From sequence record NC_031043.1: 64,000 bases of DNA. One strand, 5' to 3'. Under the pieces are notes generated by a model. It was not told the DNA's origin, did not search any database, and worked only from the letters and a program-made list of their open reading frames with translations. Shown piece after piece: positions 1-64,000 of this stretch. Within the stretch, counting starts at the first letter, position 1; the number at the start of each line of letters is the position of its first letter. The position numbers and the translations under genes were made by a program.

Positions 1-1
1 A

Positions 2-1378
2 CAACTGTTATACGACCAGGTCAATCGAGACAACCCACATCTTCCGGTGAAACTGACTCCGGAGATTGCAGCGTTAACCGATGGCCCCATCGCTAAATCA
101 ATTAACGGGCGAAATACTCAGGTAACTTTTACGGGTTTCCCGGGTACCGGTGTACAGGGTAGGGTCTTGCTGTATTACGACCGAGTGAACCTGACCACGC
201 TGTTCAACTTTACACCAGTGGTTTACTTCCCAGCGTCTGTGACGACGGTTACTGATGCCTTACCGTACATTAATGAAATGCTCGGTCTGTCACTCATCGC
301 TGGGGATGTGACAACGCCTAATGCTAACGTACCTGCTCCGAATGCGAAACAGAAACCGCTGACGCTGACTATCTTAGGGTCATCCCCGGCGTATACCGGG
401 CGGTTGGTTCTGAATTACATGATAGCTGAATCAGGGTATTATCCTAATTCAGGTCCGGGGCCGAAGTCACTGCGTATCGGTACGCAGGCGATGGGGTACT
501 TCGGTATAGCGTCCGATGCGGAGCTGATGTCTCGTAAAGACTTCATGGCGGCAGCCTTCCTGAAGTCCACCCCGACCTTAATCTCGGGAGCGGAAGGTTG
601 GCACAAGTTCTTCTATCAAGGAAGCGTGCTGTATCTCCCGGTGTTCATGCTCGTGCAAGGTGTCTCATGGAACACGCTGTATGCTGAAGGGCTGGTCTAC
701 GGCACAGACAATACTGGCGTGGTTCCGGGTACTCCAGCAGTTAACCAGTCACGTATCATCGTCAGTAACGGTTCAGAGGGGCGTTTTTACTTACGCCCTC
801 GCTTACCTAGCTATGCTCTCGGCGACCCTGCACAAGGGACGACTGCGGAGAAGGTAGGTAGTGAGCTGGACATGGTGAGTAAACTGTATAACGGTGAATG
901 GTCAACACCTGATAATGCGACCCCGTTCACCAGTTACGTGCTGTTCCGCACCACGGTAGCCGGTAGTGCCACGGCACACCTGATGGGTTACCTGTCAAGT
1001 GCCAGTGGGTTCTCGCAGGCGAAAGCCACGGCTTACGCTACGGGTTACTGGACACCGATTGTTGAACTGGTCGACAGCAGTACCGTATTGCTAGGGCTTG
1101 AAGAGTTCCGTGGGAAAGTTGATGTGGTCACCACACCTATCTCATTTAGTGCAGCGAATCAGTTCTCGTTAGCACCAATTGAATTTGGTTTACCGGATAC
1201 CATCGATTACCAACCAGTGACATTTGTTACTGAGAACCGGATGTACTTAAGTCCTCTGCTGCCGTATGCACCGAAAACCATTGACTTCGGGCCGATCGTC
1301 TTCACGGCAAGTCTGTACGAACCACCACCGAAAATATCACTCGCGTCATTAGACGGCGAGTTAAACGGTTTTAATTAG
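2..1378 (+). CDS. Virion structural protein, cassette type A, copy 1 (5'-truncated by the window edge)
   Basis: The frame is open from position 2 (QLLYDQVNRDNPHLP), matching the LQLLCDLVNRDNP start of the copy at 3345, so the true start lies upstream of the GTG at 47. Contains the GPGPKSLRIG..GYFG motif and ends ISLASLDGELNGFN. Confidence 0.75.
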   Translation, partial: QLLYDQVNRDNPHLPVKLTPEIAALTDGPIAKSINGRNTQVTFTGFPGTGVQGRVLLYYDRVNLTTLFNFTPVVYFPASVTTVTDALPYINEMLGLSLIAGDVTTPNANVPAPNAKQKPLTLTILGSSPAYTGRLVLNYMIAESGYYPNSGPGPKSLRIGTQAMGYFGIASDAELMSRKDFMAAAFLKSTPTLISGAEGWHKFFYQGSVLYLPVFMLVQGVSWNTLYAEGLVYGTDNTGVVPGTPAVNQSRIIVSNGSEGRFYLRPRLPSYALGDPAQGTTAEKVGSELDMVSKLYNGEWSTPDNATPFTSYVLFRTTVAGSATAHLMGYLSSASGFSQAKATAYATGYWTPIVELVDSSTVLLGLEEFRGKVDVVTTPISFSAANQFSLAPIEFGLPDTIDYQPVTFVTENRMYLSPLLPYAPKTIDFGPIVFTASLYEPPPKISLASLDGELNGFN

Positions 1379-1390
1379 GGGGTAATCTCT

Positions 1391-2389
1391 ATGTCATTTA
1401 CATTACGTTGGAAGAACCCTAACGCCATTGCGACCACGGTAAACATCTACCGTGATACCAAGGACATTTCTCCAGCTGCTTTACCTGCGCCTATCGTAAC
1501 ACTGACCAACGGTGAAACGGAGTGGCGTGACCCAACTGCGGTTCCGGGACAGACGTACTGGTATTTGTCCACGGTAACGGCTAATGGCAAGACGGTATTC
1601 ACGGCCAGTCAGAAATACACTATCGCGGTCAAACGCGGTATTGGGCCAATGACCTTTATTGCTGGCGATGACCGTCTGGGGTTCATGGGGGCGGTGCCCT
1701 ATGATGAATTGTGGACACCGGGGCAAATGCCTGCTGGTTTCTTGGCAATTTTCCCTACGCTATTAACCGACCGCGTGCAATTGTACAAATTCTCTCGCCA
1801 CGGGAAAATTCTGTACATCCTTGGCGTCGCTGGGCAATTCCCTGGTTATGTTAACTGGGCTTCGTTGTATCAGGCTGGGCTAGTTTTCGGTCGAGACGAC
1901 AACGGGCCTGCTGGGGCAAATGGATTATTGACCCCTACTCCGCAAGACGCGAAGATTCTCCACAACGGCGATGTGTACCGCATGCGTCTCCCACGAGGGT
2001 TAACAGACAAATCAGACAGTCCAGTATTCCCGTTTAACAACGACTACCAACTTAAATCGCATGATATTATCCCGGAGTTGACCGGATACTGTGAGTACAA
2101 TGATTTACTGTACGCTATGGTCGGCAGTGCGACCCCTGAAAAGCAACGCTGGGTTAAGTGGAATGCCCTGAGCTATACGTATCTCGGTCAGAGTGGGGTC
2201 AGTGTGGGTTCTAGTATTATAAACAGCGGCACGTTGTGTATGGAGCGCGACTCGGTCACCGAACGTGTACTGGCGCGGGGACACATCTCGAATCCTACGA
2301 TTGGACCGTTGGAGAACATCACCCGCATTAACTACATCTCGCCAAGTCTGCAGGGGCGCTATCATCCTATCTTTGAATTGGTTGAGTAA
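1391..2389 (+). CDS. Virion structural protein, cassette type B, copy 1 (N-terminal FN3/Ig-like domain)
   Basis: Starts MSFTLRWKNPN..VNIYRD, with WRD..YWY pattern typical of FN3-like beta sandwiches; paralogous to 4809 and 8265; GGGG SD-like sequence upstream. Confidence 0.75.
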   Translation: MSFTLRWKNPNAIATTVNIYRDTKDISPAALPAPIVTLTNGETEWRDPTAVPGQTYWYLSTVTANGKTVFTASQKYTIAVKRGIGPMTFIAGDDRLGFMGAVPYDELWTPGQMPAGFLAIFPTLLTDRVQLYKFSRHGKILYILGVAGQFPGYVNWASLYQAGLVFGRDDNGPAGANGLLTPTPQDAKILHNGDVYRMRLPRGLTDKSDSPVFPFNNDYQLKSHDIIPELTGYCEYNDLLYAMVGSATPEKQRWVKWNALSYTYLGQSGVSVGSSIINSGTLCMERDSVTERVLARGHISNPTIGPLENITRINYISPSLQGRYHPIFELVE

Positions 2390-2398
2390 GGTGACATT

Positions 2399-3322
2399 AT
2401 GACCATCCGTTTGAATTGGCCATCGCAGGCTGAAAAAAACCTAACCTCGATTGAAATCTATCGCAAGGTGGGCTGGAACGCTACCTTGGACGTGAATAAT
2501 CCGGGGACACCCTACGCTACTCTAGCGGGTACTGCTACGGAGTTTATCGACGCGGTTGAGAACCTCACAAATAATACCATTTATAAATATTGGATTGGGG
2601 CGGTGAAAGGCACCGAGCGTTTGATTGGCGCCCCTGTGATGCAGGGATTCTTTTTAGATACCGGTCCCGGGCCGCAAACCATTAAACGTGGGGATTGGGC
2701 TGCAGGGTATTTTGGTACCGTGGCGAAGGCAGACTTTTTCGACACGCCTGAACTCAAACTAATTTTACCTGCGGCACAGGGGGCTATGTTTGTATACGAC
2801 CCGGTAGCATGGCACAAGTTCGTGTTCCGCGGAAAGATATTCTACATTCCTACCTCATCGCATAACCGGGGCACCACCTTTAACACTATCTATGCACGCG
2901 GAATGGCTTACGGTACGGATGACACCGGGCGCGTGATTCCTAGTGGGCAAAATGCGGCAGTTCAAGATTGCAAGGTTTCGAAGGCAGGTAGAACCTACCG
3001 CATTCGTTTACCTCGCACCATTGACGATGCTGATTCCACTTCAAGCCAAACGCACCAAAATGGCGAGTGGATGAACACCATGGCGCGTTTGTACGGGGGG
3101 AGTCTGGCCTTTTCTAATGCGGGGCAAGGGGCGTTCGACACCTTGGCGACTTTGAGTTCGGGTACCTCATCCAACGAAGAAGGGGCGGCGATGCTGACCC
3201 CGCTCTACACAAATGCTACAGGCTATTTCGCCTATCCGTATAACCCGATGATAGTTACTACCTACAATGGATTAACGACAGCGGTCACGGTGTATTTTGT
3301 CTTCGAGTTAGTCCTCCCTTAA
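2399..3322 (+). CDS. Virion structural protein, cassette type C, copy 1
   Basis: Starts MTIRLNW..IEIYR; contains GPGPQTIKRGDWAAGYFG and WHKFVFRGKIFYIP; paralogous to 5804 and 9255. Confidence 0.75.
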   Translation: MTIRLNWPSQAEKNLTSIEIYRKVGWNATLDVNNPGTPYATLAGTATEFIDAVENLTNNTIYKYWIGAVKGTERLIGAPVMQGFFLDTGPGPQTIKRGDWAAGYFGTVAKADFFDTPELKLILPAAQGAMFVYDPVAWHKFVFRGKIFYIPTSSHNRGTTFNTIYARGMAYGTDDTGRVIPSGQNAAVQDCKVSKAGRTYRIRLPRTIDDADSTSSQTHQNGEWMNTMARLYGGSLAFSNAGQGAFDTLATLSSGTSSNEEGAAMLTPLYTNATGYFAYPYNPMIVTTYNGLTTAVTVYFVFELVLP

Positions 3323-3344
3323 CAGTAAAAAGGCGGTAATGTAA

Positions 3345-4796
3345 ATGGGAATGTATACAGCGTCCAGTTTACAGCTGCTGTGTGATTTGGTGAACCGGGA
3401 TAACCCCGGTCTACCTAAACCCTTCATGCCACAAAACGTGGCGTTGAAAGGCACACCTGTTGCAAAGGCTGTGAACGGAAGGAACACACAGGCTACTTTT
3501 GTAGCCAAGCCTGGGTTCGGTCTGCAGGGGACGTTAACGGTCTATTACGACCGTATCAATTTAACGAACCTCTTCCAAAGTAGACCGTTAGATGTAACAG
3601 TGCCGAGAACTGCCGCTACTGTTAAAGACCTGTTACCCATTGTAAACGAGAAGTACGGCCTTAACTTGCAGGCTGAAGATATTACCACTCCGGCAGCCGC
3701 ACTGACGTTACTTGCAACGCCCACTGCAGTAACACTCACCATTACCGCCGCCTCGTTCTGTTTTGCTGGGACGTTGACCGTTTCGTATCTGCCTGAGCCG
3801 ATTGGTTATTATCCGAACAGTGGGCCGGGTACGAAATATCTGATGGCTGGTAATGAACTGTACGGTTATTTCGGATTAGTCGAGCAGAAAGAACTGATAT
3901 CAATTGCCGAGTTATGGTTAGCCGCCTTCCCCGGGGCGACGTCAATAACTGATACCGGTTTCAAATGGTTGAAGTTCTTCTACAATGGTAAGGTGGTATA
4001 TCTCCCCACTTGCTTAGTAGGCACTACAAGTTGGGTATCCCTTTACGGTAAAGGTTTAATCTTCGGTACAGGTGACACGGGTAACCCGCCTTCAGGTACT
4101 ACACCAGTCGAGCAGTTGTTCTACCTCACGAAAACTGACAGTGATAAATCGCATTACTTCAGTTTGAATGTTCCTTTCGATGGCAGCCAGGGGTTGACTT
4201 CTGTACTTGGGTTATTGGTTCGTTTGGGTGACGGGGTTAATGCCGGTGCTTGGGGTAAAGAAACTTCGATTCAGTACACGAACACGGTGATGTTCCAACA
4301 AGTCAGTGGGTCAACTATCTTAGTGGGCAACCTGAAAGGCAGTGGGGGTTCTTGGATACCGTCGTATCAGGACACTGGCTGGTACCCGGTTCTCGAGTTA
4401 TTAGACCCGTCTCAAATCGTGTTGCCGCTGGCTGACGTGGAGACTGTGCTGGCATGGGAGGCCCGTCCATTACCGGTTGAGTCAATTAATCCAGAACCGT
4501 CTATCAAACCGCTAGAGCTTAATTTCTTCGCAGAAGACCAACCTATTCCGGTACCGACGACTTCTGAGAACATCGACGTTATTATCAAGCCATTGTTCCT
4601 GTTAGAGCCTAACGTGACTACTGCGTTACCGTTAGCCGGGTATGCTGAGGCCACCGGCCCTGGGATTACACCTATCGAGATAGGTACACCTGCTTCCGTA
4701 CCGACACGTCCGTTAGCCGTCACAGTGGATACGGCAGAACCAATAATTAAAACGAATCTTTCAGCGCTGGATGGCGAATTGAATGGTTTCCAGTAA
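3345..4796 (+). CDS. Virion structural protein, cassette type A, copy 2
   Basis: NRDNP..RNT..YYDR N-terminal domain, YPNSGPG..GYFG domain, Pro-rich C-terminal region, ends NLSALDGELNGFQ. Confidence 0.75.
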   Translation: MGMYTASSLQLLCDLVNRDNPGLPKPFMPQNVALKGTPVAKAVNGRNTQATFVAKPGFGLQGTLTVYYDRINLTNLFQSRPLDVTVPRTAATVKDLLPIVNEKYGLNLQAEDITTPAAALTLLATPTAVTLTITAASFCFAGTLTVSYLPEPIGYYPNSGPGTKYLMAGNELYGYFGLVEQKELISIAELWLAAFPGATSITDTGFKWLKFFYNGKVVYLPTCLVGTTSWVSLYGKGLIFGTGDTGNPPSGTTPVEQLFYLTKTDSDKSHYFSLNVPFDGSQGLTSVLGLLVRLGDGVNAGAWGKETSIQYTNTVMFQQVSGSTILVGNLKGSGGSWIPSYQDTGWYPVLELLDPSQIVLPLADVETVLAWEARPLPVESINPEPSIKPLELNFFAEDQPIPVPTTSENIDVIIKPLFLLEPNVTTALPLAGYAEATGPGITPIEIGTPASVPTRPLAVTVDTAEPIIKTNLSALDGELNGFQ

Positions 4797-4808
4797 GGAG
4801 TAAATGAA

Positions 4809-5798
4809 ATGGCTTTTACACTGCGTTGGAAAAATGAAAATCCCGCGGGGTCGGTAGTCAAGATTTACCGTGGTACTGCCGCGTTAAACCCGGCATCGTT
4901 ACCTGCCCCGTCGGCAACATTGAGTAATGGTGAAGAGTCGTGGGTTGATACGACTGTGCTGCTCAACACGGGGTACTATTACCTGTTGACCGTTACAGTC
5001 GGCGAACGCACGGTTGCTGGGCCCCAGAAGTTTATCACTATCAAGAACCGGCGGGGTGTAGGTAAGGTCGATTTGATTAACTGGGGTGAGTCAGACATGC
5101 TGGCGAACCTTGGGGATATGGACTTTGCCGAACGTTTTACGTACAACGCTTTCCCCGCAGGCTTCCGGGCTTTGACCGGATTATCTGGAGATGCAGCACA
5201 ATCACTTACCAAGTATTTGCATCAGGGACGTGTCCTGTACATGTTCTCATACGGCGCAAGATTCCAAGCGAAGGTGTTCTCATGGGATGCTATCTACAAC
5301 GCGGGCCTAGTATACGGTGTAGATGGGTTTGGTCCTGATGATGGTCGTGGCGTTCTTTCAGGCGTTGACCAAGGTGGTTTGTTCGACTGGCAAGGTGATA
5401 CGTACCGCATGCGTTTAATGCGCGGGTTATCCGACGTCGGCGAACCTACTGTCATGAACCTGCCTGCCTCGCTGAATAATGCTTTGCATGGTGCCACCGG
5501 ATTAGGTGTGTGTGAGTATAATGAGTTGATTTACCCGTGGTGTGAGTGGATGCCTGCTCAGCAACGTATTGCTAACTGGGGCAACAACGGCCCGTCAAGT
5601 CTGTTCTCCTATAATGCGACGTGGAACGGTGCGGGTTACCTGTGTCAAGAACGTGACCCGGTAACCAACAAAGTTGTGATGCGCGGCTCTGCACCGGCAA
5701 CCAACGTTAGCGTACGTGATGACTTGGAACGCATCGCATTAGTTGACCCTAGCGTGAACTCTGGGTACTTCATGCCTGTTATTGAATTGATGGAGTAA
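4809..5798 (+). CDS. Virion structural protein, cassette type B, copy 2
   Basis: Starts MAFTLRWKNEN..VKIYRG; YRMRLMRG and CEYNELIY are shared with copy 1; AAGGAG SD upstream. Confidence 0.75.
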   Translation: MAFTLRWKNENPAGSVVKIYRGTAALNPASLPAPSATLSNGEESWVDTTVLLNTGYYYLLTVTVGERTVAGPQKFITIKNRRGVGKVDLINWGESDMLANLGDMDFAERFTYNAFPAGFRALTGLSGDAAQSLTKYLHQGRVLYMFSYGARFQAKVFSWDAIYNAGLVYGVDGFGPDDGRGVLSGVDQGGLFDWQGDTYRMRLMRGLSDVGEPTVMNLPASLNNALHGATGLGVCEYNELIYPWCEWMPAQQRIANWGNNGPSSLFSYNATWNGAGYLCQERDPVTNKVVMRGSAPATNVSVRDDLERIALVDPSVNSGYFMPVIELME

Positions 5799-5803
5799 GC
5801 ACC

Positions 5804-6712
5804 ATGTCAATCGTACTCAATTGGAAACAGCAGCCGGGTCAGGTGTTGGATTCTATCGAAATCTACCGCTATGCCAACGCACGTGCTACACCAAACCCAA
5901 ATGCTCTCGGTACCCCGCTTGCCACATTACCGGGCGACGCTACCACGTATGAGGATACCGCGGTCATTAGCAACCAAGTGTATCAGTATCGCGTAGTGTC
6001 GGTGAAGGGAACGGACAAGGTGATGGGCTTGCCCATCGTGCAGGGATACTTCCCGTATACTGGCCCTGGCCCTCAAGAGTTGTTACGCGGGGATTGGTGG
6101 ATAGGTTACTTCGGTACACTGACCAACCAAGAGTTTTTCCTGAACTCAGCAGACATGAATGGACGAGCTGGTTTTGGCGTGTGGAACCAAAACCCAGTTC
6201 TGTTCCATAAGTTCGCTTATAAAGGGAAAATTATATTCATTCCGAACAGCCCGACTATGATGGGTACCTCGTACAATAACCAATACCTCGCAGGACTCAT
6301 TTGGGGTATGTCTGGCGCGGGACGTTTTACGCCAAACGGCCTTTCCGCCGTGGACCAGAGGAAAACGGTAATCAAAGACGGCTTCGAATACATTATTCGC
6401 TTGCCAGAGCTGTATGATAGTGGGAGCTATAGCAGCAATTATAACTCGCTGGCATTCTTTGTTCAGGGCGAGTGGTACAACACGATGGTGCGTCTTTATC
6501 GTGGAGCACCGGCAACAATGCCCGGACGTTGGGGGGATTTGGATGTTGTGCCGGGGAACGCTGGTACTGATCAGGGTGTGGCGCTTTTCGCGCAGGCGTA
6601 CAATAACCAAGTCAGTATTTACTATCGCGGCAGCTACCCCGATTCAGTCAGCACAATAAACAACGCCAACTCCGCTACAGTGTATCACGTATTAGAGTTA
6701 ATCCTTAACTAA
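5804..6712 (+). CDS. Virion structural protein, cassette type C, copy 2
   Basis: Starts MSIVLNW..IEIYR; contains GPGPQELLRGDWWIGYFG; ends VLELILN. Confidence 0.75.
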   Translation: MSIVLNWKQQPGQVLDSIEIYRYANARATPNPNALGTPLATLPGDATTYEDTAVISNQVYQYRVVSVKGTDKVMGLPIVQGYFPYTGPGPQELLRGDWWIGYFGTLTNQEFFLNSADMNGRAGFGVWNQNPVLFHKFAYKGKIIFIPNSPTMMGTSYNNQYLAGLIWGMSGAGRFTPNGLSAVDQRKTVIKDGFEYIIRLPELYDSGSYSSNYNSLAFFVQGEWYNTMVRLYRGAPATMPGRWGDLDVVPGNAGTDQGVALFAQAYNNQVSIYYRGSYPDSVSTINNANSATVYHVLELILN

Positions 6713-6722
6713 GGAGGTAGAA

Positions 6723-8252
6723 ATGGGGACCTACAGTCAATCGTCGCTAGACTTAGTCTGTCGACTGATTCACCGTGACAACCCCCAAATCGAGACACCG
6801 CTCAGTAGCGAGAACGTCATGCTATTGGGCGGGCCGTTCACTTCCGGACTAGGTAGCAGCGGGCGTAATACCCGCGTGCTTCTAAACGGGAAAACGGGTT
6901 CGGGTATAGTGGGAAAGAAAGAGTTCTTCTATGACCGAATCGATATTGGGAAATTGTTCAACGGCATCACTGTCGTATTCACTGCTAAAGGTGAAGCGGC
7001 TACAGTTGTTGACTTGTTACCAGCCCTGAATGAGCAATACGGATTAGGCTTAACTGCCGAAGACATCACCAACGGCTCTACAAAGCTCGGTACGGGTTAT
7101 TCACCTACACCGGTAACAATCACTATAGCTTCCACATCCGTCGCTTACAGAGGCTCTCTGAGCGTTATATGGACACGTCAACCGGTGGGGGTATATCCTG
7201 ACTCTGGGCCGGGAAGTAAAGTATTGTTGGTTGGGAGTTTGAACGAGGGATACTTCGGGATAGTGCAGGAAGCGGAACTCTTTAATCCACTGTTTATACA
7301 CTCGAAGCTTAACGAAGGTCAAGCTACACCGATTGGCACCCCGACGTCACAACCAGCAAACCGTTACTGGTATAAGTTTGTCCGTGATAGTAAAATTTTG
7401 TATCTGGCCAATTATAACCACATGAACGTGCGGTGGCAAGATCTATACTCACGTGGTGCTGCTTATGAAACCGACCAGCCTACCGACAAGCAATTCCCTG
7501 CGGATGGCAATATTGTCGCTCAGCGTTTCGCAATAAAGAAAGCAGAAACAGGGCGTGATTGGTACTTGTCACCGTGCATGCCGAGGCTGTCTACAGTCTT
7601 CCCATGGGACTACGAGGCTGCCAATCAGACCCCTGACCCAACGGGCGATGTCGCCCGACTCTTTGCGAAAATTGTAGCTTCGACTGGGTTCGCCACCGGT
7701 GAGTGGGATAGTCAGTCTATCGACGCTGGCGGTTTCTGGTTCTCGACCACTTCTGAAAAAGACCCCACTAAAGCATTCGGCAGTAACATGGTGGGAATAA
7801 ATCAAAACGTATACGACAAAGCTACCTACAACGGTGGGTGGCGTCCTATGCTGGAGTTAATTGATTTAGATGCTGCCGCTGTACCCCTCGAGGACTTCAT
7901 GGGTGTACCAGACGGCGTACTGCGTAAACCATTATTCACTATTAGCCCCGACACCGGAGAAGTGCTACTGATAGTGAATGACATTAGCTGGGAAGTCTCC
8001 GGCGCATTACGAAAACCTTTGTTGTCAATGGACCCATCGCCATTGATGAATGTGAATACCTTTGGCTGGCACCGATTACCTGAAACACGGCCAGTGCCTG
8101 TCCGTTTAACGCCCGACACACCGTCCCCATTAGGAACGTATGGTTGGAGTAAATTACTGAGGGCGCCGGTTGCTCAGATAACTTCTGAGTACAAGGAAGC
8201 AACGGCGGTGGATTTAAGCACTGCTGACGGCGAACTCGATGGCTTTAATTAA
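6723..8252 (+). CDS. Virion structural protein, cassette type A, copy 3
   Basis: HRDNP..RNT..FFYDR; YPDSGPG..GYFG; ends DLSTADGELDGFN; AAGGAGG SD upstream. Confidence 0.75.
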   Translation: MGTYSQSSLDLVCRLIHRDNPQIETPLSSENVMLLGGPFTSGLGSSGRNTRVLLNGKTGSGIVGKKEFFYDRIDIGKLFNGITVVFTAKGEAATVVDLLPALNEQYGLGLTAEDITNGSTKLGTGYSPTPVTITIASTSVAYRGSLSVIWTRQPVGVYPDSGPGSKVLLVGSLNEGYFGIVQEAELFNPLFIHSKLNEGQATPIGTPTSQPANRYWYKFVRDSKILYLANYNHMNVRWQDLYSRGAAYETDQPTDKQFPADGNIVAQRFAIKKAETGRDWYLSPCMPRLSTVFPWDYEAANQTPDPTGDVARLFAKIVASTGFATGEWDSQSIDAGGFWFSTTSEKDPTKAFGSNMVGINQNVYDKATYNGGWRPMLELIDLDAAAVPLEDFMGVPDGVLRKPLFTISPDTGEVLLIVNDISWEVSGALRKPLLSMDPSPLMNVNTFGWHRLPETRPVPVRLTPDTPSPLGTYGWSKLLRAPVAQITSEYKEATAVDLSTADGELDGFN

Positions 8253-8264
8253 GAGGACTTTCTC

Positions 8265-9245
8265 ATGGCCTTAAAACTGAAATGGAAGAACCCCAACAAA
8301 GGGGCAACCAGCGTAGAAATCTATCGCGGTGATACACCCGACGTGGATTTAACGACCCCGCTTGTCACCTTATCCTCAGGCGAGTTAGCATGGGTAGATA
8401 CCACTGCGTTGTTTGGCAGTACCTACTATTACGTCTGGGCGGTTAACACTGCTAACGACCGTGTGGTCAGTCGTCCTCAGAAAGTGGAAGTCGCAGACCG
8501 TAAAGGTCCCGGTCCAAATACGTTGCAAGCTGGTAATGAGTCTTACGGATATTTTGGTTCCGTGCCGAGCGCGGACTTCGTTAATAGCTCTACTGTATTA
8601 GCCGCATTAAAAACTTTGTCTGGTATCCCGGGCGGGACATCCTACCCAACGTGGTATAAGTTTATCCGGAACGGTAAAGTTCTGTTTGTGCCTAATACGA
8701 CCTTCGGTGACGTGTCTTGGATTAGTCTGTATAATGCAGGGGCGGTTTATGGTACGGACGATAACGGCGGTGTAAACTCGCCCAATAACGTGAATCAGAT
8801 GACCACCTTTGAGTTAAACGGTGACCTGTTCTTGGTACGTTTAGCTAAAGGCGTTCCCGAAAACATGGAGTGGGACGGCACAGCGGTTAATTTGAACACC
8901 CTACCCGCGGCGCAAGGTATCTATGCAGAATACGAAGACCTCATGTATCCGTTAATTACCCTTAGCCCTTTACGAAAACGGATGGTTACTGTTGATGCTG
9001 TAAACCCCACTTCAATAATTCCATCCGGGACTTACAGCAACCGCACATCATACGGCGTAGTTATGCAGGAAGCAGCTACCGTAGCTAACTCAGTACAGCG
9101 TGGTGGCGGCACGTATAATTACGACGCGCATTCCCGTGGGACTATAGAGTCATTCTCTTTACGAGGACGAACGAGTGCTTGCTGTTGGTGGCCTGTAATT
9201 GAATACATTGGTCGTGTCGGCGAAATAAACTTAGCGAATGCATGA
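8265..9245 (+). CDS. Virion structural protein, cassette type B, copy 3
   Basis: Starts MALKLKWKNPN..VEIYRG; GPGPNTLQAG..GYFG; WYKFIRNGKVLFVP. Confidence 0.75.
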   Translation: MALKLKWKNPNKGATSVEIYRGDTPDVDLTTPLVTLSSGELAWVDTTALFGSTYYYVWAVNTANDRVVSRPQKVEVADRKGPGPNTLQAGNESYGYFGSVPSADFVNSSTVLAALKTLSGIPGGTSYPTWYKFIRNGKVLFVPNTTFGDVSWISLYNAGAVYGTDDNGGVNSPNNVNQMTTFELNGDLFLVRLAKGVPENMEWDGTAVNLNTLPAAQGIYAEYEDLMYPLITLSPLRKRMVTVDAVNPTSIIPSGTYSNRTSYGVVMQEAATVANSVQRGGGTYNYDAHSRGTIESFSLRGRTSACCWWPVIEYIGRVGEINLANA

Positions 9246-9254
9246 GGATAGAAC

Positions 9255-10157
9255 ATGGGTATTACAATCGAGTGGGACAATCAAGCCGACCAGCAGTTGG
9301 ATGCGATTGAGGTTTATCGTTCAACATCACCTATCGATGAAAACAGTCCCGGCGTCCCCATTGCAACCTTAAGCGGCACAGACCGACAATACATCGATAA
9401 TGACGTGCGGGTTGGCAACACCTATTATTACCGAGTGGCCGTGAAGAAAGGAGAGAATCGCTCCTTTGGTGCTAATCAAACCCAGGGGTACTACTCCAAT
9501 CTAGGTCCTGGACCGCAGAAGGTTATCAGGGGGGATTGGGTACGAGGATTCTTTGGGGAGATTCCTCCGGTTGAATGGACAACGGTCACTGATGTTACCG
9601 ACAAGATTAAAGCGCAGTTAAAATCCTTAACGGGGATTACGCTTGCATCCAACACCGGTGCAATATGGTATAAATTTGTGTACAAAGGGAAAATCCTATT
9701 TCTTCCCAGTTTGCAGATGATTGTCAGTAATAACTGGCAGAACGGCTATAACGCCGGGTTTATTTACGGCGTGGACGGATTTGGCAGTACGCCAGACGGT
9801 GATGCAGGTGCCGTTAATCAGTTGACGGTGATTGAGGTCGCTGGGCAGCAATACATTGTCCGTGCGATTCGTCTTAGCGATAAACCAACTTCTCAGTATC
9901 TGACAGACCCGTTGGACTTCAATGACAGCGAATGGAAATCAACATACGCGCGTTTACGTACTGATAATGCAGCGTTGACTGACCCTACAATCCAACCGCG
10001 CTTCAATGACTTGGGTTCTATAGTTGGTACAGGTAGCGCGCACATGGCGGATGCTACCAGTCTAGCCACAGTATCGAACTCTACTCCTGAAACGCTAACC
10101 AAGGCACTTAAGACCAGCAGCATCAGCTGGATGGTTGTGCTTGAGTTAATACCGTAA
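9255..10157 (+). CDS. Virion structural protein, cassette type C, copy 3
   Basis: Starts MGITIEW..IEVYR; GPGPQKVIRGDWVRGFFG; ends VLELIP. Confidence 0.75.
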   Translation: MGITIEWDNQADQQLDAIEVYRSTSPIDENSPGVPIATLSGTDRQYIDNDVRVGNTYYYRVAVKKGENRSFGANQTQGYYSNLGPGPQKVIRGDWVRGFFGEIPPVEWTTVTDVTDKIKAQLKSLTGITLASNTGAIWYKFVYKGKILFLPSLQMIVSNNWQNGYNAGFIYGVDGFGSTPDGDAGAVNQLTVIEVAGQQYIVRAIRLSDKPTSQYLTDPLDFNDSEWKSTYARLRTDNAALTDPTIQPRFNDLGSIVGTGSAHMADATSLATVSNSTPETLTKALKTSSISWMVVLELIP

Positions 10158-10207
10158 AAAAGAAAAAGCCCCTCTCCCTTTGGGGAGAGGTAAGCTTTAT
10201 TTTTTTA
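10158..10207. terminator. Bidirectional intrinsic terminator between convergent genes
   Basis: Stem CCTCTCCC (10171-10178), loop TTTG, GGGAGAGG (10183-10190), with an A-run on the left and a T-run on the right. Confidence 0.85.
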
Positions 10208-10705
10208 GTTGAATCCATCCAACTCACCCGATTTATACATCAAGTTATCTTCCCCTTCATCAATAACCCGGATAACGAATTTACCGTGCCACTTCAGATG
10301 ATTAGGGTCGATAGCAATTTTCACATCGTGAGTACCCGCATCTACCTCAGTTCGAGTAATGGTTACTTCAGACGCCAGTAACTTAGGCTCAGTCAGGTTC
10401 ATGTTGAATACGTTCAGCACATACGCATCATCTAACCAGTTACTGTACAAATCCCCCGTTGCTAACGAGTAGGTATCTTCCCCGTTTGGATGGGTCAGAT
10501 TAAAACGAGAGAAGTGATACTCTTTACTGCCTTTAAACGTGGGACTGTCCGGCTTTGCCGTTAACACTAACGCCGTGTTACGAGTACCGGTTTCAGGGAT
10601 ATACTCAGTAGGGTTACCGAAATCCACATCAGTTAACGCTAACCCCAGCTCAGGGTTCTTTGCGTTAATCAAGTCAATGAACTGTTCTTGTAATGACTTA
10701 GCCAT
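10205..10705 (-). CDS. Small virion protein, stand-alone paralogue of the type-A N-terminal domain
   Basis: LINAKNP..DVDFGNP..RNT..YHFSR; ends SGELDGFN. Start placed at MAKSL, which has a GAGG SD. Confidence 0.7.
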   Translation of the reverse strand: MAKSLQEQFIDLINAKNPELGLALTDVDFGNPTEYIPETGTRNTALVLTAKPDSPTFKGSKEYHFSRFNLTHPNGEDTYSLATGDLYSNWLDDAYVLNVFNMNLTEPKLLASEVTITRTEVDAGTHDVKIAIDPNHLKWHGKFVIRVIDEGEDNLMYKSGELDGFN

Positions 10706-10720
10706 CTCTTGCCTCACTTA

Positions 10721-11224
10721 TTAAGGGGTAGAATTGGTGATTTGCCACTCCACTAACACAGTTGCTCCATAACGCAAACTGTCTCGCGTTGTGACTGTTA
10801 CATCTTTATCATAACCATCGTTGGCTAACACACCATCATAGACATCAATGTCGTAACCCACGAAGTCCAGCAAATCCAAATCTCCGCCCACTGCAGCATA
10901 CTCTTGACGAACGCGTGCATCTATTTTCTCAGTGGTGTCCCAATCAGCGAGTGATTCGGTAATAGGCCTGCCGGTTTCTGGAGCAATCGGTTTCATTATC
11001 TCCCGCTGCCAGCGTAAGGTTTGGGTTCCTTTAAAGTGTAGACACTCCGGTTTGGCGGTGATGGTAATAGCCGTATCTCGCATGTCCTCGTCGTCGTTCT
11101 CGTTCCAATATTGCCAGTCAGGCTCCCCAAATGTCACATCATCTTGGGTTAACGGTGTTGCAAAGTGTGGGTTCTCTGCATTGAACACATCAAGAAGGTC
11201 TTGCTTAAAGTCGAATGTTGGCAT
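10721..11224 (-). CDS. Small virion protein, paralogue of the type-A N-terminal domain
   Basis: LLDVFNAENP..DDVTFGEP..RDT..FKGTQTLRW; lacks the GELDGF tag; AGGAG SD. Confidence 0.65.
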   Translation of the reverse strand: MPTFDFKQDLLDVFNAENPHFATPLTQDDVTFGEPDWQYWNENDDEDMRDTAITITAKPECLHFKGTQTLRWQREIMKPIAPETGRPITESLADWDTTEKIDARVRQEYAAVGGDLDLLDFVGYDIDVYDGVLANDGYDKDVTVTTRDSLRYGATVLVEWQITNSTP

Positions 11225-11240
11225 CCTTTTCTCCTGCTAT

Positions 11241-11278
11241 TAAAAAATAAAATAACCTACTTCGCACGAAGTAGGTTA
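11241..11278 (-). terminator. Intrinsic terminator (minus strand)
   Basis: 11-bp stem TAACCTACTTC (11253-11263) / GAAGTAGGTTA (11268-11278), followed on the minus strand by TTTTATTTTTTA. Confidence 0.8.
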
Positions 11279-11292
11279 GGTGTTACACGAGG

Positions 11293-11883
11293 CTAGACAA
11301 CGAAGCCGTCCATCTCGCCATTAGCACTGCTCAAATCTAGTTTAGTCTGCGTCAGTTTTGCAAAGTGCTCATCCAACTTAACCTTCCAGTCATCTGTACC
11401 GTCAGAAAAGTTGATAGTGAACACCGCGGCATGACGGAAAACATCGCCGATATATTTGTAGGTCTCGCCAATAACAATTTGACAAGGCCCACTTGCCTGC
11501 TCCGTCCAACCGTAAACCGGACCAATGTCAGTAGAATTTGACGAGCCTGTTGTATTACTGGCATACACATCACCAAACGTGTCTGCCCAGAGGGCCCGCA
11601 TTTTATTACGAATCATGTATTCTGAAACGGTAGACAAATCACAGGCAATGTCAACGTTGGGAATTGTAGGGGCAGGGATTTTATTGTAGTACAGGTGTAC
11701 GCTGCCTGTGAAATGGTCGTTATTTTGGTGTGCCGTCATTTGTGCTGCAGAATTAAATCCGACTGGGATGTTTCCGCTCGAGGTAACGAGGGAAATGTCA
11801 TACTGCGTAACCGCTTGTGGCAGGTCAGGATTCTTTGCATTATACAGGTCTAACAGCTGCTCGACTTCGGTTTTCTTGGTCAT
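11293..11883 (-). CDS. Small virion protein, paralogue of the type-A N-terminal domain
   Basis: LLDLYNAKNPDL..HLYYNK; ends LDLSSANGEMDGFVV. Confidence 0.65.
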   Translation of the reverse strand: MTKKTEVEQLLDLYNAKNPDLPQAVTQYDISLVTSSGNIPVGFNSAAQMTAHQNNDHFTGSVHLYYNKIPAPTIPNVDIACDLSTVSEYMIRNKMRALWADTFGDVYASNTTGSSNSTDIGPVYGWTEQASGPCQIVIGETYKYIGDVFRHAAVFTINFSDGTDDWKVKLDEHFAKLTQTKLDLSSANGEMDGFVV

Positions 11884-12009
11884 TTTCTTGCCCTAGAGAA
11901 TATTAAAATACACAAAAGTAATGCAGGTGAATCTATTTTTATAATAATTTGTTTCGTACAAAAATGATGAATCTACCCCCTAGCCGGAGGTAGATTATCT
12001 TACTTCAGG

Positions 12010-12534
12010 TTACGCCGTGAAACCGTCCAGCTCACCGTCGGTGGTGCTCAGGTCAGTCTTAACGATTTCCTGAGTGACGGTGTACGCTACCAGCAGACCT
12101 GGCAGGTATTTGATGTGGCCCGCATTCACAGACACGCTGATGACTTTCTCGCCGTCTTCGCCATCAGTACGGCCGATGGTCAGTTCAGCTGCGGTAAACG
12201 CATCTTCGGTTTTACCGGCAGTAATCAGGTCAGCGTTAACAAACGCCAGCACTTCTTCGTCGGTATCCCAGTCAGCCTGGTCATCGGTAACTGCTTTCGC
12301 ACCGATAAGAGCCGCAGAAGCAATACGGATATAATGCAGTTCTTTCGAACCGGTGAAGTGTACGCTGTCACCTTTCGCAGTAACAGTCAGTTTAGTGTTA
12401 CGACCTGCATCACCACCGGTGAGGTCTTCCACTGTACCAAAATCAACATCTGCAGACGCCAGCGCTTGCGCAAGGCTGGAGTTCTTAGCGTTGAAAAGAG
12501 CAACCAGTTGGTCTTTAAAAGACTTAATAGCCAT
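12010..12534 (-). CDS. Small virion protein, paralogue of the type-A N-terminal domain
   Basis: LFNAKN..DVDFG..RNT..HFTGSKELHYIR; ends TDLSTTDGELDGFTA. Start placed at MAIKS, which has an AAGGA SD. Confidence 0.7.
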   Translation of the reverse strand: MAIKSFKDQLVALFNAKNSSLAQALASADVDFGTVEDLTGGDAGRNTKLTVTAKGDSVHFTGSKELHYIRIASAALIGAKAVTDDQADWDTDEEVLAFVNADLITAGKTEDAFTAAELTIGRTDGEDGEKVISVSVNAGHIKYLPGLLVAYTVTQEIVKTDLSTTDGELDGFTA

Positions 12535-12637
12535 GTTCCAATTCCTTCTATTTACGGTACCGTAGGGACGCAATACAAACTGCGCCTTCATAATAAATTT
12601 AAAACTAGGCTACCCCACAAAGGAGGTAGCCCGAGTC

Positions 12638-13162
12638 CTACAGGTGTGACACCAATTTATTCCACTCAATTGGCTTTTGTGGAATGACCGATACGGTTCC
12701 CCGGGTCGGTGACCAGACCGTTAAGTTCGCCTGATTCCGCACATCAAAATGGAACCAGCTGATGTCGGTTTCTAAGAAGTGAATGAACGGGAACTCGTTC
12801 GGATTCTGCATGATGTAAGCACGAACTTCTTGCGAGCTGTAGTTCTGGAAGTTTAAGTCCATTGCCCCGCCGTATTTGTGCATGCTGTCAGACGCCGCGT
12901 AAAGCTCGTGAGCGCGTTCTTTCCAATTACCGCCCTTTGGCTTCTCTTGGTTAATAAAGAACTGTAGCGTGCGAATGGTGCGCTGTGTCATACCTTTAGA
13001 CGGCGAATTTGCAACGATAGGCCCGAACTTGTTACGTAACTGCTGTAACGTCACCATTACCAACGGACTAATCAAGTAAGCCGCATTAGCACCGCGCCGT
13101 GCAATGATATCCGGTGGGACTAATTCTTCGAGCTTAAACTGCTTGGGGTTCGGTTGGAACAT
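12638..13162 (-). CDS. Peptidase M15-like zinc peptidoglycan hydrolase
   Basis: SMHKYGGAMD matches the SxHxxGxAxD zinc motif and WFHFDVR matches WxHxDxR of M15 (LAS-family) peptidases; AGGAGG SD. Confidence 0.7.
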   Translation of the reverse strand: MFQPNPKQFKLEELVPPDIIARRGANAAYLISPLVMVTLQQLRNKFGPIVANSPSKGMTQRTIRTLQFFINQEKPKGGNWKERAHELYAASDSMHKYGGAMDLNFQNYSSQEVRAYIMQNPNEFPFIHFLETDISWFHFDVRNQANLTVWSPTRGTVSVIPQKPIEWNKLVSHL

Positions 13163-13826
13163 GGGTGCCTCCTGCAGGCGGTATTGGGTAACTCAGGAAT
13201 GAACGTTTAATGTTCAAGTATAAGACATGCGCCTGTCGACCGCTATACAGCTCAGACATGTCTTGTGGGGGAATAGCGACTTCCGGACGTTCACGCACGA
13301 ACTCATAATTGCAGTTCATGTTAAAGGTGTAAGCATCCGGTTTTAAATAGATGCAGCCTTTGTTGTTGTCGATATACGACTCGATACCAAAGTGCTTGAC
13401 CGCCAGATAGAACGACTGTCGGGTGAGCCACGCCACATTAAGCTGTTTCATGACGTACAGGAACATGCGGTCTGCAAACTCTTTATTAATGAAACGATTG
13501 AGCTTACCGCAAGCCGTGTCTTTGTAATGGCCGATAATCGGAATCTTCTGGTACAACAAATCATGCAGACAAGCCGCAGGACCGTAATCGCCTTCCGGTT
13601 TAAACAAGAACTGTAGCTGTGTAGGAATTGAAGCTAAATCGGTTACAAACCCTTTCGGGGCAACCAAATATAAAGGGGTGGTGGACACTAAGCCCGTTTC
13701 CTTTAAAATGACCCCGAGTGTTTTCGGGTCGTCCTCGTACAGACCAGCTAATGTAAAACCGAAGTTGAAGTCTTTGGTAAGAATAAACCAGTGGTCATCT
13801 AACCGTGTGTATTCAAACTTATCCAT
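13134..13826 (-). CDS. DUF1353 family protein
   Basis: APKGFVTDLASIP..YGPAACLHDLLY..ADRMF..M..L.V..FYLAVKHFG, the characteristic DUF1353 pattern. Start placed at MDKFEY (AAGGA SD). Confidence 0.7.
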   Translation of the reverse strand: MDKFEYTRLDDHWFILTKDFNFGFTLAGLYEDDPKTLGVILKETGLVSTTPLYLVAPKGFVTDLASIPTQLQFLFKPEGDYGPAACLHDLLYQKIPIIGHYKDTACGKLNRFINKEFADRMFLYVMKQLNVAWLTRQSFYLAVKHFGIESYIDNNKGCIYLKPDAYTFNMNCNYEFVRERPEVAIPPQDMSELYSGRQAHVLYLNIKRSFLSYPIPPAGGTHVPTEPQAV

Positions 13827-13858
13827 TCTAGTTATCCTTCGATTTACGTGGTAGTCAT

Positions 13859-13892
13859 AAAAAAAGAACAAGGTGTGCCCCGAAGGGCACAC
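13859..13892 (-). terminator. Intrinsic terminator closing the radical SAM operon
   Basis: On the minus strand GTGTGCCC-TTCG-GGGCACAC (UUCG tetraloop, 13873-13892) is followed by CTTGTTCTTTTTT, 3 nt after the stop at 13895. Confidence 0.85.
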
Positions 13893-13894
13893 GC

Positions 13895-14551
13895 TTAGGC
13901 TTCTGCTACAAACTTCTCACGCATGCCTTTGAGTTTAGTGTACTCACTCTTCTCGGCCGCAATACGTGCGTCCCGTTTAAAGTCAGTCAACTTCTCATGC
14001 AGCGCGTTCGTACGGCTTACGATACCTGAATTCAACGCTTTCAAATCATCCAGCGTAAACTCCAGCTTTTCGTTATTCGCGTCCACCCAGTAACCCGGGC
14101 TTTCATCGACACTGAGATAACGAGCAATCGCAGCCAGCGCTTTTTCATCAGTCTGGTAAACACGCCCACCCAGCTCGATAGGTTGCACTACCGCTTCGCT
14201 GTATGCCTGATTTACCCACGCAATCAAATCGTGCAGCAGTGCGTAGCACTTGCCTGACGTTGAGATACGCTCTGCCTGACGGGTTGCCAAATCGATTTCC
14301 AGCACGTCTTTGATAAACGTGTGTGCTGACTTAAGCACGAACTTAATCTCCAGCGGAGACAGTCCCTGCTCTTTCAGCTGAGCGGAAAGCTCGTCGTCTT
14401 TCATCCCATCGAGTAAACGATAGTGTGCCAGACGTGACAGCGACGGGTTCCAACGACCATCACTCAGATGACCATCGACGAACTGACCGTGACGGTCGAC
14501 GAGTTTCCCGCTGTTCAGGAAACGATTTTTTATTTCGTCATTACTAAGCAT
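13895..14551 (-). CDS. DUF4376-like tail-fibre-associated protein
   Basis: The C-terminal half PIELGGRVYQTDEKA..YWVDANNEKLEFTLDDLKAL..K resembles the DUF4376 pattern (G..f..D..s..W..aDN..v.lt...l..l), a domain usually encoded beside tail-fibre genes. Confidence 0.55.
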   Translation of the reverse strand: MLSNDEIKNRFLNSGKLVDRHGQFVDGHLSDGRWNPSLSRLAHYRLLDGMKDDELSAQLKEQGLSPLEIKFVLKSAHTFIKDVLEIDLATRQAERISTSGKCYALLHDLIAWVNQAYSEAVVQPIELGGRVYQTDEKALAAIARYLSVDESPGYWVDANNEKLEFTLDDLKALNSGIVSRTNALHEKLTDFKRDARIAAEKSEYTKLKGMREKFVAEA

Positions 14552-15093
14552 TCAGTTTTCCCCACGATGCCGATATCTTTCAGCAGACCGTAGTCGAGGA
14601 ACTGATAGTCCTTGGCCAGGTCGTACTGCCAGATGAGGTTGTTAATACGTTGCTCTTCCGTAATCTCTTCGGCCGTATTGAACACCCCTACGTGTTCCCA
14701 AATCTCAAAGTAGTTACATTGGTCTTTACTGTTGCGGACAATAAGGACTTTATTGAGTGGGAACGACTGCGCCACTGCAACCAGAGAAGTTACCGCTTTA
14801 CCGTGATTGGTACGGTACAGCACTTTCAGTTTGCTTGGCGGGGTTTCCAGCATACGCTCTTCGAGACCGGTGTTACGCAGCTCAGCCTGTGCCAGTGAGT
14901 TGTGACCCTGCTCCACGCAGTCCAGTTCAATCAGCACATTCAGGGAATGACGCACCACCAGTCGTTTAACAACGTCGGTGTAGTTCTCAGCTTTACACAG
15001 CAGAGTTACATCGAACAGCTTGTGCTTCGTCAGGAACTGGTCCAGCAACGTTGTATCAAGCCTGGTAAAATTGTGAATCAGTAATGACTTCAT
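14530..15093 (-). CDS. Hypothetical accessory protein of the radical SAM operon
   Basis: Open frame overlapping both neighbours (translational coupling); start placed at MKSLLIH; no motif recognised. Confidence 0.55.
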   Translation of the reverse strand: MKSLLIHNFTRLDTTLLDQFLTKHKLFDVTLLCKAENYTDVVKRLVVRHSLNVLIELDCVEQGHNSLAQAELRNTGLEERMLETPPSKLKVLYRTNHGKAVTSLVAVAQSFPLNKVLIVRNSKDQCNYFEIWEHVGVFNTAEEITEEQRINNLIWQYDLAKDYQFLDYGLLKDIGIVGKTECLVMTK

Positions 15094-16417
15094 TGGTCTT
15101 TTCCTGTTTAACTGGAGCGTGCTTATGTTCAACTGCCGGAGCTTCGGGCTGAGCACGTGAAAGGGTTGGGAGTTTGTTTTGTGCGGATGCCTTCACACGG
15201 CACTCGTAGCAGTTACAGGACAGTTTCTCGAACTGGTCACCATAAGTGCCGAAACGACGTTCCCACCATTGGGCGGTCAGCAGTTTAGCCGTAGTCCAAC
15301 CACACTGGCGGCGCTCAGAGTGATAAGCTTTACGGGCTTCTTCTTCGCCATCGCCATTCTCATACGCAGCGGCCACGCAGGACGCACAGATGTGTTTGGC
15401 TGGGCAACCCAGACATGCATCCGGGTAAGACTGCCACTGGGTCTGTACTTCGTTCAGCAGTTTGCCACCGTCGGTGTTGATAATCTCACGACCAACCAGT
15501 TTGGCAATTGCTTGACGCGTAGTGACCGTTGACATGAAGCGGTTACAACCGTAGATGTTACGGTCAAAGCCGAGACAGGTCATGTGTACCGTGGTACCAC
15601 AGTGAGGACGCAGACGCTCTGGGTCGTAACGAATCTGATCGTCATGCAGAAGCTTTTCACGCCAGTCCGGTTTCCACAATTCATCGACGTTCATGCCACG
15701 TGGGGTAATGTGCCCCATTTCAGCGGTCGGGTCTTTGTGCAAATCTTTACCAATCCAGTATTCCAGCACTTCAATCATCTGGTTAGAGATGCCGAGCGCC
15801 ATATCACGTGGAATGATATCTTCGAAGACCATGTTACCGTAGATAGTACCACCGCCTGATTGGTCAATCAGGGACTTCATGGACGCCGCATAATGCTTAA
15901 GCGTGTCGTGAGTAAAGGTGGCTTTAATACCCAGGTCATTAATCTTCATGGACTTGAGGTAATGGTAGCCTTCCAGCGCCTTCTCATACGAGCCCTTACG
16001 GGAAGTCGTAAAGATACGGTGCTTATCGTGCGTTTCAGGCAGACCATCGATTGACACGCCGATAGACAGCTTCGGATACCAGCGCTCAATGATTGAACGG
16101 TTCAGCGGTTTATCAAACAGCGTGCCGTTCGTGGAGATGGAGAACATGTACGGACGATTGTCTCGTGCCGCCAGAATCTCTGCAGTTTCAAAGGCCGCAA
16201 TCAGCAGCTTCGGTTGCAGGAAAGGTTCACCACCGATAATGTCGATAATCGCGCCACCCAGGTTAGGTTTACCTTTGTCGCGGTCAAAACAGGCGTGGAT
16301 GAAATCCACCACATCTTCTACACGGTTATTACGTGGAAACTTGCGCTCGTAGCAGTAATCGCAGTCGAGGTTACACGACAAGTTCGTAACAATCTGATAC
16401 GTTACGTCCATAGCCAT
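15056..16417 (-). CDS. Radical SAM/SPASM peptide maturase (CXXX-repeat target type)
   Basis: CNLDCDYC (CX3CX2C), GGEPFL, ISTNGT, VSIDG..HDKHR, and C-terminal CX7CX9C plus CLGCPAKHICASC (CX2CX5CX2C) plus RQC, i.e. SPASM-type auxiliary cluster ligands. Confidence 0.9.
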   Translation of the reverse strand: MAMDVTYQIVTNLSCNLDCDYCYERKFPRNNRVEDVVDFIHACFDRDKGKPNLGGAIIDIIGGEPFLQPKLLIAAFETAEILAARDNRPYMFSISTNGTLFDKPLNRSIIERWYPKLSIGVSIDGLPETHDKHRIFTTSRKGSYEKALEGYHYLKSMKINDLGIKATFTHDTLKHYAASMKSLIDQSGGGTIYGNMVFEDIIPRDMALGISNQMIEVLEYWIGKDLHKDPTAEMGHITPRGMNVDELWKPDWREKLLHDDQIRYDPERLRPHCGTTVHMTCLGFDRNIYGCNRFMSTVTTRQAIAKLVGREIINTDGGKLLNEVQTQWQSYPDACLGCPAKHICASCVAAAYENGDGEEEARKAYHSERRQCGWTTAKLLTAQWWERRFGTYGDQFEKLSCNCYECRVKASAQNKLPTLSRAQPEAPAVEHKHAPVKQEKTNEVITDSQFYQA

Positions 16418-16430
16418 AACAGCATCCCCC

Positions 16431-17303
16431 TCAGGAGTTAAGATTCAGGTAATTGTGCAGATACTTGTAAGTCTCTACACCGATAATTTGTGCCATGGCG
16501 TTACAGCCTGAGTTGACGTAAAACTCTACGTTCTCATTGTGCTTAATATCGCCGTTCGGCTCGACCAGTTTCAACTGGCCACAGGCATTACAGTTTTCGT
16601 GGTCGAAGAACTTCTCGAGACGGAAGACTGTATTAATCCCATTCACCGAATTCAACTCACGCATCTGAGACTCTAACTGCTTATAGCCGTAGATAAAGTT
16701 CAGAACATGATCCTGATTGAGAGGTTTGGCCATCAGTTTGTCAAACGTCAGGGTCATTGCACCCAAACGCAAGTGATGCATTGCCGAATGTAAACGCAAC
16801 GTATCTTCAAACCAGCGTGGCTTACTGACTTGTTCGCGGGTCAGCACGCCCCACGTAACGACATTGTCCAGCTCAGACATCACTTCAAAAGCTTCTTGCG
16901 CCCCGTCTTCCACAAACGCCATCAGACTGCGGTCACCACCTTCGAAGGTATCGATGGAGACGATGATGCGGTCAAACGTTTTCAGGAACTCGAGTTGCGA
17001 GAGCTTAAGTTTACGGCCATTGGTAAACAGCAGGTGTTTTGCAGAAGGCACTTGCTCACGCGCCTGTCCTACGAAGTCGACTAACTTCTGATAGGCAAGC
17101 AGCGGTTCGCCACCAGTCCACAGGAATTCCTCGACAAGAGGATTTTCTTTTATAATGTCCACCATTGCCTCTTTGTGTTTTGTTTTCGAGACATCACCTT
17201 TCGCCATGTGAGCCGCTCCTCCACAGAAGGAGCAGTTCAGGTTACACTTCGACGTAAGCGCAATGTCAATCATGGTTGCAGACGACTTAGGGGTATCGTG
17301 CAT
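16431..17303 (-). CDS. Second radical SAM enzyme with a short, twitch-like C-terminus
   Basis: CNLNCSFC (CX3CX2C), WTGGEPLL, FTNG, IVSID; C-terminal CNAC..VEPNGDI..GC. Start is uncertain (MHDTP at 17303 or MIDIA at 17273). Confidence 0.85.
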   Translation of the reverse strand: MHDTPKSSATMIDIALTSKCNLNCSFCGGAAHMAKGDVSKTKHKEAMVDIIKENPLVEEFLWTGGEPLLAYQKLVDFVGQAREQVPSAKHLLFTNGRKLKLSQLEFLKTFDRIIVSIDTFEGGDRSLMAFVEDGAQEAFEVMSELDNVVTWGVLTREQVSKPRWFEDTLRLHSAMHHLRLGAMTLTFDKLMAKPLNQDHVLNFIYGYKQLESQMRELNSVNGINTVFRLEKFFDHENCNACGQLKLVEPNGDIKHNENVEFYVNSGCNAMAQIIGVETYKYLHNYLNLNS

Positions 17304-18228
17304 CAGGATTCTTTTTCCACAGATTTTCCATGAAAGTGAAAATCGGGTCTGTGAGTCGGACGTTCTCACCGGCCTTAATCAAGCGCTTATCATGGTACGC
17401 CTCAAGAATAGCATCCAGTACCTTATTCCGGTCGTTCAAACGATTCAGTTCACCCACGGTAACTTCACTGCGAGTAAAGGAACTGACCGCCTGTTGCTCT
17501 TCGGCCGACAGGAGTCCCGCTTCATTGACTTTACCAACCAAGAAGGTCAGTACACGATGTAAGTCAGCGGTGGTATTAGGTTGCTCACCGTATTCACACT
17601 GAACCAGATAATTCGTCCATGGCTTACGGATACGTTTGGTAATCTCGTATTCGTCCGTGATTGCGGTCCACTTCATATCACGGTGTTGCCATGTAAATTT
17701 GTAGGAGTAAGCCCACAAGTCAGCCAGACAATCAATGCCCAACTCTTCGTAACCTTCAACCGGATAGTAACGCTCCAGGTTGTGGTAATCGGCATCCGGC
17801 ACTTCTGCTGCTTCAACCAGCGTATAATAGAATGGGAAGGAAGACGGGTACTCCCAGCCCCACTGACGCTGAATCATCGGCACCATGCCGTTTTCTTTAA
17901 ACGAAGCGAACACCATCTCGATAGGCATGGAGTAGTTCAGTACCGCATCGGTAAAGAAATACTTGTCGTTCACCAGCTTGCCGAAATACTCATCCGTACC
18001 GTTTAAGATGTACAGGATTTTAATGTGCAGACCTTCCGGAGTCGTGAACTCTTCACGGACTTCCGCGTTGTCTAAAATATCACGAGGACGCAGACGAGGG
18101 AACTCGCCCGGGTTCATGCAGATTAAACGCAGACGGTCGTTGACGTGTGCATCAACGCTGTCAGGCAACCCGAGGTGAATCGGATAGTTAAAGTTGGTGC
18201 GGAAGGCAAGATGCGAATTATTCTTCAC
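17287..18228 (-). CDS. Hypothetical accessory protein of the radical SAM operon (about 313 aa)
   Basis: GTG at 18228 is preceded by TAAGGAG, which overlaps the stop of the 69-aa gene; the longer ORF-track start at 18318 overlaps that gene. No motif recognised. Confidence 0.65.
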   Translation of the reverse strand: MKNNSHLAFRTNFNYPIHLGLPDSVDAHVNDRLRLICMNPGEFPRLRPRDILDNAEVREEFTTPEGLHIKILYILNGTDEYFGKLVNDKYFFTDAVLNYSMPIEMVFASFKENGMVPMIQRQWGWEYPSSFPFYYTLVEAAEVPDADYHNLERYYPVEGYEELGIDCLADLWAYSYKFTWQHRDMKWTAITDEYEITKRIRKPWTNYLVQCEYGEQPNTTADLHRVLTFLVGKVNEAGLLSAEEQQAVSSFTRSEVTVGELNRLNDRNKVLDAILEAYHDKRLIKAGENVRLTDPIFTFMENLWKKNPDARYP

Positions 18229-18238
18229 GGAAAACTCC

Positions 18239-18448
18239 TTAGGAAGGCCAAGTGACTGCTTTTGCGCCACCGGACGATGACCAGCTACAGCTGCCATTGC
18301 AACGGTAAGATGCGGCATTAATGCCGTTTAAACGGTTAGCATTGTTCACGGTACCGCGCGTCGCAATATAGGTGTTCGCTTGGGCGGTAGTGATGTAACC
18401 TTCAATACGTGCGAGTTGTACGCCAACCTCATTAAGGGATACGGCCAT
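18239..18448 (-). CDS. Short CXXX-family paralogue P3 (69 aa, only 2 Cys)
   Basis: MAVSLNEV..NNANRLNGINAASYRCNGSCSW aligns with the N-termini of P1 and P2; TAAGGAG SD. Confidence 0.8.
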   Translation of the reverse strand: MAVSLNEVGVQLARIEGYITTAQANTYIATRGTVNNANRLNGINAASYRCNGSCSWSSSGGAKAVTWPS

Positions 18449-18457
18449 GAGAACTCC

Positions 18458-18856
18458 TTACGGTCCTGAGCACCCGGAGCAACCCGTACATGAACTGGAG
18501 CAAGAACCAGAACAACCACCCGAGCAACCACCAGAACAGCTCGTCGAACAAGTCCCTGTACATGTTCCCGTACAGCTACCAGAACAGCCACCTGCGCAGC
18601 CTCCCGTACAGCTGGAAGAACATGAAGAACCACAGGTACCTGAACAGGTACCGGTACACCCGCCCGAACATGCAGAACCACACGTCCAACTGCAGGTGCC
18701 GCCACAGTGATAATAGTTTGCGTCTTGACCACCAAAGCGGTCTACGTTGTTTGAGGTTTTTGACCCAATGTACGACTGTACACCGGCTTCGGTTTTAAGA
18801 GCGGCTGATTCAATGCTGTTAAGCTGTGTTTTTACTGCATTAAGTCCAACTGGCAT
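18458..18856 (-). CDS. CXXX-repeat protein P2 (radical SAM target candidate)
   Basis: 50-aa N-terminal part followed by an 82-aa Cys/Ser/Gly/Thr tail with 21 Cys (18 CXXX units, then CTG CSG CSGP); TAAGGAG SD. Confidence 0.9.
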   Translation of the reverse strand: MPVGLNAVKTQLNSIESAALKTEAGVQSYIGSKTSNNVDRFGGQDANYYHCGGTCSWTCGSACSGGCTGTCSGTCGSSCSSSCTGGCAGGCSGSCTGTCTGTCSTSCSGGCSGGCSGSCSSSCTGCSGCSGP

Positions 18857-18868
18857 TTTTTTATCTCC

Positions 18869-19255
18869 TTACATCGGACCGGAACAGGCAGAGCAGCCTG
18901 TGCAGGAACTTGAACAGGAGCCTGAGCAGCCTGCACCACACCCGCCAGAGCAAGATGAAGAACATGCCGAGCCGCAGCCACCGACACACGTCCCGGAACA
19001 CGTCCCTGCGCAAGAACCAGTACACGTACCAGAACACCCGCCAGAACAGTTACCCGAACAGCTCGAACAACCAGAGGTACAGCCTGCAGAACAAGTCCAA
19101 CTACAACTCCCGTTACAACGGACGTCGCCGGGACTCATTCCTCCTAAGAAATTTGAGTTATATGCTTTCGATGCCACCTGTGCATCCACCGATGGACCGG
19201 TAGCGATTTGCAGGCGGGCCATCCTCGCACTAACATCGTTGAGTTTAACGGCCAT
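18869..19255 (-). CDS. CXXX-repeat protein P1 (radical SAM target candidate)
   Basis: 46-aa N-terminal part followed by an 82-aa tail with 21 Cys in CXXX/CXX spacing; AAAGGAAG SD. Confidence 0.9.
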   Translation of the reverse strand: MAVKLNDVSARMARLQIATGPSVDAQVASKAYNSNFLGGMSPGDVRCNGSCSWTCSAGCTSGCSSCSGNCSGGCSGTCTGSCAGTCSGTCVGGCGSACSSSCSGGCGAGCSGSCSSSCTGCSACSGPM

Positions 19256-19269
19256 ATGCTTCCTTTAAA

Positions 19270-19296
19270 GGGTGAGACTCGCATAGAGTAACACCC
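19270..19296 (-). promoter_or_regulatory. Imperfect hairpin between the last tail-fibre gene and P1 (weak terminator or attenuator)
   Basis: On the minus strand GGGTGTTACTC-TATGC-GAGTCTCACCC is followed by only TTT and then the P1 SD. Confidence 0.4.
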
Positions 19297-19310
19297 TGAC
19301 GTTATAAGAG

Positions 19311-20510
19311 TTATTTGGTGCCTGCCGCAGACTGAACGTCGTCGCGTGTGGTCAGGTTGGCGTTGATGTGAACGTTTGCCTGTACAACACCACCCGTGTT
19401 CTTGTTCAGGTACTGGTCGTGCGGGTTTGCCGCCGACTGGTGGTTTGCCAAGTTCTGGTTAGTAGTCGCAAGGTTACGCTCAAGCGCAGCAATACGGTTT
19501 TCTAAGCCAGCGTTAGCATTACCCATATCCGCAATCTGCTGTTTCAGGTTAGCGATTTCCTGATTAGCAGCCGCCAGTCCTTGCTTCAGCGTGTTAAGCT
19601 GCTGAGACAATAACCCGACCTGCGTTTCCAGTACCAGAATCTCATCCATCAACTCAGCAATTTGCAACTGGGTTTTCTGGTAGTTCTGGTCAACCACGTT
19701 TAACTGGGTGTTCCACGTTGCAATCGAACTGACCAGTGCCGCAATCTTCTGCGCCAAATCAGTGTCGGTAGCATTCAGAGTACCAATGTCTTGCAGGACG
19801 GCGTTGATGTTGCTCTGCACGGTCTGGACAAGCGCACTGACTTCTGCGGTAGAGTACACGTCCAGTTGACCACGGGTCAGCTTGTGAACGTTACCTTCAG
19901 CATTACGGTGCTCTTCCAATGCATCGAGCATCTCTTGACGATACGCTTTAAGCATGTTTTGAATCTGTACCATTTCGGCACTGGCACCCAGACGGATGGC
20001 ATCGTTCAGCTTAGACAACAGCGTGACGATATATTCAAAACCAAAGAAGTCACCGAGGTCACGGAATGCCGGAGCACCCGCAAACTCATCCGGAATGTTA
20101 CGCAGTTCGTAGAAGTTGATAGTCGGGTCGTCTAAGTCCAACGACTCCACACACTGGATAATACTTTCTACGTTAGCGGCGTACGGCCCACCCACAATCT
20201 GCGCGCTGACAGTAATGTCGGATGGAACAGACGATTTGGTGATTACGATAGCGGTCGCAATCTCACGCCCACCCACCATTTTGGTTAATGACGGATGCAA
20301 CAGAATCGCTTCGTAGTTTGTTCCGCGTACCAACGGTTGGTTGGGAGCATTCACCGGAGCAATTCGAAGCGTATCAACAAAGAACGGACCTGTCGGGAAA
20401 GCAAACGCTCGGTTAATGGTTCCCGTTCCGAGTTTAATCGGATGAGAGACCGCGTTACCGGTGTTAGTTCCAAACAGGTCCAATGGGTACTGCATTATAA
20501 CCTTACTCAT
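19311..20510 (-). CDS. Short tail-fibre-like coiled-coil protein
   Basis: Shares the YPLDLFG..N..F.TGPFF..L N-terminal domain with the three large fibres; long heptad-rich segment; HQSAANPHDQY motif. Start placed at MSKVI (AAGGAG SD). Confidence 0.7.
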   Translation of the reverse strand: MSKVIMQYPLDLFGTNTGNAVSHPIKLGTGTINRAFAFPTGPFFVDTLRIAPVNAPNQPLVRGTNYEAILLHPSLTKMVGGREIATAIVITKSSVPSDITVSAQIVGGPYAANVESIIQCVESLDLDDPTINFYELRNIPDEFAGAPAFRDLGDFFGFEYIVTLLSKLNDAIRLGASAEMVQIQNMLKAYRQEMLDALEEHRNAEGNVHKLTRGQLDVYSTAEVSALVQTVQSNINAVLQDIGTLNATDTDLAQKIAALVSSIATWNTQLNVVDQNYQKTQLQIAELMDEILVLETQVGLLSQQLNTLKQGLAAANQEIANLKQQIADMGNANAGLENRIAALERNLATTNQNLANHQSAANPHDQYLNKNTGGVVQANVHINANLTTRDDVQSAAGTK

Positions 20511-20565
20511 CGGAAAAGCTCCTTGATGGTGAGCAAAGAATGGGGAGCCGAAGCTCCCCACTTAT

Positions 20566-23500
20566 TTACATGCTCAGTGAGGAATCATGAATCATAACAT
20601 CAAGGAGAGCAGCCCACTGTGCATCGTAATAGATGTCAATGTAACGGCCTCCCGCGAATGTTCTTTCTTCCGTCCAGTAAAAGACTGGGGCTTTAGTGGT
20701 ACTATCCGGCCGCAGTGCCAGAATGTAATCCTTTCCTGTTGGTACAGTTAAGGTATACAGACCGATACTACTCGGCCCCGGAACCGAGGCAGGGATTGCT
20801 GGGGTAGGGAGAATGACCGCAGTCATATCCAACGAAGACGATACGAGCTTGGTTGCCCCATCCTGTATCAATTCAAACGCGATATAACACGGTGTATTCC
20901 CTGGCGCCTCCTTCACAACCAAACACAAAGCGTTCACTTGGTTTAACAATAGACCGCCTGAGCCGATAGTAAAGGACTGCGTACCGCCCGACCCACGAGA
21001 TACCCCGTTGATATAAATATCGACTGAGTCATCCACCTGCACGTTCAACACCAGATTCAGCGATGTTGGCGTAAAGTAGGTCTTCGTTCCCCATACAACA
21101 CCTGCTGCCAACGGTGGGGCATTCACCTTAATCGCTGGTGCAGCTAATGGCGGTGTATAGGAGTTGGTCGACTGCAGAACTTGTGGCCAGAGTTTCTCCA
21201 CTTTATTCGTAGGTTGGAACCAGTTCCCATTACTTACCTGTGGCAGGGTAATACGCTGCACCGCATCAAATGCACCGGCTAACGCGTTCGCATTGTCTAA
21301 TGCGGCGGCGGTGCCGTATGCTTTCGATAGGTCTGCACCCGGACGGCCAAGGTTCCAGAATCGTGTTGCATTCTGAGACGCCGCACCATACCCGAATCGA
21401 CAACTACGAGCAAACGTCGGGGCAGCGACCGCTAAATCAACTTCCAGATATTTATACGTCGGGTCATTACGCAATTGCCCTAAAGACAGTGCGCGCTTCG
21501 CGGCGTTAATTGTCCGGATGTTGGTGTCACGGTCACCAGTAGTCGGCAGCTTCGCACGTTGTACCGCGATGTAAAGCTTATTACCGCGACGCTCTACGTA
21601 CGCATGAGCATACCACGTGTTCCAAGCCAACTGGTCAACCACGGACGTATCCACAACACCAACTGTACGAGCATTGGATTGCAGATAGTTTTCTTTCAGG
21701 ACCGTAATCGATTCTGCACCCAGATGACCTTCGATGGAATTACTGATAACCAAACACAACGTTTGTTCACGACTGGCCGCGTTCTCGTTGGCTTTTAAAG
21801 CAGCCACAACAATCGCAGTCGCGTCGTTATCGGTATCGTTGGAGGTAATTACCGTGTTGAAGACGTAATCCCCTACCAGCTCATCAGAGATGAACCCGAC
21901 AAACGTTGCGGTGTTCAGTGTACATTCCACGATGTCATCGGCTGCCACATACTTCCACGCCAGCAGTTCACTTTCGTTAGCCGGACGGGTTTCTGTAGTA
22001 GTTGCGTGACTGAAGCGATACCAGCTGTTATAGATATCTTGGAAGGACGGGAATGAGAACGTGTTAATCGTGCCCAAGTTCTCCATGTTCGAGTAAATGG
22101 ACTCGGTCAGACTCCCGCCCGGAAGGTAGCCGTGCGCATACGGGTTATCCGCGTGTGCCAGTAAAGCCCCTACCTGCCCCAAACGTTTCACACGGGTGAT
22201 GTTCACTTCGCCTAACGCGTTAAGTGTTGTCACCACGTAACCAATGTACAGCCGAGAGTCCGTATCCGCCAACTGTGTTTTGGATACCAGATACTCAGCA
22301 GCCCCGGTGGTTGCATTTAACTGCACGTGGAAATAGAACGTCTGGTTCTGATACCCCGATGGGAACAACGCCTTGAAGTCAAACTGGCTGACCGGGACGA
22401 TATGTTCTTCCATCTTCGCAAAGAAAGGAATTGCCTGGGTGATATACAACAACATCCCTTCTGCCAGCTGAGGACCAAACAGAATCACCTGACGAGAAGG
22501 ACCCGTTGTGAAGTTACGGGAGTTGTTTGAATACGCGGTGCCGCCGTAATACGCCCCATTCGAAATCCATTGCGCTGCCAGAATCTCGTTGGTTTCAGGT
22601 AAATGCACAATATCGTATTCACCGTACGCCGGGTTAGCGCTATCTCTCGATAGTGTCCAGTTCGCAAAGTTCAGGTCACAGGTAATCGTTGGGGTGTACA
22701 TCGTCCCACCGCCCACTGTAGGCATATACCCTAACGCATGCGTGCGAATAACCCAACCGTCTGAACGTTTGATTAACCGTAACTGCCAGTAGTCGCCCGT
22801 AACTGCAAAACCTGTGGTAGCAGCATTAACACGATCTTCTGTGGCGATGGTCGTTGTACCACTAAAGTTTAAGGTCAGCACCCCTGCCGCAAAGGTCATT
22901 GGGACACGGAACGTATAGTAGTACATGTAGTTGATACCGTCAGCCTCTGTTTGACAGAATGTTGCGGTAGCAATACAAAGGTTCACGCCCCCTAAGTCGA
23001 AGAGGTTCAGCCAAGTCACTTTCCATTTAGAGGCAGCTTCACTAAACTTCGGAATGCGGCTGACCAACATGGATTGGAAATCCGCCCATTGGGTCGTGCT
23101 CACCGTCACCCGGTCCGCGTGCACCGAGGCGTTACCGTTGATGTTTTTGTAAGCGCGAGTTTCCGCTTGGTAGAACGCGGTACCGTTAAGGTAATTATTC
23201 GTACCATCAAACACATAAGCGCAACGTGCTAACGTGTTATAGGTTGCCTCAGGTAAAGAGGTGCGGTCGTTACTTGGACCCCATCCGCCGTAACCCGGGA
23301 AGTTATAAGACCCCGCGGTATCGTACCCGGTCTGAATACAGTCGCCGGTGTTAGTGCGACGGAACAACGCTTTCTTTACACTGTTCCCTAACTGAATCAT
23401 CCCACGCATGCGATACTGGTAAACAGACCCATACGCACCCAACACAGCTGGCTCACCACCCATGCGACCTGTTAACGGATTATCCCAACGTAAAGCTTCG

Positions 23501-26265
23501 AACGGGGTTTTACCGCCTAAGCTAATACGTACGTTGTAGTTGTCACTGTTCGAGTTATCATTCCCGATGACATCGAAATACGTCTTCCGCACAACGTTAG
23601 AGTTAATTCGGTTGCCGTACAAAGAACCGTCTGAGTTATTGGTGTGATAATTCCCACCTTTATCAGTTACCCCATTCTCGTTCAACTCCATTGGCAAGAA
23701 GTCATCGTCTAACGTAACTGTTTTAGCAGTCAAGTCCAAAACATACGAAATCTGCCATTTGACGCCCCAAGCCGTTACTGAGTTAGAGATGTGAGTGCTA
23801 CAGTTAGCGCGTAAACGAATCTTCTTATCCTGTCGCGCATGTAACCAGTTACGACGTGCCGAGTGAACCACGTTCCGTGCACCTGTCCATTTCGCGTCCC
23901 CCGCAGGGGTCACGTAATACAAACTCGTGGTGTTTGGGTCCGTGCTATTAACAGCGTACGTCGCCAAGCGTCCCACGTTACCATCGGGGTACTTACCGGC
24001 CAGCGGGACTGATGCGAAGACCGTATCGGTTTTACTGAAATCGCTAAGTGGTATAACCCACAAACACGTGTACATCTCATTGCTATTCAGCAACGGTCTA
24101 ACTACATAAACGTCCTTATCAACGATATGGATATAATCCGCACCGGGTAAAGGAACAAAGTCGTATTGACCCGAAGCACGGGGCACCGGTGCGTAAGTAA
24201 CACGCACCACGTCAGTGTGTTTGGCTGCGTCAGCTGTCCCGTTAAAGAGAACCAGGTAGTACAGCGCGTCAGTACCGACAAAGATAGCAGCATCATCACC
24301 AGTAACGCACACACGCATCAGTTCAATACCCGGATACTTTTTAGCCATTCCTGCGGGCTTATACTGCACCGCGGTAGACAGATACGACGTATTTGAAAGA
24401 TTGTCCGTGCCCGGGTCGCAATCGCGATACCAGTAGAACACCCGCTGCGAATCCACATAGCCGTCCCAACCGTTGCGCAGAATATACAGACGCCCATCTT
24501 GCACAATCTGCATGGCATTGAAATCACCATCGATGAGAGATGAGGTTCCTTTATACTGCCCCGCTGTCGGGATAGGTAAGAACCCGGAGTCGCCGTAGTA
24601 CGTTCCGTTGGCCACCCAGCTTGGTAACAGGTTTAACGCTTTATCCTCTGCCGCATCGATTTTCAGTTTCAAATCGTAGCCCAGTTTAGACGTCGCTGCC
24701 TTATCAGTAGTGGCATCCAAAATGGTGTAGAGGTACGTTAAGCCTGAGACCGTCTCAGAAGCCGTAGGGACGTTTAGCAGATCACTGGCTACGTGACTGT
24801 GGACTTTCAACGCTTTGTTCGTCAGGGCGTCACGGAAGGGCTGTGTGACAGGCTTATCAGCAGGGGCGGTGTTATTCACGTTACCTAAGCCGAAAGATGC
24901 CTTCGTCAGGTTGATGGTCTGCGTTGCACCGAAAGCAGCACCGTTGATTTTGAAAGTCTCATCAACGTAGTTGTTCAGTTTCAGCAGTAAGTCATTAACG
25001 CCTTTCTGCGACAACGCGTAGTTTGGTGCAATTACCTCCACGTTATCTGTCAGACGGAACAGTCCTTCAACGGTATCCGTAGCCGATGGCGGTTGGGCTG
25101 CCATGTTCACCGGAGAAGTCGCTGAACCATTACCACCAATACGTACAGTCGGCGTAGAGGTAAAGGTAGGTTGTGCGTTCGAGTTCAATGGCGGATAAAG
25201 GTAAACCGTCACTGTCGATGGAGTAATAAGGAAAGCGCCGTTATAAATCGGACGGACGTCTTTCGCTCCAGCAGCACTTCCTTTCGACGGCACGAACAGC
25301 TCATCATAACCTGCCCGGGAAGAAACCCCGATACCGCGGCCATTGTTGTCACTGTCAGCGGCCAATTCAACAACCGCTTCGGTTCCGGTCAACAGGATTT
25401 TCCCTGCTGAGAACCGTAAGGCAGACTTACCATCTGCTGTGGCGTAGACCAGTTCGTCGTTGTTAATCGCACGGAAGCGTCCGAACACCTGACCCATGGT
25501 ATCATCAATCAACGTATCGACGACACGCTGAGAGATTTTGTTCTCTACCATAATCGCAACCAGCTGTGCTAACGTCTTACTGAACGCTTTCACGGCATTG
25601 GTTGCTGCCGCATCGACAGCTAACGCCCCAACGTCTGCTGGAGTGTATTTGTGCTGATGTGGGGTCTTGTGGTGCTGGAACAGTTTGTCGTCGTACATCT
25701 TTGCAGCAGAGCGTGACAGTGCTGTAATCGCTGCATCGATGTCCGTGTCCAGCTGACCTGCCTTCTCTTCAATCTTGAGACGGATGTTGTTGATAGCCGC
25801 TGCAATCGAATCGCGAGCGATGGCTTCATCCAAATCCTTCGGTGGGTCAACCGGTTCAATGGGAATCTGGTAGCGCATGAGCGCCGACCAGTCGGTATTA
25901 CGTGGCTCGGTAATAGCCGGGTTAACGAGGAACTTGCCGATATCCGACTCAGGGACGGAATAAGAAGAACCGAGTACCTGCAACTTATAGGTAATCTCGG
26001 TCTTCGTCAGCAGCATTATCCCGCCGAACAACTGAGCGCTTGCGGCGTGGGCACCGGCAGAGTAATACAACGCGAGGTAGTAGTCGATACCTTCGAATAG
26101 CAGGTTACCGTCAGTATCCTTAATCTCTAAGCCGTTACGGAAGAAGGGTGCCTCGAAAGGCACCACTAAGTTGAAACGGTTAGGATAAGTTAATGTACTG
26201 AGTGAACCCTCCGCGATGTTATCAGGGCTTTCACCCGTCAAATCTTCGGGATAATGTGTTCTCAT
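20566..26265 (-). CDS. Large tail fibre protein (1899 aa)
   Basis: Shared YPEDLTG..PFEAPFF N-domain, HKTPHQH and LGNVNNTAPADKPV fibre motifs, beta-rich body, and a C-terminal VDDSVDIYING carbohydrate-binding-like module. Confidence 0.75.
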   Translation of the reverse strand: MRTHYPEDLTGESPDNIAEGSLSTLTYPNRFNLVVPFEAPFFRNGLEIKDTDGNLLFEGIDYYLALYYSAGAHAASAQLFGGIMLLTKTEITYKLQVLGSSYSVPESDIGKFLVNPAITEPRNTDWSALMRYQIPIEPVDPPKDLDEAIARDSIAAAINNIRLKIEEKAGQLDTDIDAAITALSRSAAKMYDDKLFQHHKTPHQHKYTPADVGALAVDAAATNAVKAFSKTLAQLVAIMVENKISQRVVDTLIDDTMGQVFGRFRAINNDELVYATADGKSALRFSAGKILLTGTEAVVELAADSDNNGRGIGVSSRAGYDELFVPSKGSAAGAKDVRPIYNGAFLITPSTVTVYLYPPLNSNAQPTFTSTPTVRIGGNGSATSPVNMAAQPPSATDTVEGLFRLTDNVEVIAPNYALSQKGVNDLLLKLNNYVDETFKINGAAFGATQTINLTKASFGLGNVNNTAPADKPVTQPFRDALTNKALKVHSHVASDLLNVPTASETVSGLTYLYTILDATTDKAATSKLGYDLKLKIDAAEDKALNLLPSWVANGTYYGDSGFLPIPTAGQYKGTSSLIDGDFNAMQIVQDGRLYILRNGWDGYVDSQRVFYWYRDCDPGTDNLSNTSYLSTAVQYKPAGMAKKYPGIELMRVCVTGDDAAIFVGTDALYYLVLFNGTADAAKHTDVVRVTYAPVPRASGQYDFVPLPGADYIHIVDKDVYVVRPLLNSNEMYTCLWVIPLSDFSKTDTVFASVPLAGKYPDGNVGRLATYAVNSTDPNTTSLYYVTPAGDAKWTGARNVVHSARRNWLHARQDKKIRLRANCSTHISNSVTAWGVKWQISYVLDLTAKTVTLDDDFLPMELNENGVTDKGGNYHTNNSDGSLYGNRINSNVVRKTYFDVIGNDNSNSDNYNVRISLGGKTPFEALRWDNPLTGRMGGEPAVLGAYGSVYQYRMRGMIQLGNSVKKALFRRTNTGDCIQTGYDTAGSYNFPGYGGWGPSNDRTSLPEATYNTLARCAYVFDGTNNYLNGTAFYQAETRAYKNINGNASVHADRVTVSTTQWADFQSMLVSRIPKFSEAASKWKVTWLNLFDLGGVNLCIATATFCQTEADGINYMYYYTFRVPMTFAAGVLTLNFSGTTTIATEDRVNAATTGFAVTGDYWQLRLIKRSDGWVIRTHALGYMPTVGGGTMYTPTITCDLNFANWTLSRDSANPAYGEYDIVHLPETNEILAAQWISNGAYYGGTAYSNNSRNFTTGPSRQVILFGPQLAEGMLLYITQAIPFFAKMEEHIVPVSQFDFKALFPSGYQNQTFYFHVQLNATTGAAEYLVSKTQLADTDSRLYIGYVVTTLNALGEVNITRVKRLGQVGALLAHADNPYAHGYLPGGSLTESIYSNMENLGTINTFSFPSFQDIYNSWYRFSHATTTETRPANESELLAWKYVAADDIVECTLNTATFVGFISDELVGDYVFNTVITSNDTDNDATAIVVAALKANENAASREQTLCLVISNSIEGHLGAESITVLKENYLQSNARTVGVVDTSVVDQLAWNTWYAHAYVERRGNKLYIAVQRAKLPTTGDRDTNIRTINAAKRALSLGQLRNDPTYKYLEVDLAVAAPTFARSCRFGYGAASQNATRFWNLGRPGADLSKAYGTAAALDNANALAGAFDAVQRITLPQVSNGNWFQPTNKVEKLWPQVLQSTNSYTPPLAAPAIKVNAPPLAAGVVWGTKTYFTPTSLNLVLNVQVDDSVDIYINGVSRGSGGTQSFTIGSGGLLLNQVNALCLVVKEAPGNTPCYIAFELIQDGATKLVSSSLDMTAVILPTPAIPASVPGPSSIGLYTLTVPTGKDYILALRPDSTTKAPVFYWTEERTFAGGRYIDIYYDAQWAALLDVMIHDSSLSM

Positions 26266-26268
26266 TTC

Positions 26269-29200
26269 TTATTCCTTTTCTTGTGCCACCATTTGGATTG
26301 CATACTCCCAGTTACGCTGGGTTAGGTTCCACGGGTTATGCATGGCAAGCACTGGGACATTGTTGTATTCAACCGCAAACCAGTCAGTGATGTTCGTTAA
26401 CAGGGTGCGGGTGCTGTTGTCAGCGTACGTGAAAACAAATTTACCTTCAACGAAACAGTTTTTAGCAGCAGTCGTCGGCAATACCGCAATACTGATATAA
26501 CCTTTAAAGTCAGCGCTCGGTACGATGGCGGCGGTTACTGTGGAGATAGTATCCCCCGGCCCATGCGTGACACCCATGATACCCTGACCATCAATCCACA
26601 CATTTAACTGCCCTTGACCTGCAATGGACACCGTCACGCTCGTCGCATTCTGTAACAGTGCAGGTTCTGGATGGCAAACAATGAAACCTCGGTTACACAT
26701 TGCTGTCAGTGCAATCGCATTAACAGAAGCATCGCCTGGGTTAGCCGCGTCATAAGCGAGGTTAGGTTTAGCCCCGCGGACGGTCGCCCGTCCTGCTGCT
26801 GGCCACAGTGGAGCAGGTACAGAATAAGTGGCTGTCTCGTAGATAATACCCGTTGACTGCTCGGTCATTATCTGTTGGGTGGCTAATTCCAATGGGCCGA
26901 ACTCATTGGTGTGCGAACCCACTGTTTTCCCACGATACAACCCATTTTGTTTCGCAGCGTACCACGACAGTTCTGACCCACGAATGTAACTCTGGATAAG
27001 ACCGCGGTGACAGTTAACCCGTGCCAGTACGTTCGGTGCAATACTGGAGTCAAAGATAGACCCCACCAGACGGAACCCTTTCACGGAATCAGAGGAGTAA
27101 CCGAAATACGGCCCTTCAAAGAAACGTGACAGGTCTTGGTCAAACACTAACGAAATAATGCGGTGGGACTCAACGCGGGTGGTCGGGTCTACCGCACTGT
27201 ACGTTAACGTCAGACGTTTTTCAGCTGGGACGTAACGATAACGCACCATGACCAGAGGTGGCTTCTTCATCCCCACACCGTCAATCTGGGCAGGGAAGTT
27301 AAAGCTTGCTGCCAGTGCTGCGTCTTCTGTACGAGTGAACGCGATCAGGTTATTGCGGGGAATGGCGGTATAAGGTAATGCAATCGGCTGTGGGCTGACT
27401 TCATTAACAAACGCGATGGATGCGGTGCCCTGTGCAGTATTAATCGCCTGCAACGATAACACCTCGTGCTTCCCATTCACTGCTTGCGCCACTAACTCAA
27501 TAATCCCCTCAGCATTCGCCACGAACGACCCGTCGTAAGTAACACGATAGCTTTCCAACGGGTTAGCCATGTTCTTCCAACGGTACGGCGACTGACCACG
27601 AATACCAATCCATACACGGAGCGGGTTGGCGGCTGCAGCACCCTCGGTTACGACTAGCGTCCCTTGGGTACGTAAAGCCATGCCCGCGGCATTGGTGAAC
27701 ATTGCCACGTCCGGTATACCGGTCACTGACTTATCCGCCACGCCATACGGCTCGGTACTCTCCAGCCCGGTCACTTTTACGTTAGCGGGACTGTAGTTCG
27801 GGTCAGTGATGTCAACCACATCATGCGCATCCGGGTCAGCCATGTGCGTTTGCAGCTCACGGAAATTACCGAAGTCGATTACCTGACTAAACTGCACTGG
27901 CCCACCGCTCGTAATCACCCCGGTATCGTTCGTATCAACATGTCCTAAATACAACATGTCAACATTCAACGCATCGCCTGCTACTGGAGCAGCGACAGCT
28001 TGGAACTTACCGAGAATCACGTTACCGTAAATGAAGAAGCGGTTATTCGCCGGGGGCATGTAAGCATCAATGGTTCCGACACGGGTATCTGCTGAGCTGT
28101 TGTAGACCAGAGAGTCCCCGTCAGAAATATCGAATGCCAGACTAGCCGGTTTCGTGTTGTCTTCACACAGGGACTGGATAGCCACGACATGCACACCCGG
28201 TACCAGTTCGATTTCTACCGATGGGTCAGTCAGTGCGTTGGCAATCTGGTTTTCATCAACCCAGATGGACACTTTACCGGCAGAGCGGACACGGACTTTC
28301 ACCACGTCATCAGTGAAACGCAGACGAATCTTTGCGGCCACTTTCAGATTAGCGGTGCCAGTCAAGGCTGCTGTGGTTGAGATTGCCTTAGCCTGCGGCA
28401 GCGGGTTAGTAGGTTGCGTGTTGTGCACCGCGCCTAATTTCCAACTCCCTTCGATGCCGCAGCCAGTGTAGTACCAGACGTTAGACGAGACCGCAGCAAG
28501 ATTGATAGTCCCATCGAGCGTGCCTTCTGCAGAGTCCAGAGACCGGGCAATGAAGTAACGGTACGATGCTTGCGGAGTCAACGTCCATCCGGTAGTACCG
28601 AACGTAGTAGGCTCAACCGACGTAAACTCTAAGGTGTCACGGAACATCACCCCAAAGAAACGCTGGTTAATCAACGTGAGTCGGTCATTCAACCCTTTCA
28701 GTACCGCAGGGGCAACCGCTTGACCATCCTTAACCTTATCAAAGGTCGGGGCAATCATTACCGTACCATAATCCGCTACAGTGGCCTGACCAATCCCCAG
28801 CATCGACCAATCGTGTTTGTGGTCCTTGGCCACTAACGCATCGGTACGTGCCTTCTGTGGGGTTGACAGTGGCTTGGCTGTGTCCGCGGTGTTATCCACG
28901 GTGTCCAGATTCAAGTCCGTCTTATCCAGCGTGATTTCCGTTCCCGACATTGGCTTGTTGTTAATGAGAATGGTTTTCGGCACCATGTCATTAAAGCCAT
29001 CGTTATACGGCTTACCTGAATCAGGAGTAGCGGCTTCACCGACCACGCCCGTTCCCGTACCAGATACCAACTTCACTTTACCTGCGACCGTTTTAGACGC
29101 TTTCGGAATGTTCAGCTCTCCTTGCAATGGTGCAGAAGGGGTGCCTTTACCGGTAAAGGTGATGTTAGTTGACTGAATGTTAATCTGCACGTTCTCAGGG

Positions 29201-30291
29201 TCACCATTCGTGTCTTCGGACTGGTACTGCTTAATAGTACGGCCTGTCAGTAACGCCACACCGTTCAGTGTGAGTTTGTCCACGCCTAACGTTGTTCCGT
29301 TGGTGGTCACCCGTAAGGTGTTTGTCCCACAAACGTATTCGACGTATTTCGCCCCTGACAAATCTGTACCTGCCGCAGCAACAATCGACCCTTGGGTGAT
29401 TAGTTGAATCTTCGCAGCAGACAGAATCAGCTTAGTGGTGCCCGTGCTATCAGAAATAGCCGTAGCCCCATCCGTAAACTGGAACGTACCTTTGACGTTC
29501 TTTGACAGGTAGCGATGAATGTACTGCTGAATATCCGCGTCGGTTAAACCTTGACTACGGATATTTTCAATCAGTGCACGCAGTGTCATGCCATACGCCA
29601 AGAAGGTGTCCGGCACTTCTAGCCCAACTGGGTGGGCGTTTAATTGCGCAGTGGTCAACTGGTGCGGGTCTTTCGCAGCAATGTGACCGGGATAGTTAAA
29701 GGCTTCGATGTCGGTATATAACTGGTCAGCTAGTTGAGCCAACTCCGCCAAGTCACCTTTAAGGTCTTGCATGTCATCATCTAAGGCAGCATTAACATCA
29801 TCCACCGCAGAGGCAACATACTGCTTGTTCTTGGCATCTGACCAACTGGTGTAGCTGGGCTTCTGCGGGAACAAGGCAGGAACCCCGTTAAGCGAACGGT
29901 AATCCGCTGCACGGGGGTTATTCATGTATTTGATGAGGTAGTCAAGGATTTCTGTCAGAGGGTCGTAGAAGTCCCCTCCGAGCAGATTTCCTTTAAAGGT
30001 TAACCCACCGCTGATATCAGGATTAATGAACTGGACACCACAGTAGACCGGTGCAGCATCGGCAGCCAACGACCCTTTTAATGCCGTCAGCTCATAAACG
30101 TATTCATAATCGGAACCTTCAGACAACGGCGTGGCGCTGTTGCCGTTGAGGATTTGTAACGTCCCAAAGAACGGGGCGTTACTGAGCATGATTACACGGT
30201 TCGTGTTCTCATTAGATTCAAGAATACGCTCCTCAGTGAAGGTATTGGTAATCGCCTCCCCTGTGGGGTCGTACGGGTATCTAGTCATCAT
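26269..30291 (-). CDS. Tail fibre protein (1340 aa)
   Basis: YPYDPTG N-domain, HIAAKDPHQLT and LDTVDNTADTAKPLS fibre motifs, two PA14-like segments (GKVSIWVD..PGVHVVAI; GQLNVWIDG). Confidence 0.75.
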   Translation of the reverse strand: MMTRYPYDPTGEAITNTFTEERILESNENTNRVIMLSNAPFFGTLQILNGNSATPLSEGSDYEYVYELTALKGSLAADAAPVYCGVQFINPDISGGLTFKGNLLGGDFYDPLTEILDYLIKYMNNPRAADYRSLNGVPALFPQKPSYTSWSDAKNKQYVASAVDDVNAALDDDMQDLKGDLAELAQLADQLYTDIEAFNYPGHIAAKDPHQLTTAQLNAHPVGLEVPDTFLAYGMTLRALIENIRSQGLTDADIQQYIHRYLSKNVKGTFQFTDGATAISDSTGTTKLILSAAKIQLITQGSIVAAAGTDLSGAKYVEYVCGTNTLRVTTNGTTLGVDKLTLNGVALLTGRTIKQYQSEDTNGDPENVQINIQSTNITFTGKGTPSAPLQGELNIPKASKTVAGKVKLVSGTGTGVVGEAATPDSGKPYNDGFNDMVPKTILINNKPMSGTEITLDKTDLNLDTVDNTADTAKPLSTPQKARTDALVAKDHKHDWSMLGIGQATVADYGTVMIAPTFDKVKDGQAVAPAVLKGLNDRLTLINQRFFGVMFRDTLEFTSVEPTTFGTTGWTLTPQASYRYFIARSLDSAEGTLDGTINLAAVSSNVWYYTGCGIEGSWKLGAVHNTQPTNPLPQAKAISTTAALTGTANLKVAAKIRLRFTDDVVKVRVRSAGKVSIWVDENQIANALTDPSVEIELVPGVHVVAIQSLCEDNTKPASLAFDISDGDSLVYNSSADTRVGTIDAYMPPANNRFFIYGNVILGKFQAVAAPVAGDALNVDMLYLGHVDTNDTGVITSGGPVQFSQVIDFGNFRELQTHMADPDAHDVVDITDPNYSPANVKVTGLESTEPYGVADKSVTGIPDVAMFTNAAGMALRTQGTLVVTEGAAAANPLRVWIGIRGQSPYRWKNMANPLESYRVTYDGSFVANAEGIIELVAQAVNGKHEVLSLQAINTAQGTASIAFVNEVSPQPIALPYTAIPRNNLIAFTRTEDAALAASFNFPAQIDGVGMKKPPLVMVRYRYVPAEKRLTLTYSAVDPTTRVESHRIISLVFDQDLSRFFEGPYFGYSSDSVKGFRLVGSIFDSSIAPNVLARVNCHRGLIQSYIRGSELSWYAAKQNGLYRGKTVGSHTNEFGPLELATQQIMTEQSTGIIYETATYSVPAPLWPAAGRATVRGAKPNLAYDAANPGDASVNAIALTAMCNRGFIVCHPEPALLQNATSVTVSIAGQGQLNVWIDGQGIMGVTHGPGDTISTVTAAIVPSADFKGYISIAVLPTTAAKNCFVEGKFVFTYADNSTRTLLTNITDWFAVEYNNVPVLAMHNPWNLTQRNWEYAIQMVAQEKE

Positions 30292-30299
30292 TGAATCCC

Positions 30300-33200
30300 T
30301 TAGGTAGACCGGCGCATCATTAACATGGTGTACGCCTTAAGAAGTGAGTAATAGGAACAGTTATTAGCGGTGTAGACGATACCCCGCCCATCCAAAGTTG
30401 GAATAACCGGTGTACCCACGGCGGTCTGTATCTGTGCCTGAGTCATACCAGCCGTTGCTAACGCACCGTTAACGACACGCACGCGGGCCAGTGGTGACAC
30501 GTTATCAATCAGGCTCCCCAGTGTGGAGTACAAGTTTGTTGTATCCACCGCTGGATGTTGCGTAAAGTTGTACGTAATCTTGGACTTGTACTGACCCAAG
30601 ACACCAACAAACACTGTACCTTTAAAGAAGTCTGTTGGAATGCCTTTACTGAGCATCAACGGACTAAGGCTAGTGACTTTATTCAACCCAGCACTGTTAC
30701 TTGCCACAACCGTTAACGCACCAAAATCGATAACAAAACGGTCAGTGGTAGCATCCCCTGCAATAGGAGAAGCGACATCGACAGTGAACACATTACCTAC
30801 GCGAGTGACGGTATGTACCCCAGCAGCGAGCTGTGACATCTTGTTACCAGCGGTTCGACCGGTTACAGCAGGGATAACAATCCCCGGCCATTTCTCAGCA
30901 TCGATTACAATCGCATGGTAAACCGTTTCCCCGTTGCCGTTTGCCCATTGTCCAGTAGGGGCGGTCATCAACGTGAGCGAGTGCGCGTCTGTCCCTACCG
31001 TACGCTGAGCCAGTAACAGACCGGCAAGGCCGTCATTGTCGTTAGCGGGGTCACACACCTGACTTGCTTTAAGGACATAATCCCCTTGAGCCTGCCTATG
31101 CGATAAGCCAAGCATCATCGTTTGGGCAGCACCGAAGTTATTGTAGAACAATTGATTTCCGGTTTGTGTCCATGGTCGTTCGAGGTAAACACCTTGCCAA
31201 TCACGAAGGGCGTTAGTAAAACCTTGCTTGTAATTGCTTTTGGCAGCAGGGATATTACGCACACTGGATAGACCAAGACTGTTTTTGTCTGCGGTTTTTT
31301 CAATGTGGGCATTGGCGTTGGTGACGTGCTCTTCGAACTCACGGAAGCTACCCAGACGAGTGACGTTATAGACATTGGCGCGAATAATAGAATCATCATC
31401 CGCAGTCACTTGCCCAATTTCCGTTAAGGTATCGTTTTCCACCAGTTTATCGGCACTGATAGACAACTCACCACCACCGTCTGCGGCGACATCAACGTAC
31501 AGGTAGAACGTCTTACCGGCGTACGCACCAGGGAACAAGTCCACCAAGTTAAAGGAAGCTGCTGGAACTACACGACGCCCCCCGCAATAATAGGTGTTCT
31601 CAGGAATCGAAACCATGAAGTCTTCGAACTCCACCCCTTCCACAAACCCAGTACCTGTAGTGCCGTAACGAAGGATGTTAATAACCGCAGGCGTTAACGT
31701 ATCGTTAGAGAGCGTATCCACCTCATCGAGACGGGTCTTCTGCTCTAAGACTTCACGACCGTTCAGTACCAGCGTGTTATCATTAACTAACCCACCCAGT
31801 TTCACCGTGCCCAACACCGTGGTGGTGGCAGTGGTAATCCCGAACATGCTCGCCGGGTGGGTGTGGTCAGGGTTATCCTCGTAGTCCGCAATCATGAGTT
31901 CCATGGCGTCAGACATCGGCATCAGCATATCTGAAATATCAACCACTTCAGACATCCCGTACATTGACTTAGACAGCGTGATGGAACTCGCCAGCGGTGT
32001 GCCGTTAATATTGGCTCGCGCTTTAAGCAGTTTACCGGTGAAGTTACCCGCCAGTTTCCCAATCAGTGCAGGCGTTGCCGCAAGCGTTGTGTCGGTACCG
32101 AAATCGTCGGTTACCTTACGCATGGCCAACGTGCTCAGGTCAGCAGCAGAAGGTGCTACCCACGTTGCTACAAATGGATTAGAGCCGATACCTTTACCGG
32201 TAAGGGTAATCGTCGCGGTACTCACCCCCGTGAAGCCAGCAGCCGCTGCACCCCCTTGAGGGATATACGGCCCGATGGTGTCATGGGTTAAGAGTTTCTC
32301 ATTATTCCATTGCAGGCCACGGACGTCATTATACAGACGTAATACACCCGTACCGGCTTTGATATCAATATACTGCGCCGCAGTCACCGACACGTTATCA
32401 GTCTGGGCAACAAGCCAAGAAGTTAACTTATCGAACTTCGACAGGATACGGATATTGTTAGCGTCGGAACCTTGGGTGAACTGGGTTAAACCTTCCACCC
32501 CAACAATCGTCCCCTTCAGAGCGCGGCTGGTGACCTCACGACGGACTTTCGTCACAAAGGAGGCGGTAGTAGGGGCAAGAGCGTTAATGTACGTGGTGAG
32601 CTGCGGAAGCGTTCTATTATAGACACGCACTGCATCGGCAGAGATACCGTTACGTACTAACGCCTTAATCCAACCGGCTTCTTCGTCATGCGGGTTATCT
32701 TTTCGCAAGACGTGGTCATGGGCAGGGGAGTGGTCGTAACTGTCACGCAACAGATTATACCAAATCCGGAGCAACCCTAAGATATCCTCCCCAACATCCG
32801 CAGTAAAGCCCGGACAGCCCCAGATACGCATATAGCCGTTCTGTTTATCGCCTGTGCCAGTACGCACATCGGTATTACCCGCTAACGCGTTAGCGATGCC
32901 ATACGTGGTGTACACATTCAGCATGTTTGCAGGTGGGTTGTTGTGGTCGTAGTTAATCTTTCCAACCGTACCGCCGTCGTTCGAAATATAAATGTCGAAA
33001 CGGTTTTGGTTCAGGCTGCGATTAATCTTTACACGGAACGGTTTAGCGAATAAGGACTTAGCGAATGGGATGGTGGCCAATACCCAGCGCGTCTCCACTT
33101 GGCTCTGTGTACGGGACAACACCGCTTGGAATTGCTGCGTTGCCATATCGTACACTAACTGCACGTTGGTGAAGATACTGCCCCAGTTATTATTGAGCAT

Positions 33201-33923
33201 TAAGTAGAATGTGGATGCCGTCGCCGTTTGTAACTTAGGCAGGTACCATTCCACGTCCAAACTGTAGTCACCCAACTGGGAGTTATTGTAGTTACCTAAA
33301 TCGTAACGGAAGTTGACCGCCGAACCGAATAAATGACGGCCGGTTTGGCCATCGAAAGTCACACCGGTGGCCGTGTAGCCGTCCTTATAACCGGGGGCCG
33401 TGGTCACCACCAACGGGTCTTTCTTCGGAGGCTTATACTTCAAACCTTCTGCCAGTACGCCCAGAGCATCCATCAGCTCTTTCTCACCGCACCAGTTATC
33501 CCAATCGAACTGAATATCAACCGGTGGGAAGTACGGTTCGCCGATAACATCTTCCCAATATTTATCGGTGAAGACCGTGTTAGCGGCTACGAAATCGGTT
33601 TTCTGTTGGGCAGAGGCAACATTAATACCAACCGGATGATACGTTACCTGCAAGGAGCGGGAAACCTTATCATCTATAATCAGAATCGCACCATGCACAC
33701 GACGTGCGGTACGAACCACCCCGGTAGCATAGGGTAATACTTTGTAATAGTGAACCTGCTCTTTCAGCAGTGTCGTTCCATCGTACAGTTCAAACGTATT
33801 GTCTGAGTAGTACGGGCCTTGGGTCGGGAAAATTAAACGTGGACCGGTAGCGGGCAGGGTTTGTGCTTCTTTTGTCTGCACGTTTTCCGCTACTGTCCCG
33901 TGTGGATCGAACACGACAGACAT
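30300..33923 (-). CDS. Tail fibre protein (1207 aa)
   Basis: FDPHG..N..E..FPTQGPYY N-domain; HVLRKDNPH motif; internal modules shared with the 1899-aa fibre. Confidence 0.75.
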   Translation of the reverse strand: MSVVFDPHGTVAENVQTKEAQTLPATGPRLIFPTQGPYYSDNTFELYDGTTLLKEQVHYYKVLPYATGVVRTARRVHGAILIIDDKVSRSLQVTYHPVGINVASAQQKTDFVAANTVFTDKYWEDVIGEPYFPPVDIQFDWDNWCGEKELMDALGVLAEGLKYKPPKKDPLVVTTAPGYKDGYTATGVTFDGQTGRHLFGSAVNFRYDLGNYNNSQLGDYSLDVEWYLPKLQTATASTFYLMLNNNWGSIFTNVQLVYDMATQQFQAVLSRTQSQVETRWVLATIPFAKSLFAKPFRVKINRSLNQNRFDIYISNDGGTVGKINYDHNNPPANMLNVYTTYGIANALAGNTDVRTGTGDKQNGYMRIWGCPGFTADVGEDILGLLRIWYNLLRDSYDHSPAHDHVLRKDNPHDEEAGWIKALVRNGISADAVRVYNRTLPQLTTYINALAPTTASFVTKVRREVTSRALKGTIVGVEGLTQFTQGSDANNIRILSKFDKLTSWLVAQTDNVSVTAAQYIDIKAGTGVLRLYNDVRGLQWNNEKLLTHDTIGPYIPQGGAAAAGFTGVSTATITLTGKGIGSNPFVATWVAPSAADLSTLAMRKVTDDFGTDTTLAATPALIGKLAGNFTGKLLKARANINGTPLASSITLSKSMYGMSEVVDISDMLMPMSDAMELMIADYEDNPDHTHPASMFGITTATTTVLGTVKLGGLVNDNTLVLNGREVLEQKTRLDEVDTLSNDTLTPAVINILRYGTTGTGFVEGVEFEDFMVSIPENTYYCGGRRVVPAASFNLVDLFPGAYAGKTFYLYVDVAADGGGELSISADKLVENDTLTEIGQVTADDDSIIRANVYNVTRLGSFREFEEHVTNANAHIEKTADKNSLGLSSVRNIPAAKSNYKQGFTNALRDWQGVYLERPWTQTGNQLFYNNFGAAQTMMLGLSHRQAQGDYVLKASQVCDPANDNDGLAGLLLAQRTVGTDAHSLTLMTAPTGQWANGNGETVYHAIVIDAEKWPGIVIPAVTGRTAGNKMSQLAAGVHTVTRVGNVFTVDVASPIAGDATTDRFVIDFGALTVVASNSAGLNKVTSLSPLMLSKGIPTDFFKGTVFVGVLGQYKSKITYNFTQHPAVDTTNLYSTLGSLIDNVSPLARVRVVNGALATAGMTQAQIQTAVGTPVIPTLDGRGIVYTANNCSYYSLLKAYTMLMMRRST

Positions 33924-33992
33924 GGATTACTCCTTTGTAAACTGGGCCACCGAGGGTCATATTATGACCGTTCTTCTAATGAGGAAGCCCTG

Positions 33993-35240
33993 ATGGAAGC
34001 GATTTATCAAGTGCGGAATGACTGCGCTTACGGCTACAATCGTGGTACACGCATTTGGGAAAATGTTGACATCACGAAGCCAATTAAAACCCTGTTAGAC
34101 CAGTATCACGAAATAGAGGTAGGTGTCAGTGATGTTACTGACCATGACTACACTTTTTTTGTGCAGTTACATCTTTCCGCCTTGAGCAACTTTACCGGCA
34201 CCTTACAAGACTGGTTTACTTCCAAAGCGGGCATCACCATCACCACCCTTAAACCTGGACTGCCAACACTGGAGTTCACCAACGCGTATTATCAATCACT
34301 GTTCTGGGACTTGGGGATTAAAACCCACATCTGTCCACCGGGTGTGCATTTCACACAGGACTTTGCCATTGATGATGCAACTGACGTAGTAGTGGAAGTC
34401 GAGAAAGAAAGCTCTGAACTCTACAACAACTACGCCATGTACAACGTTGACGGGTATTGGGTGCCTCACGTCTATGACGATGCGGGTATTCGCATGCCGG
34501 GCGCTGGGAACATTATCAAACGCAGCAGTGCTGTCAGTATTGGTTGTTTGGTAACGAAACATATTGCTAAGCTTAAGACCATACCGATTACAGACGATAT
34601 GTTATTCCGTGTAGACACCTCACTGGACTGGACATCGAACCTGCTGTTAAAGGTGGGTACCGGACTGACGGGTAAAACCGTGGGGCTAGTGATTGGCGGG
34701 GTACTGCGTTGGCTGAAACCTAGCCAGATTATCTCCGATACGACTTGTACGGTTTCACTGTCGAATCTGAATCTGTTAAAGCAGCTGTTGATGTCGGAAA
34801 CGCACTTCGATTGGGATGCTATCGGATTAGGTGACTTCGGTTCGCCGACTGCGGTGGCGAAGCTTCGCAATACCGAAATCTTACGTGGGTTGTTGAAACA
34901 CCAGTCATCGTTCTTGGTTACCATTGATACCCCGTATCTGGAAATCACTAACGATTACGTCAACCACACCGCTGTACCGGGACGAGTATTCTTCTCTGAC
35001 CCAGAAGGTACCAAGACGTTGGGTATCCTGACCAACGACTTAGGTAAGTGTGTTGACTACTGGCCTATCTGGGAAGAGGGTGAATGGACGCTTCACAGCA
35101 ACGAGCTGTCGAATCCTAACTACATCGCCTTTACCTCAAAGTGGCAATCACATCACTACGTAAATGACGCGTACAAGCATATTGACACGTACCGCAAACC
35201 TTACTTAATCATGCAGCAGTTCCGAGCACGAAAAAAATAA
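33993..35240 (+). CDS. Hypothetical, probably virion-associated protein (about 415 aa)
   Basis: Long ORF; start placed at MEAIYQ after a GAGGAAG SD; followed by a terminator; no motif recognised. Confidence 0.6.
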   Translation: MEAIYQVRNDCAYGYNRGTRIWENVDITKPIKTLLDQYHEIEVGVSDVTDHDYTFFVQLHLSALSNFTGTLQDWFTSKAGITITTLKPGLPTLEFTNAYYQSLFWDLGIKTHICPPGVHFTQDFAIDDATDVVVEVEKESSELYNNYAMYNVDGYWVPHVYDDAGIRMPGAGNIIKRSSAVSIGCLVTKHIAKLKTIPITDDMLFRVDTSLDWTSNLLLKVGTGLTGKTVGLVIGGVLRWLKPSQIISDTTCTVSLSNLNLLKQLLMSETHFDWDAIGLGDFGSPTAVAKLRNTEILRGLLKHQSSFLVTIDTPYLEITNDYVNHTAVPGRVFFSDPEGTKTLGILTNDLGKCVDYWPIWEEGEWTLHSNELSNPNYIAFTSKWQSHHYVNDAYKHIDTYRKPYLIMQQFRARKK

Positions 35241-35246
35241 AGACTA

Positions 35247-35287
35247 CTCCACTCCCGATGAGGAGTGGAGGCTTTTACTTTTTTACG
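35247..35287. terminator. Bidirectional intrinsic terminator
   Basis: CTCCACTCC (35247-35255), loop CGATGA, GGAGTGGAG (35262-35270), then GCTTTTACTTTTTT; an A-run lies on the left; convergent genes on both sides. Confidence 0.8.
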
Positions 35288-35292
35288 ATCGA

Positions 35293-35496
35293 TTAGTCTT
35301 GCTTGTAAACGACCGCATTGCCGAACAGTTTGTTGTCACCGCCAACAGCGATAATAACGATGGCGTCACCGCCCAATTCTGCAGCTTTTGCTTCCAGTGC
35401 TTTTTCTGCGTCGTTCAGAGTCGCTTGACCCGAAACAGAAACTTTACCGATTTCAGAATAACCTGCAGGTACAGAACCTTTTGCGAACTGTTGCAT
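35293..35496 (-). CDS. DUF1471 (YdgH/BhsA/McbA-like) miniprotein without a signal peptide
   Basis: IGKVSVSG..TLNDAEKALEAKAAELGGDAIVIIAVGGDNKLFGNAVVYK matches the DUF1471 pattern; ATG at 35496 follows GAGGA. Confidence 0.7.
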   Translation of the reverse strand: MQQFAKGSVPAGYSEIGKVSVSGQATLNDAEKALEAKAAELGGDAIVIIAVGGDNKLFGNAVVYKQD

Positions 35497-35790
35497 ACTT
35501 TCATCCTCAGTGGTTTTCAAGATAACAAGACACCATGTCTTTTACCTAAGTGCATATAAAGGCAGTAAAAAAGAATACACCCCCTACCTAAGCTTGGCAC
35601 GAATCATTTATCGGCCGAAGGGAAGAGTAGGGGGTCATTTCATTTCTTTGTTGGCTTCCTCACCACTCGCAAGCGGGTCATCAAGTCCAACGGCGTTAGC
35701 CATTAATGGCGCAATTAAGCGCTAGGTAAGTTTCAAATTGTGGGCACTACTTGATTACATACTAATACGAGTAGTGTTGTTATTAAACTT

Positions 35791-36720
35791 TTAGTGCGGT
35801 GTAGAAACGTCGTTACCATCGCCCAGTTCTTTGTGAACGTGCAAGCTGAAGGTGATACCTCCAATGATTGCCTCGGTAACCGTGAACGTTCCCTTACCTT
35901 CGCCAGTGCCATTGTAGGTGAAGTTCTTCTGCACCAACAAGTTACCGGTTAGGTCGGTATCTGGGGTGTCGTGGGTGATTTTCGATGAAGCTTTCACCAC
36001 TGACGTCGTGCAGTTCATGGTCGCCGTTTCACAATCCACTAGCCACTCTTTCGTCTTCCAGTGAATCTTATCTTTCGCCCAGCCGTATATCTCATCCCGG
36101 AACATGTGCATCTTCGTCCCGAAGGAGTTCTCTGCCCCAATATCCCCTTCTGTAGATGCCAGCCAAATCTTGTTCCCTGCATCATCCATGACAACGAACT
36201 TGGACTCTTCGGTATCGAGTTGAATGTCGTAACCGAATGCTTCTCCGTTCATCTTAGACGTGTGCAGCGTAATGTGTTTGTCCATTGGAGAGAACGCAAG
36301 CCAGTAAGCGTTGTTCAGGTTATTGGTCTTCCCGTTGTTCGGGTCAGCACCAAACGCGAACACCACGTGCTCCAGACGCTTCACGTTCATGCTATCCATG
36401 TCTTCCCAATAATAGATATCGGTTTCACCCAGACGATGGATACGCACTTGGTCACCCTTTTTCACATCAGGGGACGTCACACGGTTTGTGTTGAACTTAA
36501 GCCACGTGGCGGGGATAGTGTTCCCCATGGTCAGCTTAAGACTATCTTGAGAGCCAGTGGCCGTCTGATGATTCAGCTCGACTTCGGTCTCTTGTGCAGC
36601 TACTGCAGTCGGATTCGCGAAGTTGACTTCGATAGGGATGACTTGAATCCGGTCTACCCCTCGTGCTTTATCTTCAGCAACGATTCCGTAACTGTAAACC
36701 TTCAGTTGTGAAATTTCCAT
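35791..36720 (-). CDS. Baseplate central spike (gpV/gp138-like)
   Basis: OB-fold-like N-terminus (GIVAEDK..IQVIP), repeated short beta strands, and a C-terminal GGITFSLHVH with the HxH metal-binding tip motif of contractile-tail spikes; GAGG SD. Confidence 0.65.
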   Translation of the reverse strand: MEISQLKVYSYGIVAEDKARGVDRIQVIPIEVNFANPTAVAAQETEVELNHQTATGSQDSLKLTMGNTIPATWLKFNTNRVTSPDVKKGDQVRIHRLGETDIYYWEDMDSMNVKRLEHVVFAFGADPNNGKTNNLNNAYWLAFSPMDKHITLHTSKMNGEAFGYDIQLDTEESKFVVMDDAGNKIWLASTEGDIGAENSFGTKMHMFRDEIYGWAKDKIHWKTKEWLVDCETATMNCTTSVVKASSKITHDTPDTDLTGNLLVQKNFTYNGTGEGKGTFTVTEAIIGGITFSLHVHKELGDGNDVSTPH

Positions 36721-36895
36721 CTGACACCTCGTTGTACGTTACATACTATTTCTTCCTCTCTTTTTTTACGTTACGGGTAGTAGTTATAGAGGAGTATGCG
36801 AAAGCAGATTCTGGGGAGAGGGGGCTTTTAATACACGGAGCGTAGCGACCTCCTTATTCTTCTTTTAATCCCTTTCTTCTAACGAATTTAATTTC

Positions 36896-36908
36896 AGATA
36901 TATATTAC
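36896..36908 (+). promoter_or_regulatory. Candidate early (virion RNAP) promoter
   Basis: AGATATATATTAC contains TATATTAC, the early-promoter motif described for phiKZ; about 85 nt upstream of the first plus-strand gene. Confidence 0.55.
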
Positions 36909-36993
36909 CATTGTGATAAGAGCCATGTGTTCTTTACATCCCTAGTTTCCTTTAGTGAAACGTTTAGGGTTAAAACATCTATAGGAGAGTATC

Positions 36994-37953
36994 ATGGAAC
37001 AAGCATTGCGCGAATTAGTTAACACTGTTACAGAAGCTAACGTGACTGAATACCCTGCGATGGCCGCACAAGCATTCAGTAAAGAGTCGGGTTTAGACTG
37101 GGTAGTGACCGACACCACAGATGAATTAAACGAACAACAAATCCCTCAGTACGCCCAAAACCACGGACTGTCATGCGACCGTTCTTGGCAGAAGGGCGAG
37201 CTGTACACCACGTTCATCAAGCTCAACGCAGAATTAAACCGCGACGGTTCAAACCGGTTTAACTTTTACGGCTTCGAGCACGAAGATGTAAAGATGGTGA
37301 TAGTGCGCACCGACCCTAATAAAATGATAGTGGCTATTTTGGAACGGCAGTACGAAGACGCGTCTTTGGGCGAGGCACTGGGTCAGTTCTGGAATAAAAC
37401 ACGAAGCGAACGGTCAGCTGTTCAGACCCTAGAAAAGTTTCTTGTCGAACATACCGGTAAAGACTGGGCTGCTATGGGCGGTTCGGATAATCCCTTTTAT
37501 ACGGAGTCTGCGACCTTACTGTCGCTTACGTTTTTCGCCGAAGCTGAAAAATTATTGCTTGCCGAGTTACATCCCGTATTGAGCGCACTATACCCAAATA
37601 ACTGTTACTCAGTTCGTTTGTTACCTTCTTCAATTGGGTTTGGTAATGTCTGCAAGGTAGCGGTCACAGTCACGGGTAAAAATAAAAATGTGCGTTTTCA
37701 GTACACCAAGTCGTTTATAGGTGATTCTGAAACTACGCTTTACAGTACATTGGAAAGCATCACTGCTGCCATCCCTGATTCTGGGGAACGTAGCCGTAAC
37801 GAACCTGTGTATCTCATGTCGGCGAAAGCCACACGCTCTTTAGTAAGCGGTAGCAGTTTAGACCGTGTCCTTGACGACGTTCGCCACGTCGCAAAGCAGC
37901 AGGGATGGAGTGATGTGCAGGCTTATGGACATCAGCTGTTGTTCATTAGCTAA
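36994..37953 (+). CDS. Hypothetical protein (319 aa)
   Basis: Long ORF with an AGGAG SD; no motif recognised. Confidence 0.7.
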   Translation: MEQALRELVNTVTEANVTEYPAMAAQAFSKESGLDWVVTDTTDELNEQQIPQYAQNHGLSCDRSWQKGELYTTFIKLNAELNRDGSNRFNFYGFEHEDVKMVIVRTDPNKMIVAILERQYEDASLGEALGQFWNKTRSERSAVQTLEKFLVEHTGKDWAAMGGSDNPFYTESATLLSLTFFAEAEKLLLAELHPVLSALYPNNCYSVRLLPSSIGFGNVCKVAVTVTGKNKNVRFQYTKSFIGDSETTLYSTLESITAAIPDSGERSRNEPVYLMSAKATRSLVSGSSLDRVLDDVRHVAKQQGWSDVQAYGHQLLFIS

Positions 37954-38014
37954 AACTATAATGTCGGGCGGGATAACTCGCCCATTTAAGAAATTCGTTC
38001 ATAGGAGCATTGCC

Positions 38015-38302
38015 ATGTTTGACTTTATAAACAAGTTGGTTCTTGCCGCATCATTCGCTAACAAAGAGTCCGCAGATTACCTCCGTGCTAACACGGAACT
38101 GGGACGTTGGCTATTCCGCAGTGAGAAACGTATTAACCTTGATAAAGTTCAACGTTTAGTCAATGAAGACTACGACATTCGATTTATTCGACGTCATCCC
38201 GAGTGCGTGAAAGCCGCTCGCCAACCTGATGTTTGTAAGGGGGACGTTGTCATCATCAATCATAACGGAGCGGAGTTCGAGTTCGAATACCGCCTCGAAT
38301 AA
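38015..38302 (+). CDS. Hypothetical protein (about 95 aa)
   Basis: ATG at 38015 follows an AGGAG SD; the upstream extension in the ORF track overlaps the previous gene. Confidence 0.6.
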   Translation: MFDFINKLVLAASFANKESADYLRANTELGRWLFRSEKRINLDKVQRLVNEDYDIRFIRRHPECVKAARQPDVCKGDVVIINHNGAEFEFEYRLE

Positions 38303-38323
38303 TTAACTTATTTGGAGTGTGCT

Positions 38324-38893
38324 ATGCGTACTAAGATGTCCTTTGGCAGATCAATGTATCTGCGTGAAACAGTTGAAGACTATTCTGCAACTGAATTATG
38401 TGCTCTGATTAAATCGATTGAAACTAATCGTGAAGCACGAGTAGTAGCTCTCAACGGTACCCGTGAGATGCTTGAGGCTATCTTAAACGAGCCGCAGTTA
38501 AACTACTACATCCGTTCAAACTTTAAGTCGGTTATCGACGCAGTAGAAATGGGCCGTTGCAAGTTCAAGAAAGAACAAGCTCCCGCTCGCGCTACCGTGG
38601 TAGTGACCGACCACCATGAAGGTGTGCGGGTGGGCATTCTCGGAACCGAGATGTCTGTAGTAGTCCCTAGCGATTACGTCACCAAGTATGACGTAGCGGA
38701 GAATTCGATTGACGGTGTTGCATTCTACGCAGACCGCTTCGATTTCACATACACATTCCCGGTAGCAATTCAGTGCTACCACCCGTTAGTCAAAATGCTG
38801 CGTAGTGCTTCACAGCACCTTGAGTGTATTGAAGCATTCCGTTCACAAGAAGCTGCAGGCGTGATGGAGAATGCTCTCCGTCTTTTCGCCTGA
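38324..38893 (+). CDS. Hypothetical protein
   Basis: ATG at 38324 follows GGAG; no motif recognised. Confidence 0.6.
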   Translation: MRTKMSFGRSMYLRETVEDYSATELCALIKSIETNREARVVALNGTREMLEAILNEPQLNYYIRSNFKSVIDAVEMGRCKFKKEQAPARATVVVTDHHEGVRVGILGTEMSVVVPSDYVTKYDVAENSIDGVAFYADRFDFTYTFPVAIQCYHPLVKMLRSASQHLECIEAFRSQEAAGVMENALRLFA

Positions 38894-38918
38894 CCCTAGT
38901 ACCCGATGAGGAGTAATC

Positions 38919-39425
38919 ATGTTTACCTTTTCCCGACTGAACAAATTCACTGCTGTACAACTGTCTGCACTGGCATCTACCGTGTGTCAAATGCAGGATT
39001 TAGAACAACGCCTTCTTAATGGAAGCGGCCAAGATAGTGTTGAGAAGCTTGCGCGTCAAATCAACATTCATCTGTATAATGCCGCTCTCTATAGCGGTGC
39101 GTTTCACAAGTCGTTGTTTCAGCTGCCGATGGTTACCGCGTATCGTGATAACTACGGCCTCCCGTTCAATCGGGACTTCCCGCTACACCTCAACATCATT
39201 CGTTACATTGCATACAAGCCGCTGTTTGGCGACATTCGCATTCGTGACATTCAGTCTGGTGAAGAGTTCCGTAGTGTTGAAAAGGGCGTTCCATTGCTGG
39301 AGCGTACGGAAGGGGTATTCGTGTTTAAGGGTGGTAGGGTGTTAAACAATACGCCTTATGAAGATATCTCCGGATGCTTCGCGAAACCTGTTGATGTAGA
39401 AGATGAAGACCTTGTAATGGGATAA
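38919..39425 (+). CDS. Hypothetical protein (168 aa)
   Basis: GAGGAG SD; followed by a terminator. Confidence 0.65.
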   Translation: MFTFSRLNKFTAVQLSALASTVCQMQDLEQRLLNGSGQDSVEKLARQINIHLYNAALYSGAFHKSLFQLPMVTAYRDNYGLPFNRDFPLHLNIIRYIAYKPLFGDIRIRDIQSGEEFRSVEKGVPLLERTEGVFVFKGGRVLNNTPYEDISGCFAKPVDVEDEDLVMG

Positions 39426-39449
39426 CCAACGTTGGGCCCGTGTTGGGCT

Positions 39450-39478
39450 AAGGGTAGCGGATGCTACCCTTTTTTTAC
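39450..39478 (+). terminator. Intrinsic terminator
   Basis: AAGGGTAGC-GGAT-GCTACCCTT followed by a T-run. Confidence 0.75.
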
Positions 39479-39504
39479 CTTAATTCTAATCTGTGGAGTT
39501 TACC

Positions 39505-40326
39505 ATGAAAGACCATTTCCCAAAATTAAGTTTATCGCACGTTTTCCTGAATACCATGGAAATCCCTCATGCAAACCGCATTGCGGTAGCGCATGCCGTT
39601 AACGATTTACTCATCTCCCTCTTTGCTAATCCGGGTATTCCCGATACAGTTAAGCCCGAGCTGTGCGGTGAAGTGCGCATGGACAACCTGACCCAAGAAG
39701 AGTTCGATTATTTTCTTCGCTGTGACTCCGGGGTAACGGCATTCTTCAAAGAAAGTTTCCCGGAATTGACTGCCGCGTCTATCATTAACGATGGCTGCAT
39801 TGCCAAAACACCGGCGAAACAAAAGATAGCGGTTTATTTCGAAACCCGGAACAACTACACCATTCTTAAACCGGTCGGGTTCTCGACACGCAGTGGGGTG
39901 GTATACGAGCCTGATGAAACACGCGTGGGCGATTATTACAAACTACTGCTTGACAACTTTGTCTTCTTTGGACCAGATGCAAAATACGTTACTCATATCC
40001 CGCCAGCGGCGTACGAAGACTTAATGTTCTTACTGAATCATGAACATGACTATGCCGACGCGCTGCATGTACCTATCCCAGTTATTGCTACTGAAGCTAA
40101 GCTTCACATTGATAAATGTAATGAGCGGCGTAATAAAGGCGCTATCTTGGCACCGGCGTTACATGTGGCCATTGCGGCATTAAACGATACCGCTTCGCGA
40201 AAAGACATCACACGTTGGATTATCAGTGAGATGCTGCGCGATGAAGAAAGTTTCTTAACTGCCTGTGATATCTTAAAGGTTGATATCAACGGCGATGATA
40301 AAGCTCTTACGGTTCGTTACAAATAA
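39505..40326 (+). CDS. Hypothetical protein
   Basis: ATG at 39505 follows GGAG; no motif recognised. Confidence 0.6.
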   Translation: MKDHFPKLSLSHVFLNTMEIPHANRIAVAHAVNDLLISLFANPGIPDTVKPELCGEVRMDNLTQEEFDYFLRCDSGVTAFFKESFPELTAASIINDGCIAKTPAKQKIAVYFETRNNYTILKPVGFSTRSGVVYEPDETRVGDYYKLLLDNFVFFGPDAKYVTHIPPAAYEDLMFLLNHEHDYADALHVPIPVIATEAKLHIDKCNERRNKGAILAPALHVAIAALNDTASRKDITRWIISEMLRDEESFLTACDILKVDINGDDKALTVRYK

Positions 40327-40333
40327 AAAGCAG

Positions 40334-40368
40334 GGGTCTTCGGACCCTTTCTTTTTTTGTCTTTTTTT
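40334..40368 (+). terminator. Intrinsic terminator with a UUCG loop
   Basis: GGGTC-TTCG-GACCC followed by TTTCTTTTTTT. Confidence 0.8.
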
Positions 40369-40413
40369 ACGTATCGACCCTAAAGTATAGGGACTCACAG
40401 TGGCGCTAAAATC

Positions 40414-42927
40414 ATGCTAAAAGTAGAACGTATCATTTTAAAAGGGTTCACCGGAATGTCGTTACATGACATTGCCGAGTTTGACTTTACTATTAAAAGT
40501 CCAATTACCATCATCTTAGGTGGTAACGGCTCAGGGAAAACCAGTTTACTGTCCGTGTACTTACCGGTCTGCCCACCGAAAGAAGATTTCAAAGATGGGG
40601 GTTCTTACACCAACATCTGTTTAGTCAACGATACCCGTTACAAGTTCCATGTGAAACGTACCGGTAGCACGTTGCATTGCAGTATCACGAACATGACCAC
40701 CAAAGATGAAGTGGTCACTAATGTTAATCCGAAAGTGTACAATGCCAACGTACAGGATATCACTGGCCTGACCAAAGAGATTAAAGACATGCTCAACGGT
40801 GAGCTGTCGTTGACTCGTGCAGGTACGGCACAACGCCGCTCGTGGTTCACCCTGTTGTCTACTTCTGACTTGGGTTATGCGTTAGGTTTCTATACGCGTT
40901 TGCGTAAGCACCTGACTGCGCTAGGTAACCAGATTGATTACGTCCGTGGTAAGATTGCAGAAACCAAGACGCGGGTTGTGGAAGACACCGTTGAACGCGA
41001 AGTGTTGGAAACGCGTCTTAAGACGTTAGAAGATGAGATTAACCATCTGACGAACTCACTGGCGAATACTCCAGCAACTGACCCTAACATCGACCACGGT
41101 TATATCGAGTCGATTATTAAGGAAGCGGGTAGTGTCAGTCGTCACATTGTAGGTCAGGATAAACTTATCCCAACCGAAACTGATATAGGTTATCTGAATA
41201 ATGCAATTCGTCAGTACGGGGAATTGGTTTCTTCGTGGTCAGCGGTTTACGTTGAGCGTAATAAAGCACTGTGCGCTTTAGTGGATGAACAAAACCGTCA
41301 GGAATACCTGATGCGTGACCACCAAGGTTTACAGACCCAGATTGCAGATTTAAAAATGCATCTGGGCGGGTATGACATGCGTGACCGTTTATACCCGGCG
41401 CTGTACGAATCTTTCTTTGATGCTGAACATTTACAGGGTGCGGCTAAGACAGCACAGGAGTTCACCTACACACTGCAGACCAATGTGGATGGACTTACTA
41501 CCCGAGACACGTTAAAGGTCTTACAAGAGCGTGTAGGGCCTCTGGATGAACAGATTGTGGCAGTTACAAATCACATCGTTCGTTTAGAGCGTTTATTGGG
41601 TGAAGACCAGACCATGTTGCAGCATCTCCGTGACACGGATGAGGTTAGCTGTCCGAATTGTACACACACCTTTAAACCGGGCGTGGGTAAACTCACCGAA
41701 GCGGACTTACTGCAACGTATTGATGCCGGTACTAAGCACAAAGCTGCCAAGACCCTTGAACTTGACGATGCGAAACGTGTTCGGGGTGAAATCTTAGAAG
41801 AGATGAAACGTCTGCAGACCATTCGTGAATTGGTACTGACGTATTCCCGTGACCCGATTCTGAGTCACCTCTTTAAGAAGCTCTCCGAAGAAGATGCGTT
41901 CCGTGTTAACCGTCAACGTTTCGGTGCATTGATTCAGGCCTTCTTTGAAGAGATTACCGATGCTACGGTTTATGCTCGTACTGCTCAACAACTGCAGAAG
42001 GCGGAGAAAGAGTGGGAAGAGCTGGCTCGGGCGAAGGGTAACATTGACACCACCTTAGCAGACCGTGTGGCTGTTCAACGTGAAGCGGTTGATGAAGCTC
42101 TGCGTGAGAAGTACCGTATCGAGAATGAACTCAGTGAAGCGAAGACTCGTTTGGACAAGCACATGCAGGTGGATGCGGCCAGTAAACGTTTCGTGGAGTT
42201 GGAGAAGAAGCTGACTAACGCGGTACGCTTACACGCAAACAACCTTGCCGTGAAGCAAGTGGAAGACCATCGTGCGATGCGTTGGGACCAGTATTCAGTT
42301 GCCCGTGAACGTTTCCGTATCATGCAACAGGAACTGGACAAGCTGTTGGAGATGGAGAAGGAGTTAGAACGACTGGTCTCCCATCAGCACAATGCTAAGT
42401 TAATGGTACAAAGCTTCTCTCCTGAAAAGGGTGTGTTGCGTCGTTACTTCTTTAACTCAATTGCACGTGTGACTGAGATGATGTCCAAGTACATTGAACA
42501 CGTCTGGTCTTATCCAATGAAGGTCTTGCCGTGCGACATGTCCGAAGGTGAACTGGACTATCGTTTCCCGTACACTCTGAAAGACAACCCAGAACCGGTA
42601 TTCGATATCTGTAAAGGGTCAGCAGCACAGCGCGATATCTTTGACTTGGCGTTTCGTCTGACTGGTTACCGTGCTTTAGGCCTCGAACAGTTTCCTTTAT
42701 TACTCGATGAGCCGGGTGCCACGTTTGATGAACACCACCGTAATGAACTGGTTGACTTTGTGAAGATGCTGTTGAACTCCGGACAGTTCTCACAAATCAT
42801 TGTCATCTCTCACAACTCAGAAGTTCACTCGAAGTTATCTGGGGCGGACTACTGCGTATTAGAGTCTGACGGGATTACCCCTCCGCCGGTTTATAATCAA
42901 CATGTGAAGGTGACTTACAATGAGTAG
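40414..42927 (+). CDS. sbcC: SbcC/Rad50-like SMC ATPase
   Basis: Walker A GGNGSGKTS, long coiled coils, central CPNC zinc hook, degenerate ABC signature CKGSAAQ, Walker B/D-loop LLLDEPGATFD, H-loop IISH. Confidence 0.9.
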   Translation: MLKVERIILKGFTGMSLHDIAEFDFTIKSPITIILGGNGSGKTSLLSVYLPVCPPKEDFKDGGSYTNICLVNDTRYKFHVKRTGSTLHCSITNMTTKDEVVTNVNPKVYNANVQDITGLTKEIKDMLNGELSLTRAGTAQRRSWFTLLSTSDLGYALGFYTRLRKHLTALGNQIDYVRGKIAETKTRVVEDTVEREVLETRLKTLEDEINHLTNSLANTPATDPNIDHGYIESIIKEAGSVSRHIVGQDKLIPTETDIGYLNNAIRQYGELVSSWSAVYVERNKALCALVDEQNRQEYLMRDHQGLQTQIADLKMHLGGYDMRDRLYPALYESFFDAEHLQGAAKTAQEFTYTLQTNVDGLTTRDTLKVLQERVGPLDEQIVAVTNHIVRLERLLGEDQTMLQHLRDTDEVSCPNCTHTFKPGVGKLTEADLLQRIDAGTKHKAAKTLELDDAKRVRGEILEEMKRLQTIRELVLTYSRDPILSHLFKKLSEEDAFRVNRQRFGALIQAFFEEITDATVYARTAQQLQKAEKEWEELARAKGNIDTTLADRVAVQREAVDEALREKYRIENELSEAKTRLDKHMQVDAASKRFVELEKKLTNAVRLHANNLAVKQVEDHRAMRWDQYSVARERFRIMQQELDKLLEMEKELERLVSHQHNAKLMVQSFSPEKGVLRRYFFNSIARVTEMMSKYIEHVWSYPMKVLPCDMSEGELDYRFPYTLKDNPEPVFDICKGSAAQRDIFDLAFRLTGYRALGLEQFPLLLDEPGATFDEHHRNELVDFVKMLLNSGQFSQIIVISHNSEVHSKLSGADYCVLESDGITPPPVYNQHVKVTYNE

Positions 42928-43111
42928 TGTTGCTACCACAGCGGCAGTCTCTGGAATGAATGCAACCATCATTTCCAACAACATGATGCAATCCGCAGGC
43001 GGTGGGGATGAAGTTATATCCGTACTCGTCCTGTACGTGGTATTGATTATTGTGACGGCTGTCATTTTTGTTGTGGAGATACTTTTAATGATAATGGCGG
43101 CGAACTCGTAA
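42920..43111 (+). CDS. Small predicted membrane protein (63 aa)
   Basis: ATGA-type overlap with the sbcC end; a hydrophobic run of about 28 residues. Confidence 0.45.
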   Translation: MSSVATTAAVSGMNATIISNNMMQSAGGGDEVISVLVLYVVLIIVTAVIFVVEILLMIMAANS

Positions 43112-43213
43112 ATGAATATCATGACGTTAATCGGCAGAGTGTTGAAGTTTATTTTCATGTCTATGTTCAGAAAGAAGAAAGACGACAAAGGCCAACCAAA
43201 AGATTTTGAATAA
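43112..43213 (+). CDS. Small peptide (33 aa; below the ORF-track cut-off)
   Basis: ATG immediately after the previous stop; reads MNIMTLIGRVLKFIFMSMFRKKKDDKGQPKDFE. Confidence 0.35.
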   Translation: MNIMTLIGRVLKFIFMSMFRKKKDDKGQPKDFE

Positions 43214-43233
43214 ACCGCGGTAGATTAATTTTG

Positions 43234-43246
43234 AGATATATATCAT
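43234..43246 (+). promoter_or_regulatory. Candidate early promoter
   Basis: AGATATATATCAT preceded by TAATTTTG, near-identical to the 36896 site and its TAATTTC context. Confidence 0.5.
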
Positions 43247-43278
43247 CTTCATGCTAATCAATCCATTTGGAGCTAATC

Positions 43279-44007
43279 ATGTCTTATTCTTTTCTCGAGC
43301 GGTATGAAGATGAATTGAATGACTCAAACCGTAGTAGCTGGGACGACCAATATCGCCAGTTCTTTTCGGCGAAAGTTGTTAACGGTAACTATTACTTTGC
43401 GGTAATGTGTGACCTGAAAATCAAAGACCGAATGATGCGGGCTTTGGATATGTGGCATCAGCGTTGGGGGCATGGGGAAAACCCAACATCCAGATATGTC
43501 GCAACGTGGGATGAGCATCGCATGCGTGAACTGTACGAGAAAGCGCTCATGCATAATCCGTTCGATGAGGTATTATTTCTGGATGCGCTACAACATCACC
43601 TCAACGGCAACTTAAGGTTCTCGAAGGTAGCTCTGCCTGCTTGGAAGGTATCCCCTGATGGGCACTATTGGGACATGCCTAATAAACTCATGGCTATTAT
43701 GCGTGAAATTTGGGATGGTGAGCGCTCCCGCAAAATAGATTTGTGGCACGATAAACTCCACACGTCCTTCCGTTTCCACCGCTGCCATTATTTCATCTAT
43801 CAACCCGAACCTAAGCTGTGGTTTGAGTTAATTCAACGCGCTATTCCTTCTTACGTCAAAGGCCGTTTGTATGCATACCTCAAACATCGAGACATGAGCG
43901 TACTGCAAGAGCCCGCGATGCGCGAAACATTAAACGCGCTAGTGTCAAACCGTAAACCTGGAAAAGCGAGTGCACTAAAACAATGGAAGGCTATACAGCA
44001 GAAATAG
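43279..44007 (+). CDS. Hypothetical Trp/His-rich protein
   Basis: ATG at 43279 follows GGAG; no motif recognised. Confidence 0.65.
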   Translation: MSYSFLERYEDELNDSNRSSWDDQYRQFFSAKVVNGNYYFAVMCDLKIKDRMMRALDMWHQRWGHGENPTSRYVATWDEHRMRELYEKALMHNPFDEVLFLDALQHHLNGNLRFSKVALPAWKVSPDGHYWDMPNKLMAIMREIWDGERSRKIDLWHDKLHTSFRFHRCHYFIYQPEPKLWFELIQRAIPSYVKGRLYAYLKHRDMSVLQEPAMRETLNALVSNRKPGKASALKQWKAIQQK

Positions 44008-44091
44008 TTGGGAGCGTGTTATTCATCGCGCTGTCTTTTACTTTTATGTACATTATTCATCGACGTGATAAAAAGAAACGAGGTAAGAATC

Positions 44092-44232
44092 GTGAGAAAC
44101 CCTAAGATTATTTTTGGTGTGGTGATGCTCGCCTTATTCCTGATGAAACAGTGGTGGCTGTTCCTGCCGATGTTCGGCTTTGCGTTAGGCTACTCTCTGC
44201 GTCGAGAAATCGACCGCGAGGATAAACAGTGA
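44092..44232 (+). CDS. Small membrane protein (46 aa)
   Basis: GTG at 44092 follows GAGG; one or two hydrophobic segments and a charged C-terminus; stop overlaps the next GTG. Confidence 0.5.
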   Translation: MRNPKIIFGVVMLALFLMKQWWLFLPMFGFALGYSLRREIDREDKQ

Positions 44233-44531
44233 ACCCGCAGTTTACGCCGGTGAAAAACCCGGCATTATTGCCCGTCGTCATTAGACGTCCACAGCTGCCT
44301 TCTGCGGACTTTGATGGGGATTCTCCGTCCATACCGTTCCGTACCTCTTACCGTGACCGTTTGGTTGCTTTCGCAAGGACACTGTATCCCGCGATAGTCG
44401 TTATAGCTAGAGCGTACCGAGATATAACTAACAACCCGGCCTTTATTCGTGCTGTGCATATTGCGCACAAAAAGAAACGGCTGAAAAATCAAAGACGACG
44501 TCGCAAAACTAAAGCGATGCGTAAAAAGTAA
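44229..44531 (+). CDS. Hypothetical protein with a highly basic C-terminus
   Basis: GTGA overlap; ends KKKRLKNQRRRRKTKAMRKK. Confidence 0.55.
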   Translation: MNPQFTPVKNPALLPVVIRRPQLPSADFDGDSPSIPFRTSYRDRLVAFARTLYPAIVVIARAYRDITNNPAFIRAVHIAHKKKRLKNQRRRRKTKAMRKK

Positions 44532-44576
44532 TAATCCAAAAGACATATCTATCAATCATACCGTGGAGTATTTAAA

Positions 44577-45188
44577 ATGAACGATGAAAAGAAAGAATCC
44601 TTATCTGCAGCTGCGTCTTTAATGCAACCTAGAACGCCGGAAGAGCAGAAGAACTGGTGGTCTGAACGCAAACGCGGTGTCGAAGTCGTGATTACACCGG
44701 AACTTGCTAATGACCCGAAAGCAGCGAAGATGATTAAATTGATGGAAGCTACAGGTGCTACTATCCATATCGGATGTTCTGAAACCATGGACATTGACGG
44801 TAACATTGCTCAAGCGGTTACGCAGAAGCAGCTTAGCGATATCCGCATGCTAATGCATAACGGCGTGGCCGGAGCTTTCCGTTCCTCAGACCAGTCAGAG
44901 CCGGTACGGTGGCGGGGCGAGACTGAACTTTCACGTTTCGATTTAAACAGCGGAATCTATGAGCGTTCCCCGATGGTTAAAACCGGGGCAATCGATTTTG
45001 ATGCGCTGTTAGACCCGCAAGGTATTCTGGCTAAAACTTCCCCGGCGCGTGAACGGATGTGTGGCCAGTACGGCAATGCATTCCACCACTATACTCCTGA
45101 GTATCTACGTGAGCGAGCCATGACTCGTAAAGCTAAACGTCTTAAGAACCAGCGCCGTCGTCGTAACGCGAAGGCACGGAGAAAATAA
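44577..45188 (+). CDS. Hypothetical protein with a highly basic C-terminus
   Basis: GGAG SD; ends KAKRLKNQRRRRNAKARRK. Confidence 0.65.
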   Translation: MNDEKKESLSAAASLMQPRTPEEQKNWWSERKRGVEVVITPELANDPKAAKMIKLMEATGATIHIGCSETMDIDGNIAQAVTQKQLSDIRMLMHNGVAGAFRSSDQSEPVRWRGETELSRFDLNSGIYERSPMVKTGAIDFDALLDPQGILAKTSPARERMCGQYGNAFHHYTPEYLRERAMTRKAKRLKNQRRRRNAKARRK

Positions 45189-45364
45189 TGGAAAAGGAAT
45201 TTCAGCTACAGCCGATACCGTTTATCGTACGTCCTCCCGAGGAAGAAGCTGTTCTCCGTTATCGCACTGTCGTTAAGATAGGCGATAAAGATTACATCAT
45301 GTATACGCCGGGTCCTCAAGACTCCACGTCGACGCTGGTTAAGGTGAAAGTAAATGACTGCTGA
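45188..45364 (+). CDS. Small hypothetical protein (58 aa; below the ORF-track cut-off)
   Basis: TAATG stop/start coupling with the previous gene; reads MEKEFQLQPIPFIVRPPEEEAVLRY..KVKVNDC and fills the gap exactly. Confidence 0.55.
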   Translation: MEKEFQLQPIPFIVRPPEEEAVLRYRTVVKIGDKDYIMYTPGPQDSTSTLVKVKVNDC

Positions 45365-45551
45365 TACGATTATCTTGTTTCAAAAGTTTCTGTGCGTCTT
45401 AAGCATAGGCGTTGCATTAATTGTACTGGCACTTGCGGTCGTGGTGCTGATTGATAAACTCCGTAACAAACCGGCAGATGTAGAGGAAGAGGGTTCTAGC
45501 GATGACAATGACGTGGCACACGAAGCACGAACATTACCACACTCTGAATAA
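45354..45551 (+). CDS. Small single-pass membrane protein (65 aa)
   Basis: Hydrophobic LCVLSIGVALIVLALAVVVLI segment followed by an acidic tail. Confidence 0.55.
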   Translation: MTADTIILFQKFLCVLSIGVALIVLALAVVVLIDKLRNKPADVEEEGSSDDNDVAHEARTLPHSE

Positions 45552-45819
45552 TGAAATTGCTGAGTGGGCAAAAACGCATGTCGGTGAGCGTTGGGATTTA
45601 GAAACCACTTACACTTTTATTTGGTTTGATGGTGAGGAACATCTGTTCCGTGAAGATGTACGTGAGAAGATACTGAAGAAGATGGCGGGACACCCACCTA
45701 TTCCGGCTACCCACCGTCGTCTTTACAACCTGTATCAAAACTACAATCACGCACCGGCGAAAACGTACTTCACGTACATTGATGTACCGGCCGAAGACTG
45801 TTATCAGAAAGAGCGTTAA
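45502..45819 (+). CDS. Hypothetical protein
   Basis: ORF filling the gap before the macrodomain gene; start uncertain. Confidence 0.45.
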   Translation: MTMTWHTKHEHYHTLNNEIAEWAKTHVGERWDLETTYTFIWFDGEEHLFREDVREKILKKMAGHPPIPATHRRLYNLYQNYNHAPAKTYFTYIDVPAEDCYQKER

Positions 45820-45821
45820 TC

Positions 45822-46319
45822 ATGTCTTCATTAAAGTTTCTTCGCGAAACCGATATTGGTGGGGATTTGTTCAATGCACCAGAAACGTATAAAGTCGTGA
45901 CGGTGAATCAGGTAGGTGCAATGGGTCGGGGCATTGCACTAGCCTGTAAAGAACGATACCCTATCGTATATCAGAAGTACCGCAAGGCCTGTCGTGAGAA
46001 ACTTTATTTCCCCGACCGTGTGATGACGTTCCCTGATGAAAAGGTTATCCTACTTGCCACAAAGAACGATTGGAAAGACGCCTCAACTGTGGAGATTCTT
46101 TATCGGAGTCTCCATGGATTGAGAAACGAACTCCCGTCGTTAAACGCCTCCGTTGCCCTTCCGCCTTTAGGAATGGTTAACGGGTGGCTGAAGAAATCTC
46201 AGCGTGCTGAGGTTTTTTCTTTGCTCGTTGAGCTATTCCATCGACAAGAATGTGAGGTCCGTATGTACTTGCCAGACGTTTTGTATGAGGAGGTACATGC
46301 GCTTTATCAATCCAAATAG
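45822..46319 (+). CDS. Macrodomain protein (DarG/Poa1p-like ADP-ribosylhydrolase)
   Basis: GDLF..VNQVGAMGRGIALACKERYP and SVALPPLGMVNG match the macrodomain consensus VNxvGvMGkGIAxxfKxxyP and SiAxPxlGxgnG. Confidence 0.8.
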   Translation: MSSLKFLRETDIGGDLFNAPETYKVVTVNQVGAMGRGIALACKERYPIVYQKYRKACREKLYFPDRVMTFPDEKVILLATKNDWKDASTVEILYRSLHGLRNELPSLNASVALPPLGMVNGWLKKSQRAEVFSLLVELFHRQECEVRMYLPDVLYEEVHALYQSK

Positions 46320-46323
46320 GCAT

Positions 46324-46336
46324 GGATATATATTCT
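46324..46336 (+). promoter_or_regulatory. Candidate promoter (TATATT motif)
   Basis: GGATATATATTCT, intergenic and upstream of the transglycosylase gene. Confidence 0.35.
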
Positions 46337-46469
46337 CTTGGTGACTAATAGATTAGTCCGAGAACAACAATTTTAACTCCGCAGGAGGCTGACTTACTTA
46401 CAACCCGCCATTGGGGTAGTTGCATGACTACAAACCAGCGTTATTAAATTCAACAAGGATAACCTTACC

Positions 46470-47321
46470 ATGAAACGTTTTCTCTTGGGCGTCGCACTCC
46501 TGCTGACCAGCCTGACTGTTTTTGCATCTACGTCTACGAGCGTACACTGGGACCGCCATAAGCAGACTGTTGTTAAGGCTGCTAATAAAGTTGGGGTCTC
46601 TCCTAAGTTAGCCACCGCAGTTGCTGGACGAGAGTCTGGCGGAAATGCACAGGCCAAAAATCAATTCTCGTCGGCCTCGGGCTTGATGGGTATCACGCGT
46701 CCGACCGCCCGGGCGATGTTACGTAAGTACGGTGCCGAACTTGGCTTACCGCGAAACGCGAACATCATGAACCCAAAGGTGAACGCGCTGTTAGGGACTG
46801 TCTATTTGAGAGAAGTCCGTCAGGAAATGAATCAACGCTTGCATCGCCCAGCCCGGGACCACGAAGTGTATCTTGCTTATCACTTCTCACCCGCAAAAGC
46901 TGAGCGTATTATTAAAGCGCGTCCTTCAAAACGTATGGTTGACATTTACCCAGCTGCGGCACGCGGTAACAAGCCATGGTATTACCACAAAGGTGGAAAA
47001 GCTAAATCAGCCTCAGATGTTATTCTGATGGCTCAAGCAAAAGTCGGCAAACAGTCGAAGTATGGTCACGAAGCTGTGTCAATAGCCAAAGTACAGAAGG
47101 CTAAAGCCACTCCTAAACGTATAGCGAGTATGGCTACCACCACCCCTGTCTGCATGACAGATTTGGTTGCAGAGTCGTCTCAGCCTCGTGAACACCCTTT
47201 AACGGTGAAAGGGAAAAGCGGTACCAGCGTTATGTCACGCTGTCGCGATTCAGTCACCCCTGACCTGGAGTTCGATACTGCGATGGTGCAGTTCTCCTTA
47301 AAAGACCAATACCTACACTAG
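46470..47321 (+). CDS. Lytic transglycosylase (SLT/lysozyme-like fold) with an N-terminal signal peptide
   Basis: MKRFLLGVALLLTSLTVFA signal-like N-terminus; catalytic RESGG, SASGLMG, N..LG..YL and YLAYH motifs. Confidence 0.8.
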   Translation: MKRFLLGVALLLTSLTVFASTSTSVHWDRHKQTVVKAANKVGVSPKLATAVAGRESGGNAQAKNQFSSASGLMGITRPTARAMLRKYGAELGLPRNANIMNPKVNALLGTVYLREVRQEMNQRLHRPARDHEVYLAYHFSPAKAERIIKARPSKRMVDIYPAAARGNKPWYYHKGGKAKSASDVILMAQAKVGKQSKYGHEAVSIAKVQKAKATPKRIASMATTTPVCMTDLVAESSQPREHPLTVKGKSGTSVMSRCRDSVTPDLEFDTAMVQFSLKDQYLH

Positions 47322-47327
47322 GAGTGA

Positions 47328-47804
47328 ATGGTGGATATAAAAGAAATGCCGTTTTATCGACCAACCGCAGAGGCATTGCGTTTGAAGTCGAAGGAAATCG
47401 TAAGCATGATAATCAGCATCAACTTCGGGGTAAAGAGTAGCTTCCATCGGGTACACGATTGTCAGCAAACTCTGCATCAAGCTACCGAACGTCGCAAGTT
47501 TGATTTTGATACTGCTTACGGTTTGCTCTATCTGGCGGGTTTTCGCCCTCAGGTGTTAGAAACCGCGGACGGGTTTGTTTTTCTTCTTCTGCCATCAGGC
47601 ACGTATGACAAGACCATCACCTTGGAAGTGGCCATGCAAGAAGCGCGGGTGTATTTAGCTCGTTTGCTGAAAGTTGACGAGAACATCAAATCGCCATTGA
47701 AAATGCTGGCTGTCTTCCGTGGCGATATGAATGTCACACGTGGCCAGCACGTTCCCCGTGATAAAATCCTCTTTGAGTTTAAACGCCATGAAAACGTTGC
47801 TTGA
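47328..47804 (+). CDS. Hypothetical protein (158 aa)
   Basis: AGGAG SD; no motif recognised. Confidence 0.6.
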   Translation: MVDIKEMPFYRPTAEALRLKSKEIVSMIISINFGVKSSFHRVHDCQQTLHQATERRKFDFDTAYGLLYLAGFRPQVLETADGFVFLLLPSGTYDKTITLEVAMQEARVYLARLLKVDENIKSPLKMLAVFRGDMNVTRGQHVPRDKILFEFKRHENVA

Positions 47805-48297
47805 CCTTGCCCGCTTTTACAATCAACCGGATGCACACGAGTGGTTAACGATGGCTATGCCGGTTCTGGTTGAAGCCGCTCGGTTAGATGCAGCTGCTAT
47901 CAAAGGCGAGTATCTGCAAACGGCGATGACCGATTACGACGTAGACCTGTTCACCTCTGCGCCTCAGTTGGTCTTCCCTCGCCCTATGCGGATTGTTATT
48001 GCACCAAGCGAACAAGCAGTTTACTTTACTGCCGAACCAACCACGCTACTGGGAGACCCGTTAGAAGGTACCGTACGAGCGGTGCAGTTCTTCCGTCCTG
48101 GTGTAGGAATGGGTTATCGTAGTTGGGCGCTGGCTTCGTGGGAAGACGGTAGCGATGAAATCACAGTGTTGGCCGCACTGACTGATTCGCCACTGACTCC
48201 GACGGTTGTGAAAGTCACCGATGTGGAAGAGACTACCGATGCAGCAATCATCACGCGCAGTGTTTGCTATATTCGTGTAGATGCCCCGATGCAATAA
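47788..48297 (+). CDS. Hypothetical protein
   Basis: Start placed at MKTLLDL, overlapping the end of the previous gene. Confidence 0.55.
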   Translation: MKTLLDLARFYNQPDAHEWLTMAMPVLVEAARLDAAAIKGEYLQTAMTDYDVDLFTSAPQLVFPRPMRIVIAPSEQAVYFTAEPTTLLGDPLEGTVRAVQFFRPGVGMGYRSWALASWEDGSDEITVLAALTDSPLTPTVVKVTDVEETTDAAIITRSVCYIRVDAPMQ

Positions 48298-48350
48298 AAA
48301 AGAAACGTCCCCGTACCCCAAAAGGGTACGGAGGCGCTCTTTATTTTTTT
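48298..48350. terminator. Bidirectional intrinsic terminator
   Basis: CCGTACCC-CAAAA-GGGTACGG (48311-48331) flanked by an A-run and a T-run; convergent genes. Confidence 0.8.
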
Positions 48351-48966
48351 ATGGCTTAGTTTTATCGTTCGCTACCTGAATCAACTTCTCATTGAGCGAA
48401 GTCAATTCCTGATTGCGTGTTTCCAGTGTCGCAATCTGTTCCTCGTAAGGAACCGTATCACGAATGTTCATTTTCCGCTTGTTCTCCATTTCGACATGTT
48501 GGTCATTATCTACCTGACCTTCATAGCGCATGGTGGAAATATACGGAACTGGCACAATCCCCAAACGAGACTTCACGTAGTTGGCAAAGTCACCAACAAA
48601 CGCTTGAGCATCCACATAGTCCGGCAACAGTGCCAAGTCTACCACTAACACATTGCGGTTGTACGTAAGCCCACTCAGTCCAGGATATGAAACGAGGTAA
48701 GTGTTTGGCACATACCGCACTTCCCCATCGCTGGCCTTCAGAACGAGAATAGACGCCTTAACAGCGACATCCGCGTTGTAGTCTGCCTTCGTGATGTTAT
48801 GGGGTGCGTAATAGGTATCATATACCGGCTTGTTTCCACGCTCTAATTCCGGGAAGGTACGAATAGCTTGTAAGCTATAGATGACCCCATTGGGTAATTC
48901 GAACGGTGACAGGCAAGTAAATGACCCCTCGGTGTTAATGGGTGGTGATAATGGTGTACGTGCCAT
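48349..48966 (-). CDS. Conserved jumbo-phage protein, probably virion structural
   Basis: AGGAGG SD; C-terminal coiled coil; co-oriented with the 444-aa gene. Confidence 0.55.
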   Translation of the reverse strand: MARTPLSPPINTEGSFTCLSPFELPNGVIYSLQAIRTFPELERGNKPVYDTYYAPHNITKADYNADVAVKASILVLKASDGEVRYVPNTYLVSYPGLSGLTYNRNVLVVDLALLPDYVDAQAFVGDFANYVKSRLGIVPVPYISTMRYEGQVDNDQHVEMENKRKMNIRDTVPYEEQIATLETRNQELTSLNEKLIQVANDKTKP

Positions 48967-48974
48967 TCATCCTC

Positions 48975-50309
48975 CTAGACGGTTGGCCAAACCGAAGTAC
49001 GGCTCAGTACGCGGTACTCTACGTTTTCATGTTCGAAGACATAGAACGCCAAGTCTGGGTTGTTTTCGTCAACCACTTTCACCACGTCAGTCGTACCGGA
49101 ATACGGGTGGTACTCTTCCGCCGCAATCAGTGCCTGAATGTATAAACGAATCCATTCAGTCGTCAACTTAGATACCCGCGAAATCTCACTGGAAGAAGTT
49201 GAGATTAAAGCATAGTCAGGAATGACTTCATGCAGGGTCTTTTTGTTGTCGATGTTTTCAGGCCCACTAATACAGACCGCACTCAATGACTTATACTGTG
49301 CAGGAATAACGCACACGTCGGTCGTTGGCAGTTTGTGTGGGTGGTCTTCACTGATAGCCGTAGCATCCCATTCACCGAACGCGTCAATCGTGTTCAGAAT
49401 GAAATCGTATGGGAGCATGGGTGAGTAAAGAGATGCGATATCTTCCATATTCGGGATACCGCGCACTTTCCAACCCGGAACCATCGTAAAGCGAGTTGTA
49501 GAGAACAGGTCAGGGAATACCTTCGACCAATCAATACGACCATAGCCCGATTGTGACAGAACAGCGTTTTGATACGCTTCTTTGACATACGTCGGGTTGC
49601 GGCCTTGAGGGCCGTAGATAATACAGGAAAAGACAATATTCGGAATCGTTGAGTCGTAGTTCTCACGGTCATGCCAGGTGTAGTAGTTTGTCTGGATGGT
49701 CGTGAACGGGAATTTGTTTGCTGCCTCGTTCACCTTTTCGTGGTGAGCCGGTAAGCTCCATCCCTCCAACGCTTTCTCCACCACCGTCTTCACAGACTGG
49801 AAGGTGTCGATAGGATTCAACATCAAAATGACTTCGATGTCAAAACCGCGGTAGTCTTTCGCGAAATCCACATCGGAGAACCAGAGGCGAATTTCGTTCT
49901 CTTCTTGCCCTTCGAGTTTGTAGGAAATCCAGCGGGGGAACCAATTCCCGTTGCCTTCAATCATCGCACCAGTGGCAACTTTAGAAATGGTAGATGAAAA
50001 CTGTCCGACCAGCAGACGTTGAAACTCGACCTCGTCGTTTTTCAGCACGCCGTTAATCGCTTGGGAATAAATCCACTGCGTAACTGTTAATACGTTATCG
50101 GAGAACGACGACGGAACAGTAATGGCTACCTTATCTCGTTTCGAGGTGAAGGCAACCAGTTCCACCTGCATGTTAGCTTTACGAAAGCCTTGTTTATCCT
50201 TGGCAAAGCTGGTAGAATACTCCGAGAGCTCCCCTACAGGAGCTGTTACACCGCCGGGTGTATTATCTTTCAGCGGTCCAATATTGATAAACCCTTGTAA
50301 ATCGTACAT
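48975..50309 (-). CDS. Conserved jumbo-phage protein, probably virion structural (444 aa)
   Basis: GGAG SD; position between sbcC and RNase H recalls the phiKZ-like gene order; function inferred. Confidence 0.55.
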   Translation of the reverse strand: MYDLQGFINIGPLKDNTPGGVTAPVGELSEYSTSFAKDKQGFRKANMQVELVAFTSKRDKVAITVPSSFSDNVLTVTQWIYSQAINGVLKNDEVEFQRLLVGQFSSTISKVATGAMIEGNGNWFPRWISYKLEGQEENEIRLWFSDVDFAKDYRGFDIEVILMLNPIDTFQSVKTVVEKALEGWSLPAHHEKVNEAANKFPFTTIQTNYYTWHDRENYDSTIPNIVFSCIIYGPQGRNPTYVKEAYQNAVLSQSGYGRIDWSKVFPDLFSTTRFTMVPGWKVRGIPNMEDIASLYSPMLPYDFILNTIDAFGEWDATAISEDHPHKLPTTDVCVIPAQYKSLSAVCISGPENIDNKKTLHEVIPDYALISTSSSEISRVSKLTTEWIRLYIQALIAAEEYHPYSGTTDVVKVVDENNPDLAFYVFEHENVEYRVLSRTSVWPTV

Positions 50310-50333
50310 ATAACAACTCCGAGGTAAGTAATA

Positions 50334-50858
50334 ATGGTAGCAGTAGCCCTCAAGCTGATACCACTATTGCAGTTTCTGCTGGAAGTATTCAAATCTGATG
50401 ATGGTAAGCTCACGGCGAAGGTTAAAGCCGCATGTCTGGCTTTTGTGGCCTTGCTCATTTTTTCCGCCTACGTCTCCTACGCATACGTTCAGCAGTTTCA
50501 CGCATTAGTGGAATTGAAAGCACATCAACAGTATCTGGTTAAATCGGAAGTCGACGCCACGGGGCGCTCTCTCAGACTCGAGAGCCGTGTCGCCGCATTG
50601 GAAAACAAGCTCGACTTGTGTCGGCGTGGGCCTGAGCCATATGAAGGTACGTCGCCAAAGCCGATGCCGCAACCGACAGCTCCCGAAAAGGCGGTTAGCG
50701 TATTGAAGGAAACGCAACCGGTTGATAAGCGGATTCCGTCACCCACCCCCTTCCCTAAACACGTCCAGCTTCCTGTTGCGGTAATCCCGTCACGGGAAGA
50801 GGTCGAGAAAGCGCTCTCTGACCGCATGGACAGAATCTCAAGACACATAAATAACTAA
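50334..50858 (+). CDS. Probable inner-membrane spanin (Rz-like)
   Basis: Single TM (AACLAFVALLIFSAYVSYAYV), then a coiled coil (LRLESRVAALENKLDLC) and a Pro-rich tail; adjacent to a lipoprotein gene. Confidence 0.5.
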   Translation: MVAVALKLIPLLQFLLEVFKSDDGKLTAKVKAACLAFVALLIFSAYVSYAYVQQFHALVELKAHQQYLVKSEVDATGRSLRLESRVAALENKLDLCRRGPEPYEGTSPKPMPQPTAPEKAVSVLKETQPVDKRIPSPTPFPKHVQLPVAVIPSREEVEKALSDRMDRISRHINN

Positions 50859-50867
50859 GGAGCCGTT

Positions 50868-51314
50868 ATGCGTGTTGTAATATGGTTCTTTATATTCTTG
50901 CTGTGCAGCTGTACCCAGTTCGGGGCAGTACGTAATGGGTCGGTCGGGCCCATGCGTGACGGACCAGAATTAACGGACTACCGTGACATCGATAATAACG
51001 ATGCTATACTACGGGACTACGTTACCGAAGTCAATCTGTACGCATTTTATGTCTTTAACTACACGAAAGCCCTGAATGAGTATGCCATGAAACACGGGTG
51101 GCATCAACTTCCAATGTCGCCGTTGTGTGAACAGTATGCGATGCCAGGTCTAATGGATATCCCAGACTTTGCATTCCGTCATAGCGTGCATTCTAACGAT
51201 GAAGTGGATATGGCTTTGGCTGATTACATTCGGCGTCTTCGAATACGCATGGATGAAAATGCCAAACGTGTTAGCAATGCGTTTGCTAAACACCGCGATG
51301 CGTGCATGTACTAA
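50868..51314 (+). CDS. Probable outer-membrane lipoprotein spanin (Rz1-like)
   Basis: MRVVIWFFIFLLCSC signal II with a lipobox-like LCSC; AAGGAG SD. Confidence 0.55.
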   Translation: MRVVIWFFIFLLCSCTQFGAVRNGSVGPMRDGPELTDYRDIDNNDAILRDYVTEVNLYAFYVFNYTKALNEYAMKHGWHQLPMSPLCEQYAMPGLMDIPDFAFRHSVHSNDEVDMALADYIRRLRIRMDENAKRVSNAFAKHRDACMY

Positions 51315-51318
51315 TAAG

Positions 51319-51357
51319 GTAACTGCCTGAAAGGGCAGTTACATCTTTTACTTTTTT
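51319..51357 (+). terminator. Intrinsic terminator
   Basis: GTAACTGCCT-GAAA-GGGCAGTTAC followed by ATCTTTTACTTTTTT. Confidence 0.8.
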
Positions 51358-51398
51358 ACGCTACACCCACTTACTGTGTATATAACAGGAGACTCAGC

Positions 51399-52130
51399 AT
51401 GGCACATTACATTCCAAAAATTCCGGTAATCGTTCATGGGTTCGATGCCGAAACCAAAGCACTGCGTCCCGACGCCTATATCCTGAGCATGGGTATGGCC
51501 ACCTTTGATATCGCAACATTAACGCTGCTTGGTTGCTCGTACGTAGCCGTTGACCCGAACGACCCAGAGGCCAATGAGATTTTCCATACCGACCCCGGTA
51601 CGTTAGAGTGGTGGGAAGGTAAAGGCAACCCTGATTATGCCCCCTCGCCCGAAGCCCGTAAAGCGGCATTCTCGGGCACGACCAAAATGCCTGATGCGCT
51701 ACGCATTATGGTGAACTACGTCGAACAGTTTAAGAAGTTCGATTCTGTCATCGTCAGTCGCGGCCCTGAATTCGATATTCCGATTGTCTGTAATGCACTG
51801 GTGCGTTGTAACCAGTACCAAGGTTTGTTCCGTCGCTTCTCAGCTAACGATTCTGACCGTACGGTTGAGCGTCTGATGCTGGCTATGGGTCTGGAGATGG
51901 ACCAAGACACAGAACAGCACAACTGGTTACGCGGCGGTGGTGAGTGGGTTGAGCACCATCCGGGCTTTGACTCTGCCCGCAGTGCTTATCGTACGGCACG
52001 TGCCTATCATTTAGCGCACATCGCCAAGAACTACGGCTTTGAGCAGATGCTCGTTGCTCATAAAGCATTACGCGCTGGGAACTACAACCCGCCGTTAGGA
52101 TTCAAAGGGGAATTCAATGGAGCAAGTTGA
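51399..52130 (+). CDS. DEDD-family 3'-5' exonuclease
   Basis: FDAET (ExoI), RGPEFDIPI (ExoII) and HHPGFD (ExoIII) motifs; AGGAG SD. Confidence 0.75.
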   Translation: MAHYIPKIPVIVHGFDAETKALRPDAYILSMGMATFDIATLTLLGCSYVAVDPNDPEANEIFHTDPGTLEWWEGKGNPDYAPSPEARKAAFSGTTKMPDALRIMVNYVEQFKKFDSVIVSRGPEFDIPIVCNALVRCNQYQGLFRRFSANDSDRTVERLMLAMGLEMDQDTEQHNWLRGGGEWVEHHPGFDSARSAYRTARAYHLAHIAKNYGFEQMLVAHKALRAGNYNPPLGFKGEFNGAS

Positions 52131-53652
52131 AGTAGCCGTGTTGTACAGTGACGGTAGCCACTTTCCTGACCCTCACGGGTCAGGTGCGGGTATCTTCGCG
52201 TACACCATCGACAAATTAGATGAAGGGTTTCTGGGAGGCTACAGCTTTCCGGGAGTCCCGGATGCTATTACGTCGGAAGGCTTTAAACCAATGACGTTAT
52301 CTGACCCAAAACCAATGCTACCGGTTGGTCGTGTGAAGTTTTGGGAGTCAGTCATTCCAGTACGTCCTTCTTCGGCACAAGTCGGGGAACTGACAGCGTT
52401 CATTGCGGTATTCGATAAGACCCCATTCAAAGCCAAGAAATACATCATTTATGCTGACTCAACGTATATGATTAATACGGTCACCGACTGGATTTGGGGT
52501 TGGGAACGTAATGGCTGGCGTCGTGCAGACGGAACACCGTGTGCCAATCTGGATATCCTGAAACGTATTCTGGCGATTCTGAAATCTATAAAGGAAGAAG
52601 GGATTACCCTGATAGTGCGTAAGATTAAAGCGCACGCAGGACACTATGGAAACGAGATGGCGGATAAACTCGCGAAGCAAGGGGCAGCGGCTTCTGCTTT
52701 GACTAACGAGCATAACTTCCAACCCTTCTGGCGTGAGGTGTTTAACGATGAGGAAACGCCGGAGGAGTCGATGTTTATCGAGCCGGAGAAACCGGGCGCG
52801 GGCATGGACATTACGTCGTTACCAAGCATCATGTCCCACAAGTGGCATTACATGCTGGGTGATGAACCGACCCCTTCCCTTACGCTGGCCAATGGCGAGA
52901 AGTGGGAATACGTTATGTCTGGCCACCATGCTAAGGATAAGAACGACTTAGTGTTGGTGGGTAAGTTCTTGCCTGACGCCATGTTCTCTGTGACTCTGCA
53001 TCGTAAAGCGCCGGAGAACTTGAAGTTCGTTGCGGATGAACATGCTAAGCAAGCATGGGAAGGCGTTCCGGCGATGAAGCAGTACAGTGCCATTACCATG
53101 GTCAACGGTGACCACCTCAGACGTAAGAAGTTTGTGGAAGCGGCGAAGAACGGTTTGCCATTGTCCGAGATGGAATTCAAGTCAGACGGTAATGCGTGGA
53201 TGTTTGGTGATACCTGCATCAGTTACATGTTACGTCCGGCACTGTTGTCGTATCGTGTATTGGAAATTCGTGATGAACTGGCGACGATGTTGAAAGACGT
53301 GGTTGATGGCCATCACTCAGTAACCTTTAACGATATCACGCTGAAGTTCTTTGACGAGGAAGGCAAGCCACGTAAAGACTATTACCGTAACGTTGACCGT
53401 AGCATTAAGTTACCGGTGAACTTCCCGGGCAGTGATAAACAGATTGACGTTATCCTGTCTCGTGGTATTGACATGCCGGGCCGTACTGAGCTGAACCGTA
53501 TCATGGAACCGGGCGGTAAATTCGGGATTGCCACATGGCGTCGTGATAAGCAACTGGTGCAATACGCCTTGGTGTATCTGGGTGCTCAATCACACGGGCT
53601 GTGGATGGGTTATTACAGTGCTAAGCGCATCCTGACGGCCGAACAAATTTAA
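52117..53652 (+). CDS. rnhA: Ribonuclease HI with a long C-terminal extension
   Basis: YSDGS, AQVGELTAF, YADSTY, WERNGW..ANLD, KIKAHAGHYGNEMADKLAK: all RNase H catalytic residues are present. Confidence 0.9.
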   Translation: MEQVEVAVLYSDGSHFPDPHGSGAGIFAYTIDKLDEGFLGGYSFPGVPDAITSEGFKPMTLSDPKPMLPVGRVKFWESVIPVRPSSAQVGELTAFIAVFDKTPFKAKKYIIYADSTYMINTVTDWIWGWERNGWRRADGTPCANLDILKRILAILKSIKEEGITLIVRKIKAHAGHYGNEMADKLAKQGAAASALTNEHNFQPFWREVFNDEETPEESMFIEPEKPGAGMDITSLPSIMSHKWHYMLGDEPTPSLTLANGEKWEYVMSGHHAKDKNDLVLVGKFLPDAMFSVTLHRKAPENLKFVADEHAKQAWEGVPAMKQYSAITMVNGDHLRRKKFVEAAKNGLPLSEMEFKSDGNAWMFGDTCISYMLRPALLSYRVLEIRDELATMLKDVVDGHHSVTFNDITLKFFDEEGKPRKDYYRNVDRSIKLPVNFPGSDKQIDVILSRGIDMPGRTELNRIMEPGGKFGIATWRRDKQLVQYALVYLGAQSHGLWMGYYSAKRILTAEQI

Positions 53653-53664
53653 AATATATGTTAT
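53652..53664 (+). promoter_or_regulatory. Candidate promoter (ATATATGTTAT variant)
   Basis: AAATATATGTTAT, 30 nt before a gene start; the same ATATATGTTATC core recurs at 60371. Confidence 0.35.
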
Positions 53665-53694
53665 CGCGTGATACTAAATTGAGGAGTATGTCAC

Positions 53695-54471
53695 ATGCGA
53701 GTTATTGCATCGTATAAAATGTCGAGGCTGAATATTCCATTTCGCAATCGTTTAATGGAATACCTCATCACGCGATACTTTGAAGAGAATAAGATTCCAG
53801 ATACGTGGGCGGAGGAAACCGACACTATCAAAGAAGAGCTGGACATTCCGGCTCAACTTATTATCTCTCGTTTATTCGGGGGTTGGTTAGACGCGGTGGT
53901 TAACCACGTCAATCAGGGGACGCCATTGACCGAAGAGGAGTTAGTCGAGTATCCACACCAGATGGATGACTTATACGACTCCTACAGTTTCGAAAGCGAT
54001 AAAGAATACCACCGTGACTTCTCCGGTTACATGGACCAGACCGCTTGGGAGTTTATGTCTAAAGCGGCCGAGTACCTGACCGAAGATGAGATGCTGGCAA
54101 CCATCTGGCAGACCTTGTCTGATATTGGGGCGGAGGTCTACGGGACGTTGAAAGTGCTTCAGCCGGGCGGGGCGGTAGGGCTGTGGCATTCACTGGAAAA
54201 CTACGAGCAGCAGATTTGGCAGGGTAAGATGGCGTTATTCGCTATCGACTCGGGCGATTACGAAGTGCTGTACAAAGGGCCGAAAGCGGAAGAGTTCTCT
54301 GGGTCAGAAGAAGCTAAAGCGACCGCCGGTAACGGGGAGTTCTTCTTCATCTGGAACGGGAAACTCATTACTTACGGCAACCGTATCGTAACCATCCCTA
54401 CGGGGGATATCATTGAAGCCTGCGAGCTGAATGGTGATATCGTCTCGTCTATCGAGAGGGCTTCAGAATGA
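53695..54471 (+). CDS. Acidic hypothetical protein (258 aa)
   Basis: GAGGAG SD; ATGA coupling to the next gene. Confidence 0.65.
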   Translation: MRVIASYKMSRLNIPFRNRLMEYLITRYFEENKIPDTWAEETDTIKEELDIPAQLIISRLFGGWLDAVVNHVNQGTPLTEEELVEYPHQMDDLYDSYSFESDKEYHRDFSGYMDQTAWEFMSKAAEYLTEDEMLATIWQTLSDIGAEVYGTLKVLQPGGAVGLWHSLENYEQQIWQGKMALFAIDSGDYEVLYKGPKAEEFSGSEEAKATAGNGEFFFIWNGKLITYGNRIVTIPTGDIIEACELNGDIVSSIERASE

Positions 54472-55262
54472 AGAAGGTCATCAGTGGTGTTTTAACTTCG
54501 CTTAACACCTCCATTCTTTACGAGTGGGATGACTGGTGGGAAAAGGAGTTCTCGGTCGGGGTGCCGGAAGAATGCAAACCGGTTATCTTCGATTTGGTAC
54601 TGGAAGGGGAACTGGACAAAACCGCCCCTAACTACCACAGCCGTTTAATGTTACGCACCGCAGTCACCCTTTTTAAGGCGCGTCTTTATCACCAGTTAAT
54701 TACGACGTACAACAACAACCCGGTCTACCAACCCGAAGAGTTTAATGAGCGGGTCAAGCTTGCTTATGACGAATCGTGGTGGGAAGGCTTCCGCGATGAA
54801 GTCCAGCGTTGCGACGGTGACAGTGACGACAGTTGTAACATGCTCACCATGAACATGTTAGAAACCTTCATTAACCAGCTCATTGAAATCATGACCTCGG
54901 AATGGGCTGAGAAGTTCTACACGGCCTTCTACGACGAGCTGGGGAACATCATGAACGGTTTGCAGTGCGTGGGAGTGTGGTTGAACGAGTTCATGACTCG
55001 TCGACTGGCTGAAGACCCGCAGTGCCGTCTGTACGTGCTGGAAACCGACGATGTGAAATTCATTGCTTCTAAGAAGTGGGATGAATCTCCGGAAGTCGTG
55101 GAATGGTTAGACCAACAAATGTCCAACGCCACTATTCTGCCAATGCTGTGGGTAGTGAACGGTATTATCGTGGCAGACATGGCGCATCACACGTTAAACC
55201 GTGGTGATGTGATTAAACGTTACTCTATTAAACCTGAGGTTCTGAATGCAATTAATCATTGA
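54468..55262 (+). CDS. Acidic hypothetical protein (264 aa)
   Basis: Coupled ORF; no motif recognised. Confidence 0.65.
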   Translation: MKKVISGVLTSLNTSILYEWDDWWEKEFSVGVPEECKPVIFDLVLEGELDKTAPNYHSRLMLRTAVTLFKARLYHQLITTYNNNPVYQPEEFNERVKLAYDESWWEGFRDEVQRCDGDSDDSCNMLTMNMLETFINQLIEIMTSEWAEKFYTAFYDELGNIMNGLQCVGVWLNEFMTRRLAEDPQCRLYVLETDDVKFIASKKWDESPEVVEWLDQQMSNATILPMLWVVNGIIVADMAHHTLNRGDVIKRYSIKPEVLNAINH

Positions 55263-55779
55263 TTTCCGTAATCATGACGTCTCTGAGGCGTTACGCAATT
55301 TATCAAACGGCATGAAAACTAACATCGTCATGCAGATTGAAGAAGCGCTGGGAATGACGGAAATCAAACTGTCCGTAGACACCGGTAATGACCATGTGTT
55401 TATCAATAACGCGAAGTTAGGCGACCTTGTTGATGATGTTATCACTCGTGAACTGCAGCGCATGTTCGGGCAGGTGGTTACCATTAATACCGGCAACTTC
55501 CAAAACGTGGGTGAGTTCCTTGACCTCGTCTCAAATCGCTTTGGTGAAATCTTTACGCGTCTGATTACCGAAGCACAAGCGACGGAACTGACTGCGAAGA
55601 TGTTGGTGGATGGACAGACCGCAGGCGACTACAAAGAGACCTTAACCAATCTCGTACCGGGCGATGTCTGGCAATCGATTGAGAAAGAACTCAATGGTGG
55701 TCGTCAGCAAGCACTGCGTATTATGCGTACTGCATTAGAAAGCATGCAGGCGTCTATTGAACCCGGTTCAGTAATGTAA
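55246..55779 (+). CDS. Hypothetical protein (177 aa)
   Basis: GAGG SD; overlaps the previous stop; followed by a terminator. Confidence 0.6.
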   Translation: MQLIIDFRNHDVSEALRNLSNGMKTNIVMQIEEALGMTEIKLSVDTGNDHVFINNAKLGDLVDDVITRELQRMFGQVVTINTGNFQNVGEFLDLVSNRFGEIFTRLITEAQATELTAKMLVDGQTAGDYKETLTNLVPGDVWQSIEKELNGGRQQALRIMRTALESMQASIEPGSVM

Positions 55780-55780
55780 C

Positions 55781-55830
55781 AAAAAATAAATAAGTCCCTG
55801 CTACCCGATGGGTAGCAGGAGGCTTTTAAC
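55781..55830. terminator. Bidirectional intrinsic terminator
   Basis: CCTGCTACCC-GAT-GGGTAGCAGG (55797-55819) with an A-run on the left and GCTTTT on the right; convergent genes. Confidence 0.8.
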
Positions 55831-56587
55831 GCTTATCTTTTTTTGCCAACATCTTGAATTGTTCAGCAGTGGCATTCAGACAGTTGGTCAGCTCATCGGT
55901 CTGACGCATGAACAGGCCAAGTAACTGCACCCATGCATCCGCCATGTCAACCAGCTTCACTAACTCTTTACCCACGTTCGGGTTAATCGAGGAGTCAGAA
56001 ATAATCTGCACCGATTCAGCGATAGACTCCACCAGATTCTGGGTGTCTTTACGTACCGCTTTACTGATAGCATCACGCAGGGCGCTGGCACGGTGGAACG
56101 CTGCTTCCAGTTCAGAAGCCGAACGGTACGCCTTTTCGAACGGGCGCTGGTCAATCGCAGACGCAACGTAGTTCTTTGACAGCTTCTTCGTGAGGTCATC
56201 GGCATTGACGTTAGACAATGGGTATTTGAACCCTGCCATACGGAACGCAACCGGGACAGTCAGCATAGCAGGGGAGTTAGCCAAACCTGCCAGTTCGAGG
56301 TTAACTGGTTTCAGTACCCCGTCAACGATTCCGTCCAATACTTTCCAGACGTCTTCCAGTTGTTTGAGGTGGTCAAACACGAAGGCATCGAAACCCGGTG
56401 GGACTGGTACAAGCATCCCGACAAAGTTGCCATACTGTTCGCGTTTAATCCATTTGGTTACTTCGTCAACATCGTTGTAAGTGGCCAGTACAACATCATC
56501 TTTTGTACCACCAAAGAAACGCGGGACGACGGTGGTCAAGTTACTGACCATGGTGGCCATAGCAGGCCCGATGTCGCGGATGTTCAT
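55826..56587 (-). CDS. Helical protein, probably virion-associated (253 aa)
   Basis: AAGGA SD; predominantly amphipathic helical sequence; function inferred from context only. Confidence 0.55.
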   Translation of the reverse strand: MNIRDIGPAMATMVSNLTTVVPRFFGGTKDDVVLATYNDVDEVTKWIKREQYGNFVGMLVPVPPGFDAFVFDHLKQLEDVWKVLDGIVDGVLKPVNLELAGLANSPAMLTVPVAFRMAGFKYPLSNVNADDLTKKLSKNYVASAIDQRPFEKAYRSASELEAAFHRASALRDAISKAVRKDTQNLVESIAESVQIISDSSINPNVGKELVKLVDMADAWVQLLGLFMRQTDELTNCLNATAEQFKMLAKKDKR

Positions 56588-56696
56588 TAGAGTTCCTTAC
56601 GGTTAAGGGATTAATCATAGTATTGATACTTTTTACATAACATTCCTAAACTATGTATACCCTAAACCACCGAATATTTTGAAATGGAGCATTACG

Positions 56697-58175
56697 ATGG
56701 CAGGTCCTAAGAAGGCGACACAAGGTGAAGCGATTCGTCCGCGTTTTAACGTCTGGACTATTTTCGACCACGCGTTGGGTGAGTACGTAAAAGGGGACGA
56801 TAACCTCTGGTACCTCAACGGTGGCTTTGGCCACATCATGGGTTTTGCAGGTCGAGGCAACACCTTTAAATCGTTCTTGCTCGATTATTGCATTGCAACT
56901 ATTCTGCTGCGCTACCGTGCAGAATGGGCATCGAAGTACGATACTGAAGTTTCCGCACAGCTTTCCCGTATGCAGACAGTAGTGCGCTGTGTCTGTATTG
57001 CCAACGGCTGGGATTACGATTACGCCGAGCATGCGGTTGAAGTATTAATGGAGAAAGGTTGCTTTAACATGCAATCCTCCGAACTGGTACCGGGTGAACA
57101 GTGGTGGGCGGACTACATTCGTGATGAAGTAGAAGACCGCTACAAACAGTACATGGGTCGTAAGAACCTGCGTGAAACTCCGTTCCCTGACCCTATCCGC
57201 AAAGAAAACAAAAAGATGCTCAACCCGTGGCTGTACGGGTGTGACTCTTTGTCAGAGTGGAAAACTTCCAAAATGGAAGATGCCCGTGATGACTCTAACG
57301 TGGGTGACTCCGAGCAGAACGCCTTGGCGGCACAGGATGCGAAACAGAAGTCTGACATGATGGGGCGCTGGCCGAATGCGTTGGCTCGCGGACACTTCTA
57401 CATGGGCTTTGTGGTTCACATCACTGACAACATGCAGATGGGACGTATTGAGCCGGGTAAGAAGCTCGATGAGTTCAAAGGTAACATCAAGTTCGCTAAC
57501 GTGCCGGGGCGTGCCGTTACCTTCCTGACTAACTCCTTATTAGTGGCCACGCACTCAGGCGACTGTAAGCAGCCGGGTACCTTTAACTCGAAGACCGGTG
57601 TTGAAGACCCAATGTTCCCGTCAGCGAAGTCGAAGGGGATGAGTTCGTCGGTCAACGACTTGAAGATTATCCGTTACACTCAGTTCCGTGCCAAGTCAGG
57701 CCCGACTGGTGTGAAGATGGACATGATCTACTCACAGGAGCTGGGCTTTATGCCGCACCTGTCCTTGTGGTATTACCTGAAAGAAACCATTACGGGCGAT
57801 TATGGGTTTAACCGCTCTGGACATTTCTATGAGCTTCAAATCCTGCCGGGAGTGAAATTCGGTCGTACCACTATCTTTGACATGGCGTTGGAAAACCGTC
57901 GTTTACAGCGTGCATTAGAAATTACCGCAGGGCTGGCGTATATCCAGAACAACTGGTTCCGTTTGGAGCCTGAGTATCATATCACGCCGCAAGAGCTTTA
58001 CGACAAGGTGAAGGAAGCTGGTTTTGACTGGGATGAAATCTTAGACAATACCGTAGAATATTGGCAGTTCAAAGACCAAGAGACGAAAGGCTCTAAACGT
58101 TGTGTGACCGTGAAGACATTACTCGACATGGCACTCAAGGGTCTGAAGCCAAAATTCCTCACTGTGAAAAAATAA
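56697..58175 (+). CDS. uvsX: UvsX/RecA-like recombinase
   Basis: Walker A variant GFAGRGNTFKS, YDTE, Walker B-like YGCDSLS, ARGHF..VVH, QFRAKSG; typical phiKZ-like position near RNase H. Start placed at MAGPK (GGAG SD). Confidence 0.7.
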   Translation: MAGPKKATQGEAIRPRFNVWTIFDHALGEYVKGDDNLWYLNGGFGHIMGFAGRGNTFKSFLLDYCIATILLRYRAEWASKYDTEVSAQLSRMQTVVRCVCIANGWDYDYAEHAVEVLMEKGCFNMQSSELVPGEQWWADYIRDEVEDRYKQYMGRKNLRETPFPDPIRKENKKMLNPWLYGCDSLSEWKTSKMEDARDDSNVGDSEQNALAAQDAKQKSDMMGRWPNALARGHFYMGFVVHITDNMQMGRIEPGKKLDEFKGNIKFANVPGRAVTFLTNSLLVATHSGDCKQPGTFNSKTGVEDPMFPSAKSKGMSSSVNDLKIIRYTQFRAKSGPTGVKMDMIYSQELGFMPHLSLWYYLKETITGDYGFNRSGHFYELQILPGVKFGRTTIFDMALENRRLQRALEITAGLAYIQNNWFRLEPEYHITPQELYDKVKEAGFDWDEILDNTVEYWQFKDQETKGSKRCVTVKTLLDMALKGLKPKFLTVKK

Positions 58176-58184
58176 CTTTTGTCC

Positions 58185-58206
58185 GGGTAGGGGGAAACCC
58201 CTACCC
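58185..58206 (+). promoter_or_regulatory. Stable GAAA-loop hairpin (terminator or mRNA stabiliser)
   Basis: GGGTAGGGG-GAAA-CCCCTACCC; no U-tract follows, and the next SD lies immediately downstream. Confidence 0.5.
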
Positions 58207-58221
58207 TAAAGGATTTTAAAA

Positions 58222-58533
58222 ATGCGTTATCAATCCCTAATTATTGAGCGTATTCGCCAAGGGTTGGTTGCAATCAGCCCACAAGTTGCGGAAACCTTTG
58301 TTCAAACCTGTTCCCCACCGATTAACGACCTGCCTACCTTTGTACGTCAAGTGAATGCCCATTTCGTGGGTCTGCTGGCAAGTCATGGGGTGACAGTTGG
58401 TAAACGTGGTTTCGATATCCCAGAAGATGATGAAGCTATTCCGTATTGGGTTGAAGACTTAGAACGGCGTGTTCACCCTGTATTGAAAGCGGCAAAGGAG
58501 AAACAAGATGGCTCTGAATCAGCAGTTGCGTAA
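58222..58533 (+). CDS. Hypothetical protein (103 aa)
   Basis: AAGGA SD; overlaps the next gene. Confidence 0.6.
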   Translation: MRYQSLIIERIRQGLVAISPQVAETFVQTCSPPINDLPTFVRQVNAHFVGLLASHGVTVGKRGFDIPEDDEAIPYWVEDLERRVHPVLKAAKEKQDGSESAVA

Positions 58534-59179
58534 AAAGGCTGAAGCGTACATCATCTCCGTGCTGGATGCGGTTGACCCGTCGGGGATTAACTCCAAGATA
58601 GCCAAGGAAAGTCTGCCGCAAATGAAAGACGATGAATTCGTCGCCATGGCCAAGCAAGGCATTCCAATGTATCAGCCGGTGGGCGGTAAGACGAAAATCG
58701 ATTACCGTAACAACATCAAAGTCGCCGAGAAGATGGGGATTCCCTTATCTGAAAAGGTGTGGTTGACCGAACCGAAGACGGGCATTACCCATCTGACACG
58801 GCATCCCCATTTGATTCTGTTGCTGCCGATTCGTCGTCAGACGCAGATGCTCGAGAAAAAGATGTCGGTAGCGAAACACGACAAAGTGCGTGATAAGCTG
58901 ACCGGTCAAGTTACGGGCCCATCAAAAGCATCGGGTATTTCGTTCCCTGAAGCTTACATTATCTTTTCTGACCAACTTGATGAGTCATTGCAAGAGTTCC
59001 TGCATGCGCGTGGTGGTAACGAGGCCCTTAACCGTGCCTTCTACCAAGCCCTGCGTTTAACAGGACGTGGCCGTATTCACATTCCCGGTGCTGAGCGTAC
59101 TTCTGCGAAGTCTACTCGTACTTGGGGCGCCTATTATAAAGCAATGCACATCGGTAGCAACTTAGGACACCCGCAATGA
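58508..59179 (+). CDS. Multisubunit RNA polymerase beta subunit, C-terminal fragment (virion RNAP, phiKZ gp149-like)
   Basis: EKVWLTEPKTG..LLLPIRRQTQMLEKK..DKLTGQVTGPSKASGISFPE parallels the RpoB C-terminal LKLxHLVxDK..SLVTQQP.GGKAQ..RFGEME region; adjacent to uvsX. Confidence 0.65.
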   Translation: MALNQQLRKKAEAYIISVLDAVDPSGINSKIAKESLPQMKDDEFVAMAKQGIPMYQPVGGKTKIDYRNNIKVAEKMGIPLSEKVWLTEPKTGITHLTRHPHLILLLPIRRQTQMLEKKMSVAKHDKVRDKLTGQVTGPSKASGISFPEAYIIFSDQLDESLQEFLHARGGNEALNRAFYQALRLTGRGRIHIPGAERTSAKSTRTWGAYYKAMHIGSNLGHPQ

Positions 59180-59898
59180 TATTCACGCGTCGGAGCTTAA
59201 TCGATATTAGTTGTTTAGTGGATGACCGCTTAGGATTAGTCGAAGCCCGTTATCCGCATCTGTTGGATAAGTTGGAGCTGGCTGCATTCTATACCCGCAT
59301 AACCGAAGTGTGGGCTAGTATTATCGGCATCCCAGACTTTTACACTGAATACGCCAACCGCGACGTTGCTGTGTTGAAAGCCTCCCGCCCGACGCAGTTT
59401 ATTAACGTGTTCCGTGAAAAGCTTCAGGAAGACTTGCTGGCCATCAAACTGTCTGCGCCTATTGAGCGTCCGCAGGTCACCATTAACTTCTATCCGTACA
59501 CGGACTTATCGCAACTCGAACGTAAAGAGTTTGAGACGGTCTTCCGTGAACTGTTCCCCGGTGTAGAAATCAATACCGTGTGTATTCCCTTGAAAGTGCT
59601 GACGCCTGAGTTCCTCAGAGGGCAGTGGGACGCATGGTTTACGTACGACTATTACGACTGGATGGAACTGCAAAGCAAAAATCTGGCCACGCGTATCCCA
59701 CGGTTTGTGTTACACCGTCCGGGTATCTTGACCAAAGAGCTGACACCGGAAACGGTCGAAGTCATTAAGCGGGATGGTGTGAATCCATTCGACGAGTCAA
59801 AAAAATTCCTTGCCGAGTACATCACAGTAGAAACACTCAAAGTGTCTCTGTTCTGTCATGTACCCGACCTGGACATTACTCCGCCACCGCCTGTTTAA
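59176..59898 (+). CDS. Conserved jumbo-phage hypothetical protein (240 aa)
   Basis: ATGA coupling; the N-terminal LIDISCLVD is weakly HAD-like but not sufficient for assignment. Confidence 0.6.
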   Translation: MIFTRRSLIDISCLVDDRLGLVEARYPHLLDKLELAAFYTRITEVWASIIGIPDFYTEYANRDVAVLKASRPTQFINVFREKLQEDLLAIKLSAPIERPQVTINFYPYTDLSQLERKEFETVFRELFPGVEINTVCIPLKVLTPEFLRGQWDAWFTYDYYDWMELQSKNLATRIPRFVLHRPGILTKELTPETVEVIKRDGVNPFDESKKFLAEYITVETLKVSLFCHVPDLDITPPPPV

Positions 59899-60343
59899 CC
59901 TTGTCGAACTCGTTCGCCATGATTTCTTCAACGTCGATAGTCTCTCCAACCGAAGAGAGCTCGCCATCGATGTGCGTAACGGATGGGATTTCTGGAATGA
60001 CTGGGGACCAATCACCTTCGACGGCTTCGTCGTCATCGTGGCGTTGAATCTTCGCACCCAGTCTTTCAGTCAATACCTGATTAATAGCATTTGCCAAATC
60101 GCCCATTTTCTCGGCTGATTTGTCCTGCGCAGCGATACGACGACGGTTGGTGACTTGCGCATCAATCCCGCTGAGCATTTTGTTCAGGCTATTGATTTCG
60201 TCCTTATCCAGTGCTGCTGCAGGCTTGGACATGATGCCGTCTGCCACCGTAATACGTATCTGTTGCGTATGGCGTTCAATGGCTACGTCATCACTTACAT
60301 CACCAGCAAATTTTTGATGAGTCAGCTTCACTTCTTCGCTCAT
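59876..60343 (-). CDS. Hypothetical protein (155 aa)
   Basis: AGAGG SD; convergent with the previous gene. Confidence 0.6.
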   Translation of the reverse strand: MSEEVKLTHQKFAGDVSDDVAIERHTQQIRITVADGIMSKPAAALDKDEINSLNKMLSGIDAQVTNRRRIAAQDKSAEKMGDLANAINQVLTERLGAKIQRHDDDEAVEGDWSPVIPEIPSVTHIDGELSSVGETIDVEEIMANEFDKVKQAVAE

Positions 60344-60374
60344 ACAAGTACCTCTCTAAAAAGGAAACGGATAT

Positions 60375-60896
60375 ATGTTATCAATGTGCATGGAGTGGAT
60401 TAGAAAGCATCTCTATAATCGTCGTAGAGAGCAGCTAGTCGCCACGTTTCATAAGAACAGTAACAATGTCTACCTGCACGTCGTAACCGGCTTAGAACTG
60501 ATTACAGAGCCTCTAGAATATAAATCCGGGAACTACGCTCCTATCTCTCTGTTTGGTCAAATTGAGAGTGTGGTGCCAGTCTTCGGAATCTTAGTCGACA
60601 GACTCCGTTTTCATTTAACGAACTTCGAGAATCAACTCGGTGGAGGCAAAGCACGAGAAATCCCCGATAACCTGTCACGCAAGAACGATGTAGTTCTGCT
60701 ACGCTGGAAAGATATCTACTTTCAGACCACCAGTCCTGATACAGTCCGTCAGCAGCTAGCAGTCATTCGGCAGCTTTTGGTTCAATACGAGCATGTGTTT
60801 ACAACACCGGCATCGGGAACCGAAGAAGATGTGTTGTGGCGTAATACGCAACCTATCTTACGCGAGTTAGAGGTCATAGTGGAACACTACCTCTAA
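60375..60896 (+). CDS. Hypothetical protein
   Basis: Open frame; the true start may be downstream because the annotated ATG lies within a promoter-like motif (60369-60381). Confidence 0.55.
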   Translation: MLSMCMEWIRKHLYNRRREQLVATFHKNSNNVYLHVVTGLELITEPLEYKSGNYAPISLFGQIESVVPVFGILVDRLRFHLTNFENQLGGGKAREIPDNLSRKNDVVLLRWKDIYFQTTSPDTVRQQLAVIRQLLVQYEHVFTTPASGTEEDVLWRNTQPILRELEVIVEHYL

Positions 60897-60927
60897 CATT
60901 ATACCAACCTTGGAGCAAGGATGGAAA

Positions 60928-61758
60928 ATGGACGAGCCAGAAAAGTCACTTACTGAAGGTGAGACGCCGCAAGACCCGCCATCGGGTAATTATCTACGAT
61001 GGGTTTATTGGGAACTTGCTAAAGCAATGGAGGTCGGCCCGAAACTCTGGGTGCCTTTGATTCACGAGTATGCAAATAACCCTGACTACCTCGGACGCTC
61101 TTCTGCATTACCTGAAGAACGGGCACAGCGACTCACTATCGCACTAACCGGTGGTAACATCGTGGGTTTGCAACCTGACCTCACGTGGAAGCGTTTTAAT
61201 GAAGGTCTGGTAATCCTCAAGATACAGTCACTGAAAGTCACCGTCACTGCAAAGCGCGGGAACTGGAGTGATAAGCAAACGGTCTGGGCGTATACCCGTC
61301 CGCAAAGCGACCACTTGAGGACAATTAATAAAGAGGATGAAGAGCAGTTACGGGAGTCAGTTGGTCGTACCTTAGACCGCTATTTCGAGAACACCGCCCA
61401 TACCGCGACCCGCGTGATGGACCACATCCTACTCAAACTGTTCTGGCAACTCATCAATAAGTACAAGATAGATAATGTGGCATGGAAGCGGTTACTGGTG
61501 GCTTACGTCAATAACCCTGAGAACTGCCCCCAGCTGAAGAGTCGGCGTAACGATGCCCGACATAACCTTCAACAATCTGTTCGTCGAACCAAAAAGCTGA
61601 CATGGCGTTTCTTCTTAAAGGCCCTGAAAGCGATTGATGTCCGTGGTATTGATATTGCGTTTCTCTTCACCACCGAGAGTGAGAAGGAAATCGAAATTGC
61701 CACGAGTATTGATTTGACGAAACACACGTTTAAGAGTGGGAAAGACAAAGATGAGTAA
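60928..61758 (+). CDS. Hypothetical protein with an internal two-fold repeat
   Basis: W..L...Y.NNP.....L.....LTW..F...L occurs twice. Confidence 0.65.
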   Translation: MDEPEKSLTEGETPQDPPSGNYLRWVYWELAKAMEVGPKLWVPLIHEYANNPDYLGRSSALPEERAQRLTIALTGGNIVGLQPDLTWKRFNEGLVILKIQSLKVTVTAKRGNWSDKQTVWAYTRPQSDHLRTINKEDEEQLRESVGRTLDRYFENTAHTATRVMDHILLKLFWQLINKYKIDNVAWKRLLVAYVNNPENCPQLKSRRNDARHNLQQSVRRTKKLTWRFFLKALKAIDVRGIDIAFLFTTESEKEIEIATSIDLTKHTFKSGKDKDE

Positions 61759-62947
61759 TATCGTAAAACCCGATGCGCGGTTAGTCGCTGCCCTCGACGG
61801 TATGGAACAGCAGATGGATAAACTGTTGGCAACGCAAGCCGCCGCCTCAGTCCGTGGTGCAGGTGGTGGTACCGGTCCAACGACACGTGCCACTATTTTC
61901 GAAACCGACCCCACTGGTCTTCTTCCTAACTTTGACCCATTACTGCGCCAAGTTGCTTCCCCGTTTGAAGGGATAGATAAACTGGGCAGTGATGTGCTGA
62001 GTTATTTAGACCCGTCAGGTAAACTGGGGAACCTGGCCAAGAAAGCCGTTTCTGCTCTCCCGAGTGAGTTGAAGGAAGCCGGTACCAAACTCGCCCGTGG
62101 TGATATCGTTGATGCTGCGAAGGGTATTACCGGTTTGCAGAGCTTCCGTGACGTCAGTACCCTGGTGACCACCAAGGACGGTAAGTTCGGCCTGGACTTT
62201 AATTCGGTCAAAGGTCGTATTGAGCGTTCGTTCGGTATTAACGGTGCGCTGGGTCAACTCTCCCCTGAAGTACAGAACCTCATCGGTAAAGCATCTACCG
62301 AGTTCTACGGCGATGAGATGGGTACCATCTTCAACAACGTGGTCGGTGCGGTTACCTCTGCAGACTTTAATTCGGTCTCCAGTGTGACGGATGTGATTAA
62401 CCGTATCGCTGGTCAATCTAAACTGTGGGATGTGTTCGACTTAAGTGCGGGTGCCGCATTGATTTACGGGTTGTCTGATAAGCTCGTTGAATGGGGCGCT
62501 CCAGACATGCTGGACGACGTACTGGATAAAATCACCGACGTCAAAGCCCAGAAAGCAATGATGGATGAGTTGGCTATCCGTGCCTCTGCCAGTGGTTCCC
62601 TCCAATCGACCGAACACTACGTTGACCGTTTGGATGCTAACCGCCGCCCAGCGATTGCCGACCTCGTTATCAGTAACATGATGCGCAGTGTCAGCTTCTG
62701 GGGTTCTGACCGTACCGATGCCTCGTACGGCAGCTACGGCGCGCGCATGATTGCGCTGTTCGAGAAGCTTGACCCTAACTGGGATAAAGACCCTTACGAC
62801 CACACGTCATACAGCTGCTATTATTTCACGCTGATGAATGACACGGCCTACAAAGCCTTACTGACTACTGCAAAGCGTCCGTTCTGTGCAGTGTTTGGTA
62901 TCGTGCGTCGTGATGATGTCGACACCATTATCTCGAACAACTTTTAG
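61751..62947 (+). CDS. Hypothetical, probably virion-associated helical protein
   Basis: Start placed at MSNIVK, overlapping the previous stop; Gly/Ala/Ser-rich helical N-terminal half. Confidence 0.6.
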   Translation: MSNIVKPDARLVAALDGMEQQMDKLLATQAAASVRGAGGGTGPTTRATIFETDPTGLLPNFDPLLRQVASPFEGIDKLGSDVLSYLDPSGKLGNLAKKAVSALPSELKEAGTKLARGDIVDAAKGITGLQSFRDVSTLVTTKDGKFGLDFNSVKGRIERSFGINGALGQLSPEVQNLIGKASTEFYGDEMGTIFNNVVGAVTSADFNSVSSVTDVINRIAGQSKLWDVFDLSAGAALIYGLSDKLVEWGAPDMLDDVLDKITDVKAQKAMMDELAIRASASGSLQSTEHYVDRLDANRRPAIADLVISNMMRSVSFWGSDRTDASYGSYGARMIALFEKLDPNWDKDPYDHTSYSCYYFTLMNDTAYKALLTTAKRPFCAVFGIVRRDDVDTIISNNF

Positions 62948-62958
62948 TGGGGAAACAC

Positions 62959-63951
62959 ATGGTTACGATTGACCCGAAGGTTGTACCGCTCACTCGATTG
63001 ATGGGACTCATCAGCACGATTAAAGGCGGTAATCGATACGGTATCCCAGACGCAGAACGTGAACTGGTGATATCTCGTATTCAGCACGACGTGCGGTTAG
63101 GGATTGTGTACCCGAGAGTATTCCGGGAAGACATGATGGAACCCGAATTATTAGAACCTTATCGAACGGGGAAACACGACGACGAGTACGGTGTGGCGAT
63201 GGCGTTGGAACACGGTATGAACTTACCGCTTGCAAATGCTAAGCAATATAACCCGCTGAAATACACCCATCGTGAAGGCAAGTGGCTACGTGATACTAGC
63301 TACTACATGCATTTGCGTGGTATTGGTGCGGCGGCAATATTCAGTCATGTGGGCGATGACACCGATGGACTGAACCACATCAACATCTATTCCGATGCCA
63401 AAACGTTTGTCGGGGCATGTGCCAGTAACTTTACCGAGGCTCACCATGAGACTCGTGATGGTACCTTCCGTACGTTGGAAGGTTATTATCACTGGTTGCG
63501 TATTCGTGATTGGATGCGGGCGACGAATCAACCGTTCGCTAATATGGCGGAAATGGAAGAGAAGTATCCGGGTATTCATCGTTTGCGTAATCAGTCAGGG
63601 CCTGAAGCAATTCGTGACGGTCGCAAGCTGAAGTCTAACTTGTACGGCGGCACTACTTACAAAGTGGCCGGGTTCTCAGAGGAAGCGACACAGGACTTTA
63701 AGTGGGCGTTGGCATACAAGCTACATGCTTTGCACTTCAATAATGTGACGCTAGGTAATTATTTGTCGTGTCTGGTGTACAGCGGATTCCCTTTGAAGCA
63801 CTACTACGTGTATCAGGGAAAAGCGAAGTTCCCAGCGTACAATGAATGGCTACCTAATATCTTGACTGCGCTGTTGGAGCATATTGACCCTAACGGTGCG
63901 GACTTTGATCTCGAAGCCTTACAGGCCAAAATCATTGAGGGTTCCGTATGA
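62959..63951 (+). CDS. Protein with a C-terminal NADAR/YbiA-like domain
   Basis: HINIYSDAKTFVGACASNF..DGTFRTLEGYYHWL..AIRDGRKLK recalls the NADAR pattern LSNF..G..F.SVEHYYQ..K..ak..Gr. Confidence 0.5.
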   Translation: MVTIDPKVVPLTRLMGLISTIKGGNRYGIPDAERELVISRIQHDVRLGIVYPRVFREDMMEPELLEPYRTGKHDDEYGVAMALEHGMNLPLANAKQYNPLKYTHREGKWLRDTSYYMHLRGIGAAAIFSHVGDDTDGLNHINIYSDAKTFVGACASNFTEAHHETRDGTFRTLEGYYHWLRIRDWMRATNQPFANMAEMEEKYPGIHRLRNQSGPEAIRDGRKLKSNLYGGTTYKVAGFSEEATQDFKWALAYKLHALHFNNVTLGNYLSCLVYSGFPLKHYYVYQGKAKFPAYNEWLPNILTALLEHIDPNGADFDLEALQAKIIEGSV

Positions 63952-64000
63952 GTCTTTCAGCATTACTGCAAGGGATTGACAACGACAAAGAGTGGGGTCA
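63948..64000 (+). CDS. Start of the next gene (runs off the window)
   Basis: ATGA overlap with the previous stop; reads MSLSALLQGIDNDKEWG. Confidence 0.5.
   Translation, partial: MSLSALLQGIDNDKEWG

Follow-up and report, generated by a model that had tools for sequence, protein, structure and literature searches.

Minus-strand proteins with cysteine-every-fourth tails of conserved cysteine number beside radical-SAM genes in Erwinia jumbo phage vB_EamM_Phobos: a possible cross-linked fibre component

The P1, P2 and P3 genes and their coding strand

The window analysed here is a stretch of 64,000 nucleotides from Erwinia jumbo phage vB_EamM_Phobos (NC_031043.1). Two neighbouring genes in it, P1 and P2, encode proteins whose C-terminal tails carry a cysteine at nearly every fourth residue. 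A tightly packed string of minus-strand genes runs from P1 to gp161, with intergenic gaps of at most 13 bases or overlaps, and it includes two radical-SAM genes located 1-3 kb downstream of P1 and P2. All of the genes flanking P1 and P2 are on the minus strand, and Shine-Dalgarno-like sequences are found upstream of the minus-strand P1, P2 and P3 genes. The features of this region are as follows.

20566 to 26265, minus strand: gp170, a structural protein of 1899 residues, whose counterpart in SPN3US is SPN3US gp168
19311 to 20510, minus strand: gp169, virion structural protein (phrog_2163) with a long coiled coil, directly upstream of P1
18869 to 19255, minus strand: P1, 128 residues, consisting of a 46-residue N-terminal part and an 82-residue cysteine-every-fourth tail with 21 cysteines
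18768 to 19268, plus strand: gp168 of the record, an antisense ORF over P1, not a gene
18458 to 18856, minus strand: P2, 132 residues, consisting of a 50-residue N-terminal part and an 82-residue cysteine-every-fourth tail with 21 cysteines
18447 to 18710, plus strand: gp167 of the record, an antisense ORF over P2, not a gene
18239 to 18448, minus strand: P3 (gp166 of the record), 69 residues, with a 20-residue tail containing 2 cysteines
17287 to 18270, minus strand: gp165, 327 residues (phrog_8030)
16431 to 17303, minus strand: gp164, a small radical-SAM enzyme of 290 residues with a CX3CX2C motif
15056 to 16417, minus strand: gp163, a radical-SAM/SPASM enzyme of 453 residues
14530 to 15093, minus strand: gp162, 187 residues (phrog_7988)
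13895 to 14551, minus strand: gp161, a DUF4376 protein (Pfam PF14301, E 5e-10), at the end of the string
13873 to 13892, minus strand: terminator-like hairpin directly after the gp161 stop codon, with an 8-bp stem in which 6 of the pairs are G-C and a T-rich stretch behind it

An earlier note on this DNA had described the tails of P1 and P2 as identical in size despite divergent sequences, and its description is borne out by recounting. The core of P1 comprises residues 47-128 and that of P2 residues 51-132, each being 82 residues long with 21 cysteines and having a cysteine as its first residue (residues 47 and 51, respectively). Both cores start with CxGxCSWTC, end with CSGSCSSSCTGCSxCSGP, and are composed almost only of C, S, G, T and A (76 of the 82 residues in P1, and 80 of the 82 in P2); Asp and Glu are absent from both, as are Lys and Arg. 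The spacing of the cysteines is 4 in both tails except for the last two gaps (3 and 3) and one further gap of 3 in P1, between Cys63 and Cys66, and this internal register shift, which as claimed occurs in P1 only, is compensated by a terminal Met. The N-termini and the codons have indeed diverged: the leaders of 46 and 50 residues have 15 identical residues, and the cores are identical at 54 of 82 residues and at 146 of 246 bases. Seventeen of the last 20 residues are identical between P1 and P2, and the same codon is used for only 2 of these 17, which rules out recent gene conversion between the two tails as the cause of their likeness. The earlier note had missed P3, the downstream radical-SAM genes and the opposite-strand annotation in the public record. 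P3 has an N-terminal part and a junction as in P1 and P2, followed by its short tail, and the N-termini of the three proteins have pairwise identities of only about 30%.

P1 and P2 are real minus-strand genes, in place of which the public record carries the antisense ORFs gp168 and gp167. Codon differences between Phobos and EarlPhillipIV were counted in each frame as synonymous or nonsynonymous. The minus frames show 55 synonymous and 18 nonsynonymous differences in P1, and 66 and 16 in P2, versus 44 and 35 in the plus frame over P1 (gp168), which is interrupted by stop codons in EarlPhillipIV, and 51 and 31 in the plus frame over P2 (gp167). Bias at the third codon position was dropped as a test of the strand, because the third positions of both candidate frames coincide. 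That the Pro/Glu/Gln-rich gp167 and gp168 are the real genes and the cysteine-rich frames their antisense shadows is highly improbable: although it is they that are annotated in the Phobos record, and third-position bias alone does not discriminate, they have the worse synonymous to nonsynonymous ratios and the stops over P1, their neighbours are all on the minus strand, and the minus-strand proteins form a set of three paralogues, each gene with a Shine-Dalgarno-like sequence upstream, which match PHROG and NCBIfam models and have homologues in many phages. Selection is tighter on the cores, where the ratios are 35:7 in P1 and 47:5 in P2, than on the leaders; over half of the codons in the cores show synonymous differences between the two phages, and the non-cysteine residues of the tails are likewise under strong purifying selection. 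In most public records, genes of the P1-P3 type are either absent or annotated with an incorrect strand or frame. Owing to this misannotation and to the lack of Lys and Arg in the tails, standard virion proteomics could not have detected P1-P3.

Cysteine number and tail length across relatives

On the basis of the equal length and equal cysteine number of the two tails, a structural constraint had been proposed in the earlier note, which set against it a wide and free variation of the repeat number among close relatives. Such variation is not found, as P1 stays at 21 cysteines in every SPN3US-like genome or contig examined, from five named genera as well as uncultured lineages, the exceptions being a single lineage in which it has 19 cysteines and two distant ones in which it has 15 and 31. 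Where P1 has 21 cysteines, P2 has 20-23. The tabulation of homologues that the note had called for thus shows a steady number of cysteines, but a core length of P1 that varies between 78 and 84 residues across lineages. Moreover, the 21-cysteine P1 tails display at least eight different cysteine spacing patterns, in which the order of the CXX and CXXX units varies, and single-residue changes in the length of P1 have occurred repeatedly, with the 21 cysteines being kept each time. The tail lengths of P1 and P2 are exactly equal in just three out of some ten lineages, and are otherwise 1-9 residues apart. Of the proposed constraint, therefore, the part concerning cysteine number stands, whereas the part concerning equal residue length does not: the number of cysteines is constrained, and the exact length of the tail is not. 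The cysteine count is conserved far beyond expectation from the divergence of the DNA.

These data support a constraint on cysteine number together with a rough matching of the two tails. The numbers of cysteines in P1/P2 are 15/16, 19/21, 21/20-23 and 31/35 across the lineages. P3 is the third gene in every lineage examined, with a tail of 12-24 residues, and leaders of the P1, P2 and P3 types are recognisable in all of them, so the cysteine numbers must have changed in parallel after the paralogues had split. From this co-variation alone, which rests on few independent lineages, we infer that P1 and P2 may pair with each other. The matching is approximate only, as seen in the pairs 21/23 (in Wellington, for example), 19/21 and 31/35.

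That P1 and P2 are equal in size without any functional significance, a state simply inherited from the duplication and kept by codon-diversified repeats that rarely slip, is rather unlikely. The repeat copies within the cores are only 60-71% identical at the DNA level and long exact repeats are absent, as this explanation would have it, and a low input of slippage may explain part of the constancy of the cysteine number; exact equality of length in no more than three lineages, and P1-P2 differences of up to 4 cysteines in some lineages, are also in its favour. However, the numbers of units did change (15, 19, 21, 29, 31 and 35 cysteines), and did so concordantly in P1 and P2 when the two paralogues had already diverged, and the repeated single-residue changes in P1 never altered its 21 cysteines, while the cores have remained under strong purifying selection. 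As to the nature of the constraint (pairing, cross-links or metal sites), the presence of radical-SAM/SPASM genes next to P1-P3 speaks for cross-links in a fixed set.

The radical-SAM cassette and related systems

Both gp163 and gp164 match the radical-SAM family of Pfam (PF04055) with scores above the gathering score of 29.5 (47.8 and 41.2 bits, respectively), and the CX3CX2C motif is visible in both translations. The top match of gp163 is TIGR04115, the maturase of the CXXX-repeat system (113.7 bits, cut-off 350), and it scores 113.6 bits against the PapB family (cut-off 340). Both alignments are near full-length, covering positions 4-342 of 359 of the TIGR04115 model and 12-319 of 330 of the PapB model, and the scores are far under the cut-offs, so that gp163 is a distant relative of these families rather than a member. 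Neither is it a member of TIGR04463 (54.3 bits, cut-off 525). In five homologues of gp163 the CX3CX2C motif is invariant, as are another eight cysteines in the C-terminal part; judged by its sequence, gp163 is a SPASM-type radical-SAM enzyme, whose C-terminal cysteines would be able to hold the predicted auxiliary clusters. The best NCBIfam matches of gp164 are to the HxsC, MoaA and viperin-like families, with scores that in each case fall far short of the cut-off. TIGR04116, which we take to be the third protein of the CXXX-repeat target system, had no match among the nine cassette proteins at E values up to 0.1.

As for the putative substrates, P2 passes the cut-off of TIGR04114, the model of the CXXX-repeat radical-SAM target (25.6 bits, cut-off 20), and P1, its clear paralogue, falls just below it (17.8 bits). 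In PHROG, all three proteins match phrog_6085 (E 5e-39 for P1 and 3e-24 for P3) and nothing else, and no tail family was matched in either PHROG or Pfam. Most of the homologues of P1 and P2 are marked by PF27846 (tSAM_targ_Cxxx_rpt) in the precomputed Pfam assignments. A sequence search of the PDB with P2 returned no matches. AlphaFold2 modelling of P2 from a 21-sequence alignment did not yield a confident solenoid (mean pLDDT 43.8): only the N-terminal helix of residues 5-36 was modestly confident, and the pLDDT of the tail was below 40.

The gene order P1, P2, P3, gp165-like, small radical-SAM, SPASM radical-SAM and gp162-like is shared by every SPN3US-like jumbo phage examined (Derbicusvirus, Seoulvirus, Erskinevirus, Machinavirus and Wellingtonvirus), and the same order is found in the distant contigs L020, L104, L109, L110 and L065. 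The gp165 gene is invariably flanked by P3 on one side and the small radical-SAM gene on the other, and has only 23 representatives among 1.84 billion proteins. Its AlphaFold2 model is confident (pLDDT 90, pTM 0.87); comparison of the model with PDB and BFVD revealed no structural neighbour besides its own orthologue, and a sequence search of the PDB yielded nothing meaningful. A gp162-like protein of 170-183 residues follows the SPASM gene in all of the distant cassettes.

A literature search covering CXXX repeats, TIGR04115, phage radical SAM and tail fibres, and ranthipeptides returned nothing on this system. The Phobos genes resemble the CXXX-repeat target system (TIGR04114/TIGR04115/PF27846) in having a cysteine at every fourth position among small residues, an adjoining radical-SAM/SPASM gene, a target that passes TIGR04114 and an enzyme with TIGR04115 as its top match. 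They differ from it in the low score of gp163 relative to the cut-off, in the presence of a second, small radical-SAM gene and of gp165 and gp162, and in their targets, three proteins that regularly occur together, carry a fibre-like module at the N-terminus and are located in phage tail modules. To our knowledge, the chemistry of the CXXX-repeat target family has never been determined. In the freyrasin system, the SPASM enzyme PapB installs serial short thioether rings on the repeat peptide PapA, linking Cys to the side chains of Asp or Glu (PMC9413430, PMC10739248). gp163 is likewise a SPASM-type enzyme, and aligns over nearly the full PapB model, though far below its cut-off. On the other hand, PapA contains six motifs versus the 21 cysteines of P1 and P2, and since neither of the acceptors used by PapB, Asp and Glu, occurs in the tails of P1 and P2, PapB cannot serve as a direct model of the chemistry.

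A further system is Crp of Methanococcus voltae, in which a SPASM enzyme of the TIGR04463 family puts thioether cross-links on the large cysteine-rich repeat protein CrpA; a leader-like N-terminus of ~47 residues, followed by C-terminal cysteine repeats, is common to CrpA and its paralogue CrpB, and of the two proteins only CrpA was tested as a substrate (PMC13692751). The predicted Phobos system is similar in that its SPASM enzyme would act on cysteine-rich repeat proteins rather than on short peptides, and in that paralogous proteins have an N-terminus of a shared type. Unlike the phage system, Crp is archaeal and cellular, and it has C-X-X-Q/D motifs instead of CXXX, with a repeat length of 17 or 34 residues; in addition, the P1, P2 and P3 N-termini are far less alike, as noted above, and gp163 scores only about a tenth of the TIGR04463 cut-off.

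Tail-fibre context and a possible cross-linked fibre component

In the window, the cassette comes after fibre and baseplate-periphery genes: the counterpart of gp169 in Proteus phage 7 is annotated as 'viral fiber protein', and SPN3US gp168, the counterpart of gp170, is a tail protein similar to phiKZ gp131, a protein of the baseplate periphery (PMC5105663). The jumbo-phage cassette lies inside a block of tail-fibre and chaperone genes. In the T7-like contig L050, a single CXXX protein follows a gene with a T7 tail-fibre N-domain, and in the lambda-like contig L051 it directly follows gpJ; in both contigs, the next gene encodes a radical-SAM enzyme homologous to gp164. A CXXX protein and a radical-SAM gene are the sole pair common to the jumbo, T7-like and lambda-like contexts. 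Furthermore, longer homologues match PHROG families of tail fibres (5073 and 8443) in their N-terminal part and phrog_6085 in their C-terminal part. The CXXX genes resemble those of repetitive-shaft tail fibres in occupying tail-fibre slots and in having homologues with tail-fibre N-domains, and differ from them in that P1-P3 themselves match no tail family. We know of no tail-fibre family that has a cysteine-every-fourth shaft or a dedicated radical-SAM partner.

The conserved cysteine number and the radical-SAM neighbours point to an enzymatically cross-linked and hitherto unstudied fibre part. On balance we favour the reading that P1, P2 and P3 form a fibre component with a radical-SAM cross-linked cysteine ladder, both the chemistry and the virion location being predicted from gene content and context. 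P1, P2 and P3 would be substrates of gp163 and gp164, all of them made within the tail-fibre gene block. The N-terminal 46-50 residues, with a helix and a conserved junction ending at Cys-Ser-Trp, may serve as a docking or assembly module, and the tail would be a ladder of cysteines that recur every four residues, with very small residues in between. The two enzymes, probably aided by gp165 and gp162, would use the thiols to form covalent cross-links in a fixed series, most likely thioethers to neighbouring residues, and the outcome would be a stiff rod resistant to proteases and to redox changes. The cysteine number would be constant because every cysteine has a defined partner, and the numbers in P1 and P2 would be similar because the two proteins become parts of one and the same structure, or are measured against the same partner.

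An alternative, which we consider improbable, is that P1-P3 are RiPP precursors whose leader is cut off and whose cross-linked core, with no part in the virion, acts free within the host or following lysis, where it might be an antimicrobial agent, chelate metals or counter defence systems. Such a role would fit the division into leader and core and the matches to TIGR04114, TIGR04115 and PapB, several paralogous precursors adjoin maturases in the bacterial-type cluster L066 as well, and in L020 and L021 the cassette stands away from recognisable tail genes and beside a gene of the Acb2/Tad1-hairpin family. However, searches of the cassette proteins against NCBIfam, Pfam and PHROG revealed no recognisable leader protease or exporter, and the whole phrog_6085 module, including the 'leader', is fused behind tail-fibre N-domains in other phages; its place in the tail-fibre slots of T7-like and lambda-like contigs and in the jumbo-phage fibre block also speaks against a free product.

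Equally doubtful is the explanation that the cysteine ladders bind metal or iron-sulfur clusters, or form disulfides after release, with the radical-SAM enzymes acting elsewhere. All the results presented here are compatible with the metal sites suggested in the earlier note; a cysteine content of 25% among small residues is that of metal-thiolate proteins, and the lack of a self-standing fold in the AlphaFold2 model would be expected of a structure dependent on metal or on a partner. Nevertheless, the constant pairing of the CXXX protein with a radical-SAM gene across the three phage contexts, the passing of a curated radical-SAM target model by P2, and the strong purifying selection on the non-cysteine residues of the tails as well argue against it, and no sequence match to metallothionein-like proteins was found in Pfam or the PDB.

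If the reading of P1-P3 as a cross-linked fibre component is carried further, the joint picture, which we put forward only tentatively, is that of a new structural element of viruses, namely a covalently laddered rod made by radical-SAM enzymes at the tip of the phage fibre. In the giant phages, P1 and P2 might lie side by side on a P1/P2/P3 base, with the cysteine number acting as a ruler of length, and the module would have spread among podovirus, siphovirus and myovirus lineages. Should this be true, radical-SAM cross-linking, so far associated with natural products that are small peptides and with a handful of cellular proteins, would also build virus particles, and the 'RiPP-type' chemistry would be part of virion construction. 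It would explain the 'orphan' radical-SAM genes located beside tail genes in many large phages, and would provide a natural example of a long and regular thioether ladder. The conserved number of cysteines offers a concrete and countable prediction for structural studies.

Two minor features of the cassette may be added. Some lineages carry an extra small radical-SAM gene between P1 and P2, and the position of gp161 in Phobos is also its position in SPN3US and in contigs L105 and L110.

Coding strand and sequence of the Cys-rich proteins

The window is 100% identical to part of the genome of Phobos (Erwinia phage vB_EamM_Phobos, NC_031043.1), a jumbo phage with 229.5 kb of DNA that belongs to the genus Derbicusvirus; its position 1 is position 124001 of the record. 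It carries three paralogous minus-strand ORFs, P1, P2 and P3. P1 and P2 have long tails with a Cys at every fourth residue; the tail, from its first Cys to the C-terminus, is referred to as the core, and the part ahead of it as the leader. The features of the locus are as follows.

18869-19255, minus: P1, ORF of 128 aa
18768-19268, plus: antisense ORF called in the record over P1
18458-18856, minus: P2, ORF of 132 aa
18447-18710, plus: antisense ORF called in the record over P2
18239-18448, minus: P3 (gp166 of the Phobos record), 69 aa
17287-18270, minus: gp165, 327 aa, phrog_8030, downstream of P3
downstream, minus: gp164, small radical-SAM enzyme
downstream, minus: gp163, radical-SAM/SPASM enzyme
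downstream, minus: gp162, phrog_7988
downstream, minus: gp161, DUF4376
13873-13892, minus: strong terminator-like hairpin directly after the gp161 stop codon
upstream of P1: gp169, virion protein with a coiled coil
upstream: gp170, 1899-aa protein, whose counterpart in phage SPN3US is gp168

The public Phobos record annotates plus-strand ORFs, gp167 and gp168, over P2 and P1. Third-position bias cannot choose between the strands, since the minus frame and the annotated plus frame have their third codon positions in common, and the choice was made by counting synonymous and nonsynonymous changes between Phobos and the phage EarlPhillipIV. The ratios were 55:18 for the minus frame and 44:35 for the plus frame over P1, and 66:16 and 51:31, respectively, over P2. 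Furthermore, Shine-Dalgarno-like sequences precede all three minus-strand starts, the neighbouring genes all lie on the minus strand, and the minus-strand proteins match curated models. The real products of the locus are thus the Cys-rich minus-strand proteins; gp167 and gp168 were rejected as genes, given their worse ratios and the stop codons that interrupt the plus frame over P1 in EarlPhillipIV. Constraint is tighter on cores than on leaders, with 47:5 synonymous to nonsynonymous changes in the core of P2 versus 19:11 in its leader. Mis-annotation also occurs elsewhere: in SPN3US, the call named gp166 covers P2 out of frame, and P1 and P3 are uncalled; the mis-annotated stretches include 7074-7409 of the compared genome L008, and several further records leave the locus without a call or call it on the wrong strand.

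The earlier note had described the two tails as equal in size despite divergent sequence, and direct counting bore out all its numbers: each core has 82 residues and 21 Cys. The Cys spacing is four, except that the last two gaps are three in both proteins, and P1 has one additional gap of three (the register shift noted before), compensated by a terminal Met. The composition is, as described, almost exclusively C/S/G/T/A, which fill 76 of the 82 core positions in P1 and 80 in P2. The leaders have indeed diverged, sharing 15 identical residues, and so have the codons, since the cores are identical at 54 of 82 residues, yet at only 146 of 246 bases. The 20 C-terminal residues include 17 identities, and only two of these 17 share a codon, which rules out recent gene conversion between the tails and indicates that their likeness is maintained at the protein level.

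Cys number among relatives

The cassette, i.e. the gene order P1, P2, P3, gp165, gp164, gp163, gp162, is unchanged in every SPN3US-like jumbo phage examined; the comparison took in Derbicus-, Seoul-, Erskine-, Machina- and Wellingtonvirus, together with many uncultured genomes and with contigs of more distant relationship (L-numbers denote compared genomes or contigs). P1 has 21 Cys throughout the compared cassettes, the exceptions being L109 (19), L020/L021 (15) and L065 (31). P1 cores with 21 Cys differ in length (78-84 residues) and show at least eight kinds of CXX/CXXX unit pattern, which points to repeated single-residue length changes that left the Cys count untouched. For P2 the count is 21 in L060, L109 and the Derbicusvirus group, 20 in most other lineages, with Ala replacing one Cys, 23 in Wellington-like genomes, and 16, 29 and 35 in L020, L064 and L065, respectively. 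The P3 tail is short in all lineages (12-24 residues). Since P1-, P2- and P3-type N-termini are recognisable across all lineages, the three genes split before the lineages did; by these sequence comparisons, the changes in Cys number in P1/P2 (15/16, 19/21, 21/20-23, 31/35) arose in parallel. Of the size constraint suggested previously, a constraint on Cys number was thus supported, with P1 keeping 21 in most lineages, but equal residue length was found in only three.

In a wider set of 120 metagenomic homologues, runs of 8 to 31 Cys occur (a single fragment with 4 Cys excluded), with peaks at 18, 22 and 24, and the examples read suggest that the number is fixed inside each subfamily. Simple inheritance of the Cys numbers, without constraint, was considered as a less likely alternative. 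The DNA repeat copies within the cores are only 60-71% identical to one another, so part of the stability may reflect rare opportunity for slippage.

An additional small radical-SAM gene (303 aa, gp164-like) lies between P1 and P2 in L033 (3545-4456), and likewise in L038, L054 and L058; these are uncultured SPN3US-like genomes.

Repeat family, candidate maturases and neighbouring genes

P2 scores 25.6 bits against NCBIfam TIGR04114 ('Cys-rich repeat-containing protein, radical-SAM target'; cut-off 20) and P1 17.8 bits; homologues carry precomputed Pfam hits to this repeat under PF27846 (tSAM_targ_Cxxx_rpt). Both the repeat family and its radical-SAM association are already catalogued and not a new kind. 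P3 has an N-terminus of the same kind and the same junction, with a tail of just 20 residues and 2 Cys; P1, P2 and P3 alike match phrog_6085. Alignments of gp163 with the models for the CXXX-repeat maturase (TIGR04115) and for the PapB family of ranthipeptide maturases span almost the whole protein, yet its scores (~114 bits each) are far under the curated cut-offs (350 and 340), so it is related only distantly to the thioether-forming SPASM maturases and belongs to no named family. Its CX3CX2C motif is accompanied by eight additional Cys in the C-terminal part that are invariant in five homologues.

The downstream genes follow on the same strand with overlaps or gaps of at most 13 bases, and the hairpin likely ends the cassette-containing transcription unit. 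AlphaFold2 gave P2 an N-terminal helix (residues 5-36) and a tail without confident structure. For gp165 the model was confident (pLDDT 90, pTM 0.87) and had no structural neighbour in PDB or BFVD except its own orthologue; gp165 may be a new fold, and its family is very small (23 representatives in 1.84 billion proteins).

Fibre context and a proposed mechanism

SPN3US gp168 is a tail protein resembling phiKZ gp131, which is placed at the baseplate periphery (PMC5105663). Single CXXX protein genes come after a T7 tail-fibre N-domain gene in a T7-like contig and directly after gpJ in a lambda-like one, each followed by a ~270-aa radical-SAM gene homologous to gp164. Longer homologues match PHROG tail-fibre families 5073 and 8443 N-terminally and phrog_6085 C-terminally. 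The latter match begins near the model start and so covers the apparent leader of P1-P3, which argues that this part is a structural module rather than a disposable leader. A free RiPP product of P1-P3 was considered as an alternative, as was an enzymatically unmodified ladder of metal sites or disulfides.

We propose instead that P1-P3 are most likely substrates of gp163 and gp164. Covalent cross-links, probably thioethers, would form from the ladder thiols in a fixed series, as suggested by the relatives of gp163 and two published precedents: PapB (PMC9413430, PMC10739248) and the archaeal enzyme CrpC, whose cross-linking substrate CrpA is a large repeat protein rich in Cys that shares an N-terminus of ~47 residues with its paralogue CrpB (PMC13692751). 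A stiff fibre element anchored via the N-terminal module would result. Each Cys would have a defined partner, which would fix the Cys number, and co-assembly or a common ruler would make the numbers of P1 and P2 track each other. Chemistry, virion location and P1-P2 pairing are all putative parts of this proposal. In the literature, we found no published treatment of the fibre context, of the fixed P1/P2/P3 trio, of the two extra cassette proteins, or of the conserved, co-varying Cys numbers of P1/P2.

A case contrary to the fibre link is the distant phage lineage of L020 (9220-14085) and L021, in which the whole cassette (15/16/2 Cys) adjoins not tail genes but a chaperonin gene and a gene of the Acb2/Tad1-hairpin family. 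Its neighbours also include a GIY-YIG gene, and ~5 kb upstream there is a third radical-SAM gene.

At window 47-10157 (plus), a module of three genes for virion structural proteins occurs in three tandem copies (443/332/307, 483/329/302 and 509/326/300 aa), the two pairs compared being paralogous at 36% and 29% identity. The contig L066 (5001-7530) has a reversed layout, with a SPASM radical-SAM gene (34% identity to gp163) ahead of three short peptides, which carry 10, 7 and 6 Cys spaced as CXXX or CXX and have a different leader.
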